The notes beneath the pieces were generated by a model. It saw only the letters and a list, made by a program, of their open reading frames with translations. It was not told the origin of the DNA and did no database searches. DNA of 57,796 nt, taken from assembly GCA_031391655.1 (NCBI GenBank), contig JANMUO010000306.1:1-57796 (forward strand), read 5' to 3'. Positions within the stretch are counted from its first letter, which is position 1. The number at the start of each line of letters is the position of its first letter. The translations under genes and the position numbers were made by a program. Origin of the DNA: Betaproteobacteria bacterium (GTDB lineage Bacteria; Pseudomonadota; Gammaproteobacteria; Burkholderiales; SG8-39). Below are positions 1 through 57,796 of this stretch, piece by piece.

Positions 1-1181
1 TAGGTCATGCCGACCAGCCAGGGCATCGCCTGCTCGGCCCAGTACTCGACCAGAAACGACTTGCGCCAGCCCTTGCGCCTGCCGGCGAGCAGGGGCAGGA
101 GCGACCGCCCCTGGATGTGCGCGCCCGGCTTGCCGCCGGCCAGCTCGATCAGCGTGGGCGCGATGTCCTGGCAGATCGCCAGGTCGCGAACGCGCGTGCC
201 CGCCCGGATCTTGCGCGGATAGCGAATCAGGAATGGCGCGCGGATGCCCTCCTCGTAGGCGAAACGCCGCTCGGGCCCCAGGCCGTGCTCACCGAAGAAA
301 TAGCCGTTGTCGCCGAGGAACACGATCAGCGTGTCCTCGAGCTGCCGGCGGCGCGCCAGCGCCTCGAGCAGCATGCCCACGCCCTCGTCCACCGAGGCCA
401 TCATGCGCGCGCGCTGCCGGATCTCCTCCTGCGTGCCGGCCTGGATCGCCGCGAGCAGCTGCTGCGAGCGCTCCGAGCCGCGCATCTCGAAGGCCTCCGC
501 CCAGGCGGGCTTTTGCTTCACCAGCTCGCGCGGCGCCAGCATGTTGGGCTTTTTCGGGAACAAGCCGTCGCGGTACAGGCCGCGGTGGCGCTCGGCCGGG
601 ACGTAGCCGCCGAAGCGGGTCATGTCGAGCGTACCGTCCGCCGCCTGGTGCGCGTCCGGATGCACCGCCTTGTGTGCGAAAAAAAGCGCGAACGGCCTGG
701 AGCGCCCGCGCTCCAGGAACGCCAGCGCCTCCTGGTTCAGCAGGTCGGTCATGTAGCCCGGGCGCAGCTCGGCGCGCCCGTTCACGTTGAGCGTGGGGTC
801 ATTCAGGCTGCCGTGGCCGTCAAAGCTCACCCAGTGGTCGTAGCCGGGCCGCGGCCGGCCATCGTTGCCCATGTGCCACTTGCCCACGTGCGCCGTTTCG
901 TAGCCGAGCTTTTGCAACGCCAGGTGGTAGTTGGGCAGCCGGTGGCTCATCGCATCGCGCGCCACGTTGTCGATGATGCCGTGGCGGCTGGCATACTGGC
1001 CGGTGACGATCGAGGCGCGGTTGGGCGAGCAGATGGGCGTGGTATGGAAGGCGCGCTCGAACAGCGCGCCTTCTGCCGCGAGGCGATCGATGTGCGGCGT
1101 CTTCAGGTAGGGATGGCCGCCAGCGCCGAATTCGTCGTAGCGCAGGTCGTCGACCAGGATCACGATGAAGTTGGGCTTCAT
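1..1181 (-). CDS. Sulfatase (formylglycine-dependent arylsulfatase type); 3' end runs off the window
   Basis: Reverse-strand reading from the ATG at 1181-1179 gives MKPNFIVILVDDLRYDEFG...HTTPICSPNRASIVTGQY, which carries the C-x-P-x-R sulfatase signature. The frame stays open to position 1, so it is absent from the ORF track because no stop lies in the window. Confidence 0.85.
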   Translation of the reverse strand, partial: MKPNFIVILVDDLRYDEFGAGGHPYLKTPHIDRLAAEGALFERAFHTTPICSPNRASIVTGQYASRHGIIDNVARDAMSHRLPNYHLALQKLGYETAHVGKWHMGNDGRPRPGYDHWVSFDGHGSLNDPTLNVNGRAELRPGYMTDLLNQEALAFLERGRSRPFALFFAHKAVHPDAHQAADGTLDMTRFGGYVPAERHRGLYRDGLFPKKPNMLAPRELVKQKPAWAEAFEMRGSERSQQLLAAIQAGTQEEIRQRARMMASVDEGVGMLLEALARRRQLEDTLIVFLGDNGYFFGEHGLGPERRFAYEEGIRAPFLIRYPRKIRAGTRVRDLAICQDIAPTLIELAGGKPGAHIQGRSLLPLLAGRRKGWRKSFLVEYWAEQAMPWLVGMT

Positions 1182-1283
1182 GGGGGAAGTCTAAGCGAGC
1201 AAGGCCGCCACTGCGCATTAGTACGCTGCATTCCGGGGCGCAGTTTCGTATGCTGGGCCTCCCCCGCCACCAGGAGCTGCGCC

Positions 1284-1844
1284 ATGGCGATTCCGCACCC
1301 GCAGGGTTGCGCCCAGGACCGCATCGGCCGGCATCTGCTCGGCTCGCTCAACAACGCCATCGCCCTCGTGCAGCGGTACCGCGAGGTGGAGGGCTTTCGC
1401 CACCATGTGCGCAAGCGGCTGCACTTGGTGCTGCCGGCGCTGGCCCTGATCCTCGTCACCGGCTTCGCTTGCGCCATGGCGGTCATCCTGCTGACACTCG
1501 GGCCGCGCCCGCTGCTCGCGCTGCTCGGGCTGCTGCTTGCGCCCGTGGCGCTGGCGGGCAGCCTTTTCGTGCTGCACTACGTTTTTTTCTCCTGGGTCGA
1601 GGAACGGGCGCTGGCGCGGTCCCTTGGCCACCGCACCGGCCCGGCGCCTGGCAGGTTCGCCGTGTGGACCGAGAGCAAGCTCGGCGCGAACCTGGGCCGG
1701 ATGCCGGCGGTGCCCTGGGTTCTGGCGGCGATCTTCGTTTTCCTGCCGCTTGCGCTCCTCACCCAGCTCGCGCCCAAGAGCGCGGCACTGCTCATCGTCG
1801 TCCTGGTGGCGGCCCCGATCCTGTACGCGCGCTTCGATCGCTAG
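1284..1844 (+). CDS. Hypothetical integral membrane protein
   Basis: Distal part of track ORF 117..1844, starting at the first ATG beyond the divergent sulfatase start. Codons are GC3-rich. Hydrophobic segments include LVLPALALILVTGFACAMAVILLTL, LLALLGLLLAPVALAGSLFVL, VPWVLAAIFVFLPLALL and AALLIVVLVAAPILY. Confidence 0.6.
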   Translation: MAIPHPQGCAQDRIGRHLLGSLNNAIALVQRYREVEGFRHHVRKRLHLVLPALALILVTGFACAMAVILLTLGPRPLLALLGLLLAPVALAGSLFVLHYVFFSWVEERALARSLGHRTGPAPGRFAVWTESKLGANLGRMPAVPWVLAAIFVFLPLALLTQLAPKSAALLIVVLVAAPILYARFDR

Positions 1845-1848
1845 GCGC

Positions 1849-3225
1849 TCATGCCAGCGGTGCCAGGTTGCCGAGCAGGGTCGGGATCAGTTCGGTCACC
1901 GTGGGGTGGATGTGCACCGCGCGCTGGATGGTGGTGTAGGGTTTCTTCGCATACATCACGTCGAGCAGCGAATGCACGATCTCGTCCGCGTGCAGACCGA
2001 GCAGCGAGGCGCCGAGCAGTTCCCGCGTCTGCGCGTCCACCAGCACTTTCATGAACCCTTGCGTCTCCCCCGCCTCGCGCGCCCGCCCCACGCGCGTCAT
2101 GAGCATCTTGCCCGCCAGCACGCGCCGGCCGCTGGCGCGCGCGTCGGCCTCGCTCATGCCGGCGCGCCCCAGCGGCGGATCGATGAACAGCGCGTAGCAC
2201 GGGATGCGGTCCGAGATGCGGCGCGGATCCTTGTCGAACAGGTTTGCGGCGACGATTTCGTAGTCGTTGTAGGAGGTATGGGTGAAGGCGCCGCGCCCGT
2301 TCGCGTCGCCCAGCGCCCACACGCCCTCGACATTGGTGCGGCACTCCTCGTCCACCTGGATGTAGCCGCGCGCGTCGGTTGCGATTCCCGCGGCCTCGAG
2401 CCCGAGGTCCTGCGTATTCGGCAGCCTGCCCACCGCCAGCAACACATGGCTGCCTTCGGCCACGGGTGCGCCGTCCTGGCAGGACAGGCCGACCGCCACT
2501 TGCGAATCCTTCCTGCGCAGCGCCATGCACTCGGCGCCGGTGCGGATCGCCACGCCCTCGCGCTCCAGGATGGCGCGGATGCCCTGCACGACGTCGTCGT
2601 CCTCTCGCGGCAGCAGCTTGGCGGCGCGTTCGACCACCGTGACTCGCGAACCGAAGCGCCGGTACATCTGCGCGAACTCCAGGCCGATGTAGCTGCCGCC
2701 GATGATCACCAGGTGCTCGGGCAGCGCGTCGATTTCCATCATCGTGCTGTTGGTGAGGAAGGGCACGTCCTTCACGCCTGGAATGTCGGGCACCAGCGCG
2801 CGGCCGCCGACGTTGATGAAGATGCGTTCCGCGTCCAGGTCGCGCCCGTCGACGGACACGCAATGCGGCGCAGTGAAACGCGCGTGGCCGCGCAGCAAAG
2901 TCACATTCTTCATGCCGCCAAGCCAGCCGGCCAGCCCGTCCGTGGACAGCTTCACCACCCCATCCTTGCGCGCCTTCACCGCCCGCATGTCGATGCGCAC
3001 CTCGCCCGCGGAGAAGCCGAACTCGGCGCCGCGCCGCGCCACATGCACCGCGCGCGCGCTCGCCACCAGGGTCTTGGTGGGGATGCAGCCGACGTTGACG
3101 CAGGTGCCGCCGAGGAGCTTGCGCTCGATGACGGCGGTCTTCAGGCCCTCGCGGTCGCAGCGCGCGGCGAGCGCCGGCCCGGCCTGGCCGGCGCCGATGA
3201 CGATGGCTTCGAAGCGTTCACTCAT
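1849..3225 (-). CDS. FAD-dependent pyridine nucleotide-disulfide oxidoreductase (class I, dihydrolipoamide dehydrogenase/mercuric reductase-like fold)
   Basis: C-terminal 458 aa of track ORF 1849..5574, starting at MSERFEAIVIGAGQAGPALA (GxGxxG). It has the redox-active disulfide motif GGTCVNVGCIPTK and a second dinucleotide fold at LVIIGGSYIGLEFA. The ATG is at 3225 and is in frame. Confidence 0.85.
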   Translation of the reverse strand: MSERFEAIVIGAGQAGPALAARCDREGLKTAVIERKLLGGTCVNVGCIPTKTLVASARAVHVARRGAEFGFSAGEVRIDMRAVKARKDGVVKLSTDGLAGWLGGMKNVTLLRGHARFTAPHCVSVDGRDLDAERIFINVGGRALVPDIPGVKDVPFLTNSTMMEIDALPEHLVIIGGSYIGLEFAQMYRRFGSRVTVVERAAKLLPREDDDVVQGIRAILEREGVAIRTGAECMALRRKDSQVAVGLSCQDGAPVAEGSHVLLAVGRLPNTQDLGLEAAGIATDARGYIQVDEECRTNVEGVWALGDANGRGAFTHTSYNDYEIVAANLFDKDPRRISDRIPCYALFIDPPLGRAGMSEADARASGRRVLAGKMLMTRVGRAREAGETQGFMKVLVDAQTRELLGASLLGLHADEIVHSLLDVMYAKKPYTTIQRAVHIHPTVTELIPTLLGNLAPLA

Positions 3226-3267
3226 GCTTTTCTCCTGCGGGGAATCGCTCCCACTATACTTGTGCGC

Positions 3268-5829
3268 ATGCGAGCCTGCGCCATTCTTCCGGTCCTGCTC
3301 GCCGCCTTCATGCCTCTGGCCACCGCCCAGCCGGCCCCCCGCCTCGAGCCCGGCGTCTCGCAGGAGCTCGCGCGCTGGCGCGCCGGGCAGATCCGCAATC
3401 TGCACTACGCGCTCGAGCTGCGGCTCGATGAGCGCAAGGATGCCGTCGCCGGCCGGCTGGACTTGCACGTCGCCCTCGCGCGCCGCGCCGACCTGATCCT
3501 CGACTGGCGCGGCGCGCCCGTGCGCGCGCTGCGCGTGAACGGCAAGCCGGCCACGGCCCGCCAGGACAAGGAGCACCTGGTCATCCCGCGCGCCGCACTC
3601 AAGGCGGGCGAGAACCGCGTGCAGCTCGAATTCAGCACCTCGGTCGGCGTCGCGGGCCGCGCCCTGACCCTGTACCGCGATCGCGAGGACGATGCGCGCT
3701 ACGTCTATTCGCTGTTCGTGCCCGCGGACGCGAGCAGCGTGTTCCCCTGCTTCGACCAGCCCGACCTCAAGGCGCGCTTTACGCTGCAGCTGGACATGCC
3801 GGCGCACTGGCGCGCCGTTTCCAACGCGCCCGCCGTCGAGGATTCGCCGGGCCGCGCGCGTTTTGCCGAAACCGAGCCGATCTCCACGTACCTCTTTGCC
3901 TTCGCCGCCGGCCCGTTCGAGGCGATCGCGCTGCCCGGGGAAGCGGTGCGGCTCTACGTGCGCCGCTCCCAGCTCGAGCGAGCGCGCGAGCACGCGCCGG
4001 AGGTGTTGCGCCTGAACCGCGCCGCGCTCAGGTACTTCGCGAAGGAGTTCGCGCGCGGCTTCCCGTTCGCCAAGTACGACCTGGTGCTGATCCCCGAACT
4101 CGCTTACGGCGGCATGGAGCACGCGGGCGCGACCTTCCTCAACGAAGCGGCGGTGCTGTTCCCCTTCGTGCCGAGCAACCCGGACCTGCTGCGGCGCGCG
4201 CAGCTGATTTTCCACGAGGCCTCGCACCAGTGGTTCGGCAACCTGGTGACCATGCGCTGGTTCGATGACCTGTGGCTGAAGGAAGGCTTCGCCAATTTCA
4301 TGGCGGCGAAGGCCGCCGCCGAAATCCTGCCCGGCCTGGAACCCTGGAGCGCGTTCCACGCGCTGAAGACCAGTGCCTACCGCATCGACGCCACGCACGG
4401 CACCACGCCCCTGCGCCAGCCGCTCGCCAACCTTTCGGCGGCCAAGTCCGCCTACGGCGCAATCGTGTATTCCAAGGGACCGGCGGTGCTGCGCCAGGCC
4501 GAGTTCTATCTCGGCGCGGGAACATTCCGCCGCGCGGTGCGCGATTACCTCAAGGTCCACGCCTACGGCGCCGCGGACTGGAGCGACCTGGTGCGCGCCT
4601 TCGAGCGCGCTTCCAAGCGCGACTTGAAGGAATGGGCCGACGCCTGGGTGAAACGCCGCGGACTTCCCAATGTCGCGCTGCGCTGGCGCGAGGGCAGGCT
4701 GCTCCTCTCGCAGGAGGACGCGCTGGGCGAGCGCGGCCTGTGGCCGCAGAAGCTGGTGGTCGCCGCGGCCGGCGAGGACGGGCAGATTCGCACTTCTGAA
4801 ACGCGCCTGGACAAGCGCAGCGTGCGCGTGGTCGGCACGGCGGCGCATCCCTCGGCGCGCTGGCTGTACGCCAACGCCGGGGACTTCGGCTACGGCCGGT
4901 TCCTCCTCGACGCGGCGAGCCGCCGGGCGCTGCTCGGCGACGCGCGCGCCCTGCCCGACGGCCTGCTGCGCGCGCAGCTCGTCGAGGCGCTGTGGGAAGG
5001 CGTGCGCGACGCCGAGCTGGCGCCGGTGGCATTCATCGACTGGGCGCTCCCCCTGCTTGGCGAAGAGCAGGACGACATCGTCCTCGCCGGGCTGCTGGCG
5101 CGCGTGGAAGCGGCGTTCCGCCGCTACCTGGACGACGCGCAGCGCGCTCAGGTGGCGCCGCGCCTGGAGCGCACGCTCTCCGAGGCGATGCTTGCCGTGG
5201 AGGCGCCGCAGAGCCGGCGCATTCAGCTCTTTCGCACCTACGCGGCGCTCGCCTGGACGCCGGAGGCGGTCGCCGACCTGCAGAGGATGCTCGAGGGCGG
5301 GTTGCAGCTGCCGGGAGTCGCCCTGGGCGCGCGCGAGCGCTTTCGCCTGGTCACGCGCCTGGTACAGCGGGGCCAGCCCGCGGGTGCCGGGCTGCTCGCC
5401 GCGCTGGCCGACGAGGAGCGCAGCGACGATGCGCGCCGCTACGCGTTCGCCGCCATCGCCGCGACGCCCGGCGCGCAGGCCAAGCGCACCATGTTCGAGC
5501 GCTTCCTCGGCGACGCGCAGCTGCCCGAGAGCTGGATCGAGGAAGCGCTGGCGCCCTTCAACGCGCCGGAGCATGCGGCGCAGACACGCGAGCTACTCGC
5601 GCGCGCCCTGGCCCAGCTGCCGCAGTTGAAGCGCACGCGCAAGATTTTCTTCGTCGAGCGCTGGCTGGAGGCCTTCCTCGGCGGCCAGGCCGATGCGCAG
5701 GCGCTGGCCGAGGTGCGCAGCCTGCTGGAGGGCGCGCTCGACGAGGATCTGCGCCTGAAGGTGCTGCAGGCCGCCGACGGCCTGGCGCGCGCGGCGAAAA
5801 TCCGCGAGCGTTACCCCGCCGGGGGCTGA
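3268..5829 (+). CDS. M1-family zinc aminopeptidase (aminopeptidase N-like), secreted
   Basis: Distal 853 aa of track ORF 1537..5829. It has a signal peptide MRACAILPVLLAAFMPLATAQ, an exopeptidase motif GGMEHAG (GAMEN-like) and a zinc site HEASHQWFG-x18-E (HExxH+E). Confidence 0.9.
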   Translation: MRACAILPVLLAAFMPLATAQPAPRLEPGVSQELARWRAGQIRNLHYALELRLDERKDAVAGRLDLHVALARRADLILDWRGAPVRALRVNGKPATARQDKEHLVIPRAALKAGENRVQLEFSTSVGVAGRALTLYRDREDDARYVYSLFVPADASSVFPCFDQPDLKARFTLQLDMPAHWRAVSNAPAVEDSPGRARFAETEPISTYLFAFAAGPFEAIALPGEAVRLYVRRSQLERAREHAPEVLRLNRAALRYFAKEFARGFPFAKYDLVLIPELAYGGMEHAGATFLNEAAVLFPFVPSNPDLLRRAQLIFHEASHQWFGNLVTMRWFDDLWLKEGFANFMAAKAAAEILPGLEPWSAFHALKTSAYRIDATHGTTPLRQPLANLSAAKSAYGAIVYSKGPAVLRQAEFYLGAGTFRRAVRDYLKVHAYGAADWSDLVRAFERASKRDLKEWADAWVKRRGLPNVALRWREGRLLLSQEDALGERGLWPQKLVVAAAGEDGQIRTSETRLDKRSVRVVGTAAHPSARWLYANAGDFGYGRFLLDAASRRALLGDARALPDGLLRAQLVEALWEGVRDAELAPVAFIDWALPLLGEEQDDIVLAGLLARVEAAFRRYLDDAQRAQVAPRLERTLSEAMLAVEAPQSRRIQLFRTYAALAWTPEAVADLQRMLEGGLQLPGVALGARERFRLVTRLVQRGQPAGAGLLAALADEERSDDARRYAFAAIAATPGAQAKRTMFERFLGDAQLPESWIEEALAPFNAPEHAAQTRELLARALAQLPQLKRTRKIFFVERWLEAFLGGQADAQALAEVRSLLEGALDEDLRLKVLQAADGLARAAKIRERYPAGG

Positions 5830-5873
5830 TCCGGGGGCTGACAATCGTCGCGGATTGAGATTAGACTTTCCGC

Positions 5874-6377
5874 GTGACTGCCCATGCCATCACGGTCAGG
5901 CTCGCCGAAGCGCGCGACGCGCAGGCCATTGCGCTGATGTCGCGCGACCTGGTGGAATCCGGCCTGGGCTGGAAATACGACGCGGCGCGCGTGCTCAAGG
6001 CGATCCGCGACCGCGAGACGCTCGCCCCGGTGGCCTGCGACCGCGGCCGCGTCGCCGGCTTCGCCGTGATGGAATTCGGCGACGAGCGCGCCCACCTGGT
6101 GCTGCTCGCGGTGCGCCCCGCGCACCGGCGCCTGGGCATCGGCCGGCGCCTGCTGGAGTGGCTGGTGGAATCGGCGCGCACCGCCGGCATCGCCAGCATT
6201 CACCTGGAGCTGCGAGCGGGCAACGAAGCGGCGCAGGGCTTTTACCGCGCGATGGGCTTCGACGAGACCATCGTGGTGCCCGGCTACTACCGCGGCCGCG
6301 AGGCGGCACTGCGCATGATCCGCGTGCTGCGTTCTCCCGGACCGGTCCCCTACACCTGGCGTCCCTCCACGCACTGA
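5874..6377 (+). CDS. GNAT family N-acetyltransferase (RimI-like)
   Basis: 167-aa ORF with a GTG start. It has the acetyl-CoA binding core LLAVRPAHRRLGIGRRLLEW (Q/RxxGxG/A) and the distal motif AQGFYRAMGF. Confidence 0.85.
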   Translation: MTAHAITVRLAEARDAQAIALMSRDLVESGLGWKYDAARVLKAIRDRETLAPVACDRGRVAGFAVMEFGDERAHLVLLAVRPAHRRLGIGRRLLEWLVESARTAGIASIHLELRAGNEAAQGFYRAMGFDETIVVPGYYRGREAALRMIRVLRSPGPVPYTWRPSTH

Positions 6378-7642
6378 GCGCGGCAGGGGCCGCGGAGCGC
6401 CTCGCGCGCCGCGAGCTCACCGCCGAAGCGCTGGCGCGCGACTGCCTGGAGCAGATCGCCCTGCGCGAGCCGGAGGTGCACGCCTTCGCGCACCTCGACC
6501 CGGAACACGTGCTGGCGCAGGCGCGCGAACTGGACCGCGGCGCAGTGCGCGGGCCGCTGCACGGCCTGCCCCTGGGCGTGAAGGACGTGATCGACACGTT
6601 CGATGCGCCCACCGAGTACGGCTCGCCCATCTACCGCGGCCATCGCCCGGCGGCCGACGCCGGGTGCATGGCGATGGCGCGCGCGCTGGGCGCAGTGATC
6701 CTCGGGAAGACGGTCAGCACCGAATTCGCCACCTTCCCCCCGGGCCCGACCGCCAATCCGCGCAACCTCGCCCATACGCCTGGCGGTTCGTCCTCGGGCT
6801 CCGCCGCCGCGGTGGCGGATTTCATGCTCCCGCTCGCCTTCGGCACGCAGACCACCGGCTCGGTGATCCGGCCGGCCGCGTTCTGCGGCGTGGTGGGCTA
6901 CAAGCCGAGCTTCGGCACGCTGCCGCGCAACGGCGTGAAGCTGCTCGCCGATTCGCTGGACACCGTCGGCATCTTCGCCTGCAGCGCGGAGGATGCCGCG
7001 CTGCTCGTCTCCGCGCTCACGGGCCGCGCCAGCCTGCCGATCGCTGCGACGGTGCCGGCGCCGCGCCTTGCCCTCTGCCGCACGCCGCAATGGCCTGCGG
7101 CCGAGCCGGAAACGGTGGCGCTGTTCGAGGAGCTGCCCGGCCGCCTGGTGCGCGCGGGCGCTTTCGTCGGCAAGCTGGAGCTGCCCGCGCCGTTCGCCGG
7201 CCTGGAAGCCGCGCAGAACACGGTCTGGGAATACGAGATGGCGCGCAACCTGGCGCACGAGTTCCACCGCCACCGGGAGCGCATCCGCGAACCCCTGCGC
7301 AGCCAGCTTGCCAGCGGCTGGGCGATCCCGGCGGAGCGCTACGACGCGGCGAAGGCGCTGGCGCGCGATTGCCGCCGGATGTTCGCGGACGTGATGGCCG
7401 ACTACGACGCGCTCATCGTGCCCGCAGCGCCGGGCGTGGCGCCGCTCGGCCTTCAAGCGACCGGCAACCCCGTGTTCAGCCGTATCTGGACGCTGCTGCA
7501 CGTGCCGGCGGTGACCGTGCCCTGGGCAGTCGGGCAGCACGGCCTGCCGCTGGGGCTGCAGGTGATCGGGCGAGTGGGCGACGATGCGCGCGCGCTCGCC
7601 TGCGCCCACTGGCTGCAGGCGAGCGGCCAGCCGGCGATCTAG
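6356..7642 (+). CDS. Amidase signature (AS) family amidase; start codon uncertain
   Basis: Distal part of track ORF 5855..7642. It has GVKDVIDT, the Gly/Ser-rich AS motif GGSSSGSAAAVA and FGTQTTGSVIRPA. There is no in-frame ATG/GTG/TTG between the GNAT body and residue EVHAF. CTG codons at 6356 and 6374 fit the usual N-terminus (LHALSAAG...RELTAEAL). Confidence 0.8.
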   Translation: MASLHALSAAGAAERLARRELTAEALARDCLEQIALREPEVHAFAHLDPEHVLAQARELDRGAVRGPLHGLPLGVKDVIDTFDAPTEYGSPIYRGHRPAADAGCMAMARALGAVILGKTVSTEFATFPPGPTANPRNLAHTPGGSSSGSAAAVADFMLPLAFGTQTTGSVIRPAAFCGVVGYKPSFGTLPRNGVKLLADSLDTVGIFACSAEDAALLVSALTGRASLPIAATVPAPRLALCRTPQWPAAEPETVALFEELPGRLVRAGAFVGKLELPAPFAGLEAAQNTVWEYEMARNLAHEFHRHRERIREPLRSQLASGWAIPAERYDAAKALARDCRRMFADVMADYDALIVPAAPGVAPLGLQATGNPVFSRIWTLLHVPAVTVPWAVGQHGLPLGLQVIGRVGDDARALACAHWLQASGQPAI

Positions 7643-8379
7643 GGCACGATGGCCAAACCGATGCGCAACTGCGTCTTGCTGCGCACGTTGTAGTCGAGCA
7701 GGCTCTCGCCGTAGCCGGCGAACACCTGCGCGTGGAAGTAGCCTGGCAGCGGCCCGATGGCGAATGCGCCCATGCGCTCGAACCAGTCCAGCGTCAGGCT
7801 GCCCTTACCCGCGGTGCCCCAGCGCGCCATCGCGGCCCAGATGCGCTCGCGCTCGCCGTAGCGCAGCCACCAGTCGACGTAGCCGCGATATTGCTGGATG
7901 TCGGGGTTGTCCTCCTTGTCGAGGTAGCCGTAGATCTTCGGCGCAAACTCCAGAGACTTGCCGCCGGAGAGTGTCCAGCGCCAAGCAGGGCGCACGAACA
8001 ACGTGTCGATGGAGCGCGAGTTGGCGTCGTTCTTGCCGTTGGACCCGTGCTCGTAGCCGGTGCTGAGCGCATCGACCCAGAACTTGTCGTCGGCGCGCTG
8101 CCATTGCCAGAACAGCGACGGCCGGTAGTCCGTGTCGTGGAACGGCTTGGACGCATCCGACAGGTTCCAGATCGAGGTCTGCGTGTAGCCGATGTACCAG
8201 CTCGCCAGCCAGGGCTGGTCGCGGTCGGACAGCCGGTACTTGAGCGACAGCTGGAAACGCGCGGTGGTTTCGCCGCTCGATCCGACGATGAAATACATCG
8301 GCTCGTGCGTCGACAGCGGCGGCTCGGCCGCCGCCCTCGCGCACAGCAATGCGGCAAACAGGAGGACCAGCCAGCGCAG
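7639..8379 (-). CDS. pldA: Outer membrane phospholipase A (OMPLA family)
   Basis: Distal part of track ORF 7639..8640. It has the catalytic motif YEHGSNG (H-x-S-N-G), a signal-peptide-like RLRWLVLLFAALLCARAAA and beta-barrel-type alternating sequence. The only plausible start preserving the signal peptide is the CTG at 8379, 5 nt after the upstream stop. Confidence 0.75.
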   Translation of the reverse strand: MRWLVLLFAALLCARAAAEPPLSTHEPMYFIVGSSGETTARFQLSLKYRLSDRDQPWLASWYIGYTQTSIWNLSDASKPFHDTDYRPSLFWQWQRADDKFWVDALSTGYEHGSNGKNDANSRSIDTLFVRPAWRWTLSGGKSLEFAPKIYGYLDKEDNPDIQQYRGYVDWWLRYGERERIWAAMARWGTAGKGSLTLDWFERMGAFAIGPLPGYFHAQVFAGYGESLLDYNVRSKTQLRIGLAIVP

Positions 8380-8383
8380 CCGA

Positions 8384-9766
8384 CTATCCCCCCAGGGCGC
8401 GGAACAGGTCTGCCACGGCGGCGCGCTGCACGCGCAGGGCTTCGATGCGCGCGCTTTGCGCGGACAGCAGGCCGCGCTCCGCGTCGAGGACGTCGAGCTG
8501 GTTCGCCACGCCGTTCTTGTAGCGCAGCAGCGCCAGGCGCTGGGTCTCCTCCAGCGCGCGCACGCGCGCGCCTTGCGCCTCGAAACTCTCGCGGGCGCGC
8601 GCCTGCACCACCAGCGCTTCGCGCACTTCGCGAAAGGCATTGCGGATCGCGCCCTGGTACTGGGCCAGCGCGGCGCGCTCGCGCGCGAGGGCCGCGTCGC
8701 GCTGCGCGTCGAGCCTGCCGCCGGCGTAGATCGGCTGCGTCAGGGCGGCCGCGAAGTTCCAGATGCCCGCCGGCCCGGTGAACAGGTTGCTCAGGTCCGC
8801 GCTGTCGCTGCCGAGGTAACCGCTCAGGGTGATGGAGGGGAAGTAGGCCGCCCGCGCGACTGCCACGCGCGCGTTGCTGGCCACCAGCCGCTGCTCTGCT
8901 TCGAGCAGGTCGGGCCGGCGCAGCAGCAGTTCCGAGGGCAGGCCTGCGGGCACGATGACCGCCGCAGGCACGAGTTCCGGCGGCGGGTTCGGCGTGCGCG
9001 CGACCGCGTCTTCCAGCACCGCGCGCGGGGAACGCCCGACCAGCGCCGCCAGCGCGGCCTGCTCGACCTCGCGGTCGCGTTCCAGCGGCGGCAGCTGCGC
9101 GCGCACCGAGGCAGCCTCGGCCTCCAGCTGGCGCAGGTCGAAATCCGAGATCACGCCGGCCTCGCGGCGGCGGCGCTGCAGCGCGAGCGCTTCCTCGCGC
9201 GAAGCGAGCGTGCGCCGCGTCAGCGCCACCTGCGCGTCCAGCGCCATCAGCGTGCTGTAGGAAATGGCGACACGCGCGGTGAGCGCGAGACGCACGGCGT
9301 CGCGCACCGCTTCCGTCGCCGCGAGGTCGGCGCGCGCCGCCCCGGTTGCGGCGCGCAGGCGGCCGAACACGTCCACTTCGTAGGACACGCTGAGCGCGGC
9401 GCGGTAATTGTCACGCTCGCGCGGCGTGCCAGGCGGCAGCAGCCCGGTGGCCGCGGAGGTCAGCGAGCGCCCCGCGCGCGCGTCCAGATCCACCTGCGGC
9501 CGCTGCGCCGACTCGGTCACCCCGAGCAGGGCGCGCGCTTCGTCCACGCGCGCCGCCGCCACCAGCACGTCGGTGTTCTGCGCCAGGGCCTCCTCCACCA
9601 GGCTGTCCAGCCCGGCGTCGCCGTAGATGCGCCACCAGCGGCCGTCCTCCGCGTAGCGCGGCGCCGATTCCTTCCAGGCCTGCGGCAGCTCGACCGGCGG
9701 GCGCTGGTAGTCGGGCTGCACGGCGCATCCGGCGAGCACGAGGAACGCGAGGGCGGCCCTAAGCAT
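8384..9766 (-). CDS. RND efflux outer membrane factor lipoprotein (NodT/OprM family)
   Basis: 460 aa with the lipobox LVLAGC. The N-terminus QPDYQRPPVELPQAW and the two-repeat TolC-like architecture are typical of the family. It overlaps the pump stop by 8 nt. Confidence 0.9.
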   Translation of the reverse strand: MLRAALAFLVLAGCAVQPDYQRPPVELPQAWKESAPRYAEDGRWWRIYGDAGLDSLVEEALAQNTDVLVAAARVDEARALLGVTESAQRPQVDLDARAGRSLTSAATGLLPPGTPRERDNYRAALSVSYEVDVFGRLRAATGAARADLAATEAVRDAVRLALTARVAISYSTLMALDAQVALTRRTLASREEALALQRRRREAGVISDFDLRQLEAEAASVRAQLPPLERDREVEQAALAALVGRSPRAVLEDAVARTPNPPPELVPAAVIVPAGLPSELLLRRPDLLEAEQRLVASNARVAVARAAYFPSITLSGYLGSDSADLSNLFTGPAGIWNFAAALTQPIYAGGRLDAQRDAALARERAALAQYQGAIRNAFREVREALVVQARARESFEAQGARVRALEETQRLALLRYKNGVANQLDVLDAERGLLSAQSARIEALRVQRAAVADLFRALGG

Positions 9767-12700
9767 GGGGCGGCGCCCCCCGCGCGCGCTCCGCCTCGCC
9801 CTTGATGTCGTCGGTGCTGCGCTTCTCGGTCAGGTGGCGGTCGGTGAACAGCTTGAAGAACAGTGGCACGAAGAAGATGGCGAGGAAGGTCGCCGCCAGC
9901 ATGCCGCCCATCACGCCCGTGCCCACCGAGTGGCGCGCGCCGGCACCTGCGCCGGAGGACAGCGCGAGTGGCAGCACGCCGAAGATGAAGGCGAGCGACG
10001 TCATGAGGATGGGCCGGAAGCGCAGCCGCGCGGCCTCCACCGCCGCGGCGGAGGCCGACAGGCCCTCGTGGTGCTTTAGCACCGCATACTCGACGATCAG
10101 GATCGCGTTCTTCGCGGCCAGGCCGAGCAGGGTCACCAGGCCGATCTGAAAGTAAACGTCGTTGGACAGGCGCGCGAGCCCGGCAATCGGCAGCAGGTTG
10201 TTGATCCAGATCGCCCCGAGTGCGCCGAAGGTGCCGAAGGGCAGCGCGAGCAGCACCGACAGCGGCAGCGAGAGCTTCTCGTACTGTGCCGCGAGGATGA
10301 AGAACACCATGATCACCGCGAGGCCGAGCGCGAGTCCCTCGGTGCCCGCCGAGCGCTTCTCCTGGAAGGACGCGCCGCCCCAGTCGTAGCTGAAGTCCGG
10401 TGGCAGCGTCTTGCGGGCGAGGTCCTCGACCGCCTGGATGGCCTGGCCGGAGGACACGCCCGGCGCGCCCTGGCCGAACAGCTTTACCGCCGGCAGGTTA
10501 TTGAAGCGGTCGAGCGAATCGGGTCCGGAGGAAAACTTGACGGTGGCCAGCGCGGCAAGCGGCACCATGCTGCCTTTCTCCGACCTCACCCAGACACGCC
10601 CGATGTCGTCCGGGCGCTTGCGGTAGCCGGGTTCGGCCGACATCAGCACCTGCCAGGTGCGGCCGTAGCGGTTGAAGTCGTTCACGTAGTAGGTGCCAAG
10701 CGTGGCCGACAGCGCGCCGTAGAGCTCCTCCAGCGACACGCCCAGCGCCTTGGCCTTCTCGCGGTCCACGTCCACGTACAGCTGGGGCACCTGCGCGCGC
10801 CACAGCGTCTGCACGCCACCGAGCTGCGGATTCGAGTTCGCCGCGCCGAGGAACTGCCCCAGCACTTCGCCGGTGCGCTGCGGGCCGCCCTCGCCGCGGT
10901 TCTGCAGGTACAGTTCGAAGCCGCCGGCAGTGCCCAGGCCGAAGATGGGCGGCGGGTTGAAGGCCAGCACCAGGGCCTCCTTGATGTGGCCGGTCTTCAT
11001 CCACAATTCGCCCACCAGCTGCGCCGCGGTCACCGTGCGCTCGTCCCAGTGCTTCTGCGTGACGAAGATCGTCGCGGCGTTGTTGCGGAAACCCCCGCCG
11101 AGGAAGTCGAACCCGGTGAAGGCCACCACGTCTTCGTTGTTCGGGTTGGACTTGATGATGCCGATGACTTCGTTGACCACCTTGTCGGTGCGCTCCAGCG
11201 TCGCGCCGTCGGGCAGGATCACCGCCGCGATGTAGAAGCCCTGGTCTTCGTCCGGCACCAGCGAACCCGGCGTGGTGCGCCAAAGCCCCACCACCACCAC
11301 CACCATGACTGCGAACAGCGCGAGCGAGATGCCGCCGCGGCGCACCATGCGCGCCACGCCGTTTTCGTAGCGGTCCGTAACGCGCGCGAACCAGCGATTG
11401 AACCAGCCGAAGAAGCCGCCGGGCGTGCGCGTGCCGGGCCGCAGCACCAGCACGCACAGCGCGGGCGTCAGGGTCAGCGCCACCACGCCCGAGATCACCA
11501 CCGCGATCGAGATCGTCACCGCGAACTGGCGGTACAGCTCGCCGGTCAGGCCGCCGAGGAAGGCGATCGGCACGAACACCGCGCACAGCGTCAGCACGAT
11601 CGCGATGATGGGGCTGGTGACCTCCGTCATCGCCTTGATCGCGGCATCGCGCGGCGAGCGGCCCTCTTCGTGCATGATGCGCTCGACGTTCTCCAGCACC
11701 ACGATGGCGTCGTCCACCACGATGCCGATCGCCAGCACCATGCCGAACAGCGTCAGGGTGTTGATGGAGTAGCCGAGCAGGTACAGGCCGGCGAAGGTGC
11801 CGATGAGCGACACCGGCACCGCGGCAAAAGGGATCAGCGTAGCGCGCCAGCTCTGCAGGAACAGGTAAACGACGAAGAACACCAGCAGCATCGCCTCGGC
11901 CAGCGTCTTCACCACTTCGCGGATCGACACTTCGACGAAACGCGTCGTGTCGTAGGGCACGGAATAGGTGAATCCCTGGGGGAAGCGCCCGGCGAGGCCG
12001 GCGACCGTCGCGCGCACGTTCCTGCCCACCTCGATCGCGTTGGCGCCAGGCTGCAGGAAGACACCGACCAGCGTCGCCGGCTTGCCGTTGATGCGGCCGA
12101 TGAAGTCGTAGTCCTTGGAGGCGAGCTCGACGCGCGCCACGTCGCGCAGGCGCAGCGCCGAACCGTCGGCGTTGGCGCGCACGATGATGTTCTCGAACTC
12201 GCGCGGCTCCGCGAGGCGACCGCGCGTGGTGACGGTGTACACCAGTTCCTGCGCGCCGCCGGAGGGCGACTGGCCCACCTTTCCGGCGGCGAACTGCGCG
12301 TTCTGCTCGTTGATCGCGCGGATGAGGTCGTTGGGCGTGAGCTTCAACTGGGTCAGCCGGTCGGGCTTCACCCAGATGCGCATGGCGTAGTCCTTGGCGC
12401 CGAAGATCTGCACGTTGGTGGTGCCCGGCACGCGCTTGAGATTGTCCAGCACGTTGAGCGTGACGTAGTTCGAGGTGTACACGTCGTCGTAGCGCCCGTC
12501 GGGCGAGTAGAACGCCAGTACCTGCAGGAAGGCGGAAGAGCCCTTCTCCACCGTCACGCCCTGGCGGCGCACTTCCAGCGGCAGGCGCGGCTCGGCCTGC
12601 TTGACGCGGTTGTTGACGTTGAGCGCCGCCTTGTCCACGTCGGCGCCGATGTCGAAAGTCACCTGGATCTGCACCACGCCGTTGGCGGACGAAGTGGAGG

Positions 12701-12938
12701 ACATGTAGATCATGTCTTCCACGCCGGTGATCTGGTTTTCCAGCGGCGCGGCCACCGTCTGCTCCAGCACCGTCGCCGAGGCGCCCGGATAGATGGCGCG
12801 CACCGTCACCACCGGCGGCGCGATCTCCGGGTACTGCGCGATCGGCAGCGTGCGCATCGAGGCCAGGCCGGCAATGACCAGGAACATCGAGAGCACTGCC
12901 GCGAAAATCGGGCGGTCAATGAAGAAGCGCGAGAACAT
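9759..12938 (-). CDS. RND multidrug efflux pump, inner membrane permease (HAE1, AcrB/MexB-like)
   Basis: 1059 aa with the N-terminus MFSRFFIDRPIFAAVLSMFLVIAGLASMRTLPIAQYPEI. Length and hydrophobic pattern are typical of AcrB-type pumps. Confidence 0.95.
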   Translation of the reverse strand: MFSRFFIDRPIFAAVLSMFLVIAGLASMRTLPIAQYPEIAPPVVTVRAIYPGASATVLEQTVAAPLENQITGVEDMIYMSSTSSANGVVQIQVTFDIGADVDKAALNVNNRVKQAEPRLPLEVRRQGVTVEKGSSAFLQVLAFYSPDGRYDDVYTSNYVTLNVLDNLKRVPGTTNVQIFGAKDYAMRIWVKPDRLTQLKLTPNDLIRAINEQNAQFAAGKVGQSPSGGAQELVYTVTTRGRLAEPREFENIIVRANADGSALRLRDVARVELASKDYDFIGRINGKPATLVGVFLQPGANAIEVGRNVRATVAGLAGRFPQGFTYSVPYDTTRFVEVSIREVVKTLAEAMLLVFFVVYLFLQSWRATLIPFAAVPVSLIGTFAGLYLLGYSINTLTLFGMVLAIGIVVDDAIVVLENVERIMHEEGRSPRDAAIKAMTEVTSPIIAIVLTLCAVFVPIAFLGGLTGELYRQFAVTISIAVVISGVVALTLTPALCVLVLRPGTRTPGGFFGWFNRWFARVTDRYENGVARMVRRGGISLALFAVMVVVVVGLWRTTPGSLVPDEDQGFYIAAVILPDGATLERTDKVVNEVIGIIKSNPNNEDVVAFTGFDFLGGGFRNNAATIFVTQKHWDERTVTAAQLVGELWMKTGHIKEALVLAFNPPPIFGLGTAGGFELYLQNRGEGGPQRTGEVLGQFLGAANSNPQLGGVQTLWRAQVPQLYVDVDREKAKALGVSLEELYGALSATLGTYYVNDFNRYGRTWQVLMSAEPGYRKRPDDIGRVWVRSEKGSMVPLAALATVKFSSGPDSLDRFNNLPAVKLFGQGAPGVSSGQAIQAVEDLARKTLPPDFSYDWGGASFQEKRSAGTEGLALGLAVIMVFFILAAQYEKLSLPLSVLLALPFGTFGALGAIWINNLLPIAGLARLSNDVYFQIGLVTLLGLAAKNAILIVEYAVLKHHEGLSASAAAVEAARLRFRPILMTSLAFIFGVLPLALSSGAGAGARHSVGTGVMGGMLAATFLAIFFVPLFFKLFTDRHLTEKRSTDDIKGEAERARGAPPHA

Positions 12939-12941
12939 GGC

Positions 12942-14117
12942 CTACTTCTTCGCCGCCTTGGCGTCGGGCGCGGCGGGCTTCTGCGCCGCCGGGTCGGCAA
13001 CCTTCACCGGCGCCCCGGGGCCGATGCGCATCACCCCGTCGATGATCACGCGCTCGCCGGTCTTCAGGCCGCCGGTGATGATCCAGTCGCTGCCCGCCCA
13101 TTCGCCGACTTCCACCGGGCGCGCCTGCGCGGTGCTCTTTTCATCCACCACGTACACGAACTTGCCCTGCGGTCCCTCGAGCACCGCGCGCTGCGGGATC
13201 AGCACGGCGTTCGGGCGCGTCGCCCCGGTGAGCGTCACGCGCACGAACTGCCCCGGGCGCAGGCGCCCTTCGGGGTTGGGCAGCTCCGCGCGCGCTTCGC
13301 TGGTGCCGGTGCTGCCGGAAATGCGGATGTCGGAAAACGCCAGCCTGCCGGTACGCGCGTACACGCTCCCGTCGGCGAGCCGCAGCACCACGTCGAAGCG
13401 CCCGTCCTTGGGCAGCAGCAGGTGCCCGGCGTCCGACTCGCGCTGCAGGCGCAGGCGCTCGTCGTCGGGAATGCCGAAATTGACCCAGATCGGGTCGACT
13501 TGCGTCACGGTGGTGAGCAGCACGTCGGGACCGGACACCAGCGAGCCTTCAGAGCGCTGCGAGCGGCTGGTGACGCCGCTCGCGGGAGAGTCGACGCGGG
13601 TGTACTCCAGGTTGAGACGCGCCTCGGTGAGCCGCGCGCGCGCCGCCTTCAGGTCGGACTCGCCGATGGTTTCGGCGGACGAGGCGTCGTCGTACTCCTT
13701 CTGGCTGATCGCGTTCTCGGTCAGCAGCGGCTTCAGGCGCCCCGCGTTGCGCTTGGCCTGCTCGAGCCGCGCCGCCGCGCCGGCGGCATCGGCCTCGGCG
13801 CGCGCGAGCGCGGCCTGGAACTGCTGCGGGTCGATGGTATAGAGCGATTGGCCCTGCTTCACCTGGCCGCCTTCGACGAAGTTGCGCTTCAGCAAGATGC
13901 CGGTGACGCGCGCGCGGACTTCGATCTCGCGCGAGCCCGCGGTCTGCCCGGTGTATTCGAAGGGCGCGAGCACGGCTTTCGGCTGCACCGTGATGATGCC
14001 GACTTCCGCGGGCGGCATGCCGCCCGGGGGTCCGCCGTGGCCTCCGCCGGAGGGGCCGCAGGCGGCGAGGAACGCGGAAGTCAGCAAAAGCAGTGTCAGT
14101 GTCAGTGTCAGGCGCAT
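12942..14117 (-). CDS. RND efflux periplasmic adaptor (membrane fusion protein, AcrA/MexA-like)
   Basis: 391 aa with a lipoprotein signal LLLLTSAFLAAC, followed by coiled-coil, lipoyl and beta-barrel type sequence. It lies 3 nt upstream of the pump gene. Confidence 0.9.
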   Translation of the reverse strand: MRLTLTLTLLLLTSAFLAACGPSGGGHGGPPGGMPPAEVGIITVQPKAVLAPFEYTGQTAGSREIEVRARVTGILLKRNFVEGGQVKQGQSLYTIDPQQFQAALARAEADAAGAAARLEQAKRNAGRLKPLLTENAISQKEYDDASSAETIGESDLKAARARLTEARLNLEYTRVDSPASGVTSRSQRSEGSLVSGPDVLLTTVTQVDPIWVNFGIPDDERLRLQRESDAGHLLLPKDGRFDVVLRLADGSVYARTGRLAFSDIRISGSTGTSEARAELPNPEGRLRPGQFVRVTLTGATRPNAVLIPQRAVLEGPQGKFVYVVDEKSTAQARPVEVGEWAGSDWIITGGLKTGERVIIDGVMRIGPGAPVKVADPAAQKPAAPDAKAAKK

Positions 14118-14206
14118 GGGGATTCGGATCTCAGCGAGGGCGCGATTCTAGCGTGCAGTGCAGCATGCAATGTATACGTAGCGTTACTTAGTGTTGCCCG
14201 GAATCT

Positions 14207-14623
14207 CTACAGATGCCGGGTCTCCGCCGGCGCGGACTCCAAATCGTCGTGCAGCATATCGAAATGCCGGACCGGCGCCTCGATGAGCTCCCGCGGATCG
14301 GCGTTGTCGAGGCAGTTCACCCTGACCGCGTAGAACTCGTTGCCCTTGCCGTCGCTGCCGCGCGAGAAAGGCCGCACGCCGCACTGCGCGCAGAACATGT
14401 GGTGGATCCTCTTCTTCGCGAATTGGTAGTCGCGCAGGCTCTGTTCGCCGGAATCCAGTCGGAATGCGTTTGCCGGGATGAACGCCATCCACGACCTCGA
14501 CTTGAAGCAGATCGAGCAGTTGCATCTGGCGGTTCCCTGGCCCAGGTCGATGTCGGCCGTGAACCGGACGGCACCGCAGTGGCAGCTGCCTTGGTAGGTG
14601 TTCCTCATTTCCTGGCCTTCCAC
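14207..14623 (-). CDS. GFA family protein (glutathione-dependent formaldehyde-activating / CENP-V fold)
   Basis: 138 aa with the Cys-rich zinc motifs CHCGAVRF, CNCSIC and CAQCG. Confidence 0.85.
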   Translation of the reverse strand: MEGQEMRNTYQGSCHCGAVRFTADIDLGQGTARCNCSICFKSRSWMAFIPANAFRLDSGEQSLRDYQFAKKRIHHMFCAQCGVRPFSRGSDGKGNEFYAVRVNCLDNADPRELIEAPVRHFDMLHDDLESAPAETRHL

Positions 14624-14647
14624 AGTCCCATCATGCGCGCCCCGGGA

Positions 14648-15025
14648 TCAGCCGTTGACGATGTTCAGAATGTTGCCGTCCGGATCCTTGAACCACGCAA
14701 TCTTCATGCCGCCGCCGACGTAGACGTCGTCCTGCTGGCGCATGTCCGGCATGTCGTAGTGCTCGAAGGCCACGCCCTTCGCCTTGAGCGCGCGTACCAC
14801 TCCTTCCACGTCGTCGCCCACCGCCCAGGTCACCGCCGTAGCCTGGTTGGTCCCGGCGTAACGCGAGCGGTAGACGTTGAGCGAGGAATTGCCGCTCCTG
14901 AACACCAGCAGTTCCTCGCCTTCGGCACCGACCTTTTTCAGGCCGAGCGTGCCTTCATAGAATTTCCTGGCAATTCCCAGGTCCTTGACTGCAATGTTGG
15001 CAACCGCGTCTACTTTTCCAAGCAT
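14648..15025 (-). CDS. VOC family protein (glyoxalase/bleomycin resistance fold)
   Basis: 125 aa. FYEGTLGLK and the C-terminal AWFKDPDGNILNIV are typical of the VOC beta-alpha-beta-beta-beta modules. Confidence 0.8.
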   Translation of the reverse strand: MLGKVDAVANIAVKDLGIARKFYEGTLGLKKVGAEGEELLVFRSGNSSLNVYRSRYAGTNQATAVTWAVGDDVEGVVRALKAKGVAFEHYDMPDMRQQDDVYVGGGMKIAWFKDPDGNILNIVNG

Positions 15026-15119
15026 GGTGATCTCCTTGAATTCAACCGCTGCTTGCCTTGTCTACGTGCGCGCTGCGGCATGGGCGGTCATTGCGGGGTG
15101 ATTTTCTGCTTCTTGATGG

Positions 15120-15530
15120 TCATGACTTCGGCTCCGCCAGAATCATCCACGACACGCCGAAACGATCGGCCACCATGCCGAAACTCGGCGAGAAAAAGGT
15201 CTGCGCGAGCGGCATTTGCACCTGCCCGCCCTCGCCCAGCGCGGCGAACAGGCGCTTTGCCTCGGACACGTCCTTCACCGACAGGGCGAGCGAGAAACCC
15301 TGGAAGCTCGGCTTGCCCGTGCTGTTGCCATCGGAAGCCATCACTAGCGTGTCGCCAACGCGAAAGGCGCAGTGCATCACCTTCTCCGCAGAGCCGGTCG
15401 GGTTCGCGGCGGGCTCGGGATTTTCCTTGAAGCGCATCAGCATCTCGACCTTCGCGCCGAGCTTGCCCTTGTAGAACTCGAGCGCCTCGTCGCAGCGGCC
15501 GTTGAAAAACAAATAGGGCTGGATATTCAT
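15120..15530 (-). CDS. VOC family protein, PhnB/YjdN-like
   Basis: 136 aa. MNIQPYLFFNGRCDEALEFYKGKLGA...VMHCAFRVGDTLVMASDG...FGMVADRFGVSWMI matches the PhnB-like family pattern. Confidence 0.85.
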   Translation of the reverse strand: MNIQPYLFFNGRCDEALEFYKGKLGAKVEMLMRFKENPEPAANPTGSAEKVMHCAFRVGDTLVMASDGNSTGKPSFQGFSLALSVKDVSEAKRLFAALGEGGQVQMPLAQTFFSPSFGMVADRFGVSWMILAEPKS

Positions 15531-15539
15531 GGCTGTCTC

Positions 15540-16069
15540 CTATTTCTTCTCGACGATGGACTTGATGCCGGCGAGCCCGGCCTCGAAATCCCCGCCGACC
15601 ATCTTGTCCATGTCGAACACCAGGCACATCGCCTTGGCAATGAAATTGTTCTGTCCGCGCATGCTCCAGGTAAGCGCCGTGCGGCCGCCTTCCTCCTTGA
15701 ACGAGAACTCGGCGGTGTTGGTCGCGGCGAAGGGCTTGAAGAACTCGAGCTTGAAGCGCACGAGCGCGTTCGGGCTGCTCTCCACGATGGTCATGCGCCC
15801 CTCGCCCACCTCCTTGTTGCCGACCCAGGCCATGGTCGCGCCCGTCCCCGCCGCGGGCCCGGCGTAGATGTTTTTCGCCTGCGGGTCCTTCTTCGCCCAG
15901 GGCGACCAGGCTTCCCATTTCTTCAGTTCGTTGACCTGCGCGAACACCGCAGGCGCGGGCACCGCGAGGTGGCCGAGCGAGAAACGCTGAACTCGGCCGG
16001 CTGCATGGCGACATACGCCGCCAGCACTCCGAGCACGACGATAACTCCGATCAGGATCTTGACCAGCAT
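15540..16069 (-). pseudogene. Membrane-anchored SRPBCC family protein, interrupted by a 1-nt frameshift (or sequencing error)
   Basis: The ATG at 16069 encodes MLVKILIGVIVVLGVLAAYVAMQPAEFSVSRSAT, a TM anchor, then stops at 15923. The body LAVPAPAVFAQVNELKKWEAWSPWAKKDP...GEGRMTIVES...MVGGDFEAGLAGIKSIVEKK continues in another frame to 15540. The frames join cleanly if one C is restored near 15961-15975. Confidence 0.7.
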
Positions 16070-16084
16070 GATTGCCTTCCTTTC

Positions 16085-16549
16085 CTATTGAATGGTATTG
16101 CTGCGCGTACGCAGGCGCTCGAGCGTTTCGCCCCAGCCCTGCTCCATGCCCTGCAGCATCTTCGCGGCCTCCGGCCCGGCGCCCGCCGCGGTCGCGTGCA
16201 GCGTGAGCTTGGTCTTGCCGCCTTCGGCGGCGAGGGACACCGTGATGGTTTCCTCCAGCCGCTGCACGCCCTTCGCGTCGTCGGCGGTGCAGTAGATCAC
16301 CAGGCGCTCGGGAGCGGCGACCTCCTTGTAACTTCCACGCACCCAGTAGTCCACGCCCTCCGGCGAGCGCATGCACAGCCGGAACACGCCCCCCGGTCGC
16401 GCATCCGCCTCGCAGGAATGGATGGTGAAGCCGCGCGGGCCGAACCAGTGCGCCAGGTGCTCGGCGCTCGTCCAGGCCGCGAACACGAGTTCACGCGGCG
16501 CATCGAGCAGGCGCACCGCGTTGACGGTATGGGAGCTCGCAACGCTCAT
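16085..16549 (-). CDS. SRPBCC superfamily protein (AHSA1/START-like)
   Basis: 154 aa starting at MSVASSHTVNAVRLLDAPRELVFAAWTSAEHLAHWFGPRGF. ATGA overlap with the upstream stop. Confidence 0.85.
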   Translation of the reverse strand: MSVASSHTVNAVRLLDAPRELVFAAWTSAEHLAHWFGPRGFTIHSCEADARPGGVFRLCMRSPEGVDYWVRGSYKEVAAPERLVIYCTADDAKGVQRLEETITVSLAAEGGKTKLTLHATAAGAGPEAAKMLQGMEQGWGETLERLRTRSNTIQ

Positions 16550-17034
16550 CGCGCGAGGTAGGCGGCGAACTGCTCGAAGGTCCCGCTCCAGCCCATCTTC
16601 ATGCTGTCGCGGCCGTCCTCGAAGGTCTTGCGCTCCAGCGCGGTCGAGGAATCGACGGGGGTCCATTCCACCGTGATCTTGGTCTTGCCGCCCTGCTCCT
16701 CGAACGTCACCTTGGTGAACATCTCGCGCGGCCAATCCGGGCTCATCGGGTGGAAGGTAGTGCCCCCATCCTTGTCCGAGAACGAATTGATCCACACGAG
16801 GCGCTCCGGCTTCACGATCTCGCGGTAGACGAATTTGCCCCACAATTCGCCGCCGTCGGGCATGCGCAGGCAGTAGTGCATGGTGCCGCCGGGCCGCAGG
16901 TCCACCTTGCAGTGGGTCACTGCAAACCCCTTCGGTCCCCACCACTGCTTGAGGCGTTCCACCTCGGTCCAGGCCTGCCAGACCTTGTCGCGCGGGGCGT
17001 CGACCACGCGCGAGATGACGAACGGCGCGGTCAC
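16546..17034 (-). CDS. SRPBCC superfamily protein (AHSA1/START-like)
   Basis: 162 aa from a GTG at 17034 (GTGA overlap with the DUF1428 stop). The N-terminus reads VTAPFVISRVVDAPRDKVWQAWTEVERLKQWWGPKGF. Confidence 0.8.
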   Translation of the reverse strand: MTAPFVISRVVDAPRDKVWQAWTEVERLKQWWGPKGFAVTHCKVDLRPGGTMHYCLRMPDGGELWGKFVYREIVKPERLVWINSFSDKDGGTTFHPMSPDWPREMFTKVTFEEQGGKTKITVEWTPVDSSTALERKTFEDGRDSMKMGWSGTFEQFAAYLAR

Positions 17035-17390
17035 ACGTCCACCATCACCTTGAACCCGCCCCACATCATGCGGCGCCCGTCGAAGGGCAGCTTCTTCGGG
17101 TCCATCATGCCGGCGAGGCGCTTGTCCTTCATCGCCTTCTTGAGCACGCTGTCGCGGTGCTTGCGCGACTTGTAGAGGATCCAGGAGAACCACACCGCCT
17201 CGCCGGGCTTGAGCTTCACTGCCTGCGGGAACGAGGTCCACTTGCCCGGCTTCACGTCGTCGGCGACGCACTCCTTGTAGTCGAGCGCGCCGTGCTCGCG
17301 CCACACCTTGCCCGCGAGGCGCGCCATGCGCCGGTAGGCGTCGAGGTTCTTCTTCGGTACCGGCAGCAGGAAACCATCCACATAGCTCAT
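17031..17390 (-). CDS. DUF1428 family protein
   Basis: 119 aa. MSYVDGFLLPVPKKNLDAYRRMARLAGKVWREHGALDYKEC...VWFSWILYKSRKHRD is the characteristic DUF1428 sequence. Confidence 0.85.
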   Translation of the reverse strand: MSYVDGFLLPVPKKNLDAYRRMARLAGKVWREHGALDYKECVADDVKPGKWTSFPQAVKLKPGEAVWFSWILYKSRKHRDSVLKKAMKDKRLAGMMDPKKLPFDGRRMMWGGFKVMVDV

Positions 17391-17393
17391 GAT

Positions 17394-17849
17394 TCAATCC
17401 TCCAGTAGGAACTGCTCAAGTTTGCCCAGGGACTCCGTCCAGCCGCGCCGGTGCCCATCGCGCACCGACTCGTCGAACAACTGCTGATGCAGGAATGCAA
17501 GCTCCGTGCCGGTGCCCGCAGGCCGGAACGTCAGGCTCACCAGCGACTCGCGCTCCGGCGTGGTCCGCGGCCAGGTCCAGGTGAACACGAGCTTGCGGTT
17601 CGGCACCACTTCCCGGTAGACGCCCCGCACCTCGTGGTCGTCCCCCTGCGGCCCGCCGAAAACGATGCGAAAGCGCCCACCGACGCGCACGTCGAGCTCG
17701 GCCACCGATACCGGGGCGGTGCCGCCCGGCCCCCACCAGCGCTTCAGCGCTTCCGGGTCAGTCCACGCGCGCCAGACTTTTTCGGGCGCGACGGGGTAGC
17801 TGCGCGTGAGTGAGAGCGAGGGCTTCTCGGCGAGCCTGGCTTGGTCCAT
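17394..17849 (-). CDS. SRPBCC superfamily protein (AHSA1/START-like)
   Basis: 151 aa containing LTRSYPVAPEKVWRAWTDPEALKRWWGPGG. It ends 3 nt before the DUF1428 start. Confidence 0.85.
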   Translation of the reverse strand: MDQARLAEKPSLSLTRSYPVAPEKVWRAWTDPEALKRWWGPGGTAPVSVAELDVRVGGRFRIVFGGPQGDDHEVRGVYREVVPNRKLVFTWTWPRTTPERESLVSLTFRPAGTGTELAFLHQQLFDESVRDGHRRGWTESLGKLEQFLLED

Positions 17850-18187
17850 GTCTGCAGTTCCTCTTGCTGGTACAGATAGCGGGCGAGCGAATCGAGTTTC
17901 TCGGTCCAGAACTTCTCGTAGCGCGACATCCAGGCGGCGGCGGCCTTCATCGGCGCGGCGGACAGTTCGCAGCTCACCACCCGCCCCTCCTTGTTGCGCG
18001 CAATGAGCCCGGCCGCCTCGAGCACCCGCAGGTGCTTCATGAACCCGGTGAGCGACATGCCGTGCGGCGCGGCGAGCTCCGACACGGCGACGCTGCCCTG
18101 CCCGAGGGCGTCGAGCACGCCGCGGCGCGTCGGGTCCGAGAGCGCGCTGAACACGCGGTCGAGGGCGCCGTCTTGATACTGAACCAT
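17744..18187 (-). CDS. ArsR/SmtB family transcriptional regulator
   Basis: 147 aa with a winged-helix core FSALSDPTRRGVLDALGQGSVAVSELAAPHGMSLTGFMKHLRVLEAAGLI. A basic low-complexity tail overlaps the next gene by 106 nt. Confidence 0.85.
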   Translation of the reverse strand: MVQYQDGALDRVFSALSDPTRRGVLDALGQGSVAVSELAAPHGMSLTGFMKHLRVLEAAGLIARNKEGRVVSCELSAAPMKAAAAWMSRYEKFWTEKLDSLARYLYQQEELQTWTKPGSPRSPRSHSRAATPSRPKKSGARGLTRKR

Positions 18188-18236
18188 GCGGTTAAGTATC
18201 AGGCAGGCGCCCCGGTCGTGTCAAGATGCCGTCCGC

Positions 18237-18890
18237 ATGGCCGCCAGACGCAAGACCGCCCGCCGCGAGGACCTCGGCCTGACCAGGGCCGAGTTCGCCA
18301 TCCTGCGGCGGCTGGACAGCCCGCAGAAAATCCAGCAGTTCCTCTTCGCCCTGCGGCAGAACTTCGAGTCCGGCGGCGACACCTGCCTCCCCGTGCGCCA
18401 GGTGCTGCAGACCCGGCGCGCGCACTGCATCGAGGGCGCGATGCTCGCCGCCGCCGCGCTGTGGGTGCACGGCGAGCCGCCGCTGCTGCTGGACATGCGT
18501 GCAGTGCGGGATTTTGACCACGTGGTGGCCCTGTACCGCCGGCGCGGGCGTTGGGGCGCCATCTCCAAGACCAACGGCATCGGCCTGCGCTGGCGCGACC
18601 CGGTGTACCGCACGCTGCGCGAGCTGGCGATCTCCTATTTCCACGAGTACACCAACCGGCGCGAGCACAAGACCCTGCGGGAATACTCCCTGCCCTTTGA
18701 CCTGCGCCGCATCGACCCTGCCGTCTGGGTGAGCGGCGACAAGAACGCGTGGGCAGTCGCCGAGACGCTGGACGAGCTGCGCCATTTCCCGCTGGTCACG
18801 GGACACCACCTCAAGGCGGTCATGCGGCGCGACCCCTTCGAGCGCAGGGTCGGGGGGCTGCTGCAGTACCGGCGGCCCCGGTTACGCTAA
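18237..18890 (+). CDS. Hypothetical protein, possibly transglutaminase/papain-like cysteine peptidase fold
   Basis: Track ORF 18186..18890 trimmed to the ATG at 18237, so that it does not overlap the divergent arsR start. Candidate catalytic residues are Cys in RRAHCIEGAMLAAAAL and His in DFDHVVALY. The fold assignment is inference only. Confidence 0.55.
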   Translation: MAARRKTARREDLGLTRAEFAILRRLDSPQKIQQFLFALRQNFESGGDTCLPVRQVLQTRRAHCIEGAMLAAAALWVHGEPPLLLDMRAVRDFDHVVALYRRRGRWGAISKTNGIGLRWRDPVYRTLRELAISYFHEYTNRREHKTLREYSLPFDLRRIDPAVWVSGDKNAWAVAETLDELRHFPLVTGHHLKAVMRRDPFERRVGGLLQYRRPRLR

Positions 18891-18930
18891 TTACCGGTTA
18901 CGTCAATTACACTCGGTAACACACGTAACC
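18879..18930. promoter_or_regulatory. Operator-like repeat cluster upstream of the small repeat-protein gene
   Basis: Two adjacent 16-nt direct repeats, CGGTTACGCTAATTAC (18879-18894) and CGGTTACGTCAATTAC (18895-18910), are followed by CGGTAAC (18914-18920) and the inverted copy CGTAACC (18924-18930). The patch is locally AT-rich and lies 70-120 nt upstream of the ATG at 19003. Confidence 0.35.
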
Positions 18931-19002
18931 CCCTCCCCGGACAACCATGGTTGCGTCCCGGCGTTATTGCGATTGCCGGACCCACAACCAAAGGAGTCAG
19001 CC

Positions 19003-19371
19003 ATGACCATGAAGAAGATCTTCCTTGCCGCCCTGACGGGCACCGCGCTCCTCGCCGCCGCGCCGGTTTTCGCGGACAACGGCCGGGGCGGCCGCCAAGA
19101 TTTCCGCGGCGACCATCGCGCCAACCATTTCCAGGGCGACCGGGGCCACCAGTTCCGCGGCGACCATTTCCGGGGTGAACATTTCCGGGGCGGCTATTTC
19201 CAAAGGCAACCGGTGGTCGCCTACCGCCCGGCGTACGGCTATTACAGGCACCGCCCCGTGATCGTGGACCGCCCGGCGTACGGCTACTACGCGCCCAGGC
19301 ATGACCTGCTCGGCGGCCTGATCCTCGGCACGGTAATCGGCGCAGCCATCGTCAACCACAACAGTTACTGA
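19003..19371 (+). CDS. Small secreted His/Arg/Gly-rich repeat protein with C-terminal glycine-zipper segment
   Basis: An AAGGAG RBS sits 7 nt upstream of the ATG. The signal peptide is MTMKKIFLAALTGTALLAAAPVFA. Repeats are DFRGDH / HFQGDRGH / QFRGDH / FRGEH / FRGGY and RPAYGYY x2. The C-terminus is LLGGLILGTVIGAAIV. Confidence 0.7.
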   Translation: MTMKKIFLAALTGTALLAAAPVFADNGRGGRQDFRGDHRANHFQGDRGHQFRGDHFRGEHFRGGYFQRQPVVAYRPAYGYYRHRPVIVDRPAYGYYAPRHDLLGGLILGTVIGAAIVNHNSY

Positions 19372-19396
19372 AACCCCCGCCCAGCGGGGCAGTCCA

Positions 19397-19427
19397 ACGG
19401 CCACCCACCCGGGTGGCCGTTTCCATT
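19397..19427 (+). terminator. Putative rho-independent terminator
   Basis: A 10-bp GC-rich stem, ACGGCCACCC / GGGTGGCCGT, with a 4-nt loop is followed by TTCCATT. It lies 26 nt after the stop at 19371. Confidence 0.5.
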
Positions 19428-19478
19428 GGCGCGTCAGGAATGGCCCCGGCTTTCGACTAAACTGCACAAGGAGGCACC

Positions 19479-20033
19479 ATGGATCGACGCGGACTACTCA
19501 GGGCCCTGTTGGCCGCCCCGCTGGCGGGCGCTTCCTGGCTCGCCCAGGCGCAGACGAAAGGAATGAAGATGGTCGAAGAATTGCAGCAGAACTGGAAAAC
19601 CTACCTCGCGGCAGGGGTGGTGACGCCCTCGGCGGGCGAACCCGTCAAGCTGTCCAAGGACGAGTGGCGCAAGCGCCTTTCGCCGGCCAGCTACAACGTG
19701 CTGCGCGAGGACGGCACCGAGCGCGCCGGCACCAGCCCGCTGGACCGCGAGAAGCGCGCCGGCGTCTTCGCCTGCGCGGGCTGCGACCTGCCGCTGTTCA
19801 CTACGCCGATGAAGTTCGACAGCGGCACGGGCTGGCCGAGCTTCTTCACCACCATCCCGGGCGTATTCACGGAAAAGACCGATTACTACCTGATCTACCC
19901 GCGCACCGAGTACCGCTGCAAGCGCTGCGACGGGCACCACGGGCACGTGTTCAAGGACGGCCCGCAGCCCACGGGACTGCGCTATTGCAACAACGGCGTG
20001 GCGCTGAAATTTATCCCCAAGGACAAAGCTTAG
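19479..20033 (+). CDS. msrB: Peptide-methionine (R)-S-oxide reductase with twin-arginine signal peptide
   Basis: 184 aa with a Tat-like N-terminus MDRRGLLRALLAAPLAGASWLAQA. It has the SelR motifs CAGCDLPLF, GTGWPSF, CKRCDGHHGHVF and RYCNNG. Confidence 0.9.
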   Translation: MDRRGLLRALLAAPLAGASWLAQAQTKGMKMVEELQQNWKTYLAAGVVTPSAGEPVKLSKDEWRKRLSPASYNVLREDGTERAGTSPLDREKRAGVFACAGCDLPLFTTPMKFDSGTGWPSFFTTIPGVFTEKTDYYLIYPRTEYRCKRCDGHHGHVFKDGPQPTGLRYCNNGVALKFIPKDKA

Positions 20034-20836
20034 TTCAGCCGCAGGTCGTCGGCCAGCAGCTTGGCCGGGTAGTGGAACTTGACCGGCCCGTCGGGCTGCA
20101 TGTGCAGGAACTGGTGGATGCGGGGGTCTTTTGACTCGAGCAGCTCATCGGGCGTGCCCTGCCCGATCACCACGCCCTCCGAGATCACGTAGAGCAGGTC
20201 CACGATCTTCAGCGACTCGCTCACGTCGTAGGTGACCACGATCGAAGTGGCGCCGAGCGCGTCGTTCAACCGGCGCACCAGCCCCGCCACCACGTTGAGC
20301 GAGATCGGGTCCAGCCCGGCGAAGGGCTCGTCGTACATCGCCAGCAGCGGGTCCATGGCGATGGCCCGCGCCAGCGCGACGCGCCGCGTCATGCCGCCGG
20401 ACAGGTCGCCGACGCGCAGGCCGTGCGCCCCGCGCAGGCCGACCGCGTGCAGCTTCATCAGCACCAGGCTCTTCACCACTTCTTCAGGCAGGCGCGTGTG
20501 CTCGCGGATCGGGACTGCCACGTTCTCGTACACGCTCAGGTCGGTGAACAATCCGCTGGTCTGGAACATCATGCCCATCTTGCGGCGCATGGCGTAGAGG
20601 CCGGCGGTGTCCAGTTCATGCACCGCCTCGCCATCCACGCGCACCGCGCCGCGCGCCGGGCGCAGCTGCCCGCCGATCAGCTTGAGCAGCGTCGACTTGC
20701 CGCAGCCGCTGGTGCCGAGGATCGCCACCAGCTTGCCACGAGGCACGGTGAGCGAGAGGCCGCGGAATACCGTGTTCGCGCCGTAGGCGAAATGCAGGTC
20801 GCTGACTTCGACGATATTTTCGGCGGTGCCTTTCAT
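20030..20836 (-). CDS. mlaF: MlaF-like ABC transporter ATP-binding protein (phospholipid/toluene-tolerance type)
   Basis: 268 aa with Walker A GTSGCGKST, signature LSGGMTRRVALARA and Walker B LAMYDEPF. The MlaF-type C-terminal extension is DPRIHQFLHMQPDGPVKFHYP. Confidence 0.85.
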   Translation of the reverse strand: MKGTAENIVEVSDLHFAYGANTVFRGLSLTVPRGKLVAILGTSGCGKSTLLKLIGGQLRPARGAVRVDGEAVHELDTAGLYAMRRKMGMMFQTSGLFTDLSVYENVAVPIREHTRLPEEVVKSLVLMKLHAVGLRGAHGLRVGDLSGGMTRRVALARAIAMDPLLAMYDEPFAGLDPISLNVVAGLVRRLNDALGATSIVVTYDVSESLKIVDLLYVISEGVVIGQGTPDELLESKDPRIHQFLHMQPDGPVKFHYPAKLLADDLRLN

Positions 20837-20861
20837 GCGCGGTGATAGTCTAGCCGATCGG

Positions 20862-21845
20862 ATGATCGCGAATGCGCCCTACTCCGGGCTGGACCCGGAC
20901 ACCGTGCTGGATGCCCTGGACAGCGCGGGGCAGCGCGGCGACGGCCGCCTGCTCGCGCTCAACAGCTACGAGAACCGCGTCTACCAGGTGTGGCTGGAGG
21001 ACAACTCCTCGGTGGTGGCGAAGTTCTACCGCCCCGCGCGCTGGAGCGACGCGCAGATTCTCGAAGAGCATGCCTTCGTGCGCGAACTCGAGGAGCGCGA
21101 GATCCCGGCCGTGGCGCCGCTCGCGCTGGAGGGCAGGACGCTGTTCGAGCACGCAGGGTTCCGCTTCGCAGTGTTTCCGCGGCGCGGCGGCCGCACGCCG
21201 GAACTGGACCGCCGCGACACGCTGGAGTGGATCGGGCGCTTCATCGGCCGCATCCATGCCGTCGGTGCCGTGCAGCCGTTCGCCGAACGCCCCGCGCTCG
21301 ACGCGGAGAACTTCGGCCGCGAGCCGCGCGATTGGCTGCTGCAGAACGGCTTCCTGCCGCCTGACCTGCTCGGCGCGTGGACAAGCGCTGTGGAGCAAGC
21401 GCTGCAGGCCGTCGAGCATTGCTATGCGCGCGCAGGCGCCGTGTCCACGCTGAGGCTGCACGGCGACTGCCACGCCGGCAACGTGCTGTGGACCGACCAG
21501 GGACCGCACTTCGTGGACTTCGACGACGCGCGCACCGGCCCCGCAGTGCAGGACCTGTGGATGCTGCTGTCGGGCGACCGCGCCGACATGACGCGCCAGC
21601 TCGGCGACGTGCTCGCCGGCTACGAGCAGTTCCGCGAGTTCGATCCGCGCGAGCTGCACCTCGTGGAGGCGTTGCGCACGCTGCGCCTCATCCACTACTC
21701 GGCGTGGATCGCGCGGCGCTGGGACGACCCTGCGTTTCCCGCGGCCTTCCCGTGGTTCAACACGCAGCGCTACTGGCAGGACCGCATCCTGGAACTGCGC
21801 GAACAGATCGCGCTGATGGACGAGCCGCCGCTGGTCAGGCCCTAG
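20862..21845 (+). CDS. srkA: Stress response serine/threonine kinase SrkA (YihE/RdoA family)
   Basis: Track ORF 20826..21845 trimmed to the ATG at 20862. It has LNSYENRVYQV, the catalytic loop HGDCHAGNVLW and DFDD. Confidence 0.85.
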   Translation: MIANAPYSGLDPDTVLDALDSAGQRGDGRLLALNSYENRVYQVWLEDNSSVVAKFYRPARWSDAQILEEHAFVRELEEREIPAVAPLALEGRTLFEHAGFRFAVFPRRGGRTPELDRRDTLEWIGRFIGRIHAVGAVQPFAERPALDAENFGREPRDWLLQNGFLPPDLLGAWTSAVEQALQAVEHCYARAGAVSTLRLHGDCHAGNVLWTDQGPHFVDFDDARTGPAVQDLWMLLSGDRADMTRQLGDVLAGYEQFREFDPRELHLVEALRTLRLIHYSAWIARRWDDPAFPAAFPWFNTQRYWQDRILELREQIALMDEPPLVRP

Positions 21846-22297
21846 AGGAGCTTGTAGGCCTCCAGCAGCACCTGGCGTGCCTTGCGCTGCGCGCTGGCCA
21901 CCGCAATGGTGCGGTTGAGCCACACCAGGTCGGCAGCGCCGGTCTCGAAGCGCATCACGGTGCGGAAGAAATACTTTTCCGGTGGCACGTCCTCGCCGCG
22001 GCCGAGCGCGGCGAGCACCTCCGGCGGCCCGTGGCGATAGCCCTGGCTCACCACCCGGATGAGCGCTCCGGCGTCCGTGCGCAGCGCATAGCGCGCGTCG
22101 ATGTCCAGCACCCCGTCTGCGCGCAATATCTGCCAGTCGGCGCCGCCGGGGACGATTGCCCCTTTCAGCTGCGGGCCTTCGAAGCTGCCGCCGGTGATGG
22201 CCACCACACGGCGCTCGCCAAGCGGGCCGCCACCCATGGTCATCAGTTCGCCGACGTCGGCGGCGACGTTCATCAGGAATTCGAACCGGGGAGCCAT
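21842..22297 (-). CDS. DUF3237 (UPF0311) family protein
   Basis: Distal 151 aa of track ORF 21842..22465, from the ATG at 22297. The sequence reads MAPRFEFLMNVAADVGELMTMGGGPLGERRVVAITGGSFEGPQLKGAIVPGGADWQILRADG. Confidence 0.65.
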   Translation of the reverse strand: MAPRFEFLMNVAADVGELMTMGGGPLGERRVVAITGGSFEGPQLKGAIVPGGADWQILRADGVLDIDARYALRTDAGALIRVVSQGYRHGPPEVLAALGRGEDVPPEKYFFRTVMRFETGAADLVWLNRTIAVASAQRKARQVLLEAYKLL

Positions 22298-22316
22298 TGC
22301 CAGTATCCTGCCACGC

Positions 22317-23186
22317 ATGCGGCAGCCCGAGGAAGCCCTGGAGGTGAGCGCGCCTCTGGCGCGGCGGCTGGCCCCACAGCTTTGCCGCGTGGATCCCGCG
22401 ACTGGCGAGAACTGCGCCTGGAACCACGGCTTCTGGCAGTACATGCGGCTGCTCGGCCTCGCCATCGCGCCAGAACACCACGCGGCGTTCTACCGCGAGT
22501 CGCTGCGCGGGCTGCTCACCGCCTCCCCCCGCGTGCTGGTATCCGGCACTTCCGACTACGCCATGCTCGCGCTGCTGATCGGCCTCGCCCGCTCGCAAGG
22601 CGGCATGCCCGCCATCACGGTGCTCGACCGCTGCGAGACATCCCTCATGCTGAACCGCTGGTACGCCGAGCGCGTCGGGACAACGATCGCAACCCGCTGC
22701 GCCGACATCCTCGCGCCGGCGAACGATGCGCCCTACGATTTCATCTGCACGCACGGATTCTTCGGCTACTTCGACGCAGCGCAGCGGCGTGCCCTGGTCT
22801 CCCGCTGGCAGGCGCTGTTGCGCCCGGGCGGGCGCGTGATCACGGTCAACCGCCTGCGCACGCCGGCTGCGCCCGAGCGCACCGGCTTCGACGGCCGCCA
22901 GACCGACGCGTTCGCGCTGCGGGCCCGCGCAGCGGCCGAGGCGCTGACCGGTGGCATCGACCTTCCCCCGCCGGTACTGGAGACCGCGGCGCGCGCATAC
23001 GCCGCGCGCCTGGGTGTGTACACGCTGCGCTCGATAGAGGAGCTGCGCCGCCTGTTCGAGGACGCCGGCTTCGTCCTCGACGTCCTGCACTGCGAGCCGA
23101 TCGCCGTGCCCGCGCGCCACCCCGTGGACGCGCCGACGGTGCCGGGCGGCGACGACTACGTGCACGTCGTCGCTACGCGGCGCTGA
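22317..23186 (+). CDS. Class I methyltransferase-fold protein with atypical SAM-loop
   Basis: Distal 289 aa of track ORF 22101..23186. It has post-I-like ITVLDRCETSLML, an acidic loop CADILAPANDAPYDFIC and WQALLRPGGRVIT. Motif I reads VLVSGTSDYA instead of GxGxG. Confidence 0.55.
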   Translation: MRQPEEALEVSAPLARRLAPQLCRVDPATGENCAWNHGFWQYMRLLGLAIAPEHHAAFYRESLRGLLTASPRVLVSGTSDYAMLALLIGLARSQGGMPAITVLDRCETSLMLNRWYAERVGTTIATRCADILAPANDAPYDFICTHGFFGYFDAAQRRALVSRWQALLRPGGRVITVNRLRTPAAPERTGFDGRQTDAFALRARAAAEALTGGIDLPPPVLETAARAYAARLGVYTLRSIEELRRLFEDAGFVLDVLHCEPIAVPARHPVDAPTVPGGDDYVHVVATRR

Positions 23187-24537
23187 GTTCCGAGAGGAAC
23201 TCCTCGTACTTGCCGCCCGCGCTGCGCGGAATCGACTCGCAGTAGGCGAAACGCAACGTCAGGCCCGGGGGCAGCATGGACAGCACGCGTTCGCGGAACG
23301 CGGCCTCTTGCGCCGGCGACAGCGGCACCACGGCCACCAGGCGCGCTTCGACCAGGTCGTGCGCCTTCTGCACGAACTGGTACTGCCGCACGGGAGCCGT
23401 TTCCATCAACGCGCGCGTGCCGAACACGGGCCAGTACTTCTTTCCGTCCGCGGTGACGAGCGTGTTGCGTACGCGTCCAAGGATGCGCCGCAACACCGGC
23501 AACCCCCGCCCGCAGGCGCAGGGTTCGCCGACTTCAGCGTAGTCCCCGATGTCGTAGCGCACGAGCGGCATGGCAAAGCTGTGCAGCGGCGTCACCACCA
23601 CGCGGCCGACCATGCCGGGACTGCAGGGCGCGCCGGACTCGTCCAGCACCTCGAGCAGCACGCCCTCGGACTGCACGTGGTAGTGCTCGCCCGTCGGGCA
23701 CTGCAGTGCGAGGTAGCCGGTCTCGCTGGCCGAGTAGACGTCGGTGACCGGCACGCCCCAGGCTTCGCGCGCGAGGGCGCGCAGCTCGGGCGAAACGGAT
23801 TCCGCGAGCGTGCGCACTTCTCGCAGCCCCTCCAGGCGCAGGCCGCGTGCGAGCGACAGGCGCGCCAGCTCCAGGGCCAGCGACGGATAGGTGAACAGGT
23901 AGGCCGGCTTTTCGCGCAGCAGCCAGTCGACATGGCGCTCGGCGTCGTCGCGGATCGATGCGCCGAGCGAACGCCCGGTCGCGAATAGATTCGCCGTCGC
24001 CGAGCCCCAGTTGGCGACATCGGAGGCTTCCGTCTCGCGGCGAATCACCGCCAGCCTGGCGCTGAGATCGCGGCCGTGCCAGTCGTGGTCGCGCAGGGTG
24101 AATGCATTCCAGTACAGCCCGCCGAGTGGGGTGGCGAGGAAGCGCACCGGGGCGCCGGTGGAGCCGGAGGTGCGTCGTTCCTCCGGCACGCCGTGCGCCT
24201 GGAGCGGATTTGCGCTGCGCAGTCTCTCGTAGCTCGCCTGCAGCTCTCCCCGTTTGAGCAACGGCAGCTTGCGCAACCGCTCGTAAGTCAGCGGGGCCAC
24301 GGGATCGTAGGCATTCGCCCACTGCTCGCGATACCAGGGCACGGTCGCCTGCGCGTGGCGCAACAGCACCTCGAGCTGGCCGAGCTGGAGCGCGAGCAGC
24401 TCCTGCGGCGCAAGCCACTGAGTGCGCTCGAGCTGCCAGAGCACCGCGAGCACCGTCGCACCGCTTGGCGCCGGGATCGCAGGCCACGCCGCGCCGGGAA
24501 CTGCGCCCTGCACGCGCCAGGGAGGGCTGCGCGTCAC
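23173..24537 (-). CDS. PaaK/F390-synthetase-like adenylate-forming ligase (ANL superfamily)
   Basis: Distal 454 aa of track ORF 23173..24951, from a GTG at 24537 (GTGA overlap with the upstream stop). It has the AMP-binding motifs RRTSGSTGAPVRF and DVYSASETG. Confidence 0.75.
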   Translation of the reverse strand: MTRSPPWRVQGAVPGAAWPAIPAPSGATVLAVLWQLERTQWLAPQELLALQLGQLEVLLRHAQATVPWYREQWANAYDPVAPLTYERLRKLPLLKRGELQASYERLRSANPLQAHGVPEERRTSGSTGAPVRFLATPLGGLYWNAFTLRDHDWHGRDLSARLAVIRRETEASDVANWGSATANLFATGRSLGASIRDDAERHVDWLLREKPAYLFTYPSLALELARLSLARGLRLEGLREVRTLAESVSPELRALAREAWGVPVTDVYSASETGYLALQCPTGEHYHVQSEGVLLEVLDESGAPCSPGMVGRVVVTPLHSFAMPLVRYDIGDYAEVGEPCACGRGLPVLRRILGRVRNTLVTADGKKYWPVFGTRALMETAPVRQYQFVQKAHDLVEARLVAVVPLSPAQEAAFRERVLSMLPPGLTLRFAYCESIPRSAGGKYEEFLSELSAA

Positions 24538-25724
24538 GCCGCCCGCCTCGCGATCGCCGCTTCGATGTGGCCGATCATGGTCGCGAGCACCGTCGCGGGG
24601 TCTTGTCGCTCGTAGCGGCGCGCGAACTCGCGCGCTTTCTCCGCGTACGCCGCCTTGCCCGCCAGGTCGCCGAGCGCCCTGGCGTAGTCGGCGTCCGGCA
24701 CCTGCGGATCCGTCCCCAGTCCCGCGCCAAAGCGCACCACGCGACGCATGATGAGGAACTGCTCGAGCTGCGTGGGCAGCAGAAGCAGCGGCTTGGCGCC
24801 GAGCAGCGCCTGCGCCGTCATCTGGTGGCTGGCGTGGCACACCACCACATCGGCCTGCGGCAGCAGCCGCGACACCGACATGGGCTCCCCCGTTACGCGC
24901 ACCGATCCGCCCTCGTGCTTGCGCACGAGCTCGGCATTGGCATTGCGGCACAGCATCAGCGTCGGCGCTTCCAGCCTGCGCAGCGCCCCGAGCAGCGGAT
25001 CGAGCCCGTTGAAATAGTTATAGAGGTAGGCGAACACGCGCGGCCCGCGGCCGGCGGGCCAGTCCGGCACGGCGCTGCCCTCGCCAGACCTGGGCACGCC
25101 GTAGTAGTCGGCCGGCCCCCGCTCGGGATAAATGTCCAGCTCCGGATAGGTGAGCAGCATCGCGCGCCCCGAGAACAGCTCGCCGATGGTGCCGATGCGC
25201 GCGGCGCCGTGCGCGGACAGGACGGCGTTGATCGCCTCCAGCACCGCGCCATCGGCCGCCTCCAGCTCCGCGCGCGGCGCCGGCTCCCAGTGGCGCAGGG
25301 GCGGCGAGGGCATCGTCGGCGGCGGCACGTGGAAACCTTGCGAGATCTCGAAGCTCGGGACGCCGAGCGTGCGCGCCGCAATATGCGCCGCTGGCGACAC
25401 GTTGGCCACCACCGCCTGCGCATCGGCGAGCCGCTCGCGCCACGCGTCAATCAGCTGGCGCAGGCTGTCGTGCAGGTGGTAGCCGAAGTTCTGCAGGATC
25501 TGGCCAAAGTTTAGCGGGTTGGCGTACTTCGCCGGGCCGACCCAGATCGGCGCGGCGGCGCGCGGGATCTCGGCCGCGCCGGCCAGGTCGGCACCGGATT
25601 TCGGTTCGCGCAGCAGGAAGCTGACGTCGTGGCCGCGCGCCTGCATGGCGCGCGCGATGGGCAGCAGCGTGGTGACGTGCCCGGTGTGGCCGCCCAGCTC
25701 CCACGCAAAAACGATCTTTGCCAT
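24534..25724 (-). CDS. GT-B fold glycosyltransferase (GT1/MGT-like)
   Basis: 396 aa. The N-terminus MAKIVFAWELGGHTGHVTTLLPIARAMQARGHDV is typical of GT1/MGT enzymes. The C-terminal donor-binding region VVCHASHQMTAQALLGAKPLLLLPTQLEQF is a divergent version of the HHGGxGT...P...DQ motif. Confidence 0.65.
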   Translation of the reverse strand: MAKIVFAWELGGHTGHVTTLLPIARAMQARGHDVSFLLREPKSGADLAGAAEIPRAAAPIWVGPAKYANPLNFGQILQNFGYHLHDSLRQLIDAWRERLADAQAVVANVSPAAHIAARTLGVPSFEISQGFHVPPPTMPSPPLRHWEPAPRAELEAADGAVLEAINAVLSAHGAARIGTIGELFSGRAMLLTYPELDIYPERGPADYYGVPRSGEGSAVPDWPAGRGPRVFAYLYNYFNGLDPLLGALRRLEAPTLMLCRNANAELVRKHEGGSVRVTGEPMSVSRLLPQADVVVCHASHQMTAQALLGAKPLLLLPTQLEQFLIMRRVVRFGAGLGTDPQVPDADYARALGDLAGKAAYAEKAREFARRYERQDPATVLATMIGHIEAAIARRAA

Positions 25725-25730
25725 GCCCCT

Positions 25731-25761
25731 GAAATAAGAAAGCCCGCGCTGGGCGGGCTTT
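25731..25761 (-). terminator. Rho-independent terminator downstream of the FecR-like gene
   Basis: On the minus strand, AAAGCCCGC-CCAGC-GCGGGCTTT is followed by CTTATTTC. It lies 22 nt after the stop at 25783 and immediately upstream of the glycosyltransferase start. Confidence 0.6.
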
Positions 25762-25782
25762 CATCTTATCCCGGCGGCGGGA

Positions 25783-26487
25783 TCAGATCGCGCAGGAATC
25801 CGCCTGGCCACCGCTGATGCTGGTCGGGTTGGCCGAACCGAAGCTCTGCGGCGGCTTGATGCTGGGAAGATTGGGCGGCGGCGGCACGATCACCGGGGGC
25901 AGGTTCGCGTTGCTGGAGTACGCCGTCTGTCCGGCCGCCGCGAGCAACTCCTGTCCGCCCGAGGTCAACACCACCTGGCCGTCGGCCACCACGACGTATA
26001 CACCGGGCGCGGGGCTGCTGCCGCCCTGTCCCTCCGGCACCTCAATCGCGTTGAAGTCGGTGCCTCGGATGCCCACGGTGGCCGTCGCCGTGCGCAGCTT
26101 GTAGGCATCGCGATTGCCGCGCTTGCCGACCAAGCCGGTCACCGCCCGCATGCCGCCCTTGAGCAGGGCGAACACGAAACTGTCCTTCTGCGGCTCGTTC
26201 TCCGAGAATTCGTACCCCTCGATTCGGATCTGCGTGTTCGGGCGCAGCGTGATCTGCCCGCCGTCGGTGAGCTTGATCTGCGCGTAGCTGTCGCGCTCGG
26301 TGGAAACCACGTCGCCCTGCAGCACCTGCGACTTCTCCGACAGGAGGCGTACCGTGCCGTCGGGACGCTGCACGTGCAGCGTGCCCGACAGGTGCTGCAC
26401 CGAGCCTTGCGACCAGGCGAGCAGCGGTGCCAGGAGCGCCGCCGCGAGCGCGGCCTTGAATGCACTCATCCGCATCAGGCTTTGCAT
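25783..26487 (-). CDS. FecR domain-containing periplasmic protein
   Basis: 234 aa with signal peptide [22 protein letters not shown]. The FecR-type core is [55 protein letters not shown]. The C-terminus is Pro-rich. Alternative ATGs at 26475 and 26469 overlap or abut the upstream stop. Confidence 0.75.
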
Positions 26488-29400
26488 GAACTGAACTCCT
26501 TCTTGGACTTGTTCTCGTCCTTTTCCTCGTCCTCGCCGCCCACGAAGTCCGTGGACTCGTCGAACGCTTTGACCGTTTGCTGGAAGTTCGCATTGACCTC
26601 GGGAATCGACAGCGGGTCGAGGATCACGATGGTGCCGAAGTAGTCTGACATGGAGTTGAAGGTGCCGGTTCTTCCCGCAGCAGCGCCCGCGCCAGCGCCG
26701 ACTCCGCCATCGGTTCCGCCAACTCCACCCGCGCCACCCTGGACATTGAACTGCGTGCCCGCCAGGACGAAGATGATGCCGTCGCCAATCTGGGTATCGG
26801 TCACGCTGCTGGCATCGAGGTAAATGAACCCGGCGTTTCCGCCGTTGCCTCCACTGCCGCCCACATTCGCCCCATTCCCGGCCCCGCCGTTACCGCCCGC
26901 ACCGCCTGCGGCATTCACGGATCCGAACATGGTCATATTCGGGGTGCCGATAAGGTCCGCGGTGCCGCCTGCGCCGCCTGTGCCGCCGTTGCCCGCGGGA
27001 CTCGTCGCGGCGTTGCCGTTGCCGCCCGCACCGCCGGAAACGTCGATCGACACGGTGCCGAGTGCGCCGCCGTCATTGATCGATATCTCGCCGGTGCCCT
27101 GCACGTTGACGCGGCCGCCATTGCCGCCGCTGCCGGCAGTACTGCCCGGTGTGCCATTCGCAGAGAGGCTCTGGTTCAGGACGTCGCCGCCCTTGCCGCC
27201 ACCGGCCAGGATCGGCCCGCTGACGTCGATGGTTGAGCCGGATATGTACACGCCGCTGCTGAATGCGCCGCCACCGCTGCCGCCCCAGCCTCCGGAAGTT
27301 AAGGAAGAGCCCATCGCCCCGCTATTGCCCCCATTGCCGCCGGAGATGTCGATCATGCCCGTCGAGACGGGGCCAGGAATGGATACCTGCCCGCCGTAGC
27401 TTGAGGCGTTCAGGGACACCGAACCGCCCATGCCGCCCATCCCGCCGCTGGAATTACCGCCGCTATCGGATATCGTGCCGCCCGTGCCGCCATCGGCGCC
27501 GCGCGCCATGATGGCGCCTGTCGCGATCGACGTCCCGGTGATGCTCACCGAGCCGCCGTAATAGCCGTTGCCGCCATAGCCGTAGAGGACTGCAGCTCCG
27601 CCATTGCCGCCCCGGCCGCCAAGGATGTCCATCGCGCCGGTCGTGACCGGGCCCGTCGAATTCAGATTGATACTCGAGCCACGGCCACCCGATCCTCCGT
27701 TGGCATAGATGCCGGTCCCTCCGCTGGCGCCGTCGCCGCCGCGCCCGGCAATCGGGCCGATATCGATGGAACTCGCGTTCACGACGTCAAAGTAGCCGGC
27801 ATATCCCCCGCTGCCGCCCCAGGCATACTGGGTTGCCGTGCCGCCTGCGCCCGCGTGACCGCCCGAGACATCGGCCGACCCGATCGAGACTGGCCCCGTT
27901 GCGGAAACATAGACGTTGGTGCCTCGACCGCCGCTGCCGCCGTACCCATAAGGGAAAACCCCTCCCGTGGCGGTGCCGCCCGCCGCTCCGTTGCCGCCCC
28001 GGCCAACGATCGACGAGATACTGACCGCAGTGCCGAACACGTCGAGGTAGCCGCCGTCGCCACCGCTGCCGCCCCAAACGTACTCTGCGGCAGCACCCCC
28101 CACCCCGCCGTGCGCGCCGGACATATCGATCGAGCCGATCGACACCGGGCCCGACAAAGAATTCAAATAGAGGGAACTGCCCTCGCCGCCGTCACCGCCG
28201 TTGGCGTACAGGTAACCGCTCGCGTTGCCTCCCGCGCCGCCATTGGCGCCGCGGGCAACGATGGCTCCGATGTTCACTCCGGTGGCACCGCGAATCTGGG
28301 TGTAGCCCGCGGACCCGCCCCACCCACCGATCGAATAGGAGCCATAGGCTGAACCGCCGGCGTTGCCCCCTGCCCCGCCAGAATTGTCGATGGAGCCGAT
28401 GGCAACGGAGCCCGCGTCCGAATACAGTTGCAGGCTTCCGCCCCAACCGCCGTCGTTGCCGTATGCCGATCCGTCCGCGCCGTTCCCGGCATTGCCGCCG
28501 CGCGAGACGATTCCGCCTATTCCAATCGAGCCATAGGACCAGACTGAAATCTGGCCCGCGGACCCGGCCTCCGTCCCAGAAATAGCTTCCGTAACGGATC
28601 CGCCATGGCCGCCGCTGGTATTGCTCACGCCGGCGACGGAAACGCTGCCGGCAAGCGGTGCATTCACGAAACTGCAATCACCGCTGCAATCATCGCCGCC
28701 AATCAAAACATACCCGCCCCATCCCCCGCTGTGATCCTGGCCCGGAACTGCCGTACCGCTGGCGCCGTTGCCTCCCGTGGTAAGGATATCCCCGTTCACC
28801 CTGACGGCCGTACCGGCAAAGCCGTCCTGGGCAGTGCGCACCAGACTTACGCCGCCGCCGTCTGAGCCGGCGCTAAAAGTTTCCATGCATCCGTCATTGC
28901 ACGTATCGACCGCAACGAGGCTGCCGGGCGCGCCGCGTGTGTCGATCATGCCGTTGACGCTGATTACGCCGTTGTTCGTCGCGAGCCGCACGTAGCCACC
29001 GTCCCCATGAACCGGATGCGGCGACGCTGTCACGATCGAAGCTGTCGTGATATTGCCGGACGCCGTCACGGACACGCTGCCGTTGCCGAACGTGTCCCCG
29101 GGATTCAGCGTGCTGCTCGTGCTGATCAGCCCGCCGACCGAAATGGCGCCGTTGGCTGCGTTCACGACCACGGATCCGCCGCCGGTGGTGATGCCGCCCG
29201 TGGCGACATTCCCATTGGAGGAAGCTAGGTTCACAGACCCGGCGTTGCTAGATCCGGAAGTATTGATGTTGCCTAGGTTCACCGCCCAGCCCTGCGCGTC
29301 CAGCGACCCGCCACTAGTTGTGATGTTGCCGCCGCCAGGGGACGAGGTAATGGCTCCAGTTGTCGCGCTGCCCCCGTAGGCCACCGCCCCGGGTGCCGCA

Positions 29401-30992
29401 GCAAGCAGCGTCAAGTTGCCGATCGTACTGATGCCATTGACACCGAGATTAATGTTGTTCCCGGCCTCCATGCTCACGCTTCCGCCATAGGTCAGAGTGA
29501 GGCTGGCCTGCAGATTGATGTCGTTGGTGGCTTGTATTTGAATGAAGCCATTGCCGGCCATCGCATTGTTGATCGCGTCCACTCCGACGCTCGAGACCAC
29601 ATCCGGCCAGCAGATCATGTTGGCCCCACACGCGCCGTAGGCCTCCAGCCCACCCGCCACGATGGTGATGTCCGTGGGGTCGAGCAGCCAGTTGCCGCCG
29701 ACGCCGTTCGGCGCACTGACATTGACCGAGCCGAACGCCTGCAGCGCGCCCTTGCCGGAAGTCTCTACGAAGCCGCCGTTGCCCGACTGCGCCCCGCCCT
29801 TGACGCTGATCGCGCCGTAGAACTCCGTGTCCTTGTCCGCCCACACGATCACCCGCCCGCCATCGCCCGTGGTCATCGCATCCGCGCGAATGACCCCGTC
29901 CGTTCCAACATACGTACGCTCGGCGTTCTGCACCGCCGCGTTCTTGCCCTGGTAATCCCCGCCCACCAGCACCGTGCCGCCGCCGGTATCGCCCGACGCA
30001 TCGATCACGCCGTGGCCCACGACCCCGACGCGCACGCCCAGCGCCTGGACCTCGCCGCCTTTGCCGGCCGAACCCTTGGCTTCGACCGTTCCACCAACAA
30101 GATTCGTCCCGCCCTCAGCCTGCAACAGCACCTTGCCGCCGCTCGCGCCGTTGGCCGTCACCGTGCTGCCCGCATCCAGCGTCAGGTCCCTGCTCGCCAC
30201 CAGGCGGATCTCCCCACCCGGGCCCGCAACGACGCTGTTGGCCGAAATGGTTCCCGAATTGCGCACCAGCGCGCCGAACATGCCGATGCGGCCACTGTCG
30301 GCGATGATGTTGCCGATGTTGAGCGCACTGTCGGTGGCCGCCGCCAGCTTCACCGTGACAAACGGCGTGTTGGCGTCGACCAGTTCCACTTCCTTGCCCG
30401 CCGCGAGGACCACCGCGCCCTGCGGCGTCTGGATCAGTCCGTTGTTCTCGACCGTCGGGGCGACCAGGTAGACGCGACTGCCGGCCACGGTCTGGATGAT
30501 GCCGTTGTTGACCACCGCGCCGGCGCCCGGCACTTCCGTGAAGCGCAGGCGGTTGGCGAGGAAGTCCTGGTCCGAAAGCGCCAGGCTCGAGGCCACCATG
30601 CCGGCGGTGTCGATGCGCGAATTGGCGCCGAAAATGATGCCGTTCGGGTTGATGAGGAACACTCGCCCGTCGGACTTCAGCGCGCCGAGGATGCTGGAGA
30701 GCTCGCTGCCGGTGACGCGGTTGAGCACCGCCAGGTTGGCGAACTGCTGGAACTTGGTGATCTCGTTGATGCCGATCGAGAAGCCGTTCCAGTTGATGAT
30801 GGCGTTGCCGCCCGCCGTGTTCGTGATGGTGAGCGCGCTGGTGCCCAGGCCGCTGAAGCCGACGCCGCCGTGGACGACGGTCGGCACCGAAGGATTCGCC
30901 AGGAGCAGGGGTGCGTGGAGGGCAAAACAGGCGGCAACCGACACCGCGATCTGCTTTGGTTTGAGGACTGATTCCGGCTTAGCGCGTGTCAT
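26475..30992 (-). CDS. Two-partner secretion exoprotein (TpsA, filamentous hemagglutinin N-terminal domain) with glycine-rich repeat C-terminal half
   Basis: Track ORF 26475..31010, which has a GTG at 31010; the ATG at 30992 gives [35 protein letters not shown]-domain motifs are [26 protein letters not shown] and [12 protein letters not shown], followed by [10 protein letters not shown]...[10 protein letters not shown]. The distal region is made of GGxGG repeats. Confidence 0.9.
26805..28532 (-). repeat. 13 tandem degenerate coding repeats (39-52 aa each) inside tpsA
   Basis: By hand alignment, 576 aa divide exactly into 13 units. The unit pattern is x-(V/I)-S-I-G-x-I-x-x-(R/S)-G-G-x-G-G-x-G-G-x-x-x-x-Y-x-x-G-G-x-G-G-x-G-x-x-x-x-(L/V), with alternating IVxRGG and IDxSGG flavours. 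Confidence 0.8.
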
Positions 30993-31051
30993 GTTCCATT
31001 CTAGGCCCACCGAGTGAGCGCAGCCTTGTTAAAAATTGCACAGAGTACGTA

Positions 31052-32629
31052 TCAGAAGGTGTAAGCGATGCCAAAGTGGGCCCGCCCCTTGCCGCTGTCC
31101 CGGGTCCCCGCGTTGTTGAGGACCACGGCGTAATCGGCGCGCAGCGAGATGCTGCGGCCGCGATTGGCCCGCAAGCCAAGTCCGGCGCTGCTCATGCCGT
31201 TCTCTTCCAGCCGGACCGGTTGGTTGTCCCGTCCGTGGCCCGCGTCGTAGAAGGCCAGCATGCGGGCACGCCAGTCGGCGCCGATGGAGGGCCCGATCTC
31301 CGGCCCGTAGGCCTCGAGGGACACCCGGTGGCCATTGTCGTTGGCCACCTCGCGCTCGTTGAAGCCGCGCACGCTGTTCTGGCCTCCCAGGCCGTACTGC
31401 TCGCCCGGCACGAGGGCGTTACGCGTGTACTGCCCGTCGATGGCGAAGCGCAGTATTGCGTCCCCGCCGATGGCGTGCGAATAGGCGGCGCCGGCGCGCC
31501 AGATGCGGAAATTGGCGGCGGCGCCCGGCCTCGCCTGCTCGATGGCGGCCTGCGACGCATCGCCCTCATCGGTCGGCATGTTTTGCGCGACGCCAAGCGT
31601 GAAGCTGAAGTCGCGCCCCGACTCGGCGAAACGCCCGAAGTAGTTGAGCAGCAGCGGCTGGGTGGTAACGTCCGGCACCAGGGTGGTGCTGCCGCCGATG
31701 AGCACCACGTCGTTGGTGAACGCCTTGAACTCGAAGCCGAGCGACATCTTCTGCTCGTAGGCGCCATAGCGCGTCAGGATCTGCGTGTAGCGCGCGCCGA
31801 GGATGGTGCCCGCGCCCGCCACCGAGAACAGGTTCTGCACGGTGCCGGACTCGACGTCCGAGTATCCGCCGTAGGCCTCCAGCACTGCGTTCCACTCGTA
31901 GAACGGCACGCGGTAGCCGACGCCGAAAATCTGCACGTCGTCCCACTGCGTGGGCGAGGTGATGAACTGCACGTTGATCACCCGGTCCTTGTTGTCGAAG
32001 TTCGAGTTCACCACGCCGAACCCAGTGCGGTAGTAGCCCGTGGTGCTGTTGCCGGTGTTGTCCAGGAACACGGTAACGCGGTAAGGGTCGTCGTCCGTGA
32101 CCTTCACCGAGGCATCCACCTTGCCGATTTCCTCGGTGGACTCGAGCACCACGCGCTGCTGGCGCACCGGGTTCTCGTTGGCGAGCTGCACGTTTTCGCC
32201 GATGCGCTTGGTGTTGGGCGCCTCGCCCTCACGCAGCGCCGGCAGGCTGGCGCGCACGTTCTCGTCGTTATAGAAGCGGTTTCCCTCGATCTTGACGTTG
32301 CGGATGCGCGCTTCGATCACCTGCAGCCGCACCTGGCCGGCGCGTATGTCCTGTTCCGGGATCAGCACCCGCACCGCGTTGTAGCCCTTGGCGCTGTAGT
32401 GGTCCTGCAGGGCCTCCAGCGCGCGCTGGATGTCGCCGAAATCCTTCTGCTTGCCGACAAAGGGCTCCACCAGCGCATGCAGTTCGTAAAGCTCGAAAAG
32501 GGTGTTGCCCTCGATGTCGAAGCTGGTGATGTCGAAACGGGGAATCGGGGCGGGAGCGGGGGCCTGCGCGAAGGCGGCGATTCCCCACGACAATAGAACA
32601 GCAACCGCTAGCGTACGCATCCCCGTCAT
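31052..32629 (-). CDS. TpsB outer membrane transporter (ShlB/FhaC/HecB family, POTRA + beta-barrel)
   Basis: Track ORF 31052..32737 trimmed to the ATG at 32629. It has signal peptide MTGMRTLAVAVLLSWGIAAFAQA and POTRA-type IEGNTLF and VIEARIRNVKIEGN. The C-terminal barrel ends in HFGIAYTF. Confidence 0.9.
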   Translation of the reverse strand: MTGMRTLAVAVLLSWGIAAFAQAPAPAPIPRFDITSFDIEGNTLFELYELHALVEPFVGKQKDFGDIQRALEALQDHYSAKGYNAVRVLIPEQDIRAGQVRLQVIEARIRNVKIEGNRFYNDENVRASLPALREGEAPNTKRIGENVQLANENPVRQQRVVLESTEEIGKVDASVKVTDDDPYRVTVFLDNTGNSTTGYYRTGFGVVNSNFDNKDRVINVQFITSPTQWDDVQIFGVGYRVPFYEWNAVLEAYGGYSDVESGTVQNLFSVAGAGTILGARYTQILTRYGAYEQKMSLGFEFKAFTNDVVLIGGSTTLVPDVTTQPLLLNYFGRFAESGRDFSFTLGVAQNMPTDEGDASQAAIEQARPGAAANFRIWRAGAAYSHAIGGDAILRFAIDGQYTRNALVPGEQYGLGGQNSVRGFNEREVANDNGHRVSLEAYGPEIGPSIGADWRARMLAFYDAGHGRDNQPVRLEENGMSSAGLGLRANRGRSISLRADYAVVLNNAGTRDSGKGRAHFGIAYTF

Positions 32630-32723
32630 CGCTCCCCGAGAAAACCTGCCCGATGAACTGCTTGTTGGTTTGCGGCGGATTCTCCCACGCGTTTTTGGGG
32701 GCGGCAAGGGATAATCCGCGGCG

Positions 32724-33557
32724 ATGGACAGGAGCAAGCTCGCCTATTGGGACCAGCGCGCGACGCGCCCTGCCGGCCGGCCACTGCCGGCGCCGATCCG
32801 GCCGGCGGGCGAGGACATCGAGTTCTGGGAATCGCGGCTGCGCGCGCTTTGCAGACAACGTAGTAAATTGCAAGCGTTGCTGCTGGGCGTCACGCCGGCG
32901 CTGGCAACGCTGCGCTGGCCCGTGCCAACGCAGTTGCTGGCGATGGATTGGTCGGGCGGCATGATCCGCCGCGTGTGGCCCGCGGCCGGCTTGCCCGGAT
33001 TCGCGGCGCCGGTGCGCGGCGACTGGCGCCAGATGCCCCTCGCCGACGCCAGCCGCGACCTGGTCATCGGTGATGGCTGCTACGCCGCGCTCGCCACCTT
33101 CGCCGATTGCGAAGCGCTCAACGCGGAAGTCCGCCGCGTGCTGCGCCCGGCCGGCCTGTACTGCCTGCGCTGTTACCTGAGGCCGGAAGAGCCGGAACGG
33201 CTGGACAGGCTGTTCGCCGAGCTGCACGCGGGGTGCATCGGCGAGTTCGAGATCTTCGTCTGGCGGCTGGCCATGGCACTGCACGGACCGGGGCGGGTGG
33301 GCGTGCGCATGCAGGAGGTGTGGCGCGGCTGGCACGCGCACGTGCCCGACACCCCGGCCCTGCTGGCGCGGCTCGGCTGGAGCGAGCAGGCCTATGCCAA
33401 CATCGCGCAGTGGCGCGACTCGCGCCTCGAGATGCCGCTGCCCACGCTGTCCGAGGCGCGCGCGATGCTCGCGCCGCGATTCGAGATCCTCGAGTGCAGT
33501 TTCGGCGGCTACGAGATGGGCGACCGCTGCGCGCGCCTGGTGATGCGCAAGCGCTAG
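32724..33557 (+). CDS. Class I methyltransferase-fold protein with atypical SAM-loop
   Basis: 277 aa with LLAMDWSGGMI, VRGDWRQMPLADASRDLVIGDG and EVRRVLRPAGLYCL. Motif I reads ALLLGVTPALA rather than GxGxG. It is divergent from tpsB. Confidence 0.55.
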   Translation: MDRSKLAYWDQRATRPAGRPLPAPIRPAGEDIEFWESRLRALCRQRSKLQALLLGVTPALATLRWPVPTQLLAMDWSGGMIRRVWPAAGLPGFAAPVRGDWRQMPLADASRDLVIGDGCYAALATFADCEALNAEVRRVLRPAGLYCLRCYLRPEEPERLDRLFAELHAGCIGEFEIFVWRLAMALHGPGRVGVRMQEVWRGWHAHVPDTPALLARLGWSEQAYANIAQWRDSRLEMPLPTLSEARAMLAPRFEILECSFGGYEMGDRCARLVMRKR

Positions 33558-34363
33558 CGCAGGCAGGACTCGATGCCCTCGGACAGGGCATCGAGCGGAT
33601 TCGGCCCGGAGGAGGCTCGCGGATACGAGGGGGTGCGGTTCACGTCGAGCAGCACCCAGCGCTCGCCATAGCGCACGTAGTCGAACTTGCCGAAATCGAA
33701 CCCCAGGCGCTGGCGCCAGGCGCGCATCTCCGCGGGAACCTCGACCAAGTCGCGCCCGGTCATGTTGTTCGCCTTCACGATCGGATCGGCGGCGCGCCAG
33801 CGCACGCTGCGCTCGCGGTCGCCGAGGAAAGTCCACACGCGCAGGCAGTAGTCCTCGGCGTCGCGTTCGGGAAGGAAACGCTCCACCACCACGCCCGCCG
33901 TGCGCCAGACCTCCTCGGGCACCTCGCGCAGCGAGGCGTAGATCGGGTAGCTCTCGGCAACCGGGCCGGGCGTGAAATCGGCGCGCACCCCGGACTGCTC
34001 GGCGATCATGCCCAGCAGCTGTTCGGGCTTGCCGCCGTAGTTCGCCTCGGTCTTGACGATCACCGGGCCGATCCAGTCGGTGTAGCGGTCGAGCAGGTCG
34101 CGGCTGAAGCGGCTTTTCGACACGTCGGTCACGCCGGCGTTGAGGACCCGGGCGTAGCGCCCCGCGAGCGCGCGATAGGCTTGCGGCACGACAGTCAGGT
34201 CCACGTGCATCACCGCCAGGTCGCCCGCGGGCACATCCTCGACGCCGTGATGAAGGTGCACCCGATGGCCGCGCCGGCGCCAGTGCCCGGCGAAGGCATG
34301 CATCATGTAAGGCAGCCCGACGTCGCGCTGCAGCGCATGCTCCAGGATCACGATGGTCGCCAC
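33554..34363 (-). CDS. Hypothetical protein, ATP-grasp-like
   Basis: 269 aa. VIVKTEANYGGKPE and the C-terminal FDFGKFDYVRYGERWVLLDVNRTPS resemble ATP-grasp phosphate-loop and Mg-binding segments. This is inference from motif memory only. Confidence 0.5.
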   Translation of the reverse strand: MATIVILEHALQRDVGLPYMMHAFAGHWRRRGHRVHLHHGVEDVPAGDLAVMHVDLTVVPQAYRALAGRYARVLNAGVTDVSKSRFSRDLLDRYTDWIGPVIVKTEANYGGKPEQLLGMIAEQSGVRADFTPGPVAESYPIYASLREVPEEVWRTAGVVVERFLPERDAEDYCLRVWTFLGDRERSVRWRAADPIVKANNMTGRDLVEVPAEMRAWRQRLGFDFGKFDYVRYGERWVLLDVNRTPSYPRASSGPNPLDALSEGIESCLR

Positions 34364-34370
34364 GGCCGCG

Positions 34371-35006
34371 CTAGCCCGCCAGGTCGTCCAGCGCCGCGTC
34401 GAGGTGGCCGCGCTCGCCCCAGGCGAGCACCTGCCAGCCCGCCGCGCCCGCCTCGACCCAGTTGATCGTCGCGTTGGCGATCTCGAAATCGCGCGGCGAC
34501 GTCAATCCGCTATCGCGCGCGTGCCGGTGCACCATCTCCAGCACCCCGCCATGCGTGAACACCAGCACCGACTCGCCCGCATGGCGCGCCGCGATGGCGC
34601 CCACGCAGGCGATGGCGCGCTCGTTGAACGCCAGCAGGCTCTCGCCGCTGCCGAAGTCGTACTCCGGCTCCTTCGCCTTGAAGCGCGCGAAATCCTCCGG
34701 GTGCTTCTCGCGCGCCTCGGCGTAGGTGAGCGTCTCGAACTTGCCGTAGTGGCGCTCGCGCAGCCCCGCGTCGAGCCGCGGCGCCAGGCCGAGGGCGCTC
34801 GCCGCCGGCGCGGCGGTCTGGCGCACGCGTGCGAGGTCGCTCGAGTACAGCGCCGCGAAGCGCATCCCGCCGAGCGCGGCGCCAACGGCGCGCGCCTGCG
34901 CTTCGCCGACTGCCGACAGCGGCACGTCGGTCTGTCCCTGCACCCGTCCCTCGGCGTTCCACGCGGTCTCACCGTGACGGATTAAGCAAATCCTCGCAGA
35001 AGCCAT
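34371..35006 (-). CDS. Histidine phosphatase family protein (phosphoglycerate mutase-like)
   Basis: 211 aa with the catalytic RHGETAWN motif, a later LVFTHGGVL, and ERHYG. Confidence 0.85.
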   Translation of the reverse strand: MASARICLIRHGETAWNAEGRVQGQTDVPLSAVGEAQARAVGAALGGMRFAALYSSDLARVRQTAAPAASALGLAPRLDAGLRERHYGKFETLTYAEAREKHPEDFARFKAKEPEYDFGSGESLLAFNERAIACVGAIAARHAGESVLVFTHGGVLEMVHRHARDSGLTSPRDFEIANATINWVEAGAAGWQVLAWGERGHLDAALDDLAG

Positions 35007-35044
35007 TCTTTCCTTCCGTTGGACGCCGGTATCATAACGGCGCC

Positions 35045-36130
35045 GTGCCCGAATCCGTCCCCCACGCGCAGCGCCACGCCCCCAGCCTCGAGCAGGAGGA
35101 GCTGCGCGGCATTTCGCGCACGGTCGCCGAGATCGAGTGGCTGCTGCTGATCCTGGTGCTGGTGTACATGGTGTTCGGCTGGCCGATCGCCGAGGGCGAG
35201 CCGGCCCTGTCGATGGCGATGTTCTTCTTCGCCGCTTTTGTCATGAGCTTCCGCTACGCGAACTTCTACAAGCACGAGTCGCGCTGGAAGATCGCAGTGG
35301 AGACCCTGGCGATGATCGCCTTCATCACCTGGGTGCTGTGGTTCACCGGCGGGCTGGCGAGCCCGCTGGTCAACGCCTACCTGCTGGTGGTGATCACCAG
35401 CGCGCTCACGCTGGGCAAGACCGTGACCCTGGCCGAGGTGGCGGTGATCGGCGCCTGCTACCTGTTCCTCGACTGGCAGGTGGGCGGCAAGGACCTCCTG
35501 CGCCTGCCGTACTGGGGCAACTACGTCGCGCAGCTCGCACCGGTGCTCTTGGTGGCCTACATCACCACTATGTTCTCGGCCGACATCCGCTACGGACTGA
35601 ACCGCGCCAAGCTGCTGTCGGAAACAGACGAGCTCACCGGCATCTACAACATGCGCGGCTTCGTGGTGATCGCCAACCGGCTGTTCGCGCAGGCGCAGCG
35701 CTACGAGCGCCCGGCCAGCTTCCTGATGGTGGATTCGGACAACCTGAAGCAGGTCAACGACCAGCACGGCCACGAGGCCGGCAACCTGCTGCTCAAGCAT
35801 GTGGTGAAGGCAGTACAGGCGCAACTGCGCTTCACCGACGTGCCGGCACGCTACGGCGGCGACGAGTTCGTCGTCATGCTGCCGGACACCCCGGCGCGCG
35901 GGGCGCTCGAAGTGGCGGAGCGCATCCGCCACGCCATCGAAGAGGCGACGTTCGCCGCCGGCAGCGGCCGCGTGGCCTGCACCGTCAGCATCGGCGTGGC
36001 GAGCTACCCGGAGGACGGGCGCAGCATGGACGCCCTCCTCGCGCGTGCCGACCGCGCCCTGTACCTCGCCAAGGAAGGCGGCAGGAACCGCGTCGCCCGC
36101 TTCCAGGCGGAGCCCGCTGCGTCCACGTAG
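35045..36130 (+). CDS. Membrane-bound diguanylate cyclase (GGDEF)
   Basis: Distal part of track ORF 34829..36130, from the first start (GTG at 35045) beyond the divergent phosphatase gene. Several TM segments are followed by LTGIYNMRGF, the I-site RFTD and an intact RYGGDEF. Confidence 0.85.
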   Translation: MPESVPHAQRHAPSLEQEELRGISRTVAEIEWLLLILVLVYMVFGWPIAEGEPALSMAMFFFAAFVMSFRYANFYKHESRWKIAVETLAMIAFITWVLWFTGGLASPLVNAYLLVVITSALTLGKTVTLAEVAVIGACYLFLDWQVGGKDLLRLPYWGNYVAQLAPVLLVAYITTMFSADIRYGLNRAKLLSETDELTGIYNMRGFVVIANRLFAQAQRYERPASFLMVDSDNLKQVNDQHGHEAGNLLLKHVVKAVQAQLRFTDVPARYGGDEFVVMLPDTPARGALEVAERIRHAIEEATFAAGSGRVACTVSIGVASYPEDGRSMDALLARADRALYLAKEGGRNRVARFQAEPAAST

Positions 36131-36149
36131 CCGCCTAGTCGGCGCGGCG

Positions 36150-37529
36150 CTACATCGCGAATTCGACGTAGGTGTAAATGTAGTTCGAGCCGCCGTTCAC
36201 GTTGTTCAGCAGCTGCGAAAACCCAAAGATGCCCGAGCGGTGCGACGCCCCGATGCCGACGAAAGTGTCCTTCAGGCTGCGCACGTTGAACAGGTCGCCC
36301 ACGCTGAAATCGATCGTCGGGTCGAGGTAGGTGAGCAGCTTGCTCGTATTGCGGCCGCGCTCCGCCTGGTCTTTCGCCTCGACGTAGGGCACGCGGCTGG
36401 CGTAGGACAGGCCGGTGCCGATCCCCAGGCGCGTCTTCACGCGATGGCTCCAGGGCAGCCCGTACCAGTACGGCTTGAAGTAGGCGTTGAGCTGCCAGGA
36501 ATTCGGCTGGTAGCCCTTTTCGTCGTGGTACAGCAGGCCGATGTAGCCGGCGAGGTCCACGTTCCAGCCGTTGAGCCGCTCGATCAGGGTGCGCCCGAGT
36601 TCGACCGACGACACGCGCGTCTCCTCCGGCGTATCAGTCGAAGTGCAGCGGAACAGCATCACTTTCGCCAGGTCGCAGTCGGTCTGCTGGCCGTGGTACA
36701 GCTTCACCCACAGCGGGCGTCCCTCGGGAATCGGCCAGGGCTGCGGCGAATGGTCGTACAGCAGGCCCAGGCTGAAGGAGGACTGCATGCCGCTTTCCAC
36801 GATCGGGCTGTGGCGCACGGTGCTCGACCATTGCGTCGCCGAAGCCCCGGCGAGGACCTTCCAGTGGGTGCCCAAGGGATAAGTCGCATACACCGAGAAC
36901 TGCAGGTTCAGGCCCGCGCCGGCGTCGTAGGCGGGCCGCGCGGCCGTCGCCTCCCCTGGCAGCACACCATAGTAATAGTTGTTCAGCTTTCCATCGCGCC
37001 AGGAAGCCATGATCTGGGGGAAATAGCGCAGCCTGCCGTAGGCGAGTTCCTTCCTGAACCCGACGCGCAGCTCGCTGCCCTGCGAATCGCCGTCCACGTT
37101 GTGCAAGGCTTCGCCGAACACTTCCCCCCAGCCGTAGCGCCGGCGGTAGCCCACGCCCAGGTCGGTGCCCTGCTCGCGGATCGCCATGCCGGCCAGCACC
37201 GGCGGATGGTCGTCCTGCGGCGTGCCCTCGTAGCGGTGCGAGAGGAACACGTCGAGGCGGCTCGTCGCGTCCAGGCGCCACTTCACGCCGACGCGATCGG
37301 CGTGCCAGTAGGCGTGCTCGCCGAAGTACAGGTTTACCGGCAGGTAGTCGTAGCGCATGCCCTGCCCGCGGTAGATCGAACTCTCCGCGCGCGCCACGCC
37401 GCCTTCGCCGGCGCCGCCGTCCTTCATGACATCGCCCAGCGGTTGGCTTTGCGCCTGCGCGGCAAGCGGCAGGCACAGCATCGACAACAGGATAAGACGC
37501 GCGGCGCGGAGTGTGAAGAGCGTGAACAA
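36150..37529 (-). CDS. Outer membrane protein: MipA/OmpV-like N-terminal half plus additional beta-barrel-like C-terminal half
   Basis: Track ORF 36150..37814 trimmed to the TTG at 37529, which has a GAGGAA RBS 7 nt upstream and signal peptide FTLFTLRAARLILLSMLCLPLAAQA. MipA-type motifs are LAGMAIREQGTDLG, NYYYGVLPGEATAARPAYDA and SPIV. The C-terminal half ends GIGASHRSGIFG...NGGSNYIYTYVEFAM. Confidence 0.7.
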   Translation of the reverse strand: MFTLFTLRAARLILLSMLCLPLAAQAQSQPLGDVMKDGGAGEGGVARAESSIYRGQGMRYDYLPVNLYFGEHAYWHADRVGVKWRLDATSRLDVFLSHRYEGTPQDDHPPVLAGMAIREQGTDLGVGYRRRYGWGEVFGEALHNVDGDSQGSELRVGFRKELAYGRLRYFPQIMASWRDGKLNNYYYGVLPGEATAARPAYDAGAGLNLQFSVYATYPLGTHWKVLAGASATQWSSTVRHSPIVESGMQSSFSLGLLYDHSPQPWPIPEGRPLWVKLYHGQQTDCDLAKVMLFRCTSTDTPEETRVSSVELGRTLIERLNGWNVDLAGYIGLLYHDEKGYQPNSWQLNAYFKPYWYGLPWSHRVKTRLGIGTGLSYASRVPYVEAKDQAERGRNTSKLLTYLDPTIDFSVGDLFNVRSLKDTFVGIGASHRSGIFGFSQLLNNVNGGSNYIYTYVEFAM

Positions 37530-37616
37530 TGCGGATTCCTCGACCCGGAGACCGCGCGAGCTTACAGGGAATCGCGCTACGATAGCGACGCCGTTGCGTT
37601 CACCTTGGAGGAAATC

Positions 37617-38714
37617 ATGCATCGTCCGCGCCTTGCCCGCATTGCCGTGGCGTTCGCCGCGTGCCTCGCCGCCACGTCCGCCGGCGCCATGGAGCCCTGG
37701 CGCATTCTCTCCCAATCGAAGAAACAAACACCGCAACCTCCCTGGCCCGCCGGCGACGAGCGCGGCATGGCCAACCAGGTCGGCCCCGCCACCTGGGCGC
37801 GCTGCGCCTGGCACCTTGGAAATTCGAAGTCACAGCTGTACGAGCTCTCGCAAGTGCGCTCCAACACCATGCCGCTGACCCCGTTCAGCGGCCCCTACGT
37901 GCAAAAACCCAAGCCCACGGCGAGCATTCCGGGCACGGCGCACGCGTTCAACGGCGAGCAGCTCGAGGCAGGCGCCGAGCCGGCGCAGCAGGCCACGCAG
38001 ATCGACGCGCTCGGCCATTTCGGCGTGCTCAAGCAGCCCTGGGACGGCAAGCCGCCGATTCCGGTAGAGGACGCCGTGTACTACGGTGGGTACACGCAAA
38101 AGGACGTGAAGCCGGCACCCGAATCCGGCCTGCTCAGGCTCGGCATGGAAAAGGCGCCGCCCCTGGTCACCAGCGCGGTACTGCTCGACGCGAAGAAAAC
38201 TGTCGGCGGCGGCCAGCCGATGAAGGCGGGCGAGCTGGTCACCGCGAAGCACATCGAGGAGATGCTCAAGGCGCAGGGCCTCGCCAAGCGCGGCATCCTG
38301 CCCGGCGACGTGGTCTACGTGCACACCGGCTGGGGCGACTTCTGGAAGGACCCGGATACGGAGAAGTTCTACTATACGAAGGCGCCGGGACTTTCCTACG
38401 ACGCGGCGAAGTACCTCGGCGAGCGGCGCGTGGTGGCCATCGGCCTGGATACGCCGTTCGTGGATCCGGTGCCTGAAGGCATGCTCGCCGGCAAGGCCGG
38501 CCCGGCCGCGGGCGTGCCGCCCGGCCTGCCCTTCGCCGTGCACCACCACATGCTCACGCAGATGGGCATCCACCATATCGAGAACGCCAAGCTGGACGAG
38601 CTGGCGCGCGACAAGGTGTGGACGTCGTGCACCATGATCCTGCCGATCCTCGAGAAAGGCAGCGCAGGCTCGCCGATCCGGCCCGTGTCCTACGGCGTCC
38701 CGCGGCAGGACTAG
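37617..38714 (+). CDS. Cyclase family protein (kynurenine formamidase-like fold), secreted
   Basis: Distal 365 aa of track ORF 36045..38714, with a GGAGGA RBS and signal peptide MHRPRLARIAVAFAACLAATSAGA. It has VYVHTGW, GLDTPFVD and FAVHHHML. The metal motif reads QQATQIDALGHF. Confidence 0.7.
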   Translation: MHRPRLARIAVAFAACLAATSAGAMEPWRILSQSKKQTPQPPWPAGDERGMANQVGPATWARCAWHLGNSKSQLYELSQVRSNTMPLTPFSGPYVQKPKPTASIPGTAHAFNGEQLEAGAEPAQQATQIDALGHFGVLKQPWDGKPPIPVEDAVYYGGYTQKDVKPAPESGLLRLGMEKAPPLVTSAVLLDAKKTVGGGQPMKAGELVTAKHIEEMLKAQGLAKRGILPGDVVYVHTGWGDFWKDPDTEKFYYTKAPGLSYDAAKYLGERRVVAIGLDTPFVDPVPEGMLAGKAGPAAGVPPGLPFAVHHHMLTQMGIHHIENAKLDELARDKVWTSCTMILPILEKGSAGSPIRPVSYGVPRQD

Positions 38715-39577
38715 GCGACGGCGGGCACGTCCTGGGTCGAGGTGCGCCGCAGTTCGCGGTGCTGGGAGAGGTCGAAGCGCCGGCCGCGGTGCAGCACCGC
38801 GCGGTTGTCCCACATCACGCTGTCGCCCGCTCGCCAGGCGTGCCGGAACACGAACTCGCGCTGCGTCGCGTGCTCGAGGAGTTCCGCGAGCAGCATGCGC
38901 CCTTCGCCAAAGGCCATCTCCTTGACATGGGTGGCGTGCACGCCGACCCACAGGAGTTTTCTCTTCGAGCCGGGGTGCTCCCGCACCAGCGGCCACTCGG
39001 CGGGCGGGATCGCGTCAAGTTCGGCCTGCGAGTATTTTTCGCCCAGCCAGAGGCGCGAATGCAGCGCGTAGTGCGGGCTGTGCAGGCCTTCGACCTTTTG
39101 CTTGAGGTCCGCGGGCAGCGCGTCGTAGGCCGCGCGCAGGTCGGCAAACTCGGTCTCCCCGCCCGCCGGCGGTACCACCACCGCGTGCAGGATCGAGTAG
39201 CGCGCCGCCGGCTTCTGGAACGAGCTGTCGGAGTGCCAGAGCTGGTTGGCCAGGTTGGACACCACCTTGCGGTGGTCGCGGTCGTAGACCCTGCCCTGCG
39301 CGTCCACGTTGGAGATGTCGATGATCTCGTCGTAGCCGGTGAGGTTCGCCGCCGGGCGCGTGGCCTTCTTCAGGCCGAGGTCCAGGGGACCGAAGCACTT
39401 GGCGAAGGCGAGCTGACCCTCCTGCGACAGCGGCTGGTCGCGGAACACCAGCACGGCGTACTGGTCCATCGCGCGCTCGATCTCGCGCACCGATTCCGGC
39501 GATAGTGCCTGGCCGATATCGATGCCGCTTGCCTGAGCGGCGAACAGCGGGTGCAGGGGCTTGATCTGGAGCGTCAT
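38711..39577 (-). CDS. TauD/TfdA family Fe(II)/2-oxoglutarate dioxygenase
   Basis: Distal 288 aa of track ORF 38711..40054, from the ATG at 39577. It has the facial triad motif WHSDSSF, and the distal AWRAGDSVMWDNRAVLHRG. Confidence 0.85.
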   Translation of the reverse strand: MTLQIKPLHPLFAAQASGIDIGQALSPESVREIERAMDQYAVLVFRDQPLSQEGQLAFAKCFGPLDLGLKKATRPAANLTGYDEIIDISNVDAQGRVYDRDHRKVVSNLANQLWHSDSSFQKPAARYSILHAVVVPPAGGETEFADLRAAYDALPADLKQKVEGLHSPHYALHSRLWLGEKYSQAELDAIPPAEWPLVREHPGSKRKLLWVGVHATHVKEMAFGEGRMLLAELLEHATQREFVFRHAWRAGDSVMWDNRAVLHRGRRFDLSQHRELRRTSTQDVPAVA

Positions 39578-39626
39578 GGAGGCGAAGTTTCCCATGCTAC
39601 GATGCCGCGCCAAACGGAGGGACCCC

Positions 39627-40595
39627 ATGAGAAGCACCCTGTTTCGCTGCACGCTGGCACTCGTCGGCCTCGCGGCCGTTGCTGCGGCGCATTCACAGAC
39701 ATTCCCCTCCAAGCCGGTACGCATCGTCGTCAACTTCCCGCCCGGGGGCGCAGCCGACCAGATCGCGCGTCCGCTCGCCGCAGCACTGCAGGAGAAGCTC
39801 GGCCAGCCTTTCGTGGTGGAGAACAAGCCCGGGGCCAACGGCCACATCGGGGTCACGGAGGTGGCGAAGGCCCCCGCGGACGGCCACACGCTGCTCATGT
39901 CCTCGGGCGGCGCGATCACGGTCAACGGGCAGCTCAACCCGGCCATCGTGCCCAACCCCATGCAGGCGCTCGTGCCGGTGGCGCCGGCAGCGGTGGTGAG
40001 CGTGTACTTGGTGGTCAAGCCGGCGGTCCCGGCGCAGACGCTGGCGGAGTTCATCGCCCATGCGCGCTACAACGCCGGCAAGCTCAATTACGGCTCACCC
40101 GGCACCGGCAGCTCGCCGCACATCGCCGGCGAGATGTTCAATACGGCGGCGAAGGTGAAGACCGTGCACGTGCCCTACAAGGGCGCGGCTCCGGTCATCG
40201 TCGACCTGCTTGGCGGCCAGCTCGATTTCACCTTCGATCCCGGCGTCGGCTTGCAGCACGTCAAGGCCGGCAAACTGCGCCTGCTCGCGGTGGGCAGTCC
40301 GAAGCGGCATCCTGCCTACCCGGAAACGCCCACGGTTGCCGAGGTGGTCGGCGGCGAATTCGATGCCGACACGGTGTTCGGCCTCTATGCGCCGACAGGT
40401 ACGCCGAAAGACGCAATCGCCTTGCTCAACCGCGAGATCAACACGGTGCTGCAGTCAGAGGCGATGAAGGCACGCCTGGCGGCGATCGCGGCGCAGGGCC
40501 TCCTGCTTGCGCCCGAGGCGTTCGCCGCGCGCAACGCGACGGAACTCCAGCGCATGGGGCAGCTGATCCGCGAGACCGGCCTGAGCGCCAAGTAA
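39627..40595 (+). CDS. Bug family (TctC-like) periplasmic substrate-binding protein
   Basis: Track ORF 39561..40595 trimmed to the ATG at 39627 (RBS GGAGGG). It has a signal peptide, then FPSKPVRIVVNFPPGGAADQIARP...VENKPGANG...YGSPGTGSSPH. Confidence 0.9.
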   Translation: MRSTLFRCTLALVGLAAVAAAHSQTFPSKPVRIVVNFPPGGAADQIARPLAAALQEKLGQPFVVENKPGANGHIGVTEVAKAPADGHTLLMSSGGAITVNGQLNPAIVPNPMQALVPVAPAAVVSVYLVVKPAVPAQTLAEFIAHARYNAGKLNYGSPGTGSSPHIAGEMFNTAAKVKTVHVPYKGAAPVIVDLLGGQLDFTFDPGVGLQHVKAGKLRLLAVGSPKRHPAYPETPTVAEVVGGEFDADTVFGLYAPTGTPKDAIALLNREINTVLQSEAMKARLAAIAAQGLLLAPEAFAARNATELQRMGQLIRETGLSAK

Positions 40596-40597
40596 GC

Positions 40598-41554
40598 GTG
40601 CGCGCCTACTTCCTCCAGGCGCAGGCGGGCCAACCCAGCCTCGAGCGTCGCGACGTTGCGATGCCGGAGCCGGGACCGGGGCAGATGCTGGTGCGCGTGC
40701 GCGCGGCCGGGCTGAACCGCGGCGAGCTCATCACCGCGCCCGCCTCCGCGAAGCCGGCCGGCATGGATGCCGCGGGCGAAGTGGTGAAGATCGGCGCGGG
40801 GATCGCGCAATTCAAGCCGGGCGATCGCGTCATGGGGCGTTGCCCCGGCGCCTTCGCCGAGTACGGCCTGATGGACGAGCGCGAATCCCTGCCGGTGCCG
40901 GAGAAACTCTCCTGGGAGCAGGCGGCGGCTGTGCCGATCGCGTTCCTCGTGGTCTACGACATGCTCGTTGCGCAGGGCCGGTTGAAAGCGGCCGAATGGC
41001 TGCTGGTCACCGGCGTGACCTCCGGCGTCGGCGTGGTGGCGCTGCAGGTGGCAAAGGCGCTCGGCGCAAAAGTGATCGGCACCTCCGGATCGGCGCAGAA
41101 ACTGGATCGGCTCAAGCCGCTCGGCCTCGACCTTGCACTCGCCACGCGCTCGGCGGACTTCAGCGCACAGGTGCTGCAGGCCACCGGCGGCAAGGGCGCC
41201 GACCTTTGCGTCAACAACGTCGGCGGCACCGTATTCGGCGAATGCCTGCGCTCGCTCGGCTTCCAGGGGCGCCTTGCCGTCGTGGGCTACCTGGATGGCA
41301 CGCTGAAGGCGGAGCTGGACCTCGACGCCCTGCACTCGCGGCGTCTCACGGTGTTCGGCGTGTCCAACAAACTGCGCAACTCGGCGCAACGCGCCGCGAC
41401 CATGCGCGGCTTCGCCTCAAGCCTGCTGCCCATGCTCGCGGACGGGCGCATCGAGCCTCTCATCGACCGCGTCTTCCCCTTCGACGAACTGCCGGCCGCC
41501 AAGGAGCGCATGGAAGCCAACGCCCACGTCGGCAAGATCGTTGTCACGATGTGA
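40598..41554 (+). CDS. NADPH:quinone oxidoreductase / zinc-independent MDR family dehydrogenase
   Basis: Distal 318 aa of track ORF 39551..41554, from a GTG at 40598, 3 nt after the Bug stop. It has LVRVRAAGLNRGE and the Rossmann motif LVTGVTSGVGVVALQVAKALGAKV. Confidence 0.8.
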   Translation: MRAYFLQAQAGQPSLERRDVAMPEPGPGQMLVRVRAAGLNRGELITAPASAKPAGMDAAGEVVKIGAGIAQFKPGDRVMGRCPGAFAEYGLMDERESLPVPEKLSWEQAAAVPIAFLVVYDMLVAQGRLKAAEWLLVTGVTSGVGVVALQVAKALGAKVIGTSGSAQKLDRLKPLGLDLALATRSADFSAQVLQATGGKGADLCVNNVGGTVFGECLRSLGFQGRLAVVGYLDGTLKAELDLDALHSRRLTVFGVSNKLRNSAQRAATMRGFASSLLPMLADGRIEPLIDRVFPFDELPAAKERMEANAHVGKIVVTM

Positions 41555-41611
41555 AAAATAGGGACAGACCCTATTTATCACATCGTGATAAATAGGGTCT
41601 GTCCCTATTTT
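41555..41611. terminator. 27-bp perfect inverted repeat, probable bidirectional terminator
   Basis: AAAATAGGGACAGACCCTATTTATCAC (41555-41581), a loop ATC, then GTGATAAATAGGGTCTGTCCCTATTTT (41585-41611). It has an A-tract on the left and a T-tract on the right. It fills the whole gap between the convergent stops at 41552-41554 and 41611-41613. Confidence 0.6.
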
Positions 41612-42573
41612 CAGTTAGCGGTGATCTTCGCGTCGCGGACCACGCGGCCCCAGGTGTCGTACTCGCGCTTGATGTAGGCGGCGAGCGCCTCGCGCGAGGT
41701 GGGCGAGGGCTCCATGCCCTGGGCGAGCAGCGCGTCGCGCACCGGCGCGTCGTTGAGGATCTTCACCAGCTCTCGGTGCCAGCGCTCGACGATGTCGTTG
41801 GGCGTCTTCGCCGGCAGGACGTAGGCGTACCAATTGGTGGCCTCGAAGCCGGCGTAGCCCGATTCGGCCACCGTCGGCACGTCCGGCATGAAGCTGGTGC
41901 GCTGCAGGCTGGTCACGGCGATGGCGCGGAGCTTGCCTGCCTTGATGTGCGGCCCGGCCGAGATCGGCGTGGCGAAGATGGAGGAAATCTGCTTGCCGAG
42001 CAGGTCCTGCATCGCCGGCCCGCCGCCCTTGTAGGGCACATGCACGATGTTCGCCTTGGACAGCATGCGGAACAACTCCCCCGAGAGGTGTCCCGCGCCG
42101 CCGATGCCGGAAGACCCGTAGGTCATCCCGCCCGGCGTGGCGTTGGCGAGCTTGAGGTAGTCGGCCAGCGTGCGCACCGGCACGCCGTCGTGCACCACCA
42201 ATACGTTGGCGAAGGTGACCGCCATGGTGACAGGCACCAGGTCCTTCAGCGGATCGTAGGGCAGGTTCTTGATCATGTGCGGCGCCACGGTGAGCGGCCC
42301 CACCGAGCCGAGCAGGATGGTGTGGCCATCGGGCGCGCTCCTGGCCACCAGCTCGTGCGCGATGTTGCCGCCCGCCCCGGCGCGGTTATCCACGATCACG
42401 GACTGGCCGAAGCTCTCGGTCGCCGCCTTGGCGATGATGCGCGCAGCGGTATCGGTGCCACCGCCCGGGGCGAAGCCCACCACCATTGTGATCGGGCGGT
42501 TGGGAAAGCCGCCCTGCGCCGCCGCTGCCGCGGCAAACAGCAATCCGGCCATGCCTGCCAGGAATCTTGTCAT
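41611..42573 (-). CDS. Bug family (TctC-like) periplasmic substrate-binding protein
   Basis: 320 aa with a signal peptide, then FPNRPITMVVGFAPGGGTDTAARI...VDNRAGAGG...YGSSGIGGAGH. Confidence 0.9.
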   Translation of the reverse strand: MTRFLAGMAGLLFAAAAAAQGGFPNRPITMVVGFAPGGGTDTAARIIAKAATESFGQSVIVDNRAGAGGNIAHELVARSAPDGHTILLGSVGPLTVAPHMIKNLPYDPLKDLVPVTMAVTFANVLVVHDGVPVRTLADYLKLANATPGGMTYGSSGIGGAGHLSGELFRMLSKANIVHVPYKGGGPAMQDLLGKQISSIFATPISAGPHIKAGKLRAIAVTSLQRTSFMPDVPTVAESGYAGFEATNWYAYVLPAKTPNDIVERWHRELVKILNDAPVRDALLAQGMEPSPTSREALAAYIKREYDTWGRVVRDAKITAN

Positions 42574-42575
42574 CG

Positions 42576-43769
42576 CTAGACCGCCTTTCTCGCGCGCAAT
42601 CCTTCGATCTGCGCCGGCGCGTAACCCAGTTCCGCCAGCACCTCGTCCGTATGCTCGCCCAGCTCCGGCGTCGCGCTCGCCATGCTCGCCGGCGTGCGCG
42701 ACAGCGTCGCCGCCTGGTTCACGACGCGGAACGCCCCGAGCTTCGGGTGCTTCACTTCCGCGGCCGCCTTGATGTGCTGCACCTGCGGATCGGCGAACAC
42801 CTGGTCCATGGCGTAGATCGGGCCGCAGGGCACGCCCGCCTCGTTCAGCGCCTCAACCCACTGCGCGCTCTTCTTATTCGCCAGTGCCGCGCTCAACTCG
42901 GCGTTCAGGGCGACGCGGTGCTTCGCACGCCCCGGGAGATCCTTGAACTCGGGCCGCGCGAGCAGGTCCTCGCGCCCGATCGCCTTGCACAGGCGCTGCC
43001 ACATGCCTTCGCCCGACGCGGCGACGTTGATGTGCCCGTCTGAGGTCTTGTAGGCACTGGTCGGCATGCTGGTCGGGTGGTCGTTGCCGACCTGCTGCGG
43101 CACTTCGCCTTCCTTGAGATAGCGCGCCGCCTGGAAGTCGGCGAGCGCGATGCCCGCGTGGAGGAGCGACGATTGCACCCACTGCCCGTGCCCCGAGCGC
43201 TCGCGCTCGATCAGGGCGGTCATGATGCCGAGCGCGGCGAACAGGCCCGCCGCCACGTCCGCGATCGCCGCGCCGGCGCGCACCGGGCCCTGGCCGGGAA
43301 AGCCCGTCACCGACATGAGGCCGCTCATGCCCTGCGCGATCTGGTCGAAGCCGGGCCGCTCGACGTAGGGCCCGTCCTGGCCGAAGCCGGAGATGCTGGC
43401 GAGGATGATGCGGGGATTGATTTTCTCCAGCGACGCGTAGTCCACGCCGAGGCGGTACTTCACGTCGGGGCGGTAGTTCTCCACCACCACGTCGGCGCTC
43501 CTGGCGAGGCGCGCGAACACTTCCTTGCCCTCGTCGAGCTTGAGGTTCAGCGTGATGGCGCGCTTGTTGCGGTGCAGGTTCTGGAAATCCGAGCCGCTGC
43601 GCGCGCCGCCCATGCCCTCGTTGGGGTCCACGCCCGGCGGGGACTCGATCTTGATCACGTCGGCGCCGAAGTCGGCGAACTGGCGCACGCAGCTCGGCCC
43701 CGCGCGCACGCGCGACAGGTCCAGGATGCGCAGGTGAGAGAAGGCGCTCGAGGCGGTGATGCGCGGCAT
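42576..43769 (-). CDS. Family III CoA-transferase (CaiB/BaiF)
   Basis: 397 aa. The N-terminus LRILDLSRVRAGPSCVRQFADFGADVIKIE is characteristic of the family. Confidence 0.9.
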   Translation of the reverse strand: MPRITASSAFSHLRILDLSRVRAGPSCVRQFADFGADVIKIESPPGVDPNEGMGGARSGSDFQNLHRNKRAITLNLKLDEGKEVFARLARSADVVVENYRPDVKYRLGVDYASLEKINPRIILASISGFGQDGPYVERPGFDQIAQGMSGLMSVTGFPGQGPVRAGAAIADVAAGLFAALGIMTALIERERSGHGQWVQSSLLHAGIALADFQAARYLKEGEVPQQVGNDHPTSMPTSAYKTSDGHINVAASGEGMWQRLCKAIGREDLLARPEFKDLPGRAKHRVALNAELSAALANKKSAQWVEALNEAGVPCGPIYAMDQVFADPQVQHIKAAAEVKHPKLGAFRVVNQAATLSRTPASMASATPELGEHTDEVLAELGYAPAQIEGLRARKAV

Positions 43770-43794
43770 GGTCCTGGTCCGGTTCCGGGTCCGG

Positions 43795-45087
43795 CTAGCG
43801 CGCGGTTATGCGGGTGTTGGCGAGCACCAGCCGGTCCACCAGGTTGCGCACCAGCGCGCGCGTGAGCTGCAGCTGCGCGCCGCCGCTCATCTGCTGCAGC
43901 GCCGCGGGCTCGAATTCCGCCAGCAGCAGCTTGGTCATGGACTCGACGTTGGCGTGGCGCGGCAGCTCGCCCCCCCAGATGTAGGCCATCTCGCCGAAGC
44001 ACTCGCTGTGGTTGACGACGTTGAGCAGCCGCCCGGCCTTGGTCACCTTCACTTCGCCCTCGGCGAGGAAGAAAAAGCTCGTGCCCTGGTCGTTTTCGCG
44101 CACGATGGTCTTGCCCTTGTCCACGCGCGACCACTTGCCGGCGTTCACCAGCTCCCAGATCTCCGCGTCGGCGAGCCCCGAGAGCATTTCCACGCGCTTG
44201 AGCGCGACGTACTTCTCGGTGTCGGGGATGGCATTGGCGGGCAGCGACAGCCGCACCACCTTGGAGAGCTCGAGCGCGAACTCCGACCAGGTCGGGTAGC
44301 GGCTCTCGGGCTTCTTGCGCATGGCGCGCAGGATCACCGCGTCGAGCTCCTTGGGCAGGTCGGGGCGGATTTCGCTCGGCGGCAGCGGCTCGAGCTCGGT
44401 GATCTTCTTGAGCAGCGCGTCCAGGTTCTCCGCGCGCAGCGGCCGCTGCCCGGTGAGCATCTCGTAGAGCACGGCGCCGAGCGCGTACATGTCGCTGTGG
44501 TGGGTGAGCGTGGCGCCGGCGATCTGCTCCGGCGACATGTAGTAGGGCGAGCCCATCATCTGCGTCTGCACGACGTGGCTCTTGCGCAGGTAGGCGGCGC
44601 CGAAATCGGCGATCTTCACGTCGGTGCCCCTGGCGATCATGATGTTGGCGGGCTTGATGTCCCGGTGCACGATGCCTTCCCGGAAGGCATAGTCGAGCGC
44701 CCCGCACACCTTGAAGCCGATCTGCAGCACGTCGGCCACCGGCAGCAGCTTGTCGGGCTTGGTGTAGGCCGAGAGGTCGCCGCCCGTCACCAGCTCCATG
44801 GCGATATAGCCCGAGTCCTCGCCGACCACCGCGTCCAGGATCGAGACGATGTGGGGATGCTTCAACTTGCCGGCGAGCGATGCTTCGTTGAGGAACTGCG
44901 AGCGGTACACCGTGCCGAACTCGGGGTCGCGGAACACCTCGGGCTCGATGGTCTTCAGCGCCACCTCGCGGCCGGAGAAGGTGTCCTTCGCCAGGTACAC
45001 AGTGCCGGTGGCGCCCTTGCCCAGCATCTTCTGGACGTCGTACTTCCCGACCTGCAGGCTCAGGCCCAGATCCATCGTTTCGGACAC
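43795..45087 (-). CDS. Hanks-type Ser/Thr protein kinase fused to a C-terminal cyclic nucleotide-binding domain
   Basis: 430 aa from a GTG start with a GGAGGA RBS. Kinase motifs are GKGATGTVY, VALK, HRDIKPANIMI, DFG and YMSPEQ. The C-terminal CAP_ED-like part has FFFLAEGEVKV...FGEMAYI...PRHANVES. Confidence 0.85.
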   Translation of the reverse strand: MSETMDLGLSLQVGKYDVQKMLGKGATGTVYLAKDTFSGREVALKTIEPEVFRDPEFGTVYRSQFLNEASLAGKLKHPHIVSILDAVVGEDSGYIAMELVTGGDLSAYTKPDKLLPVADVLQIGFKVCGALDYAFREGIVHRDIKPANIMIARGTDVKIADFGAAYLRKSHVVQTQMMGSPYYMSPEQIAGATLTHHSDMYALGAVLYEMLTGQRPLRAENLDALLKKITELEPLPPSEIRPDLPKELDAVILRAMRKKPESRYPTWSEFALELSKVVRLSLPANAIPDTEKYVALKRVEMLSGLADAEIWELVNAGKWSRVDKGKTIVRENDQGTSFFFLAEGEVKVTKAGRLLNVVNHSECFGEMAYIWGGELPRHANVESMTKLLLAEFEPAALQQMSGGAQLQLTRALVRNLVDRLVLANTRITAR

Positions 45088-45204
45088 CGCTTTTCCTCCA
45101 GGAACGGCATGTTACTGCATCGCGGCGCTTGCCGAGCGCACGCGCCAGGACGAAAATCCGCCACTCCTTTCGTCCGATCCAGCACAGGCGGCCCAGGCAC
45201 CACC

Positions 45205-46437
45205 ATGGCGCACAGGGAAGTACCGGTCGAGCAGCTCGAGTTCGGCATGTTCGTCGCCAGGCTCGATCGGCCCTGGACCGAGACGCCGTTCGTGTTCCAG
45301 GGCTTCGTGCTGAAGACCGAGCAGCAGCTCGTCGCGCTGAAGAAATACTGCAAGACGGTCTACGTCGACCCGGAGAAGATGGAAGTGGTGGTGGCGCCCA
45401 GGCTCCTCAGCCTGCCGCCGTCGGCGCGCTCGGTCATCGCCGAGCAGTCCAAGGAGAAGGTGCGCGGCAGTGTGGTGTACAGGGAGCTCGCCTCGGTGGA
45501 GGACGAGCTGCCGCGCGCGCGCACCGTGTTCACGCAGACCACGTCGGTGGTGCAGTCCATGTCGCGCGCGGTGATCTCCGGCAACGCGCTCGATGGCGGC
45601 CGCGCCAGGCAGGCCGTGACCGAAATCACCGACAGCGTGGTGCGCAACCCCGACGCCATGATGCTGCTGGTGACGATGCGCGAGCGCGCCGAGCAGACCC
45701 TCAACCGCTCCACCCAGGTATCGGTGTACATGACCGTCTTCGGACGCTTCCTGCAACTGGAGCGCGAGCGCCTGGAACTGCTTGGCCTCATCGGCCTGCT
45801 GCAGGACGTGGGCATGTTGAAGCTCCCGCCGGGCATGCCGGCCCGGCGCAGCGACCTCGATGGCGCGGAGGAAGAAGTGTTCAAGACCCACGTCACCCAC
45901 AGCGTGGAGATCCTCTCCCAGACCGCCGGCCTGCCCCCGGAGCTGCCCGGCCTCGCCTCGCTGCACCACGAGCGCTACGACGGCAGCGGCTACGCGCGCG
46001 GCCTGAAGGGCAGCGCCATCTCGCAGACCGGCGCCATCGCCGGCATCGTCGACACCTTTGACATGCTCACCGCGCCCGCGCCCTACGGCATGCAGATGCC
46101 GCCCTCCAACGCGCTCAACGTGCTGTTCATGAACCGCGGCACCCAGTTCCACGCCGCGCTGGTGGAGCAATTCATCCAGTGCGTGGGCGCCTTCCCGGTG
46201 GGCAGCGTGGTGGAGCTGAACACCGGTGAAGTGGGCGTGGTGATCACGCAGAACCTGGTCAAGCGCCTGCAGCCGCGCGTGATGGTGGTGCAGGACGCCC
46301 GCGGCAACCCGATCCACCCGCACAAGATCCTCGACCTGGTGAAGGAGCCGATGGCCACGCCGGAGGAGCCCTACCGCATCCGCCGCACCCTCGACCAGAC
46401 CACCGTGATGATCGACACGCGAGAGCTGTTCCTGTGA
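45205..46437 (+). CDS. DUF3391 + HD-GYP-like domain protein with degenerate catalytic motifs
   Basis: Distal 410 aa of track ORF 43756..46437. The N-terminus is VPVEQLEFGMFVARLDRPWTETPF. The HD-GYP region reads LLQDVGMLKLP (QD in place of HD) and HHERYDGSGYARGL (GYA in place of GYP). Confidence 0.8.
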   Translation: MAHREVPVEQLEFGMFVARLDRPWTETPFVFQGFVLKTEQQLVALKKYCKTVYVDPEKMEVVVAPRLLSLPPSARSVIAEQSKEKVRGSVVYRELASVEDELPRARTVFTQTTSVVQSMSRAVISGNALDGGRARQAVTEITDSVVRNPDAMMLLVTMRERAEQTLNRSTQVSVYMTVFGRFLQLERERLELLGLIGLLQDVGMLKLPPGMPARRSDLDGAEEEVFKTHVTHSVEILSQTAGLPPELPGLASLHHERYDGSGYARGLKGSAISQTGAIAGIVDTFDMLTAPAPYGMQMPPSNALNVLFMNRGTQFHAALVEQFIQCVGAFPVGSVVELNTGEVGVVITQNLVKRLQPRVMVVQDARGNPIHPHKILDLVKEPMATPEEPYRIRRTLDQTTVMIDTRELFL

Positions 46438-48200
46438 CAGAGGCGCCTGACCGCGCCGCGATCAGCCACCTGATGCAGGAATTCAGCCTCGGCGACGAGG
46501 CCATCGCCGCGCTGAACGAACTCGGCGCCTCGCTGCACCACAGCGCGCCGGAGGCGGTCTCCGCGGCGCGCGGCGAGAGCGTCCTGTCGGGCGCGGCTTC
46601 GGCCTTCTTCCTGCCGCTGCTGCCCGCCGGCATGTCCGAGCCGCAGAAGGCGCTGGTGGCCGCGCTGGCGGGCGGCGCACTGGCGCGCGAGTCGCTGCGC
46701 GACTTGCTGCTCGACTGGTCGGCCTCGCTCAACCCGGAGGAGCCCGCCGAACGCGCGCGGCGCGACTGCCTGCCGCTGCAGGCGCTGCTGCGCAGCGGGG
46801 CGATGCGCATGTTCAGCGGCGACGCCACGCGCTGCGAGGCGGCGCTCGCTGCTGCGGAGCGGCTCGCCGCCGCGCAGCTTGCGCTGATGGCCATGGTCGG
46901 CGTGCGCGGCGCGCACGCGCGCGGCGCGGCGGCGTCCGGGGAGTCCGGTCAGGGCGGCTTCATGGCGCGCCTGGATGCCAGCCTCGCCCAGCGCCTCGCC
47001 GATGGACAGCAGCTTGCGCTGCTGTTTGTGGACTGCGGCATCGTGCGCCGCATCGACGGCGTCTGGGGCTACCTGGTGGGCGACGGCGTGCGCGACCGGC
47101 TGGGCGCGCGCCTGCGCAACGAAGTGCTGCGCGAGACCGACCTGCTGGGCAACCCGGGCCGCGACGAGTTCGCCTGCGTGCTGGCGACCGTGCAGAGTGC
47201 GGGCGTCGCGGTGGTGGCGGCCGAAAAGATCCTGCGCACGCTGGATGCGCCGCTGTGGGTGGACGTGGACGAGGTATTCGCGCGCCCGGCCGTGGGCATC
47301 GCCGTGTATCCCGAGCACGGCGACAATGCCGTGAGCCTGCTGCAGCGCGCGCGCACCGCGAGCAACGCGGCGCGCGAGCGGCCCGAGCGCTTCGCCGTGT
47401 ACGCCGCCGAGCAGGAGCGCGACGAGGCCGAGCTCCTGCTCTATGAAAACCGCCTGCGCGCGGCGATCGCGCAAGATGCGCTGGACATCGTGTTCCAGCC
47501 GCAGGTGGACCTGCGCTCGGGACTCATCGTCGGCGCCGAGAGCCTGCTGCGCTGGCGCGACAGCGACCTCGGGAGCGTGCCGGTGCAAAAGGCGATCGCC
47601 GCCGCCGAGTCCGCCGGCCTGGTGAACGAAGTGACGCTGTGGCTGGTGAACGGCGCACTGCGCAACTGCCGCGAGTTCCGCGACGCCGCAGGCCTGGACC
47701 TGCGCGTCGGGGTGAACCTGTCGGCGCGCAGCCTGCGCCAGGCCGACCTGACGGACTTCGTCGCCAGCGCGCTGAAGACGTGGAACCTGCGTCCCAGCCG
47801 GCTCGCGCTGGAGATCACCGAGACCGAGATCCTGGCGCGCAGCCTCGAGTCGGTGGAGACGCTGCAGGGCCTGCGCGCTGCCGGCGTGCGCCTGTGCCTC
47901 GATGACCCCGGCGCGGGCTATGCTTCGCTCGCCTGGCTCGCCACGCTGCCGTTCCACGAGCTGAAGATCGACCTGGCGTCCATCGGCAACATCGTCGAAG
48001 TGCCGCAGAAGCTCGCGCTGGTGCATTCCCTCATCGAGCTCGCGCACCGGCTCAAGCTGGAAGCGGTGGTGGCCGGCGTCGAGGACGAGGCCACCGCGGC
48101 GAAACTGAAGGACATGCGTTGCGACATCATGCAGGGGCCGTTTGTCGGCGCGCCGCTCGCCGCGGCGGATTTCGTCAAGCAGCACCGCGCGGATCAATAA
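46434..48200 (+). CDS. GGDEF-EAL tandem domain protein, both domains degenerate
   Basis: 588 aa from a GTG start, with a GTGA overlap on the upstream stop. The GGDEF site reads RETDLLGNPGRDEF, so the I-site is kept and the A-site is GRDEF. The EAL domain reads ESLLRW, EITETE, DDPGAGYASL, KID, VVAGVEDE and QGP. Confidence 0.85.
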   Translation: MTEAPDRAAISHLMQEFSLGDEAIAALNELGASLHHSAPEAVSAARGESVLSGAASAFFLPLLPAGMSEPQKALVAALAGGALARESLRDLLLDWSASLNPEEPAERARRDCLPLQALLRSGAMRMFSGDATRCEAALAAAERLAAAQLALMAMVGVRGAHARGAAASGESGQGGFMARLDASLAQRLADGQQLALLFVDCGIVRRIDGVWGYLVGDGVRDRLGARLRNEVLRETDLLGNPGRDEFACVLATVQSAGVAVVAAEKILRTLDAPLWVDVDEVFARPAVGIAVYPEHGDNAVSLLQRARTASNAARERPERFAVYAAEQERDEAELLLYENRLRAAIAQDALDIVFQPQVDLRSGLIVGAESLLRWRDSDLGSVPVQKAIAAAESAGLVNEVTLWLVNGALRNCREFRDAAGLDLRVGVNLSARSLRQADLTDFVASALKTWNLRPSRLALEITETEILARSLESVETLQGLRAAGVRLCLDDPGAGYASLAWLATLPFHELKIDLASIGNIVEVPQKLALVHSLIELAHRLKLEAVVAGVEDEATAAKLKDMRCDIMQGPFVGAPLAAADFVKQHRADQ

Positions 48201-48215
48201 CGAGAAGGAGGAGGC

Positions 48216-49172
48216 ATGTTGAAACGTTTGGTTGCGATCCTGGCAGCGCTGCCGCTGGCGGCCGCCGCGCAGACCTATCCGTCCCAGACGGTGAAGATCA
48301 TGGTCGGCTTTCCGCCCGGCGGCACCACCGACGTGATCGGGCGCCTGGTGGCCCACGAGCTCTCCGAGCAGTACGGCAAGCCTTTCGTGGTGGAGAACCG
48401 CGGCGGTGCGAGTGGCACCATCGGCACGGGCCTTGTTGCGAAGGCGGCCCCTGACGGCCACACGCTGATCGTGGTGCCGAGCACGCACGGCACCGCGCGC
48501 GCGCTGTATGCCACGCTACCCTACGAGGAGTCGGACCTTGCGCCCGCCGGGCTGATCGCCAGCACGCCCTATGTCTTCGTGGTGCACCCGGACATGCCGG
48601 TGAAGACCTTCGGCGAACTGATCCAGCTCCTGAAGAAGGAACCCGGCAAGCACAACTACGCCTCCACCAGCCCCGGCACCGCGCAGCACCTGGGCGGCGA
48701 GCTGGTGAAGAAGATGGCGGGCGTGGACATGGTGCACATCGCCTACAAGGGGACCGGCGCGGTGATGCCTGATCTGCTGTCAGGCCGCGTGCCGATGATG
48801 TTCGAGAACCTCGCGGTGATGACCCCGCACATCCGCAAGGGCTCACTGCGCCCCCTTGCGGTGTCGAGCGCCCGGCGCACGCCGCTGATGCCCGACGTGC
48901 CCACGGTGGCCGAGACCGGCATGGGGCTGGACGCCTTCGAGGTGCTGGGCTGGTTCGCGGTGCTCGCGCCGGCAAAGACGCCGCCGGAAGTCCTGCGCAG
49001 CCTGAACGCGGAACTCAACCGCATGATCACCAAGCCGGCGATCGTCGCGCGCTTCGCCGAGCTGGGCGCCGAACCCCTGGGCGGCACGCCGGAGCGCGCC
49101 GCGTCCTACATGCGCGAGGAGCAGGATCGCTGGGGCCGCATCATCCGCGACGTCGGCATCAAGATCCAATAG
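48216..49172 (+). CDS. Bug family (TctC-like) periplasmic substrate-binding protein
   Basis: 318 aa with RBS GGAGGAGG. It has a signal peptide, then YPSQTVKIMVGFPPGGTTDVIGR...VENRGGASG. Confidence 0.9.
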   Translation: MLKRLVAILAALPLAAAAQTYPSQTVKIMVGFPPGGTTDVIGRLVAHELSEQYGKPFVVENRGGASGTIGTGLVAKAAPDGHTLIVVPSTHGTARALYATLPYEESDLAPAGLIASTPYVFVVHPDMPVKTFGELIQLLKKEPGKHNYASTSPGTAQHLGGELVKKMAGVDMVHIAYKGTGAVMPDLLSGRVPMMFENLAVMTPHIRKGSLRPLAVSSARRTPLMPDVPTVAETGMGLDAFEVLGWFAVLAPAKTPPEVLRSLNAELNRMITKPAIVARFAELGAEPLGGTPERAASYMREEQDRWGRIIRDVGIKIQ

Positions 49173-49174
49173 CC

Positions 49175-50131
49175 ATGCGCCTCCTCGCTTCGTTCTGCGC
49201 CCTCCTCCTCAGTGGCGGCGTGCTCGCGCAGGCGGGCTATCCGCGCAAGCCCATCCTCATGCTGGTGCCGCTGCAGGCGGCGAGCGCGGTGGACAACGCC
49301 GCGCGCGTCGTCGCGCAGAAGATGTCGGAGAACATGGGCCAGGCGATCGTGATCGAGAACCAGCCCGGCGCCGCCGGCCTGATCGGCGCCGAGCGCGTGG
49401 CAAAGGCAGCCCCCGACGGGTACGTGATCGGTGGCTTCAACGACAGCATCATGACCATGTTGCCCAACGTGCACGCAAAGATGCCCTGGGACATCCTGCG
49501 CGACTTCGAGCCGGTGTCGCTGGTGGCGACGATGGAGTGGGCGCTGGTCGTGCCGCCCAACTCGCCCTACCGCAGCGCGGCGGACCTGATCGCCGCGGCG
49601 AAAGCGAAGCCGGGCGTGCTCAACTACTCCTCCGGCGGCAACGGCAGCCCGCAGCACGTGGCGATGGAACTGTTCAAGTCGCGCGCCGGGATCTTCATGA
49701 CCCACATCCCCTATCGCGGGGCGGCGGCCGCCGCGGTGGACACTGCGGCGGGCCAGGTGGACGCGAGTTTCTCCGGCATGCCGACGGTGTTCTCGATGAT
49801 CAAGGGCGGCAAGGTGAAGCTGCTCGGCGTCGCGAGCCCGGCGCGCTCTTCACTGTTCCCGGAGGCGCCCGCGGTGGGAGAGGCGCTGCCCGGCTACGTC
49901 TTCAACTCCAACTTCAGCGTGGTGGCACCAGCGGGCACGCCGAAGGACATCATCGCGCGGCTGAATGCGGAGATCGCGAAGGCCGCCAACGCGCCCGACG
50001 TGCGCGAGAAACTCGTCGCGCAGGGCTTCACGGTGAACGCCACCTCGCCCGAGGAGCTGGCGCGCTTCACGCGCGAGCAGCTCGGGCGCTACGCGACGCT
50101 ATTCAAGCAGGCGGGGATCCGCGCGGACTAG
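49175..50131 (+). CDS. Bug family (TctC-like) periplasmic substrate-binding protein, divergent
   Basis: 318 aa with a signal peptide, then YPRKPILMLVPLQAASAVDNAARV...IENQPGAAG...YSSGGNGSPQH. It starts 3 nt after the previous Bug gene. Confidence 0.85.
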   Translation: MRLLASFCALLLSGGVLAQAGYPRKPILMLVPLQAASAVDNAARVVAQKMSENMGQAIVIENQPGAAGLIGAERVAKAAPDGYVIGGFNDSIMTMLPNVHAKMPWDILRDFEPVSLVATMEWALVVPPNSPYRSAADLIAAAKAKPGVLNYSSGGNGSPQHVAMELFKSRAGIFMTHIPYRGAAAAAVDTAAGQVDASFSGMPTVFSMIKGGKVKLLGVASPARSSLFPEAPAVGEALPGYVFNSNFSVVAPAGTPKDIIARLNAEIAKAANAPDVREKLVAQGFTVNATSPEELARFTREQLGRYATLFKQAGIRAD

Positions 50132-50634
50132 GGCGTTCCGATGAAGTCGGTCTTGCCCAGCTCGACGCCGTTGTGCCGCAGGATGTTGTAGGCGGTGACG
50201 ACGTGGAAGTAGAAGTTGGGCTGCGCGAAGCCGAGCAGGTACTGCATGCCGGCATAGGTCACCTCTCGCGCGCGCATCTTGAGCACGATGGTTTTTTCCT
50301 CCGACCCGTCCAGCTGCGCGGGTTTGAACGACTCGACGAACTCCACCGTCCTGGCGATGCGCGCCTTCAATTCCTCGAAGGTCTTCTCGACGTCCTCGTG
50401 CTTGGGGATCTCCACCCCGGCCAGCCGCGCCACCGCCCCCTTGGCCGTGTCGCAGGCGATCATGACCTGGCGCGTGAAGGGCAGCATGTCGGGGTACAGC
50501 CGGAAGGAGGTGAGCACCAGCGGGTCGATTTTCTTCGCATCGCAGTGCGCCTGCGCCTTGTCGAGCAGGGCGGAAAGGTTCTTCAGGATATTGGCGAAGC
50601 GCGGCGCGCTCGCGTGGTACATCGAAATGGTCAT
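50128..50634 (-). CDS. DUF1993 family protein
   Basis: Track ORF 50128..50670 trimmed to the ATG at 50634 (RBS AAGGAGAA). The sequence reads MTISMYHASAPRFANILKNLSALLDKAQAHCDAKKIDPLVL...PNFYFHVVTAYNILRHNGVELGKTDF. Confidence 0.85.
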   Translation of the reverse strand: MTISMYHASAPRFANILKNLSALLDKAQAHCDAKKIDPLVLTSFRLYPDMLPFTRQVMIACDTAKGAVARLAGVEIPKHEDVEKTFEELKARIARTVEFVESFKPAQLDGSEEKTIVLKMRAREVTYAGMQYLLGFAQPNFYFHVVTAYNILRHNGVELGKTDFIGTP

Positions 50635-50731
50635 AGGCTTTCTCCTTGCGCCGCATTCTAGCTGACGCATCCGTCAGCGGATTTCCCGCCGCCACCCGGT
50701 GTTAGCTTGTCCACCACCAATGGAGAACGCC

Positions 50732-51340
50732 ATGGCCCTGCACCGCCTGCTTGCCCTGCTCCTGCTCACCTCCTTCGCAACAGCGCTGCATGCGCAAAGC
50801 GCGCCGCCCGTGCGCGTGCGCGGCCAGATCGAGGCCGTGGACGGTGCCAACCTGGTCGTGAGATCGCGCGACGGCGAACGCCTCAACATCCGCCTGGCCG
50901 ACACCGCGGGCGTGTCCGGCGTGGTCATGGGCTCGCCGGCCGACCTCGTGCCGGGCAGGTACATCGGCGCCGCCACGCTGGGCGAGCGCGAGGGTTCGCT
51001 GGTGGCGCTCGAGGTGTTGCTGTTCCCCGAGGCGATGCGCGGCGCCAACGAGGGCCACTACGCCTGGGACCTCAAGCCGCAGAGCATGATGACCAACGCC
51101 ACCGTCGCCGACGTGTCGGCCGCGGCCGACGGCCACACGATGCTGCTCAAGTACAAGGACGGCGAGCGCAAGGTCCTCGTGCCCGCGGGCACGCCGATTG
51201 TCACCTTCGTGCCGGCCGACCGCAGCGCGATCGTGCCGGGCGCCTGGTGCTTCATCGGCGCCGCGCAGCGCCAGCCCGACGGCAGCCTGCTCGCGATGCG
51301 CATCGCGGTCGGCCTGAATGGGGTCGTCCCGCCCATGTGA
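50732..51340 (+). CDS. Hypothetical periplasmic protein
   Basis: Track ORF 50699..51340 trimmed to the ATG at 50732 (RBS GGAGAA). It has signal peptide MALHRLLALLLLTSFATALHAQS and GC3-rich codons. I recognise no motif. Confidence 0.6.
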   Translation: MALHRLLALLLLTSFATALHAQSAPPVRVRGQIEAVDGANLVVRSRDGERLNIRLADTAGVSGVVMGSPADLVPGRYIGAATLGEREGSLVALEVLLFPEAMRGANEGHYAWDLKPQSMMTNATVADVSAAADGHTMLLKYKDGERKVLVPAGTPIVTFVPADRSAIVPGAWCFIGAAQRQPDGSLLAMRIAVGLNGVVPPM

Positions 51341-51387
51341 CATTGTGGCGCGCAGCCCCGGCGTCCGGCCGGTGATACTCTGCCGCC

Positions 51388-52218
51388 ATGAAATCCCCCT
51401 CTTCGCTATACGACCCCGCGGTTGCGCTCGCCTTTTTCCGCTCCGGCGGCAAGGCCGAGCGGTACGAACCGGGCGCCACCATCTTCCGCGAGCACGAGAA
51501 GTCGCGCCCGATCCTGCTGCAGCGCGACAAGATGTACTACGTGTACGACGGCGAAGTGAGCCTGGTGGCGAAGAAGAAGATCATCGGCCGCGTGATGCAG
51601 GGCGAAGTGTTCGGCGAACTCGCCTCGATCACCCACGCGCCGCGCACCGCCGGCGCGGTGGCGAAGACCGCCTGCCGCGTCATCTCTCTCGATGACCGCG
51701 AGTTCGAAGCCGCGCTGATGAAGCACCCCGGCTTCGCGCTGATGCTGATGAGCGTGATGGTCGGCCGCCTGCGCCAGGTGATCGCGGCGCTGCGCGACGA
51801 GGGCAAGCTCTCGGTGAGCAACGAGGCGCGGCAGGCCGCGGTGTTCGACAAGCGCCAGCTCGCCGACCTGGTGCAGGGACTGGCCAACGACCCGCCGATC
51901 TATTTCGACAAGGGTGCGATGGTGATCAAGGAAGGTTCCACCGGCGTGCGCATGTACACCGTGCTCGAGGGCCGCGTCGCGGTCACCATCGAGGGCAGCA
52001 TGGTGGAGCGCATCGGGCCGGGCGGGGTGTTCGGCGAAGCGGCGCTCCTTGACCAGTCGACGCGCCTGGCGAGCGTGCAGGCGCAAACCGATTGCGCGCT
52101 GCAGCCGATCGGGCGCACCGCCTTTCTCGAGCTGGTGAAGGTGAGCCCCGCGTTCGCGGAAAAAATGCTGCGCGGCCTCGCCGAGCGGCTGCGCCTGCTC
52201 ACAGAGCGCCTGAAGTAA
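51388..52218 (+). CDS. Protein with two tandem cyclic nucleotide-binding (CAP_ED) domains and no output domain
   Basis: 276 aa. Domain 1 has FGELASITHAPRTAGAVA. Domain 2 has FGEAALLDQSTRLASVQA. Both carry the FGE...R(T/L)A phosphate-binding cassette. Confidence 0.8.
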   Translation: MKSPSSLYDPAVALAFFRSGGKAERYEPGATIFREHEKSRPILLQRDKMYYVYDGEVSLVAKKKIIGRVMQGEVFGELASITHAPRTAGAVAKTACRVISLDDREFEAALMKHPGFALMLMSVMVGRLRQVIAALRDEGKLSVSNEARQAAVFDKRQLADLVQGLANDPPIYFDKGAMVIKEGSTGVRMYTVLEGRVAVTIEGSMVERIGPGGVFGEAALLDQSTRLASVQAQTDCALQPIGRTAFLELVKVSPAFAEKMLRGLAERLRLLTERLK

Positions 52219-52693
52219 GCAGCTGTCGCCGCCAGGCGGCGCAGCGCGCCTGCGCCGTGCGCCCCAGCGCGTAGTAGCAGGGGTGCGGGGTGACCAGCGC
52301 GTCCTCCCGGCCAAGCGCATTGGCGCGGTAGCTCGACCAGCGGTAGTCGGCGGGACGCTCCACCAGCCCCGCCCGCACCGGATTGAGCTCGATGTAGCGC
52401 ATGCAGTGCAAGAGGTACCTCGCCACCACCACCGGCGTGGCGTCGAACTCCCGTGCCCCAAGCGCGCGCAGCAATGTGCTGGCGCCGTTCGCGCGCGCCG
52501 GCGTCGCCAGCAGGTGCACGTGGTTGCCCATCAGGACGTAGGCATGCACGGGGCATTCGAGTCCCGCAGAGAACTCCTGCAGGCGCGTCAGGTAGGCGAG
52601 CCGGTCTTCTTCGCCGCCAAGGCAGGCCTCGCGCCCGCGCTGCACGAGGTGCAGCGCCACGCGGGGCTGCTGCGGACAGGCGAGGCGGGCCAT
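52199..52693 (-). mobile_element. RayT/IS200-like Y1 (HUH) transposase remnant, probably inactive
   Basis: 164 aa with the HUH motif in VHAYVLMGNHVHLLATP and the family signature RYIELNPVRAGLVERPADYRWSS. The segment between them (LGAREFDATPVVVARYLL) is about 20 aa shorter than I recall for the family and lacks the GxLWxGR(F/Y) catalytic-Tyr region. Confidence 0.6.
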
Positions 52694-52733
52694 GCCCCGA
52701 GCAACGTCCCGGGGACAGGGACGGTTGACGGAC

Positions 52734-52958
52734 CTAGGTGCCGCCCGGCCCTTCGGCGACGTAGCCGTTGGCTACCAGCTGCTCAAGCATCTTCGTGGCG
52801 TTCGCCATCGACTCGAACTTCTTCAGCAGCTCGGCGGCCGAGGCCTTGCCGTTCACCACGATCAGCAGGGTGCGCGAGCGCTGGTCGAGCTTGTACCTGC
52901 GCGTCTCGAGCTCCTCCAAGCCCTTGGCCGTCTTGGACAGCACTGCTTGCAGATTCAT
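52734..52958 (-). CDS. Small hypothetical protein (74 aa)
   Basis: Track ORF 52734..53021 trimmed to the ATG at 52958, which is preceded by GGGAGGGGG. The sequence MNLQAVLSKTAKGLEELETRRYKLDQRSRTLLIVVNGKASAAELLKKFESMANATKMLEQLVANGYV uses GC3-rich codons. Confidence 0.55.
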   Translation of the reverse strand: MNLQAVLSKTAKGLEELETRRYKLDQRSRTLLIVVNGKASAAELLKKFESMANATKMLEQLVANGYVAEGPGGT

Positions 52959-53033
52959 CGGCACCCCCTCCCAAGTCTGCCAATCACACGCCGGGGAGTC
53001 TACAATCTCCGCACCATCCACGGAGGGGAACCC

Positions 53034-53984
53034 ATGAAATCGCTCGTCGCAGCATTGCTGTGCGCAGCCGCGGCTGTCGCGCAGGCCCAGTACCCGCAGC
53101 GCCCGGTGCAGGTGATCGTGCCCTGGGGCGCGGGCGGCGGCACGGACGCTACCGCGCGCATCATCGCCGTGCTGCTGGAAAAGGAATTGAAGCAGCCGTT
53201 CAACGTGGTCAACCGCACCGGCGGCTCAGGGGTAGTGGGCCACGACGCCATCGCCAAGGCCGCGCCCGACGGCTACTCCATCGGCATGATCACAGTCGAG
53301 ATCACGATGATGCACCACGTCGGCCTGACGGCGCTCAAGCACACCGACTACACGCCCATCGGCCTTGTCAACGCCGATCCGGCCGGCATCCACGTGCGCG
53401 CGGACGCGCCCTACAAGACGGTAAAGGACCTGCTCGGCGCCATCAAGGCGAACCCTGGCAAGTTCAAGGCCTCCGGCACCGGCCAGGGCGGCATCTGGCA
53501 CCTCGCCATCGCCGGCCTGCTGAAGGAGCAGGGCATCGATCCGAACGCCCTGCCCTGGGTGCCTTCGAACGGCGCCGCGCCCGGCATGCAGGACATGGTC
53601 GCCGGCGGCGTGGAAGTCGTGCCCTGCTCGATCCCCGAGGCGCGCGCCATGATCGACGCAGGCAAGGCGCGGGCGCTCGCCATCATGGACGCCAACCCGC
53701 CAGCGCTGTACCCGAACGTGCCGACGCTGAAGAAGGAGCTCGGCTCCGACTGGGCGATCGCCGCCTGGCGCGTGATCGCGGCGCCCAAAGGCATCCCGCC
53801 GGAAGCACAGCGCACGCTGACGGTGGCGCTGAAGAAAGTCTACGACTCCAAGGAGTACAAGGACTTCATGGCGAGCCGCGGCTTCGGCGTGGTGTGGGCC
53901 GATCCGGAAGGCACCGCGAAATTCATGGCCGCGTCGGATGCCAGCCTGGGCGCGGCGCTGAAAGCGGTCGGCCTGGCCAAGTAG
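53034..53984 (+). CDS. tctC: Tripartite tricarboxylate transporter substrate-binding protein
   Basis: Distal 316 aa of track ORF 52692..53984, with RBS GGAGGGG. It has a signal peptide, then YPQRPVQVIVPWGAGGGTDATARI...VNRTGGSG. It sits directly upstream of tctB and tctA. Confidence 0.9.
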   Translation: MKSLVAALLCAAAAVAQAQYPQRPVQVIVPWGAGGGTDATARIIAVLLEKELKQPFNVVNRTGGSGVVGHDAIAKAAPDGYSIGMITVEITMMHHVGLTALKHTDYTPIGLVNADPAGIHVRADAPYKTVKDLLGAIKANPGKFKASGTGQGGIWHLAIAGLLKEQGIDPNALPWVPSNGAAPGMQDMVAGGVEVVPCSIPEARAMIDAGKARALAIMDANPPALYPNVPTLKKELGSDWAIAAWRVIAAPKGIPPEAQRTLTVALKKVYDSKEYKDFMASRGFGVVWADPEGTAKFMAASDASLGAALKAVGLAK

Positions 53985-53985
53985 C

Positions 53986-54447
53986 TTGAAGGTCAACGAT
54001 GCGCTGAGCGGCGCGGGACTGGCCGCTCTCGGCGCCGTCGTTCTCTGGCATATCCAGGGGTTCCCGGCGATGCCGGGCCAGAAGTTCGGCCCGGCCTGGT
54101 TTCCCGGCGTGATTGCCGCCGGACTGCTTGCCTGCGGCGTGCTGTTGATGCTGCGTGCGCAACGCGGGCCCTGGCTGGCGCGGCCGGAGTGGACACGGCG
54201 TGCCCGGCCCGCGATCGGTGTCGCCTCGGTGATTGGTGGGCTCCTGTTCTACGTTGTGGCCGCCGACCGCCTCGGCTTTCACCTCACCGGCCTGCTGCTG
54301 CTCACGCTCTGGTGCCGTGTGCTGGGCGCGGGCTGGCGCGTCTCGCTTGCGGTTTCGGTGATCGCGACCCTGGCCATTCACATGTCGTTCTACAAGCTCC
54401 TGCGCATCCCGCTGCCCTGGGGCGTGCTCGAGCGCTTCGCTTTTTAA
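53986..54447 (+). CDS. tctB: Tripartite tricarboxylate transporter small membrane subunit
   Basis: 153 aa from a TTG start, 1 nt after the tctC stop. It has four hydrophobic segments and lies between tctC and tctA. Confidence 0.8.
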   Translation: MKVNDALSGAGLAALGAVVLWHIQGFPAMPGQKFGPAWFPGVIAAGLLACGVLLMLRAQRGPWLARPEWTRRARPAIGVASVIGGLLFYVVAADRLGFHLTGLLLLTLWCRVLGAGWRVSLAVSVIATLAIHMSFYKLLRIPLPWGVLERFAF

Positions 54448-54448
54448 G

Positions 54449-55945
54449 ATGACCGCAGACATCCTCGCGCAGGCGCTGGCGCAGGTGTTCGATCCCTACG
54501 TGCTGTGGGTGATCCTCGGCTCGGCGGTCTTCGGCCTGTTCGTCGGCGCGGTCCCGGGGCTCACCGCGACCATGGCGACCGCGCTCCTCGTGCCGGTGAC
54601 GTTCTTCATGCCGCCGGTGCCGGCCATCGCCTCGATCGTCACCGCCACCGCCATGGCGATCTTCGCCGGGGACATCCCGAGCTGCTTTTTGCGCATGCCC
54701 GGCACGCCTGCCTCGGCCGCCTATACGGACGAGGCCTACGCCATGACCAAGAAGGGGCAGGGCGAGCTCGCGCTGGGCGCCAGCCTGGTGTTCTCGGTCA
54801 TCGGCGGCCTGTTCGGCACCGCGGTGCTGATCCTCGCGGCGCCGGCGCTCGCCGAGGTGGCGCTCAAGTTCTCCTCCTTCGAATACTTCTGGCTGGTGGT
54901 GCTGGGCCTCGCGAGCGCGGTGTTCCTCGCGCTCGCCAATCCGCTCAAGGGCATCGTGTCGCTGCTGCTCGGCCTGCTGGTCGCCTCGGTGGGCCTGGAC
55001 AACCCGGCCGGTTTTCCGCGCTTCACGTTCGGCAACGCCGAACTGGCCGGCGGCCTCACGCTGATCCCGATCATGATCGGCATGTTCGCGGTGTCGGAAG
55101 TGATCCGCAACGTGGCGGCGATCGAGCGGCCCTGGGAGATGGCGCAGGCGAATATCGGCAACGTGTTCCAGGGCATGTGGGGCCTCGTGCGGCGCTACCC
55201 GCTGCAGACGCTGCGCGGCAGCGTGCTCGGCACCGCGATCGGCGCGCTGCCCGGCGCCGGCGCCGACATCGCCGCCTGGATGTCCTATGCCATCTCAAAG
55301 CGGTTCTCGAAGGAACGGGCGAAGTTCGGCACCGGCCACGTCGAGGGCATCATCGAGGCCGGCGCCTCCAACAACAGCGCGCTCGCGGGTGCCTGGATCC
55401 CGGCGCTGGTGTTCGGCATCCCGGGCGACTCGATCACCGCCATCGTCATCGGCGTGCTCTACATCAAGGGCCTCAACCCGGGGCCGACGATCTTCATGAC
55501 CAATGCGGTGGCGATCTACGCCATCTTCCTGGTCTTCATCCTCGCCAACCTGATCATGCTGCCGCTGGGCGTCGCGGCCATCAAGGGCGCCAAGCAGATG
55601 CTGCGCGCGCCGCGCGAACTGCTGCTGCCGGTGATCCTGCTGTTCTGCATCGTGGGGTCGTTCGCCATCAACAATTCGGCCTTTGGCGTGCTGCTGATGC
55701 TCGCCTTCGGCATCGTCGCCTACCTGATGGAGGAGAACGGCTTCCCGGTGGCCCCCGCGATCCTCGGCATGGTGCTGGGGGCGATGCTGGAAGAGAACTT
55801 CATCAGCTCGATGATCAAAGCCGACGGCCGCCCGCTCGCTTTTTTCGAGCGGCCGATCGCCGGCGGCCTGGGCGCGCTGGTGATCGTGGTGCTGCTGGTG
55901 CCCCTCCTGCGCGCCTGGCTGCGCCGGGGTGCGCCGGCGCGGTAG
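54449..55945 (+). CDS. tctA: Tripartite tricarboxylate transporter large permease
   Basis: 498 aa polytopic membrane protein containing GAVPGLTATMATALLVP...GALPGAGADIAAWMSY. It starts 1 nt after tctB. Confidence 0.9.
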   Translation: MTADILAQALAQVFDPYVLWVILGSAVFGLFVGAVPGLTATMATALLVPVTFFMPPVPAIASIVTATAMAIFAGDIPSCFLRMPGTPASAAYTDEAYAMTKKGQGELALGASLVFSVIGGLFGTAVLILAAPALAEVALKFSSFEYFWLVVLGLASAVFLALANPLKGIVSLLLGLLVASVGLDNPAGFPRFTFGNAELAGGLTLIPIMIGMFAVSEVIRNVAAIERPWEMAQANIGNVFQGMWGLVRRYPLQTLRGSVLGTAIGALPGAGADIAAWMSYAISKRFSKERAKFGTGHVEGIIEAGASNNSALAGAWIPALVFGIPGDSITAIVIGVLYIKGLNPGPTIFMTNAVAIYAIFLVFILANLIMLPLGVAAIKGAKQMLRAPRELLLPVILLFCIVGSFAINNSAFGVLLMLAFGIVAYLMEENGFPVAPAILGMVLGAMLEENFISSMIKADGRPLAFFERPIAGGLGALVIVVLLVPLLRAWLRRGAPAR

Positions 55946-55980
55946 CATGTCGCCCTGATGACCGGATCGAAAGGATTGCC

Positions 55981-56265
55981 ATGAGCGCCCCAAGCAAGAC
56001 CGCCGCGGAAGTGCAGCGCGACCCCACCGAAGTGCTGGCCGAGAAGCTGTTCATCGAGATGTGCGGCCGCGTCTACAGCGTGAGCGGCGGGGAGAAGCCC
56101 CAGCCCAAGATGCTGGCGCAGATGAGCTTCAAGCTCGCCGAGGTGTTCGCGGCGGCGAACTACGAGTTCAACCCCACCGCGGTGGCCGCGCGCGAGGCCA
56201 AAGCCAAGGCCAACGTCAACCTGGACCACGTGCAGATCGATTTCAGCGTCGGCACCCAGAAATAG
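55981..56265 (+). CDS. Small hypothetical protein (94 aa)
   Basis: Distal part of track ORF 54505..56265, from the ATG at 55981. Codon bias is strongly GC3. The sequence reads MSAPSKTAAEVQRDPTEVLAEKLFIEMCGRVYSV...AKAKANVNLDHVQIDFSVGTQK. Confidence 0.6.
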   Translation: MSAPSKTAAEVQRDPTEVLAEKLFIEMCGRVYSVSGGEKPQPKMLAQMSFKLAEVFAAANYEFNPTAVAAREAKAKANVNLDHVQIDFSVGTQK

Positions 56266-56271
56266 CTTCGC

Positions 56272-57135
56272 GTGAAAATCGACGCCGACCGCTTCCGCGT
56301 CCGGCCCGGAGAGCCGGTGCGGCTCAAGCGCTGGGACACGCGGGTCAAGCCCTACTACGGCTCGAAGGCCGAATACCAGGAACGGCTGGCCAGCCACATC
56401 GAGGAGAAGGCCGAGCTGCAGAACCTGCTCTACGCCGATGACCGCTACTCGCTGCTGCTCATCTTCCAGGCGATGGATGCCGCCGGCAAGGACAGCTGCA
56501 TCAAGCACGTGATGTCCGGCATCAACCCGCAGGGCTGCCAGGTCTACAGCTTCAAGCACCCCAGCCCCGAGGAGCTGGACCACGATTTCCTGTGGCGCAC
56601 CACGCGCGCGCTGCCCGAGCGCGGGCGCATCGGCATCTTCAACCGCTCCTACTACGAGGAAGTGCTGATCGTGCGCGTGCACCCGGAGATCCTCAGGGCG
56701 CAGAAGCTGGCGCAGGGGCCGCTCGACGAAGTGTGGCAGGAGCGCTACCGCTCCATCAACGGCCTGGAAGCGCACCTGGAGAGGAACGGCACGCGCATCG
56801 TCAAGTTCTTCCTGCACATCTCCAAGGACGAGCAGAGGAAAAGGTTCCTGGCGCGCATCGACGAGCCGGAGAAGAACTGGAAGTTCAGCGAAAAGGACGT
56901 CGAGGAGCGCGGGTACTGGAAGGACTACATGCGCGCCTATGAAGCTTGCCTCGAGGCCACTAGCACCAAGCGCTCGCCCTGGTATGTGGTGCCTGCGGAC
57001 GACAAGCCCAACGCGCGCCTCATCGTCTCGCGCATCATCGTGCAGACGCTCAAGGGTCTCGACATGGCCTACCCGCAGCCGGACGCGGCGCGGCGCCGCG
57101 AATTGCAACGCCTGCGAAGGCTGCTGGCGAAGTAG
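56272..57135 (+). CDS. ppk2: Polyphosphate kinase 2 family (polyphosphate:nucleotide phosphotransferase)
   Basis: 287 aa from a GTG start. It has Walker A-like [28 protein letters not shown] and the C-terminal [11 protein letters not shown]. Confidence 0.9.
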
Positions 57136-57137
57136 CC

Positions 57138-57796
57138 TTGCGCATCGGCATCATCGGCGCGGGATTCTCCGGCCTTGGCGCCGCGATCCGGCTGCAGCAG
57201 GCCGGCTTCACGGACGTCACCCTGTTCGAGCGCGCCGCCGAGCTCGGCGGCACCTGGCGCGACAACACCTACCCGGGCTGCGCCTGCGACATCCCCTCGG
57301 TGCTGTACTCGTTTTCCTTCGCGCCCAATCCGGAGTGGACGCGCATGTATCCGTCGCAGGAGGAGATCTGGGCCTACCTGCGGCGCGTCGCCGACGCTTA
57401 CGGCCTGCGCGAGCGCATCCGCTTCGGCGCCGACATGAGCGCCGCGCGCTGGGACGAGGCGTCGAGCACCTGGCGCCTTGCGTTCAAGGATCGAAGCGAA
57501 GCGACCGTGGACATCCTCATCAGCGCTTCGGGCTTCCTCAACAAGCCCTCGTTTCCCAGGATCGAGGGCCTCGAGTCCTTCCCGGGTCCCGCCTTCCATT
57601 CCTCGCAGTGGCGCCACGACGTGGACCTCGCCGGCAAGCGCGTGGCGCTCGTGGGCACCGGCGCGAGCGCCATCCAGATCCTGCCCGAGATCGCCAGGAC
57701 CGCGGCCAGGGTGCATGTGTTCCAGCGCACCCCGCCCTGGGTGCTGCCGCGCATGGACCGCGCGCTGTCGGCGCGCGAGCAGCGCTGGTTTCGCCG
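57138..57796 (+). CDS. Type I Baeyer-Villiger / flavin-containing monooxygenase, 3' end runs off the window
   Basis: A TTG at 57138, 3 nt after the ppk2 stop, gives LRIGIIGAGFSGLGAA (FAD GxGxxG). It has the BVMO fingerprint FPGPAFHSSQW (FxGxxxHxxxW) and the second dinucleotide motif LVGTGASA. The frame is open to the window end. Confidence 0.85.
   Translation, partial: MRIGIIGAGFSGLGAAIRLQQAGFTDVTLFERAAELGGTWRDNTYPGCACDIPSVLYSFSFAPNPEWTRMYPSQEEIWAYLRRVADAYGLRERIRFGADMSAARWDEASSTWRLAFKDRSEATVDILISASGFLNKPSFPRIEGLESFPGPAFHSSQWRHDVDLAGKRVALVGTGASAIQILPEIARTAARVHVFQRTPPWVLPRMDRALSAREQRWFR

Follow-up and report, generated by a model that had tools for sequence, protein, structure and literature searches.

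Positions 22317-34363 of the window (by which we mean the whole 57,796-nt stretch of DNA analysed) appear to constitute one inserted accessory island of ~12 kb in a soil Burkholderiales genome, carrying a two-partner secretion (TPS) system, its FecR-like partner and five enzymes: a methyltransferase (MT1), a ligase, a glycosyltransferase (GT), a second methyltransferase (MT2) and an ATP-grasp enzyme. Because the island travels as one and relatives of its enzymes adjoin exported surface proteins in many bacteria, this TPS-plus-tailoring island probably represents a means of decorating secreted proteins that has not been described before. We put at roughly one in two the probability that the GT modifies an exported protein of the locus, with the ligase and MT1 elaborating that modification and with MT2 and the ATP-grasp enzyme as optional contributors.

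An island with a secretion core

A sequence-only reading of the window had described nine genes at this locus, and all nine are present in keeping with that description, as judged by gene calling from GC3 (0.85-0.92 in real frames) and domain matches. It had also placed the TPS genes in a shell of six tailoring genes; five of these stand as co-inherited with the TPS genes, while the sixth, a histidine phosphatase (34371-35006, minus strand; His_Phos_1, E 1.6e-62), is a core flank at the right border. The phosphatase occurs in all five sister genomes tested, island-free ones included, and was rejected as an island member on these grounds. The left border is a DUF3237 gene (21845-22300, minus strand; Pfam DUF3237, E 1.6e-44), likewise core and outside the island, and the insertion point would lie between the two. 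In the island-free sister species G021 and G015 the phosphatase directly adjoins the DUF3237 gene, with 2 nt from the stop of the former to the start of the latter in G021 (TGATAATG); in G008 it adjoins an APH-like gene. The eight island genes recur in other genera, with different flanks in L026, where the phosphatase is not adjacent to the block, and in L040, where it lies at the block's other end. All eight are present in L038, as is the set in L107, there with MT2 reduced to a 65-aa remnant, the phosphatase on one side and the end of the locus on the other. The GT and ATP-grasp genes co-occur in exactly the same three of 25 genomes of the genus. Given these empty sites in sister species, and the other flanks beside which the eight genes are found elsewhere, we regard the TPS genes and the five enzymes as a co-inherited island.

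At the core, TpsA (26475-31010, minus strand) carries an N-terminal TPS domain (PF05860, E 3.4e-28), and the adjacent TpsB (31052-32629, minus strand) combines a POTRA domain (POTRA_2, PF08479, E 1.2e-20) with an Omp85/ShlB barrel (PF03865, E 1.4e-26), the features of a type Vb system. TpsA consists of 23.5% Gly, 10% Ser, 7% Thr and 7% Asn, with 24 GGxGG motifs and an unpaired Cys1509. The FecR-domain protein (25783-26487, minus strand; Pfam FecR, E 1.8e-13) has a signal peptide and a sole Cys three residues from its C-terminus, a C-terminal Cys kept in all TPS-linked homologues, and the first 13 nt of its gene lie within the end of tpsA. We propose that this core is a FecR-type TPS system in which the Gly-rich TpsA would be exported by TpsB and the FecR-domain partner, translationally coupled to tpsA, would reside in the periplasm. 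Within the genus, such a GT is missing from most TPS loci of the FecR type. The tpsB and MT2 genes diverge across an intergenic region (32630-32723) of 94 nt by ORF coordinates, a length that assumes a tpsB start at the Met ahead of its signal peptide; searches of this region gave neither an Rfam family nor a match to the sigma-70 consensus.

The accessory genes do not form the uniform shell of six envisaged earlier, and appear instead to be three units of differing persistence: the GT, the ligase with MT1, and MT2 with the ATP-grasp enzyme. Both accessory arms are deleted in G003, with visible scars and an intact TPS, the ligase is lost in G022, and a nested sub-clade retains the GT as sole accessory gene. 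The arms thus look dispensable, being repeatedly lost while the TPS core stays, and the GT looks like that core's persistent partner. The sequence-only reading had named co-localisation across genomes as one way to check its proposal; co-localisation is found for the eight-gene block across genera, and for the GT beside TPS in several lineages, but does not extend to the arms in every genome.

Such losses also fit an adjacency without functional meaning, the enzymes riding on a mobile island or filling an insertion hot-spot, as do loci in which MT2 and the ATP-grasp gene are paired away from any TPS (L105, L116), the position of MT1 and MT2 on the opposite strand, and a terminator-like hairpin in the fecR-GT gap. 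Set against this, the order of the eight genes persists from genus to genus while its flanks differ, domain searches found no integrase or transposase in the island, and the pairings of GT with exported proteins, and of ligase with FecR and GT41, recur in many unrelated lineages, far above the ~2% expected per 20-kb window (our own estimate, from ~4 FecR genes per 3.3 Mb). We consider coincidence the least probable of the explanations weighed here.

The glycosyltransferase and its neighbours

The GT (24534-25724, minus strand) is a GT-B, GT1-like enzyme matching EryCIII-like_C and MGT, with PDB profile matches to CalG1, YjiC and OleD (best E 3e-13, residues 249-377 being matched to GT1 structures). 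Because all of its Pfam and NCBIfam matches fall under curated cut-offs, we place it as a distant member of the GT1 family, and the C-terminal donor-binding signature and N-terminal catalytic His of that family are there, His16 and Glu321-Gln322 being invariant in the alignment. Assignment to GT41 (HMW1C-like) was rejected, there being GT1-type matches and no Glyco_transf_41 match, in agreement with the earlier statement that this GT family differs from that of HMW1C and EtpC. Like the other four island enzymes, it has no signal peptide when the sequences are read directly.

The hairpin that separates it from fecR (25738-25762, minus strand) pairs 10 bp in its stem, 7 of them GC, ahead of a T-rich tail; 15 of 17 related loci have a hairpin like it, also rich in GC and followed by T-rich sequence. 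The hairpin called earlier as a terminator is therefore real and conserved, but the conclusion drawn from it, that these genes are not one operon, is weakened by the distance from the end of the T-tract to the GT start: from ~3 nt in the window to ~30 nt in most related loci. This leaves no room for a promoter and makes read-through of the hairpin a more likely source of GT transcription than a promoter of its own; GT and ligase would probably be expressed at a low level in this way.

In those 17 loci tpsB, tpsA, fecR and GT are co-directional and the GTs belong to a single clade (57-77% identity); because this main GT-TPS clade is monophyletic, we count them as one evolutionary event. At least three further GT lineages adjoin TPS in other arrangements. 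The Methylophilaceae GT (L050, L091, L093) is divergent from TPS and abuts tpsB rather than fecR, the GT of L055 is convergent with TPS, and the GT neighbours in L057 and L101 carry a TPS domain. Other homologues adjoin PEP-CTERM proteins (10 loci, plus a weak match in G030), RTX proteins or a C39-ABC exporter (L053, L061, L078, L060, G035) and autotransporters (L079, L096), with no FecR gene near those beside PEP-CTERM, RTX and autotransporter proteins. The neighbours of distant relatives span TPS systems, autotransporters, RTX/T1SS proteins and PEP-CTERM proteins. For ~15 distant homologues the setting is a housekeeping one (ruvC-GT-ruvA; ftsK-GT-rarA-serS), with no exported protein close by.

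These neighbourhoods bear on which exported protein would be the substrate. That the tailoring target is the FecR-domain protein and not TpsA is suggested by the GT lying always directly 3' of fecR in the main clade, and by Slam-type loci in which ligase and GT41 follow a FecR-like protein without any TpsA; the GT homologues that sit beside other exported proteins with no fecR nearby, and the Methylophilaceae GT at tpsB, make so exclusive a target improbable. We think it most likely that the GT acts in the cytoplasm, glycosylating either TpsA or its FecR-like partner ahead of Sec export, by analogy with HMW1C and TibC, which modify their own adhesins in the cytoplasm before export. The five enzymes would then act as three cytoplasmic units attached to the TPS core: following the GT, the ligase and MT1 may elaborate the modification it makes, acylation and methylation of the glycan being one example, and MT2 with the ATP-grasp enzyme may be an optional add-on pair, whose target is the least certain of the units.

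Ligase, methyltransferases and ATP-grasp enzyme

The ligase (23173-24537, minus strand) is an adenylate-forming enzyme matching, in the PDB, the PaaK-like ligase 6siw (E 2.5e-19) and AjiA1. Start codon mapping places its true start at the GTG at 24537, within a GTGA overlap with the GT stop through which it appears translationally coupled to the GT. Its NCBIfam matches (DVU_1553, FlxY, BagE) are all far under their cut-offs, the best being DVU_1553 at 121 against 300, and it was rejected as a PaaK equivalog (TIGR02155, 38.8 bits against a cut-off of 646); we would place it only in the PaaK/CapK-like branch of adenylate-forming enzymes. Full-length ligases of 51-71% identity occur in L025, L026, L027, L036, L038, L040 and L107. 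Among 20 homologous loci from other families, seven show the order Slam-like, FecR-like, ligase, GT41, two (L160, L169) have TpsA and a TPR-sulfotransferase, and one has a GT1-like GT; many ligase homologues merely adjoin an Orn/Lys/Arg decarboxylase gene.

MT1 (22317-23186, plus strand) has a predicted class I SAM-methyltransferase fold (Methyltransf_25, 27.6 bits; Methyltransf_11), is convergent with the ligase gene with a 14-nt overlap of 3' ends, and is scarce in the order (three of 401 genomes, the window genome counted). In G271 an MT1 homologue is convergent on a ligase homologue with a GT41 upstream, the GT-ligase-MT1 cassette of the window with GT41 replacing the GT1-like enzyme. MT2 (32724-33557, plus strand) has the same type of predicted fold (Methyltransf_11, 32.4 bits against a cut-off of 21.2) and is convergent with the ATP-grasp gene, with a 4-nt overlap; the two methyltransferases are not paralogues. 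In both, as had been noticed, motif I is non-canonical (VSGTSDYA and LGVTPALA in the window): GxGxG is replaced, the acidic post-I residue and motifs II and III are retained, and the Methyltransf_11/25 matches begin at profile position 18-21, bypassing motif I. Because the motif is conserved in orthologues of each (VLVSGxxD in nine for MT1, LLLGVT for MT2), the departure appears to be a family trait and not decay.

The ATP-grasp gene (33554-34363, minus strand), at the right end of the island, encodes 269 aa without a sequence-level Pfam match. Its AF2 model (pLDDT 95, pTM 0.91) gives Foldseek matches to PPIP5K/Vip1 kinase domains, RimK, Ddl, LysX/ArgX and MdnB (probability 1.0, TM 0.45-0.61), and among 56 homologues K104, E161, D228 and N242 are invariant and D240 nearly so; this modelled fold and the conserved Lys, Glu and Asp/Asn place the protein in the ATP-grasp superfamily.

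These affinities invite a different account, in which the product or substrate of the enzymes is not a protein but, say, a glycolipid, a small aromatic glycoside or an acylated sugar, used alongside the adhesin, for example as matrix or anchor, with TpsA itself unmodified. Characterised GT1 enzymes have mostly small molecules or lipids as acceptors, and the nearest solved relatives of this GT are natural-product and sterol GT1 enzymes; the ligase is nearest to PaaK-like aryl-acid ligases (AjiA1; the BagE/FevW and FlxY families), inositol-phosphate kinases are among the top structural matches of the ATP-grasp enzyme, and some GT homologues lie in the housekeeping contexts described above. Yet domain searches of the island turned up neither polyketide or NRPS genes nor a carrier protein, a gene for sugar-nucleotide synthesis or a product exporter, the GT family sits beside four classes of exported proteins, and the GT-ligase-MT1 cassette also occurs with GT41, to which the protein glycosyltransferases HMW1C and OGT belong. 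We judge a non-protein product unlikely, though less so than either a FecR-only target or coincidence.

Comparison with known systems

The Slam-like/FecR-like/ligase/GT41 loci of other Burkholderiales (L154, L156-L158, L161, L165, L168), of which no description was found in the literature searched, resemble the window in that a ligase (42-47% identical) and a glycosyltransferase accompany an exported protein with a FecR domain and an outer-membrane translocator. They differ in having a TPR and SlipAM (Slam-type) barrel in place of TpsB, no TpsA, a GT of family GT41, and a FecR-like protein with another C-terminal domain and no terminal Cys.

TibC and AAH (BAHT) are cytoplasmic GT-B autotransporter heptosyltransferases encoded beside a type V secreted beta-helical adhesin, and, similarly, two distant homologues of the window GT adjoin classical autotransporters. 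Unlike TibC and AAH, however, the window GT has an alignment profile matching only GT1 and MurG-type enzymes, with no TibC or AAH chain in the 44 PDB sequences matched, and a BAHT relationship was rejected.

A further close parallel is with HMW1A/HMW1B/HMW1C of Haemophilus influenzae and EtpBAC of enterotoxigenic E. coli, in which a TPS adhesin has a dedicated cytoplasmic glycosyltransferase, HMW1C and EtpC being GT41 enzymes that N-glycosylate NXS/T sequons (PMC3983070, PMC4550697). As in those systems, TpsA/TpsB and a GT lacking a signal peptide lie in the same locus and are conserved together, the GT being syntenic with TPS in the 17 co-directional loci and at least three other lineages, and any modification by this GT would have to be cytoplasmic and precede export. 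In contrast to the GT41 enzymes of HMW and Etp, the window GT is GT1-like, and glycosylation here is predicted. The window also has what HMW and Etp do not: a FecR-domain partner, a PaaK/CapK-like ligase, two methyltransferases and an ATP-grasp enzyme.

Gene content and insertion site of the island

The window, contig C68 of a Burkholderiales MAG (G000; 3.35 Mb in 419 contigs, 89% complete, 7% contaminated), has a GC content of ~68%, and for this reason real reading frames were chosen by their third-position GC of 0.85-0.92. On the minus strand these include genes for a histidine phosphatase (35006-34371), a 269-aa ORF assigned below to the ATP-grasp fold (34363-33554), tpsB (32629-31052), tpsA (31010-26475) and a FecR-domain protein (fecR, 26487-25783) that overlaps the end of tpsA by 13 nt, followed by a hairpin (25762-25738), a glycosyltransferase gene (GT, 25724-24534) and a PaaK/CapK-like ligase gene (24537-23173). 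The plus strand carries two methyltransferase-fold genes, each convergent with a minus-strand neighbour: MT2 (32724-33557) with the 269-aa ORF, MT1 (22317-23186) with the ligase. The GTG start of the ligase at 24537 and the stop codon of GT together form GTGA, and the two genes are therefore translationally coupled. MT1 and MT2 are unrelated to one another, and in both motif I is non-canonical yet conserved. The sequence-only reading of this region was correct in its genes, domains and folds, both odd motifs included. A search of 21000-36500 against Rfam found no family, and no sigma-70 consensus promoter was found at the locus.

In two island-free sister species, G021 and G015, the DUF3237 gene (21845-22300 in the window) directly follows the phosphatase gene in the same direction, at a distance of 2 nt in G021 (TGATAATG) and ~8 nt in G015 (compare loci L182 and L184). 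The 12-kb block bounded by MT1 and the ATP-grasp gene (22317-34363) is therefore an insertion, and its target was probably an apparent phosphatase-DUF3237 operon that the island has split. Insertion at this junction also accounts for the 7-nt spacing between the phosphatase and ATP-grasp genes in the window; the idea that the two form a PPIP5K-like kinase/phosphatase pair was rejected, since the insertion site brought them together. The phosphatase had been proposed as part of a shell of tailoring enzymes around the two-partner secretion (TPS) genes; it instead lies outside the island, adjoining the DUF3237 gene in G021 and G015 and an APH-like gene in G008. No integrase or transposase was found within the island.

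Among 25 species genomes of the genus, GT and the ATP-grasp gene are confined to the same three (G000, G013 and G022). Further afield, the same eight genes occur in the same order with other flanks at L026 and L040 (in L040 the phosphatase borders the block's other end) and are also present at L038, while at L107 the block retains a 65-aa remnant of MT2, with the phosphatase on one side and the end of the locus on the other.

Several natural variants have lost parts of the island. G022 (L028) lacks the ligase alone, leaving 56 nt between the ends of GT and MT1. G003 retains fecR-tpsA-tpsB intact at the same site and has lost both arms of accessory enzymes; one scar (L181, that is G003:C92, 6600-6800) preserves the first ~20 ATP-grasp codons (MASIVILEHELQRYVELQYM) after the phosphatase stop, fused to the TpsB signal peptide, and the other (L181, 590-700) leaves ~45 nt from the fecR stop to the DUF3237 start, a stretch in which the MT1 start region is apparently retained. 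A nine-member sub-clade has tpsB-tpsA-fecR-GT only, followed by unrelated genes (thioesterase-like, acyl-CoA dehydrogenase-like, APH-type kinase-like and protease-like, as read from the translations). Because this sub-clade is nested within full-island lineages on the GT tree, the extra genes were lost there, not gained. The accessory enzymes are thus not needed to maintain the TPS genes, and among them GT is the most consistently kept. Co-localization of the accessory genes with TPS genes across genomes, the check previously suggested, holds for the recurrent eight-gene block and best of all for GT; it does not extend to the phosphatase, and the MT2/ATP-grasp pair is also found without TPS genes. 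The variants provide ready-made comparisons in nature: the full island, the island without ligase, GT only, and TPS genes only.

The glycosyltransferase and its exported neighbours

The terminator-like element noted between fecR and GT is real. This hairpin 3' of fecR is a good intrinsic-terminator look-alike and persists, with stem and loop varying, at 15 of the 17 related loci. From its T-tract to the GT start codon there are ~3 nt in the window and ~10-30 nt in most related loci. This leaves no room for a promoter, and we therefore infer attenuated read-through, by which expression would be high for the TPS genes and low for GT and ligase, rather than set by independent units.

GT is a distant member of family GT1: CalG1, YjiC, OleD and further GT1 structures were retrieved with a five-homologue profile at E values down to 3e-13, and His16 and Glu321-Gln322 are invariant in the alignment. 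We surveyed 80 loci with GT homologues, 19 of which form the window's clade (57-77% identity). Within this clade fecR directly precedes GT in 17 members, with tpsB and tpsA before fecR wherever the contig is long enough; at L043 fecR flanks GT at its other end, on the opposite strand, and L041 has no TPS genes at the locus. Separate GT lineages (30-37% identity) also adjoin TPS systems in other arrangements: GT is divergent from tpsB in Methylophilaceae (L050, L091, L093), convergent with it at L055, beside a TPS-domain protein and a TpsB-like gene at L057 and L101, and beside a TpsB-like gene at L056. Other exported neighbours are PEP-CTERM proteins (10 loci, and in addition G030, where the match is weak, at 19.8 bits against a cut-off of 20.7 bits), RTX proteins of giant size or RTX together with a C39-ABC exporter (L053, L061, L078, L060, G035), and classical autotransporters (L079, L096). 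About 15 homologues occupy housekeeping contexts, in the ruvC-ruvA interval or the ftsK to rarA-serS interval, and several more have unremarkable neighbours. In total, an exported repeat or surface protein adjoins GT in about half of the loci and in at least a dozen separate lineages, which, as guilt by association without a formal control, is far above the expectation for a random gene.

The housekeeping sites are fixed ones occupied by distant GT homologues (L044-L049; L045, L051, L052, L059, L064, L066, L068, L073, L074): between ruvC and ruvA in Rhodocyclaceae, and between ftsK, with a short unannotated ORF, and rarA-serS in Gallionella-like genomes. A GGxGG array was considered as a feature that might track GT and was rejected, since it follows phylogeny only and G003, without GT, has 19 motifs; the Methylophilaceae TpsAs adjoining GT have none (0 motifs).

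Every TpsA of the family carries a cysteine 1-4 residues from its C-terminus (SCKA, SCKG, AVCK, ICRAS, QQCS and others), as does every TPS-linked FecR-like partner (SCAI, ECVVQ, DCTIQ, GCYVN and others), in a comparison of window positions 26478-26492 (TpsA) and 25786-25800 (FecR-like) with L011, L025-L043, L050, L055, L091, L093 and L107. In the window, Cys1509 of TpsA is the sole cysteine of the mature protein outside close pairs, and the FecR-like protein has a single cysteine. FecR-like proteins linked to Slam-like barrels have no terminal cysteine. The pattern suggests an intermolecular disulfide that may tether the TpsA C-terminus to a periplasmic FecR-like partner. G000 also holds a second FecR-type TPS system, on contigs C8 (180-4809; TpsB, a 223-aa ORF, a FecR-like gene ending ...ECAISAR, and ftsK) and C154 (2247-8396; a TpsA-like protein of 2049 aa ending ...SIACR). 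No island-family GT, ligase or methyltransferase was found near it on either contig, and the island's enzyme families are single-copy or absent elsewhere in G000.

The ligase-MT1 and MT2/ATP-grasp pairs

In the related islands that have it, the ligase is never truncated and shares 51-71% identity; across the order, homologues occur in 196 of the 401 genomes sampled. We expanded 20 ligase loci at 40-50% identity, to at most 20 kb each. Seven of these, from four genera in four families, encode, in this order, a TPR+SlipAM (Slam-like) barrel, a FecR-like protein, the ligase (sometimes duplicated) and a GT41 enzyme. Two more (L160, L169) have a TpsA-like gene with a TPR-sulfotransferase, one has a GT1-like homologue, and two have an MT2-like gene. 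The Slam-like/FecR-like/ligase/TPR-GT41 module (L154, L156, L157, L158, L161, L165, L168) belongs to four other Burkholderiales families; its FecR-domain protein has a distinct C-terminal domain and is followed by one or two ligases, and we found no description of the module in the literature searched. A tandem ligase duplicate also occurs within an island variant (L036, 3287-5949), and tandem pairs are common in other families (G277, G219, G176, G130).

MT1 is rare (3 of 401 genomes, G000 counted). In G271 it is convergent with a ligase homologue that has GT41 immediately upstream, an arrangement that is the window's GT-ligase-MT1 cassette with GT41 replacing the GT1-like enzyme. GT41 is the family of HMW1C/EtpC and OGT, all protein glycosyltransferases, and no other single observation argues as strongly for protein as the cassette's substrate as this replacement does. 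Against a protein role, several homologues of the ligase lie just behind an Orn/Lys/Arg decarboxylase gene and lack such partners. The decarboxylase-then-ligase order holds for many ligase homologues (L152, L156, L159, L162 and L167), with a dcd-like gene before the decarboxylase in L159 and L167, and with Slam-like and FecR-like genes inserted between decarboxylase and ligase in L156.

The 269-aa protein has no Pfam match. Its AF2 model from a 56-sequence alignment (pLDDT 95; a 6-sequence model at 59.6 was not used) retrieved ATP-grasp enzymes in Foldseek with probability 1.0 (PPIP5K/Vip1 kinase domains, RimK, Ddl, LysX/ArgX, MdnB), and the residues typical of such enzymes (Lys, Glu and Asp/Asn) are conserved. 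At E <= 0.001 the family numbers 1190 homologues, not one of them named or assigned a Pfam domain; across the order it is rare (4 of the 401 genomes). At L105 and L116 an ATP-grasp homologue is paired with an MT2 homologue and there is no TPS system, and at L117-L120 ATP-grasp homologues have neither MT2 nor TPS nearby. The pair is therefore independent, and of the links to TpsA this is the weakest. An acidic, Lys-rich TpsA tail tracking the ATP-grasp gene was ruled out, as the two occur separately, the tail alone in G003 and the gene alone in L026.

Comparison with known adhesin glycosylation

The island structure, synteny, fold assignments and recurrent association with exported proteins and GT41 are demonstrated. 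The most economical account would be a FecR-type TPS island that has two optional enzyme pairs and a dedicated GT1-like enzyme, which would act on one of the locus's exported proteins while it is still inside the cell. The substrate (putatively TpsA or the FecR-like protein), the chemistry, and the roles of the ligase, methyltransferases and ATP-grasp enzyme are predictions. It is tempting to speculate further, at a probability of roughly 0.3, that the GT1-like enzyme represents an unrecognized family of cytoplasmic protein glycosyltransferases serving four export routes (TPS, classical autotransporters, type I RTX and PEP-CTERM/exosortase), functionally interchangeable with GT41 in a conserved GT-ligase-methyltransferase cassette in which the PaaK/CapK-like ligase and MT1 might add acyl and methyl groups, yielding a new kind of decorated adhesin. 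If true, this would provide a concrete, testable function for a ligase family present in roughly half of the sampled Burkholderiales genomes, and for the ATP-grasp family, which lacks annotation and exceeds 1000 homologues.

To our knowledge, cytoplasmic glycosylation of type V secreted adhesins involves only two enzyme families, the GT41 HMW1C-like enzymes and the TibC/AAH heptosyltransferases. These were the only type V adhesin precedents in the literature searched, which described neither a GT1-type adhesin glycosyltransferase nor FecR-type TPS systems. If the above reading holds, the GT1-like family would be a third, whose cargo would be far more varied (TPS, autotransporter, RTX and PEP-CTERM proteins), and its conserved partner ligase and methyltransferase would point to modifications more elaborate than simple hexoses.

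Follow-up and report, generated by a model that had tools for sequence, protein, structure and literature searches.

A two-partner secretion locus with a co-encoded FecR-like periplasmic protein as a putative disulfide-linked stopper

The stretch of DNA analyzed here (the window; 57,796 nt, contig JANMUO010000306.1 of a betaproteobacterium) contains three coupled minus-strand genes, in the order tpsB, tpsA and a FecR-like gene, with the following features.

31052..32629, minus strand: tpsB, an Omp85-type two-partner secretion (TPS) transporter of 525 aa with a signal peptide, a POTRA domain and a ShlB/FhaC barrel
26475..30992 (including the stop codon), minus strand: tpsA, a 1505-aa exoprotein
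30213..30812, minus strand: TPS secretion domain of TpsA (aa 61-260; Pfam TPS, 3.4e-28)
29661..29777, minus strand: family signature of TpsA (aa 406-444), GGFVETSG through a 10-residue segment, from the alignment of homologues
26733..28532, minus strand: about 13 Gly-rich repeat units of TpsA, about 40-43 aa each (aa ~821-1420), from the repeat layout
26478..26606, minus strand: disordered, highly charged tail of TpsA (aa ~1463-1505; pLDDT below 50 at model residues 458-500)
25783..26487, minus strand: FecR-like gene, encoding a periplasmic protein of 234 aa
25738..25762, minus strand: intrinsic-terminator-like hairpin and T-run that closes the three-gene unit

The tpsB open reading frame spans 31052..32737, and its likely ATG at 32629 (MTGMRTLAV...) yields the 525-aa product. 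Matches to Pfam POTRA_2 (1e-20) and ShlB (4.5e-26) identify TpsB by sequence as the outer-membrane transporter, and the protein contains no cysteine. A gap of 59 nt separates tpsB from the tpsA start at ATG 30992. The FecR-like ATG at 26487 overlaps the tpsA stop codon (26475-26477; TGATG at 26473-26477) by 13 nt and is preceded at a distance of 8 nt by an AAGGAG Shine-Dalgarno sequence; we take the FecR-like gene, from these sequence features, to be translationally coupled to tpsA. The terminator hairpin, GAAAGCCCGC..GCGGGCTTTC followed by the T-run, reads from 25762 to 25738. Thus, the original prediction of tightly spaced, same-strand genes for TpsB, TpsA and a FecR-domain protein followed by a terminator was borne out in every element.

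The tpsA open reading frame covers 26475..31010, and homologues use the ATG at 30992 (MTRAKPE...), which gives 1505 aa. In addition to Pfam TPS, the protein matches NCBIfam adhes_NPXG, and the NPNGI motif of its TPS domain lies at 30636-30650. Sequence matches in the PDB are EtpA 8vba (5.8e-52, aa 24-655), HMW1 2odl and HxuA; by sequence, clear similarity to EtpA and HMW1 over the first 655 aa places the fibre in a known adhesin-type TpsA clade. The family signature, with GGFVETSG at 29754-29777 and the 10-residue segment at 29661-29690, forms the end of a conserved N-terminal module of about 440 aa, and its columns are invariant or nearly so in an alignment of 30 diverse homologues. Glycine makes up 31-33% of the repeat region. 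An AF2 model of the last 500 aa (pLDDT 85.6, pTM 0.84) predicts that the repeats form a regular solenoid, which is followed by the disordered tail. Across homologues, charged residues account for 31% of tails versus 9.5% of the body. No toxin domain was found in TpsA, and its C-terminal half matches no characterized toxin or adhesin family. The only VENN string, a conserved VENNG (aa 181-184), sits inside the TPS domain and was rejected as a pretoxin motif. The exoprotein had been described beforehand as a non-toxin, Gly-rich protein with a TPS domain, 13 Gly-rich units and a charged tail, and this description holds in full.

The FecR-like protein (Pfam FecR, 1.8e-13) comprises a signal peptide (aa 1 to ~26), a FecR beta-sandwich (~28-190) and a Pro-rich linker (~196-216), and its sequence indicates a soluble, secreted periplasmic protein of FecR fold. 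Its AF2 model, which is of low confidence (pLDDT 61), is all-beta with a disordered C-terminus and matches PupR 6ovk and BDI_1681 4m0n best, as well as 5ix9, annotated as 'Cell surface anchoring domain' (rmsd 1.3 Å over 61 columns). The predicted fold thereby resembles anti-sigma signalling domains. The NCBIfam model retention_LapA is matched over residues 27-93 by 25/25 aligned family members, all below threshold (33 bits versus a cut-off of 50). The N-terminal part hence resembles the LapA/MpIBP retention module in below-threshold sequence and in predicted fold, a similarity that may reflect merely the generic FecR-type beta-sandwich. Multi-module versions with 3-5 FecR repeats predominate in the family. 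Two members that lack the C-terminal cysteine bear a C-terminal OmpA-like outer-membrane barrel instead, which suggests that this end of the protein is located at the outer membrane.

The same three genes occur together in hundreds of genomes, mainly from Betaproteobacteria but also from Nitrospirota, in four gene orders (B-A-F, A-F-B, A-B-F and B-F-A), and relatives of the FecR-like protein are encoded in more than 580 GTDB species genomes. Among 58 loci selected by their FecR-like gene and having enough room upstream, 51 contain a large open reading frame with a C-terminal cysteine no more than 3.5 kb away, directly adjoining in 34. Conversely, the FecR-like gene is in the cluster at 30 of 35 metagenome loci selected for complete tpsA genes with a single-Cys tail. 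The predicted association of FecR-like genes with tpsA homologues is therefore conserved from both directions. The loci that depart from this pattern have orphan or tandem tpsA genes or are truncated at a contig end; among them are one locus without tpsB and three with no tpsB within 5 kb. At seven FecR-selected loci no tpsA was found within 10 kb, and several single-Cys tpsA genes are orphans, which indicates that physical pairing at the level of the locus is not universal.

Both proteins carry, as had been noted beforehand, a lone cysteine three residues from the C-terminus. TpsA ends in KKEFSSCKA, with Cys1503 (codon 26484-26486) followed by KA; the FecR-like protein ends in DSCAI, with Cys232 (codon 25792-25794) followed by AI. 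A cysteine lies within the last six residues of 107/120 TpsA homologues, usually 1-3 residues from the end, and the remainder are mostly fragments; the column is at least 90% conserved in the alignments. The mature chain has an odd number of cysteines in 88 of 92 TpsA proteins with a single-Cys tail (binomial p about 1e-21), the others forming close pairs (C455/461, C698/702 and C769/773 in the window protein), which suggests that the C-terminal cysteine is unpaired. All 120 close homologues of the FecR-like protein have a single cysteine and end in C-x-x(-x). More distant relatives were sampled as the top 150 representatives after clustering at 50%; a cysteine falls within the last six residues of 134, and 119 of these 134 have an odd count. 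The residues after the cysteine differ, C-K/N/S in TpsA versus C-x-V/I-R/Q in the FecR-like protein, where E or Q usually precedes it. Both tails are predicted by AF2 to be disordered or extended. TpsA relatives with multi-Cys tails (2-3 Cys, of the cis-loop type) were accompanied by a FecR gene in 0/5 cases versus 30/35 for single-Cys tails (Fisher p = 4e-4), a covariation confounded by the shared phylogeny of the two tail types. The 3-Cys tails are likewise odd in count, which indicates that equating a multi-Cys tail with a self-contained hook is too simple. The preservation of the arrangement and of both cysteines across hundreds of loci argues against chance.

From these comparative data, we infer a disulfide between TpsA and the FecR-like protein, and we propose a three-component type Vb system in which the fibre, joined by a disulfide to a periplasmic stopper, is thereby retained in the TpsB pore, a reading to which we give about an even chance. 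The fibre would thread N-to-C through TpsB, and its tail cysteine would be oxidized in the periplasm, pairing in a disulfide with the cysteine at the C-terminus of the FecR-like protein. The folded FecR domain, unable to get through the TpsB pore, would then act in trans as a stopper or retention module, such that the fibre would stay anchored at the cell surface with its charged tail spanning the pore. Release could be controlled by reduction of the disulfide or by cleavage of either linker. The original prediction had the FecR-like partner sense or anchor the exoprotein, possibly through a C-terminal disulfide, and the anchoring part passed the in silico tests, with both cysteines near-invariant and unpaired. 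Each lone cysteine could instead serve for homodimerization, for metal or cofactor binding, or for linkage to another partner.

Two genes downstream of the terminator are possible accessory genes of the cluster.

24534..25724, minus strand: GT1-like (MGT/EryCIII-like) cytoplasmic glycosyltransferase, from weak Pfam, NCBIfam and PDB macrolide-type matches
23173..24537 (start uncertain), minus strand: PaaK/CapK/F390-synthetase-like adenylate-forming enzyme, from NCBIfam DVU1553_fam_AMP (1.7e-35, below the family threshold)

A GT1-like gene lies beside FecR-type TPS clusters at 19 of the loci compared, and the PaaK/CapK-like gene also recurs with such clusters.

The FecR-like protein might also be a periplasmic chaperone, secretion cofactor or quality-control partner in non-covalent contact with the tail of TpsA or the POTRA domains of TpsB, with the cysteines serving otherwise. 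Tight coupling and conservation of its gene agree with this role, FecR/PupR-type domains such as those among the fold matches are protein-protein interaction modules, and the predominant versions with 3-5 FecR repeats would suit a scaffold. However, we regard this role as rather unlikely, because it leaves unexplained why both proteins keep one unpaired cysteine at the extreme C-terminus across large divergence and why the partner is absent with multi-Cys-tail TpsA; moreover, free thiols are normally avoided in the oxidizing periplasm. A surface-to-periplasm sensor, which by analogy to FecR/PupR would report to a regulator whether the fibre is under tension, bound or lost, would accord with the likeness to the cell-surface signalling domains PupR 6ovk and 4m0n, with the Crp/Fnr-type regulators encoded between tpsA and the FecR-like gene in one large subgroup, and with the GGDEF, EAL and kinase-cNMP genes in the wider window. 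Yet the protein, with its cleavable signal peptide, lacks both a transmembrane segment and a cytoplasmic anti-sigma domain, which indicates that it could not signal across the inner membrane alone; the Crp/Fnr regulators are cytoplasmic, and neither an ECF sigma factor nor a TonB-dependent transducer was found among the annotated genes beside the cluster (about 20.8-37.8 kb). The predicted sensor function is therefore unsupported and appears improbable. Signalling and anchoring are mutually compatible.

We consider it very improbable that both cysteine motifs are instead sites of a shared covalent modification (lipidation, or glycan or peptidoglycan linkage), perhaps made by neighbouring enzymes, with no bond between the two proteins. 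The recurrence of GT1-like and PaaK/CapK-like genes beside clusters in distant lineages fits such modification, as does the fact that EtpA and HMW1, the nearest solved relatives of TpsA, are glycoproteins with a co-encoded glycosyltransferase. However, the GT-like protein lacks a signal peptide and so is cytoplasmic, and its gene lies beyond the terminator; many clusters keep the cysteine pair with no GT-like or adenylate-forming gene nearby; the residues around the cysteine are unlike in the two proteins; and we know of no bacterial system that modifies, in the periplasm, a cysteine 1-4 residues from a free C-terminus.

A disulfide-linked stopper would have close parallels among known systems. 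HMW1A/HMW1B(/HMW1C) of Haemophilus influenzae, HxuA/HxuB and EtpBAC of ETEC are likewise type Vb systems with a non-toxin beta-helical adhesin, and the window TpsA shares homology with EtpA and HMW1 over its N-terminal ~650 aa. The third co-encoded gene of the HMW1 and Etp systems is a glycosyltransferase, and a GT-like gene also recurs here, although the enzyme is GT1-like rather than of the HMW1C/EtpC type; the passenger also differs from HMW1, HxuA and EtpA, being a Gly-rich solenoid that matches no family. In HMW1 and HxuA, a disulfide-containing C-terminal periplasmic anchor locks TpsA in the TpsB pore (review PMC5422565). That anchor is a cis loop of two TpsA-tail cysteines, whereas here one tail cysteine would be joined by a second from a FecR-fold protein. 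Similarly, the C-terminus of the TPS adhesin CdrA of Pseudomonas aeruginosa is kept in the CdrB barrel by a cysteine hook (PMC7616799; see also PMC4694147). The CdrA hook is intramolecular, whereas the link proposed here is intermolecular. Retention of CdrA is regulated: LapG, a protease controlled by c-di-GMP and LapD, releases the adhesin. The window TpsA tail shows neither a second cysteine nor a TAAG-like site. FecR/PupR anti-sigma regulators of cell-surface signalling share the Pfam FecR domain, but the window protein lacks their cytoplasmic anti-sigma domain and transmembrane helix, and no partner ECF sigma factor or TonB-dependent transducer was found among the annotated genes beside the cluster. 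The window protein is only 234 aa long, its signal peptide is cleavable, and a Pro-rich linker leads to its terminal cysteine. In LapA/MpIBP-type RTX adhesins (type I secretion), a folded periplasmic beta-sandwich that does not fit through the outer-membrane pore retains the giant adhesin at the surface; this retention module belongs to the adhesin polypeptide itself and acts at a TolC-like pore, whereas the proposed stopper would be a separate, disulfide-attached polypeptide at an Omp85-type pore. We found no account in the literature of a TPS fibre tethered by such a trans disulfide. If correct, tethering by a disulfide-linked separate stopper would constitute an undescribed mode for type Vb secretion, a trans counterpart of both the cis disulfide loop of HMW1, HxuA and CdrA and the LapA-type N-terminal retention module.

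The window has a G+C content of about 68% and contains a compact unit of three minus-strand genes, which encode the transporter TpsB, the exoprotein TpsA and a FecR-like protein.

Features of the three-gene unit and its 3' flank
31052-32629 (-): tpsB, 525 aa; signal peptide, ShlB-type POTRA domain and ShlB/FhaC barrel
ATG at 30992 to TGA at 26475-26477 (-): tpsA, 1505 aa; start common to homologues
26733-28532 (-): Gly-rich repeats of TpsA, aa ~821-1420; ~13 units of 40-43 aa, 31-33% Gly
25783-26487 (-): FecR-like gene, 234 aa; ATG after AAGGAG
25762-25738 (-): terminator-like strong hairpin and T-run, 3' of the FecR-like gene
24534-25724 (-): GT1-like (MGT/EryCIII-type) glycosyltransferase gene, just after the FecR-like gene and beyond the terminator
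23173-~24537 (-): gene for a PaaK/CapK/F390-synthetase-like adenylate-forming enzyme, beyond the terminator

TpsB matches POTRA_2 (1e-20), ShlB (4.5e-26) and Omp85 (6e-9) in Pfam and contains no cysteine, and its gene lies 59 nt from tpsA. TpsA matches the Pfam TPS domain (3.4e-28) and TIGR01901 (3e-18), and this TPS/NPXG domain, with an NPNGI motif at aa 115-119, is the only one that Pfam and NCBIfam detect in it. By sequence, residues 24-655 are homologous to two adhesins of solved structure, EtpA (E = 6e-52) and HMW1, with a weaker relationship to HxuA. Judged by sequence, the locus belongs to type Vb (TPS) secretion: it encodes an Omp85-superfamily transporter and, beside it, an exoprotein in which a Sec signal peptide precedes the TPS domain. 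Its TpsA falls in the EtpA/HMW1 adhesin clade. The original prediction was borne out at the sequence level in every detail that it had observed at this locus: the GGFVETSG segment is present in TpsA, the Gly-rich units that it counted as 13 were recovered, and the FecR-domain gene, described as abutting or overlapping tpsA ahead of a terminator, overlaps its end by 13 nt and is followed by the hairpin. The exoprotein had also been described as lacking a C-terminal toxin, a VENN-type pretoxin motif and an immunity ORF. Pfam and NCBIfam detect no toxin domain in TpsA, no pretoxin motif was found in it, its sole VENN string is a conserved VENNG within the TPS domain, and no immunity-like ORF was found at the locus, where the gene 3' of tpsA is the conserved FecR-like gene. 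CDI systems (CdiA/CdiB/CdiI) are defined by a pretoxin motif (VENN or similar), a variable C-terminal toxin and a downstream immunity gene, and on these findings a CDI system is ruled out.

For the C-terminal 500 residues of TpsA, AlphaFold predicts a regular solenoid with high confidence (pLDDT 85.6, pTM 0.84), with the final ~43 residues disordered. The long Gly-rich stretches of the predicted solenoid are not beta-strands, and its only fold neighbours in the PDB, both weak, are the springtail and snow-flea antifreeze proteins (7jjv, 2pne), which are Gly-rich polyproline-II bundles. As modelled, the repeats may represent an undescribed fibre fold rich in polyproline-II/polyglycine-II.

The FecR-like protein consists of a cleavable signal peptide (cleavage pattern A-x-A/S then QG), a FecR domain (1.8e-13), a Pro-rich linker and a GGQADSCAI end. 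Its AlphaFold2 model, built from a 121-sequence alignment, is all-beta with a disordered C-terminus and reaches a pLDDT of only 61, and we therefore took the fold matches as leads. The best PDB neighbours are signalling domains from the periplasmic side of two anti-sigma regulators, PupR (6ovk) and BDI_1681 (4m0n). The first ~60 structured residues of this low-confidence model also resemble 5ix9 (rmsd 1.3 Å, TM 0.74 on the target), the deposition title of which is 'Cell surface anchoring domain'. All 25 aligned FecR-like members match the NCBIfam LapA-type retention module (NF033682) at residues 27-93, below threshold (33 bits against a cut-off of 50; best E-value 2e-9), a likeness that we treat as a reproducible lead rather than proof. 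A profile of the family had no matches among PDB sequences, and cluster look-ups and source annotations of the homologues gave 'FecR domain-containing protein' only.

FecR anti-sigma factors join a cytoplasmic anti-sigma domain at the N-terminus to a periplasmic FecR domain through a single transmembrane helix, and their partners are an ECF sigma factor and a TonB-dependent transducer. The protein encoded here has the FecR domain only, behind a cleavable signal peptide and with no transmembrane or anti-sigma part, which rules out a FecR anti-sigma system; no sigma factor or TonB-dependent transducer was found among the annotated neighbours of the cluster. A role for the FecR-like protein as a sensor is quite improbable, given that it lacks a transmembrane or anti-sigma part and that sigma factor and transducer genes are absent from the annotated neighbours.

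FecR-like proteins are widespread. There are 875 proteins that match the FecR-like protein, the best 120 of which are 62-94% identical to it, and a profile search of 1.84 billion representatives places the family in 928 clusters at 50% identity (E <= 1e-30). When one genome for each GTDB species was scanned with a sequence pattern, at least 581 loci that encode relatives were located, mostly in Burkholderiales and other Betaproteobacteria, with two in Nitrospirota. The carriers include Massilia, Undibacterium, Noviherbaspirillum, Sulfuritalea, Methylophilaceae and Nitrosomonadales. Some carriers have been cultured: Massilia soli, M. alkalitolerans DSM 17462, M. polaris, M. agri and Undibacterium sp. 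TJN19 (L042, L066, L069, L070 and L067). The best protein hits reach 94% (from a metagenome) and 77% (MAGs of Burkholderiales/Gammaproteobacteria); the bacterium itself is Burkholderiales-like, with MAGs as its closest kin.

The original prediction had proposed comparing the neighbourhoods of homologous tpsA genes, and we ran this comparison from both ends of the trio, with the outcome that a FecR-like gene does accompany them. Starting from the FecR-like protein, we fetched 79 loci and scored the 58 with at least 3 kb of upstream sequence; a large ORF with a C-terminal Cys lies within 3.5 kb in 51 of these 58, and in 34 loci it is directly adjacent, in the order TpsB-TpsA-FecR as in the window. 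Starting from TpsA, we used 80 metagenome loci obtained with alignment A2 and the patterns DGGRVIVWA and GNGGFVETS. Among complete tpsA genes with a single tail Cys and sequence room, 30/35 have a FecR-like gene in the cluster, and the trio of tpsB (B), tpsA (A) and the FecR-like gene (F) occurs in the orders B-A-F, A-F-B, A-B-F and B-F-A. The trio is also kept in more distant clusters, such as those of the homologues P0109 and P0057. That the trio persists while its gene order is shuffled speaks, at the level of sequence, for three genes that function as one system. In the remaining five cases, tpsA is an orphan or part of a tandem, or the contig ends.

Orphan single-Cys-tail tpsA genes with no adjacent FecR-like gene occur at five comparison loci (L080, L100, L125, L164 and L165), which also lack tpsB where upstream sequence is present (L125 is cut at its 5' end). 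No tpsB was found at L100 or within 5 kb of the orphans P0090, P0119 and P0115. Partners encoded at other sites presumably serve these orphans, two of which (L100, L164) have genes for trypsin-like PDZ proteases nearby. A second, large group of loci (L014, L016-L032, L035, L036, L044 and L054) carries one or two Crp/Fnr-type cyclic-nucleotide-binding regulators between tpsA and the FecR-like gene (e.g., L017:6439-8015). The TpsA proteins of this group are huge (>2000-3000 aa) and end in PSCN, their FecR-like partners end in ECVVRR, and the block occupies a fixed chromosomal site with ftsK-lolA-rarA-serS downstream of the FecR-like gene. At L034, L037 and L039, the same site holds a regulator and a FecR-like gene, with no tpsA within 10 kb.

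Beyond the terminator, the genes for the GT1-like and PaaK/CapK-like enzymes are ones that turn up repeatedly next to FecR-type TPS clusters of distant lineages, in some cases on the other side or strand (L001, L002, L004-L007, L009, L010, L013, L064, L079, L084, L085, L089, L092, L093, L119, L128 and L167). EtpA and HMW1 are glycosylated and have a glycosyltransferase encoded alongside, so by analogy these enzymes may modify the fibre, although the GT1-like enzyme belongs to a different glycosyltransferase family than the fibre-modifying HMW1C and EtpC. Other genes of the window lie further off. A gene for a GGDEF diguanylate cyclase (34829-36130, +) lies 2 kb upstream of tpsB, with synteny preserved in the closest relatives (L001, L083 and L006), and a GGDEF-EAL protein (46434-48200, +) is encoded further from the cluster. 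A gene 12 kb from the cluster (43795-45087, -) encodes a Ser/Thr protein kinase with a fused cyclic-nucleotide-binding domain, and the same architecture is found directly upstream of the orphan tpsA of P0090 (L080:3382-4668). An M1-family aminopeptidase of 1430 aa (1537-5829, +), with a ~600-aa N-terminal extension that has no Pfam match, and an RND efflux operon (OEP-AcrB-MFP; 8384-14117, -) appear to be ordinary context unrelated to the trio.

The terminal cysteines are conserved on both proteins. TpsA homologues share their N-terminal ~440 residues, beyond which length (800 to >3000 aa) and sequence diverge fully, and 107 of 120 nevertheless have a Cys in their last six residues, usually 1-2 from the end; the others are mostly fragments. 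The tail before this Cys is 31% charged, compared with 9.5% in the body. In 88/92 single-tail proteins the mature chain contains an odd number of cysteines (binomial p ~1e-21), and the remaining cysteines form close pairs 1-9 residues apart. The TpsA of the window has the pairs C455/461, C698/702 and C769/773, which leaves C1503, the only Cys in its last 730 residues, single. The lone terminal Cys first noted in both proteins is therefore unpaired in TpsA, and its FecR-like counterpart, also unpaired, is likewise conserved: the family's C-terminal motif contains exactly one Cys in 120/120 close homologues (in the 25 aligned, it lies 1-4 residues before the C-terminus). Among the top 150 representatives, a Cys is present within the final six residues of 134, usually in the context [EQ]-C-x-[VI]-[RQ], and 119 of these 134 have an odd Cys count, with the exceptions mostly truncated.

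Tail type and the presence of the third gene are associated. TpsA relatives with two or three tail cysteines (..DCLVIDTPAGRRVLNRCF; ..CTGGG...RCTSRGCF) have a FecR-like gene nearby in 0/5 cases, compared with 30/35 for single-Cys tails (Fisher p = 4e-4). A three-Cys-tail subgroup (..KKPVCTGGG...RCTSRGCF; P0094, P0101, P0105, P0108, P0112 and P0120; L082, L094 and L098) lacks a neighbouring FecR-like gene, yet its mature proteins have an odd number of cysteines, which leaves one Cys unexplained. Distant FecR-like members (P0241-P0390) mostly measure 450-500 aa and contain three FecR modules in tandem; in some, there are five. Two family members without the terminal Cys, P0344 and P0349, end instead in an OmpA-like 8-strand outer-membrane barrel, which by homology places that end of the FecR-like protein at the outer membrane.

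TpsA proteins pass through TpsB in an extended state. With one Cys in the TpsA tail, none in TpsB and another lone Cys on the Pro-rich linker of the co-translated, periplasmic FecR-like protein, an intermolecular disulfide is the most economical arrangement. This bond would join the two proteins C-terminus to C-terminus and turn the FecR-fold domain into a trans-acting stopper, such that the fibre would remain anchored at the surface until freed by reduction or proteolysis. We regard the chances of this disulfide-linked stopper as evenly balanced. Among the alternatives, it is fairly unlikely that the FecR-like protein serves as a non-covalent chaperone or cofactor, and very improbable that the two Cys motifs receive a shared covalent modification. 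We consider it a real possibility, if somewhat short of an even one, that type Vb secretion exists in a widespread 'three-partner' form, in which a separate periplasmic FecR-fold protein, disulfide-bonded to the fibre, acts as a detachable plug of the TpsB pore and permits redox- or protease-controlled surface display or release; the versions with three to five modules might also serve as a periplasmic handle and report the state of the fibre.

To our knowledge, retention and release of TPS exoproteins are understood for a few pathogens only (HMW1, HxuA, CdrA and FhaB). In environmental Betaproteobacteria and beyond, the locus suggests a solution to this problem that is undescribed and apparently common. 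If the proposal is correct, 'two-partner' secretion would gain a third obligatory partner, a large set of orphan 'FecR domain-containing' proteins would gain a function, the FecR fold would be tied to adhesin retention modules, and two Cys codons would offer a simple, testable handle on fibre display. In the literature that we searched, neither a FecR-like third TPS partner nor a terminal Cys pair is described, and nothing was found on FecR with CHAT and hemagglutinin or on the retention module with FecR; co-mentions of FecR and TPS were confined to the unrelated VreR/PUMA3 system or genome surveys. A candidate association of FecR with TPS genes and CHAT domains was rejected, as no CHAT domain was found in the annotated neighbourhoods examined.

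Among known systems, HMW1 and HxuA keep a small disulfide-containing C-terminal element in the periplasm, which locks the protein in the pore (PMC5422565), and CdrA is held in CdrB by a cysteine hook (PMC7616799). In HMW1, HxuA and CdrA, two cysteines of the TpsA tail form an intramolecular loop, whereas the tail of the TpsA in the window has one; this single Cys (C1503) and the odd Cys counts of the homologues rule out a cis-hook anchor of the HMW1 or CdrA type. For CDI, FecR anti-sigma and cis-hook systems, one defining feature each was looked for and is missing here, and the locus is for that reason none of the three. The LapA retention module sits at the N-terminal end of giant adhesins exported by type I secretion, whereas the FecR-like domain is not part of an RTX adhesin. 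In its working, the proposed system would be closest to the HMW1/CdrA anchors and the LapA retention module, with the difference that here the plug would reside on a separate polypeptide.
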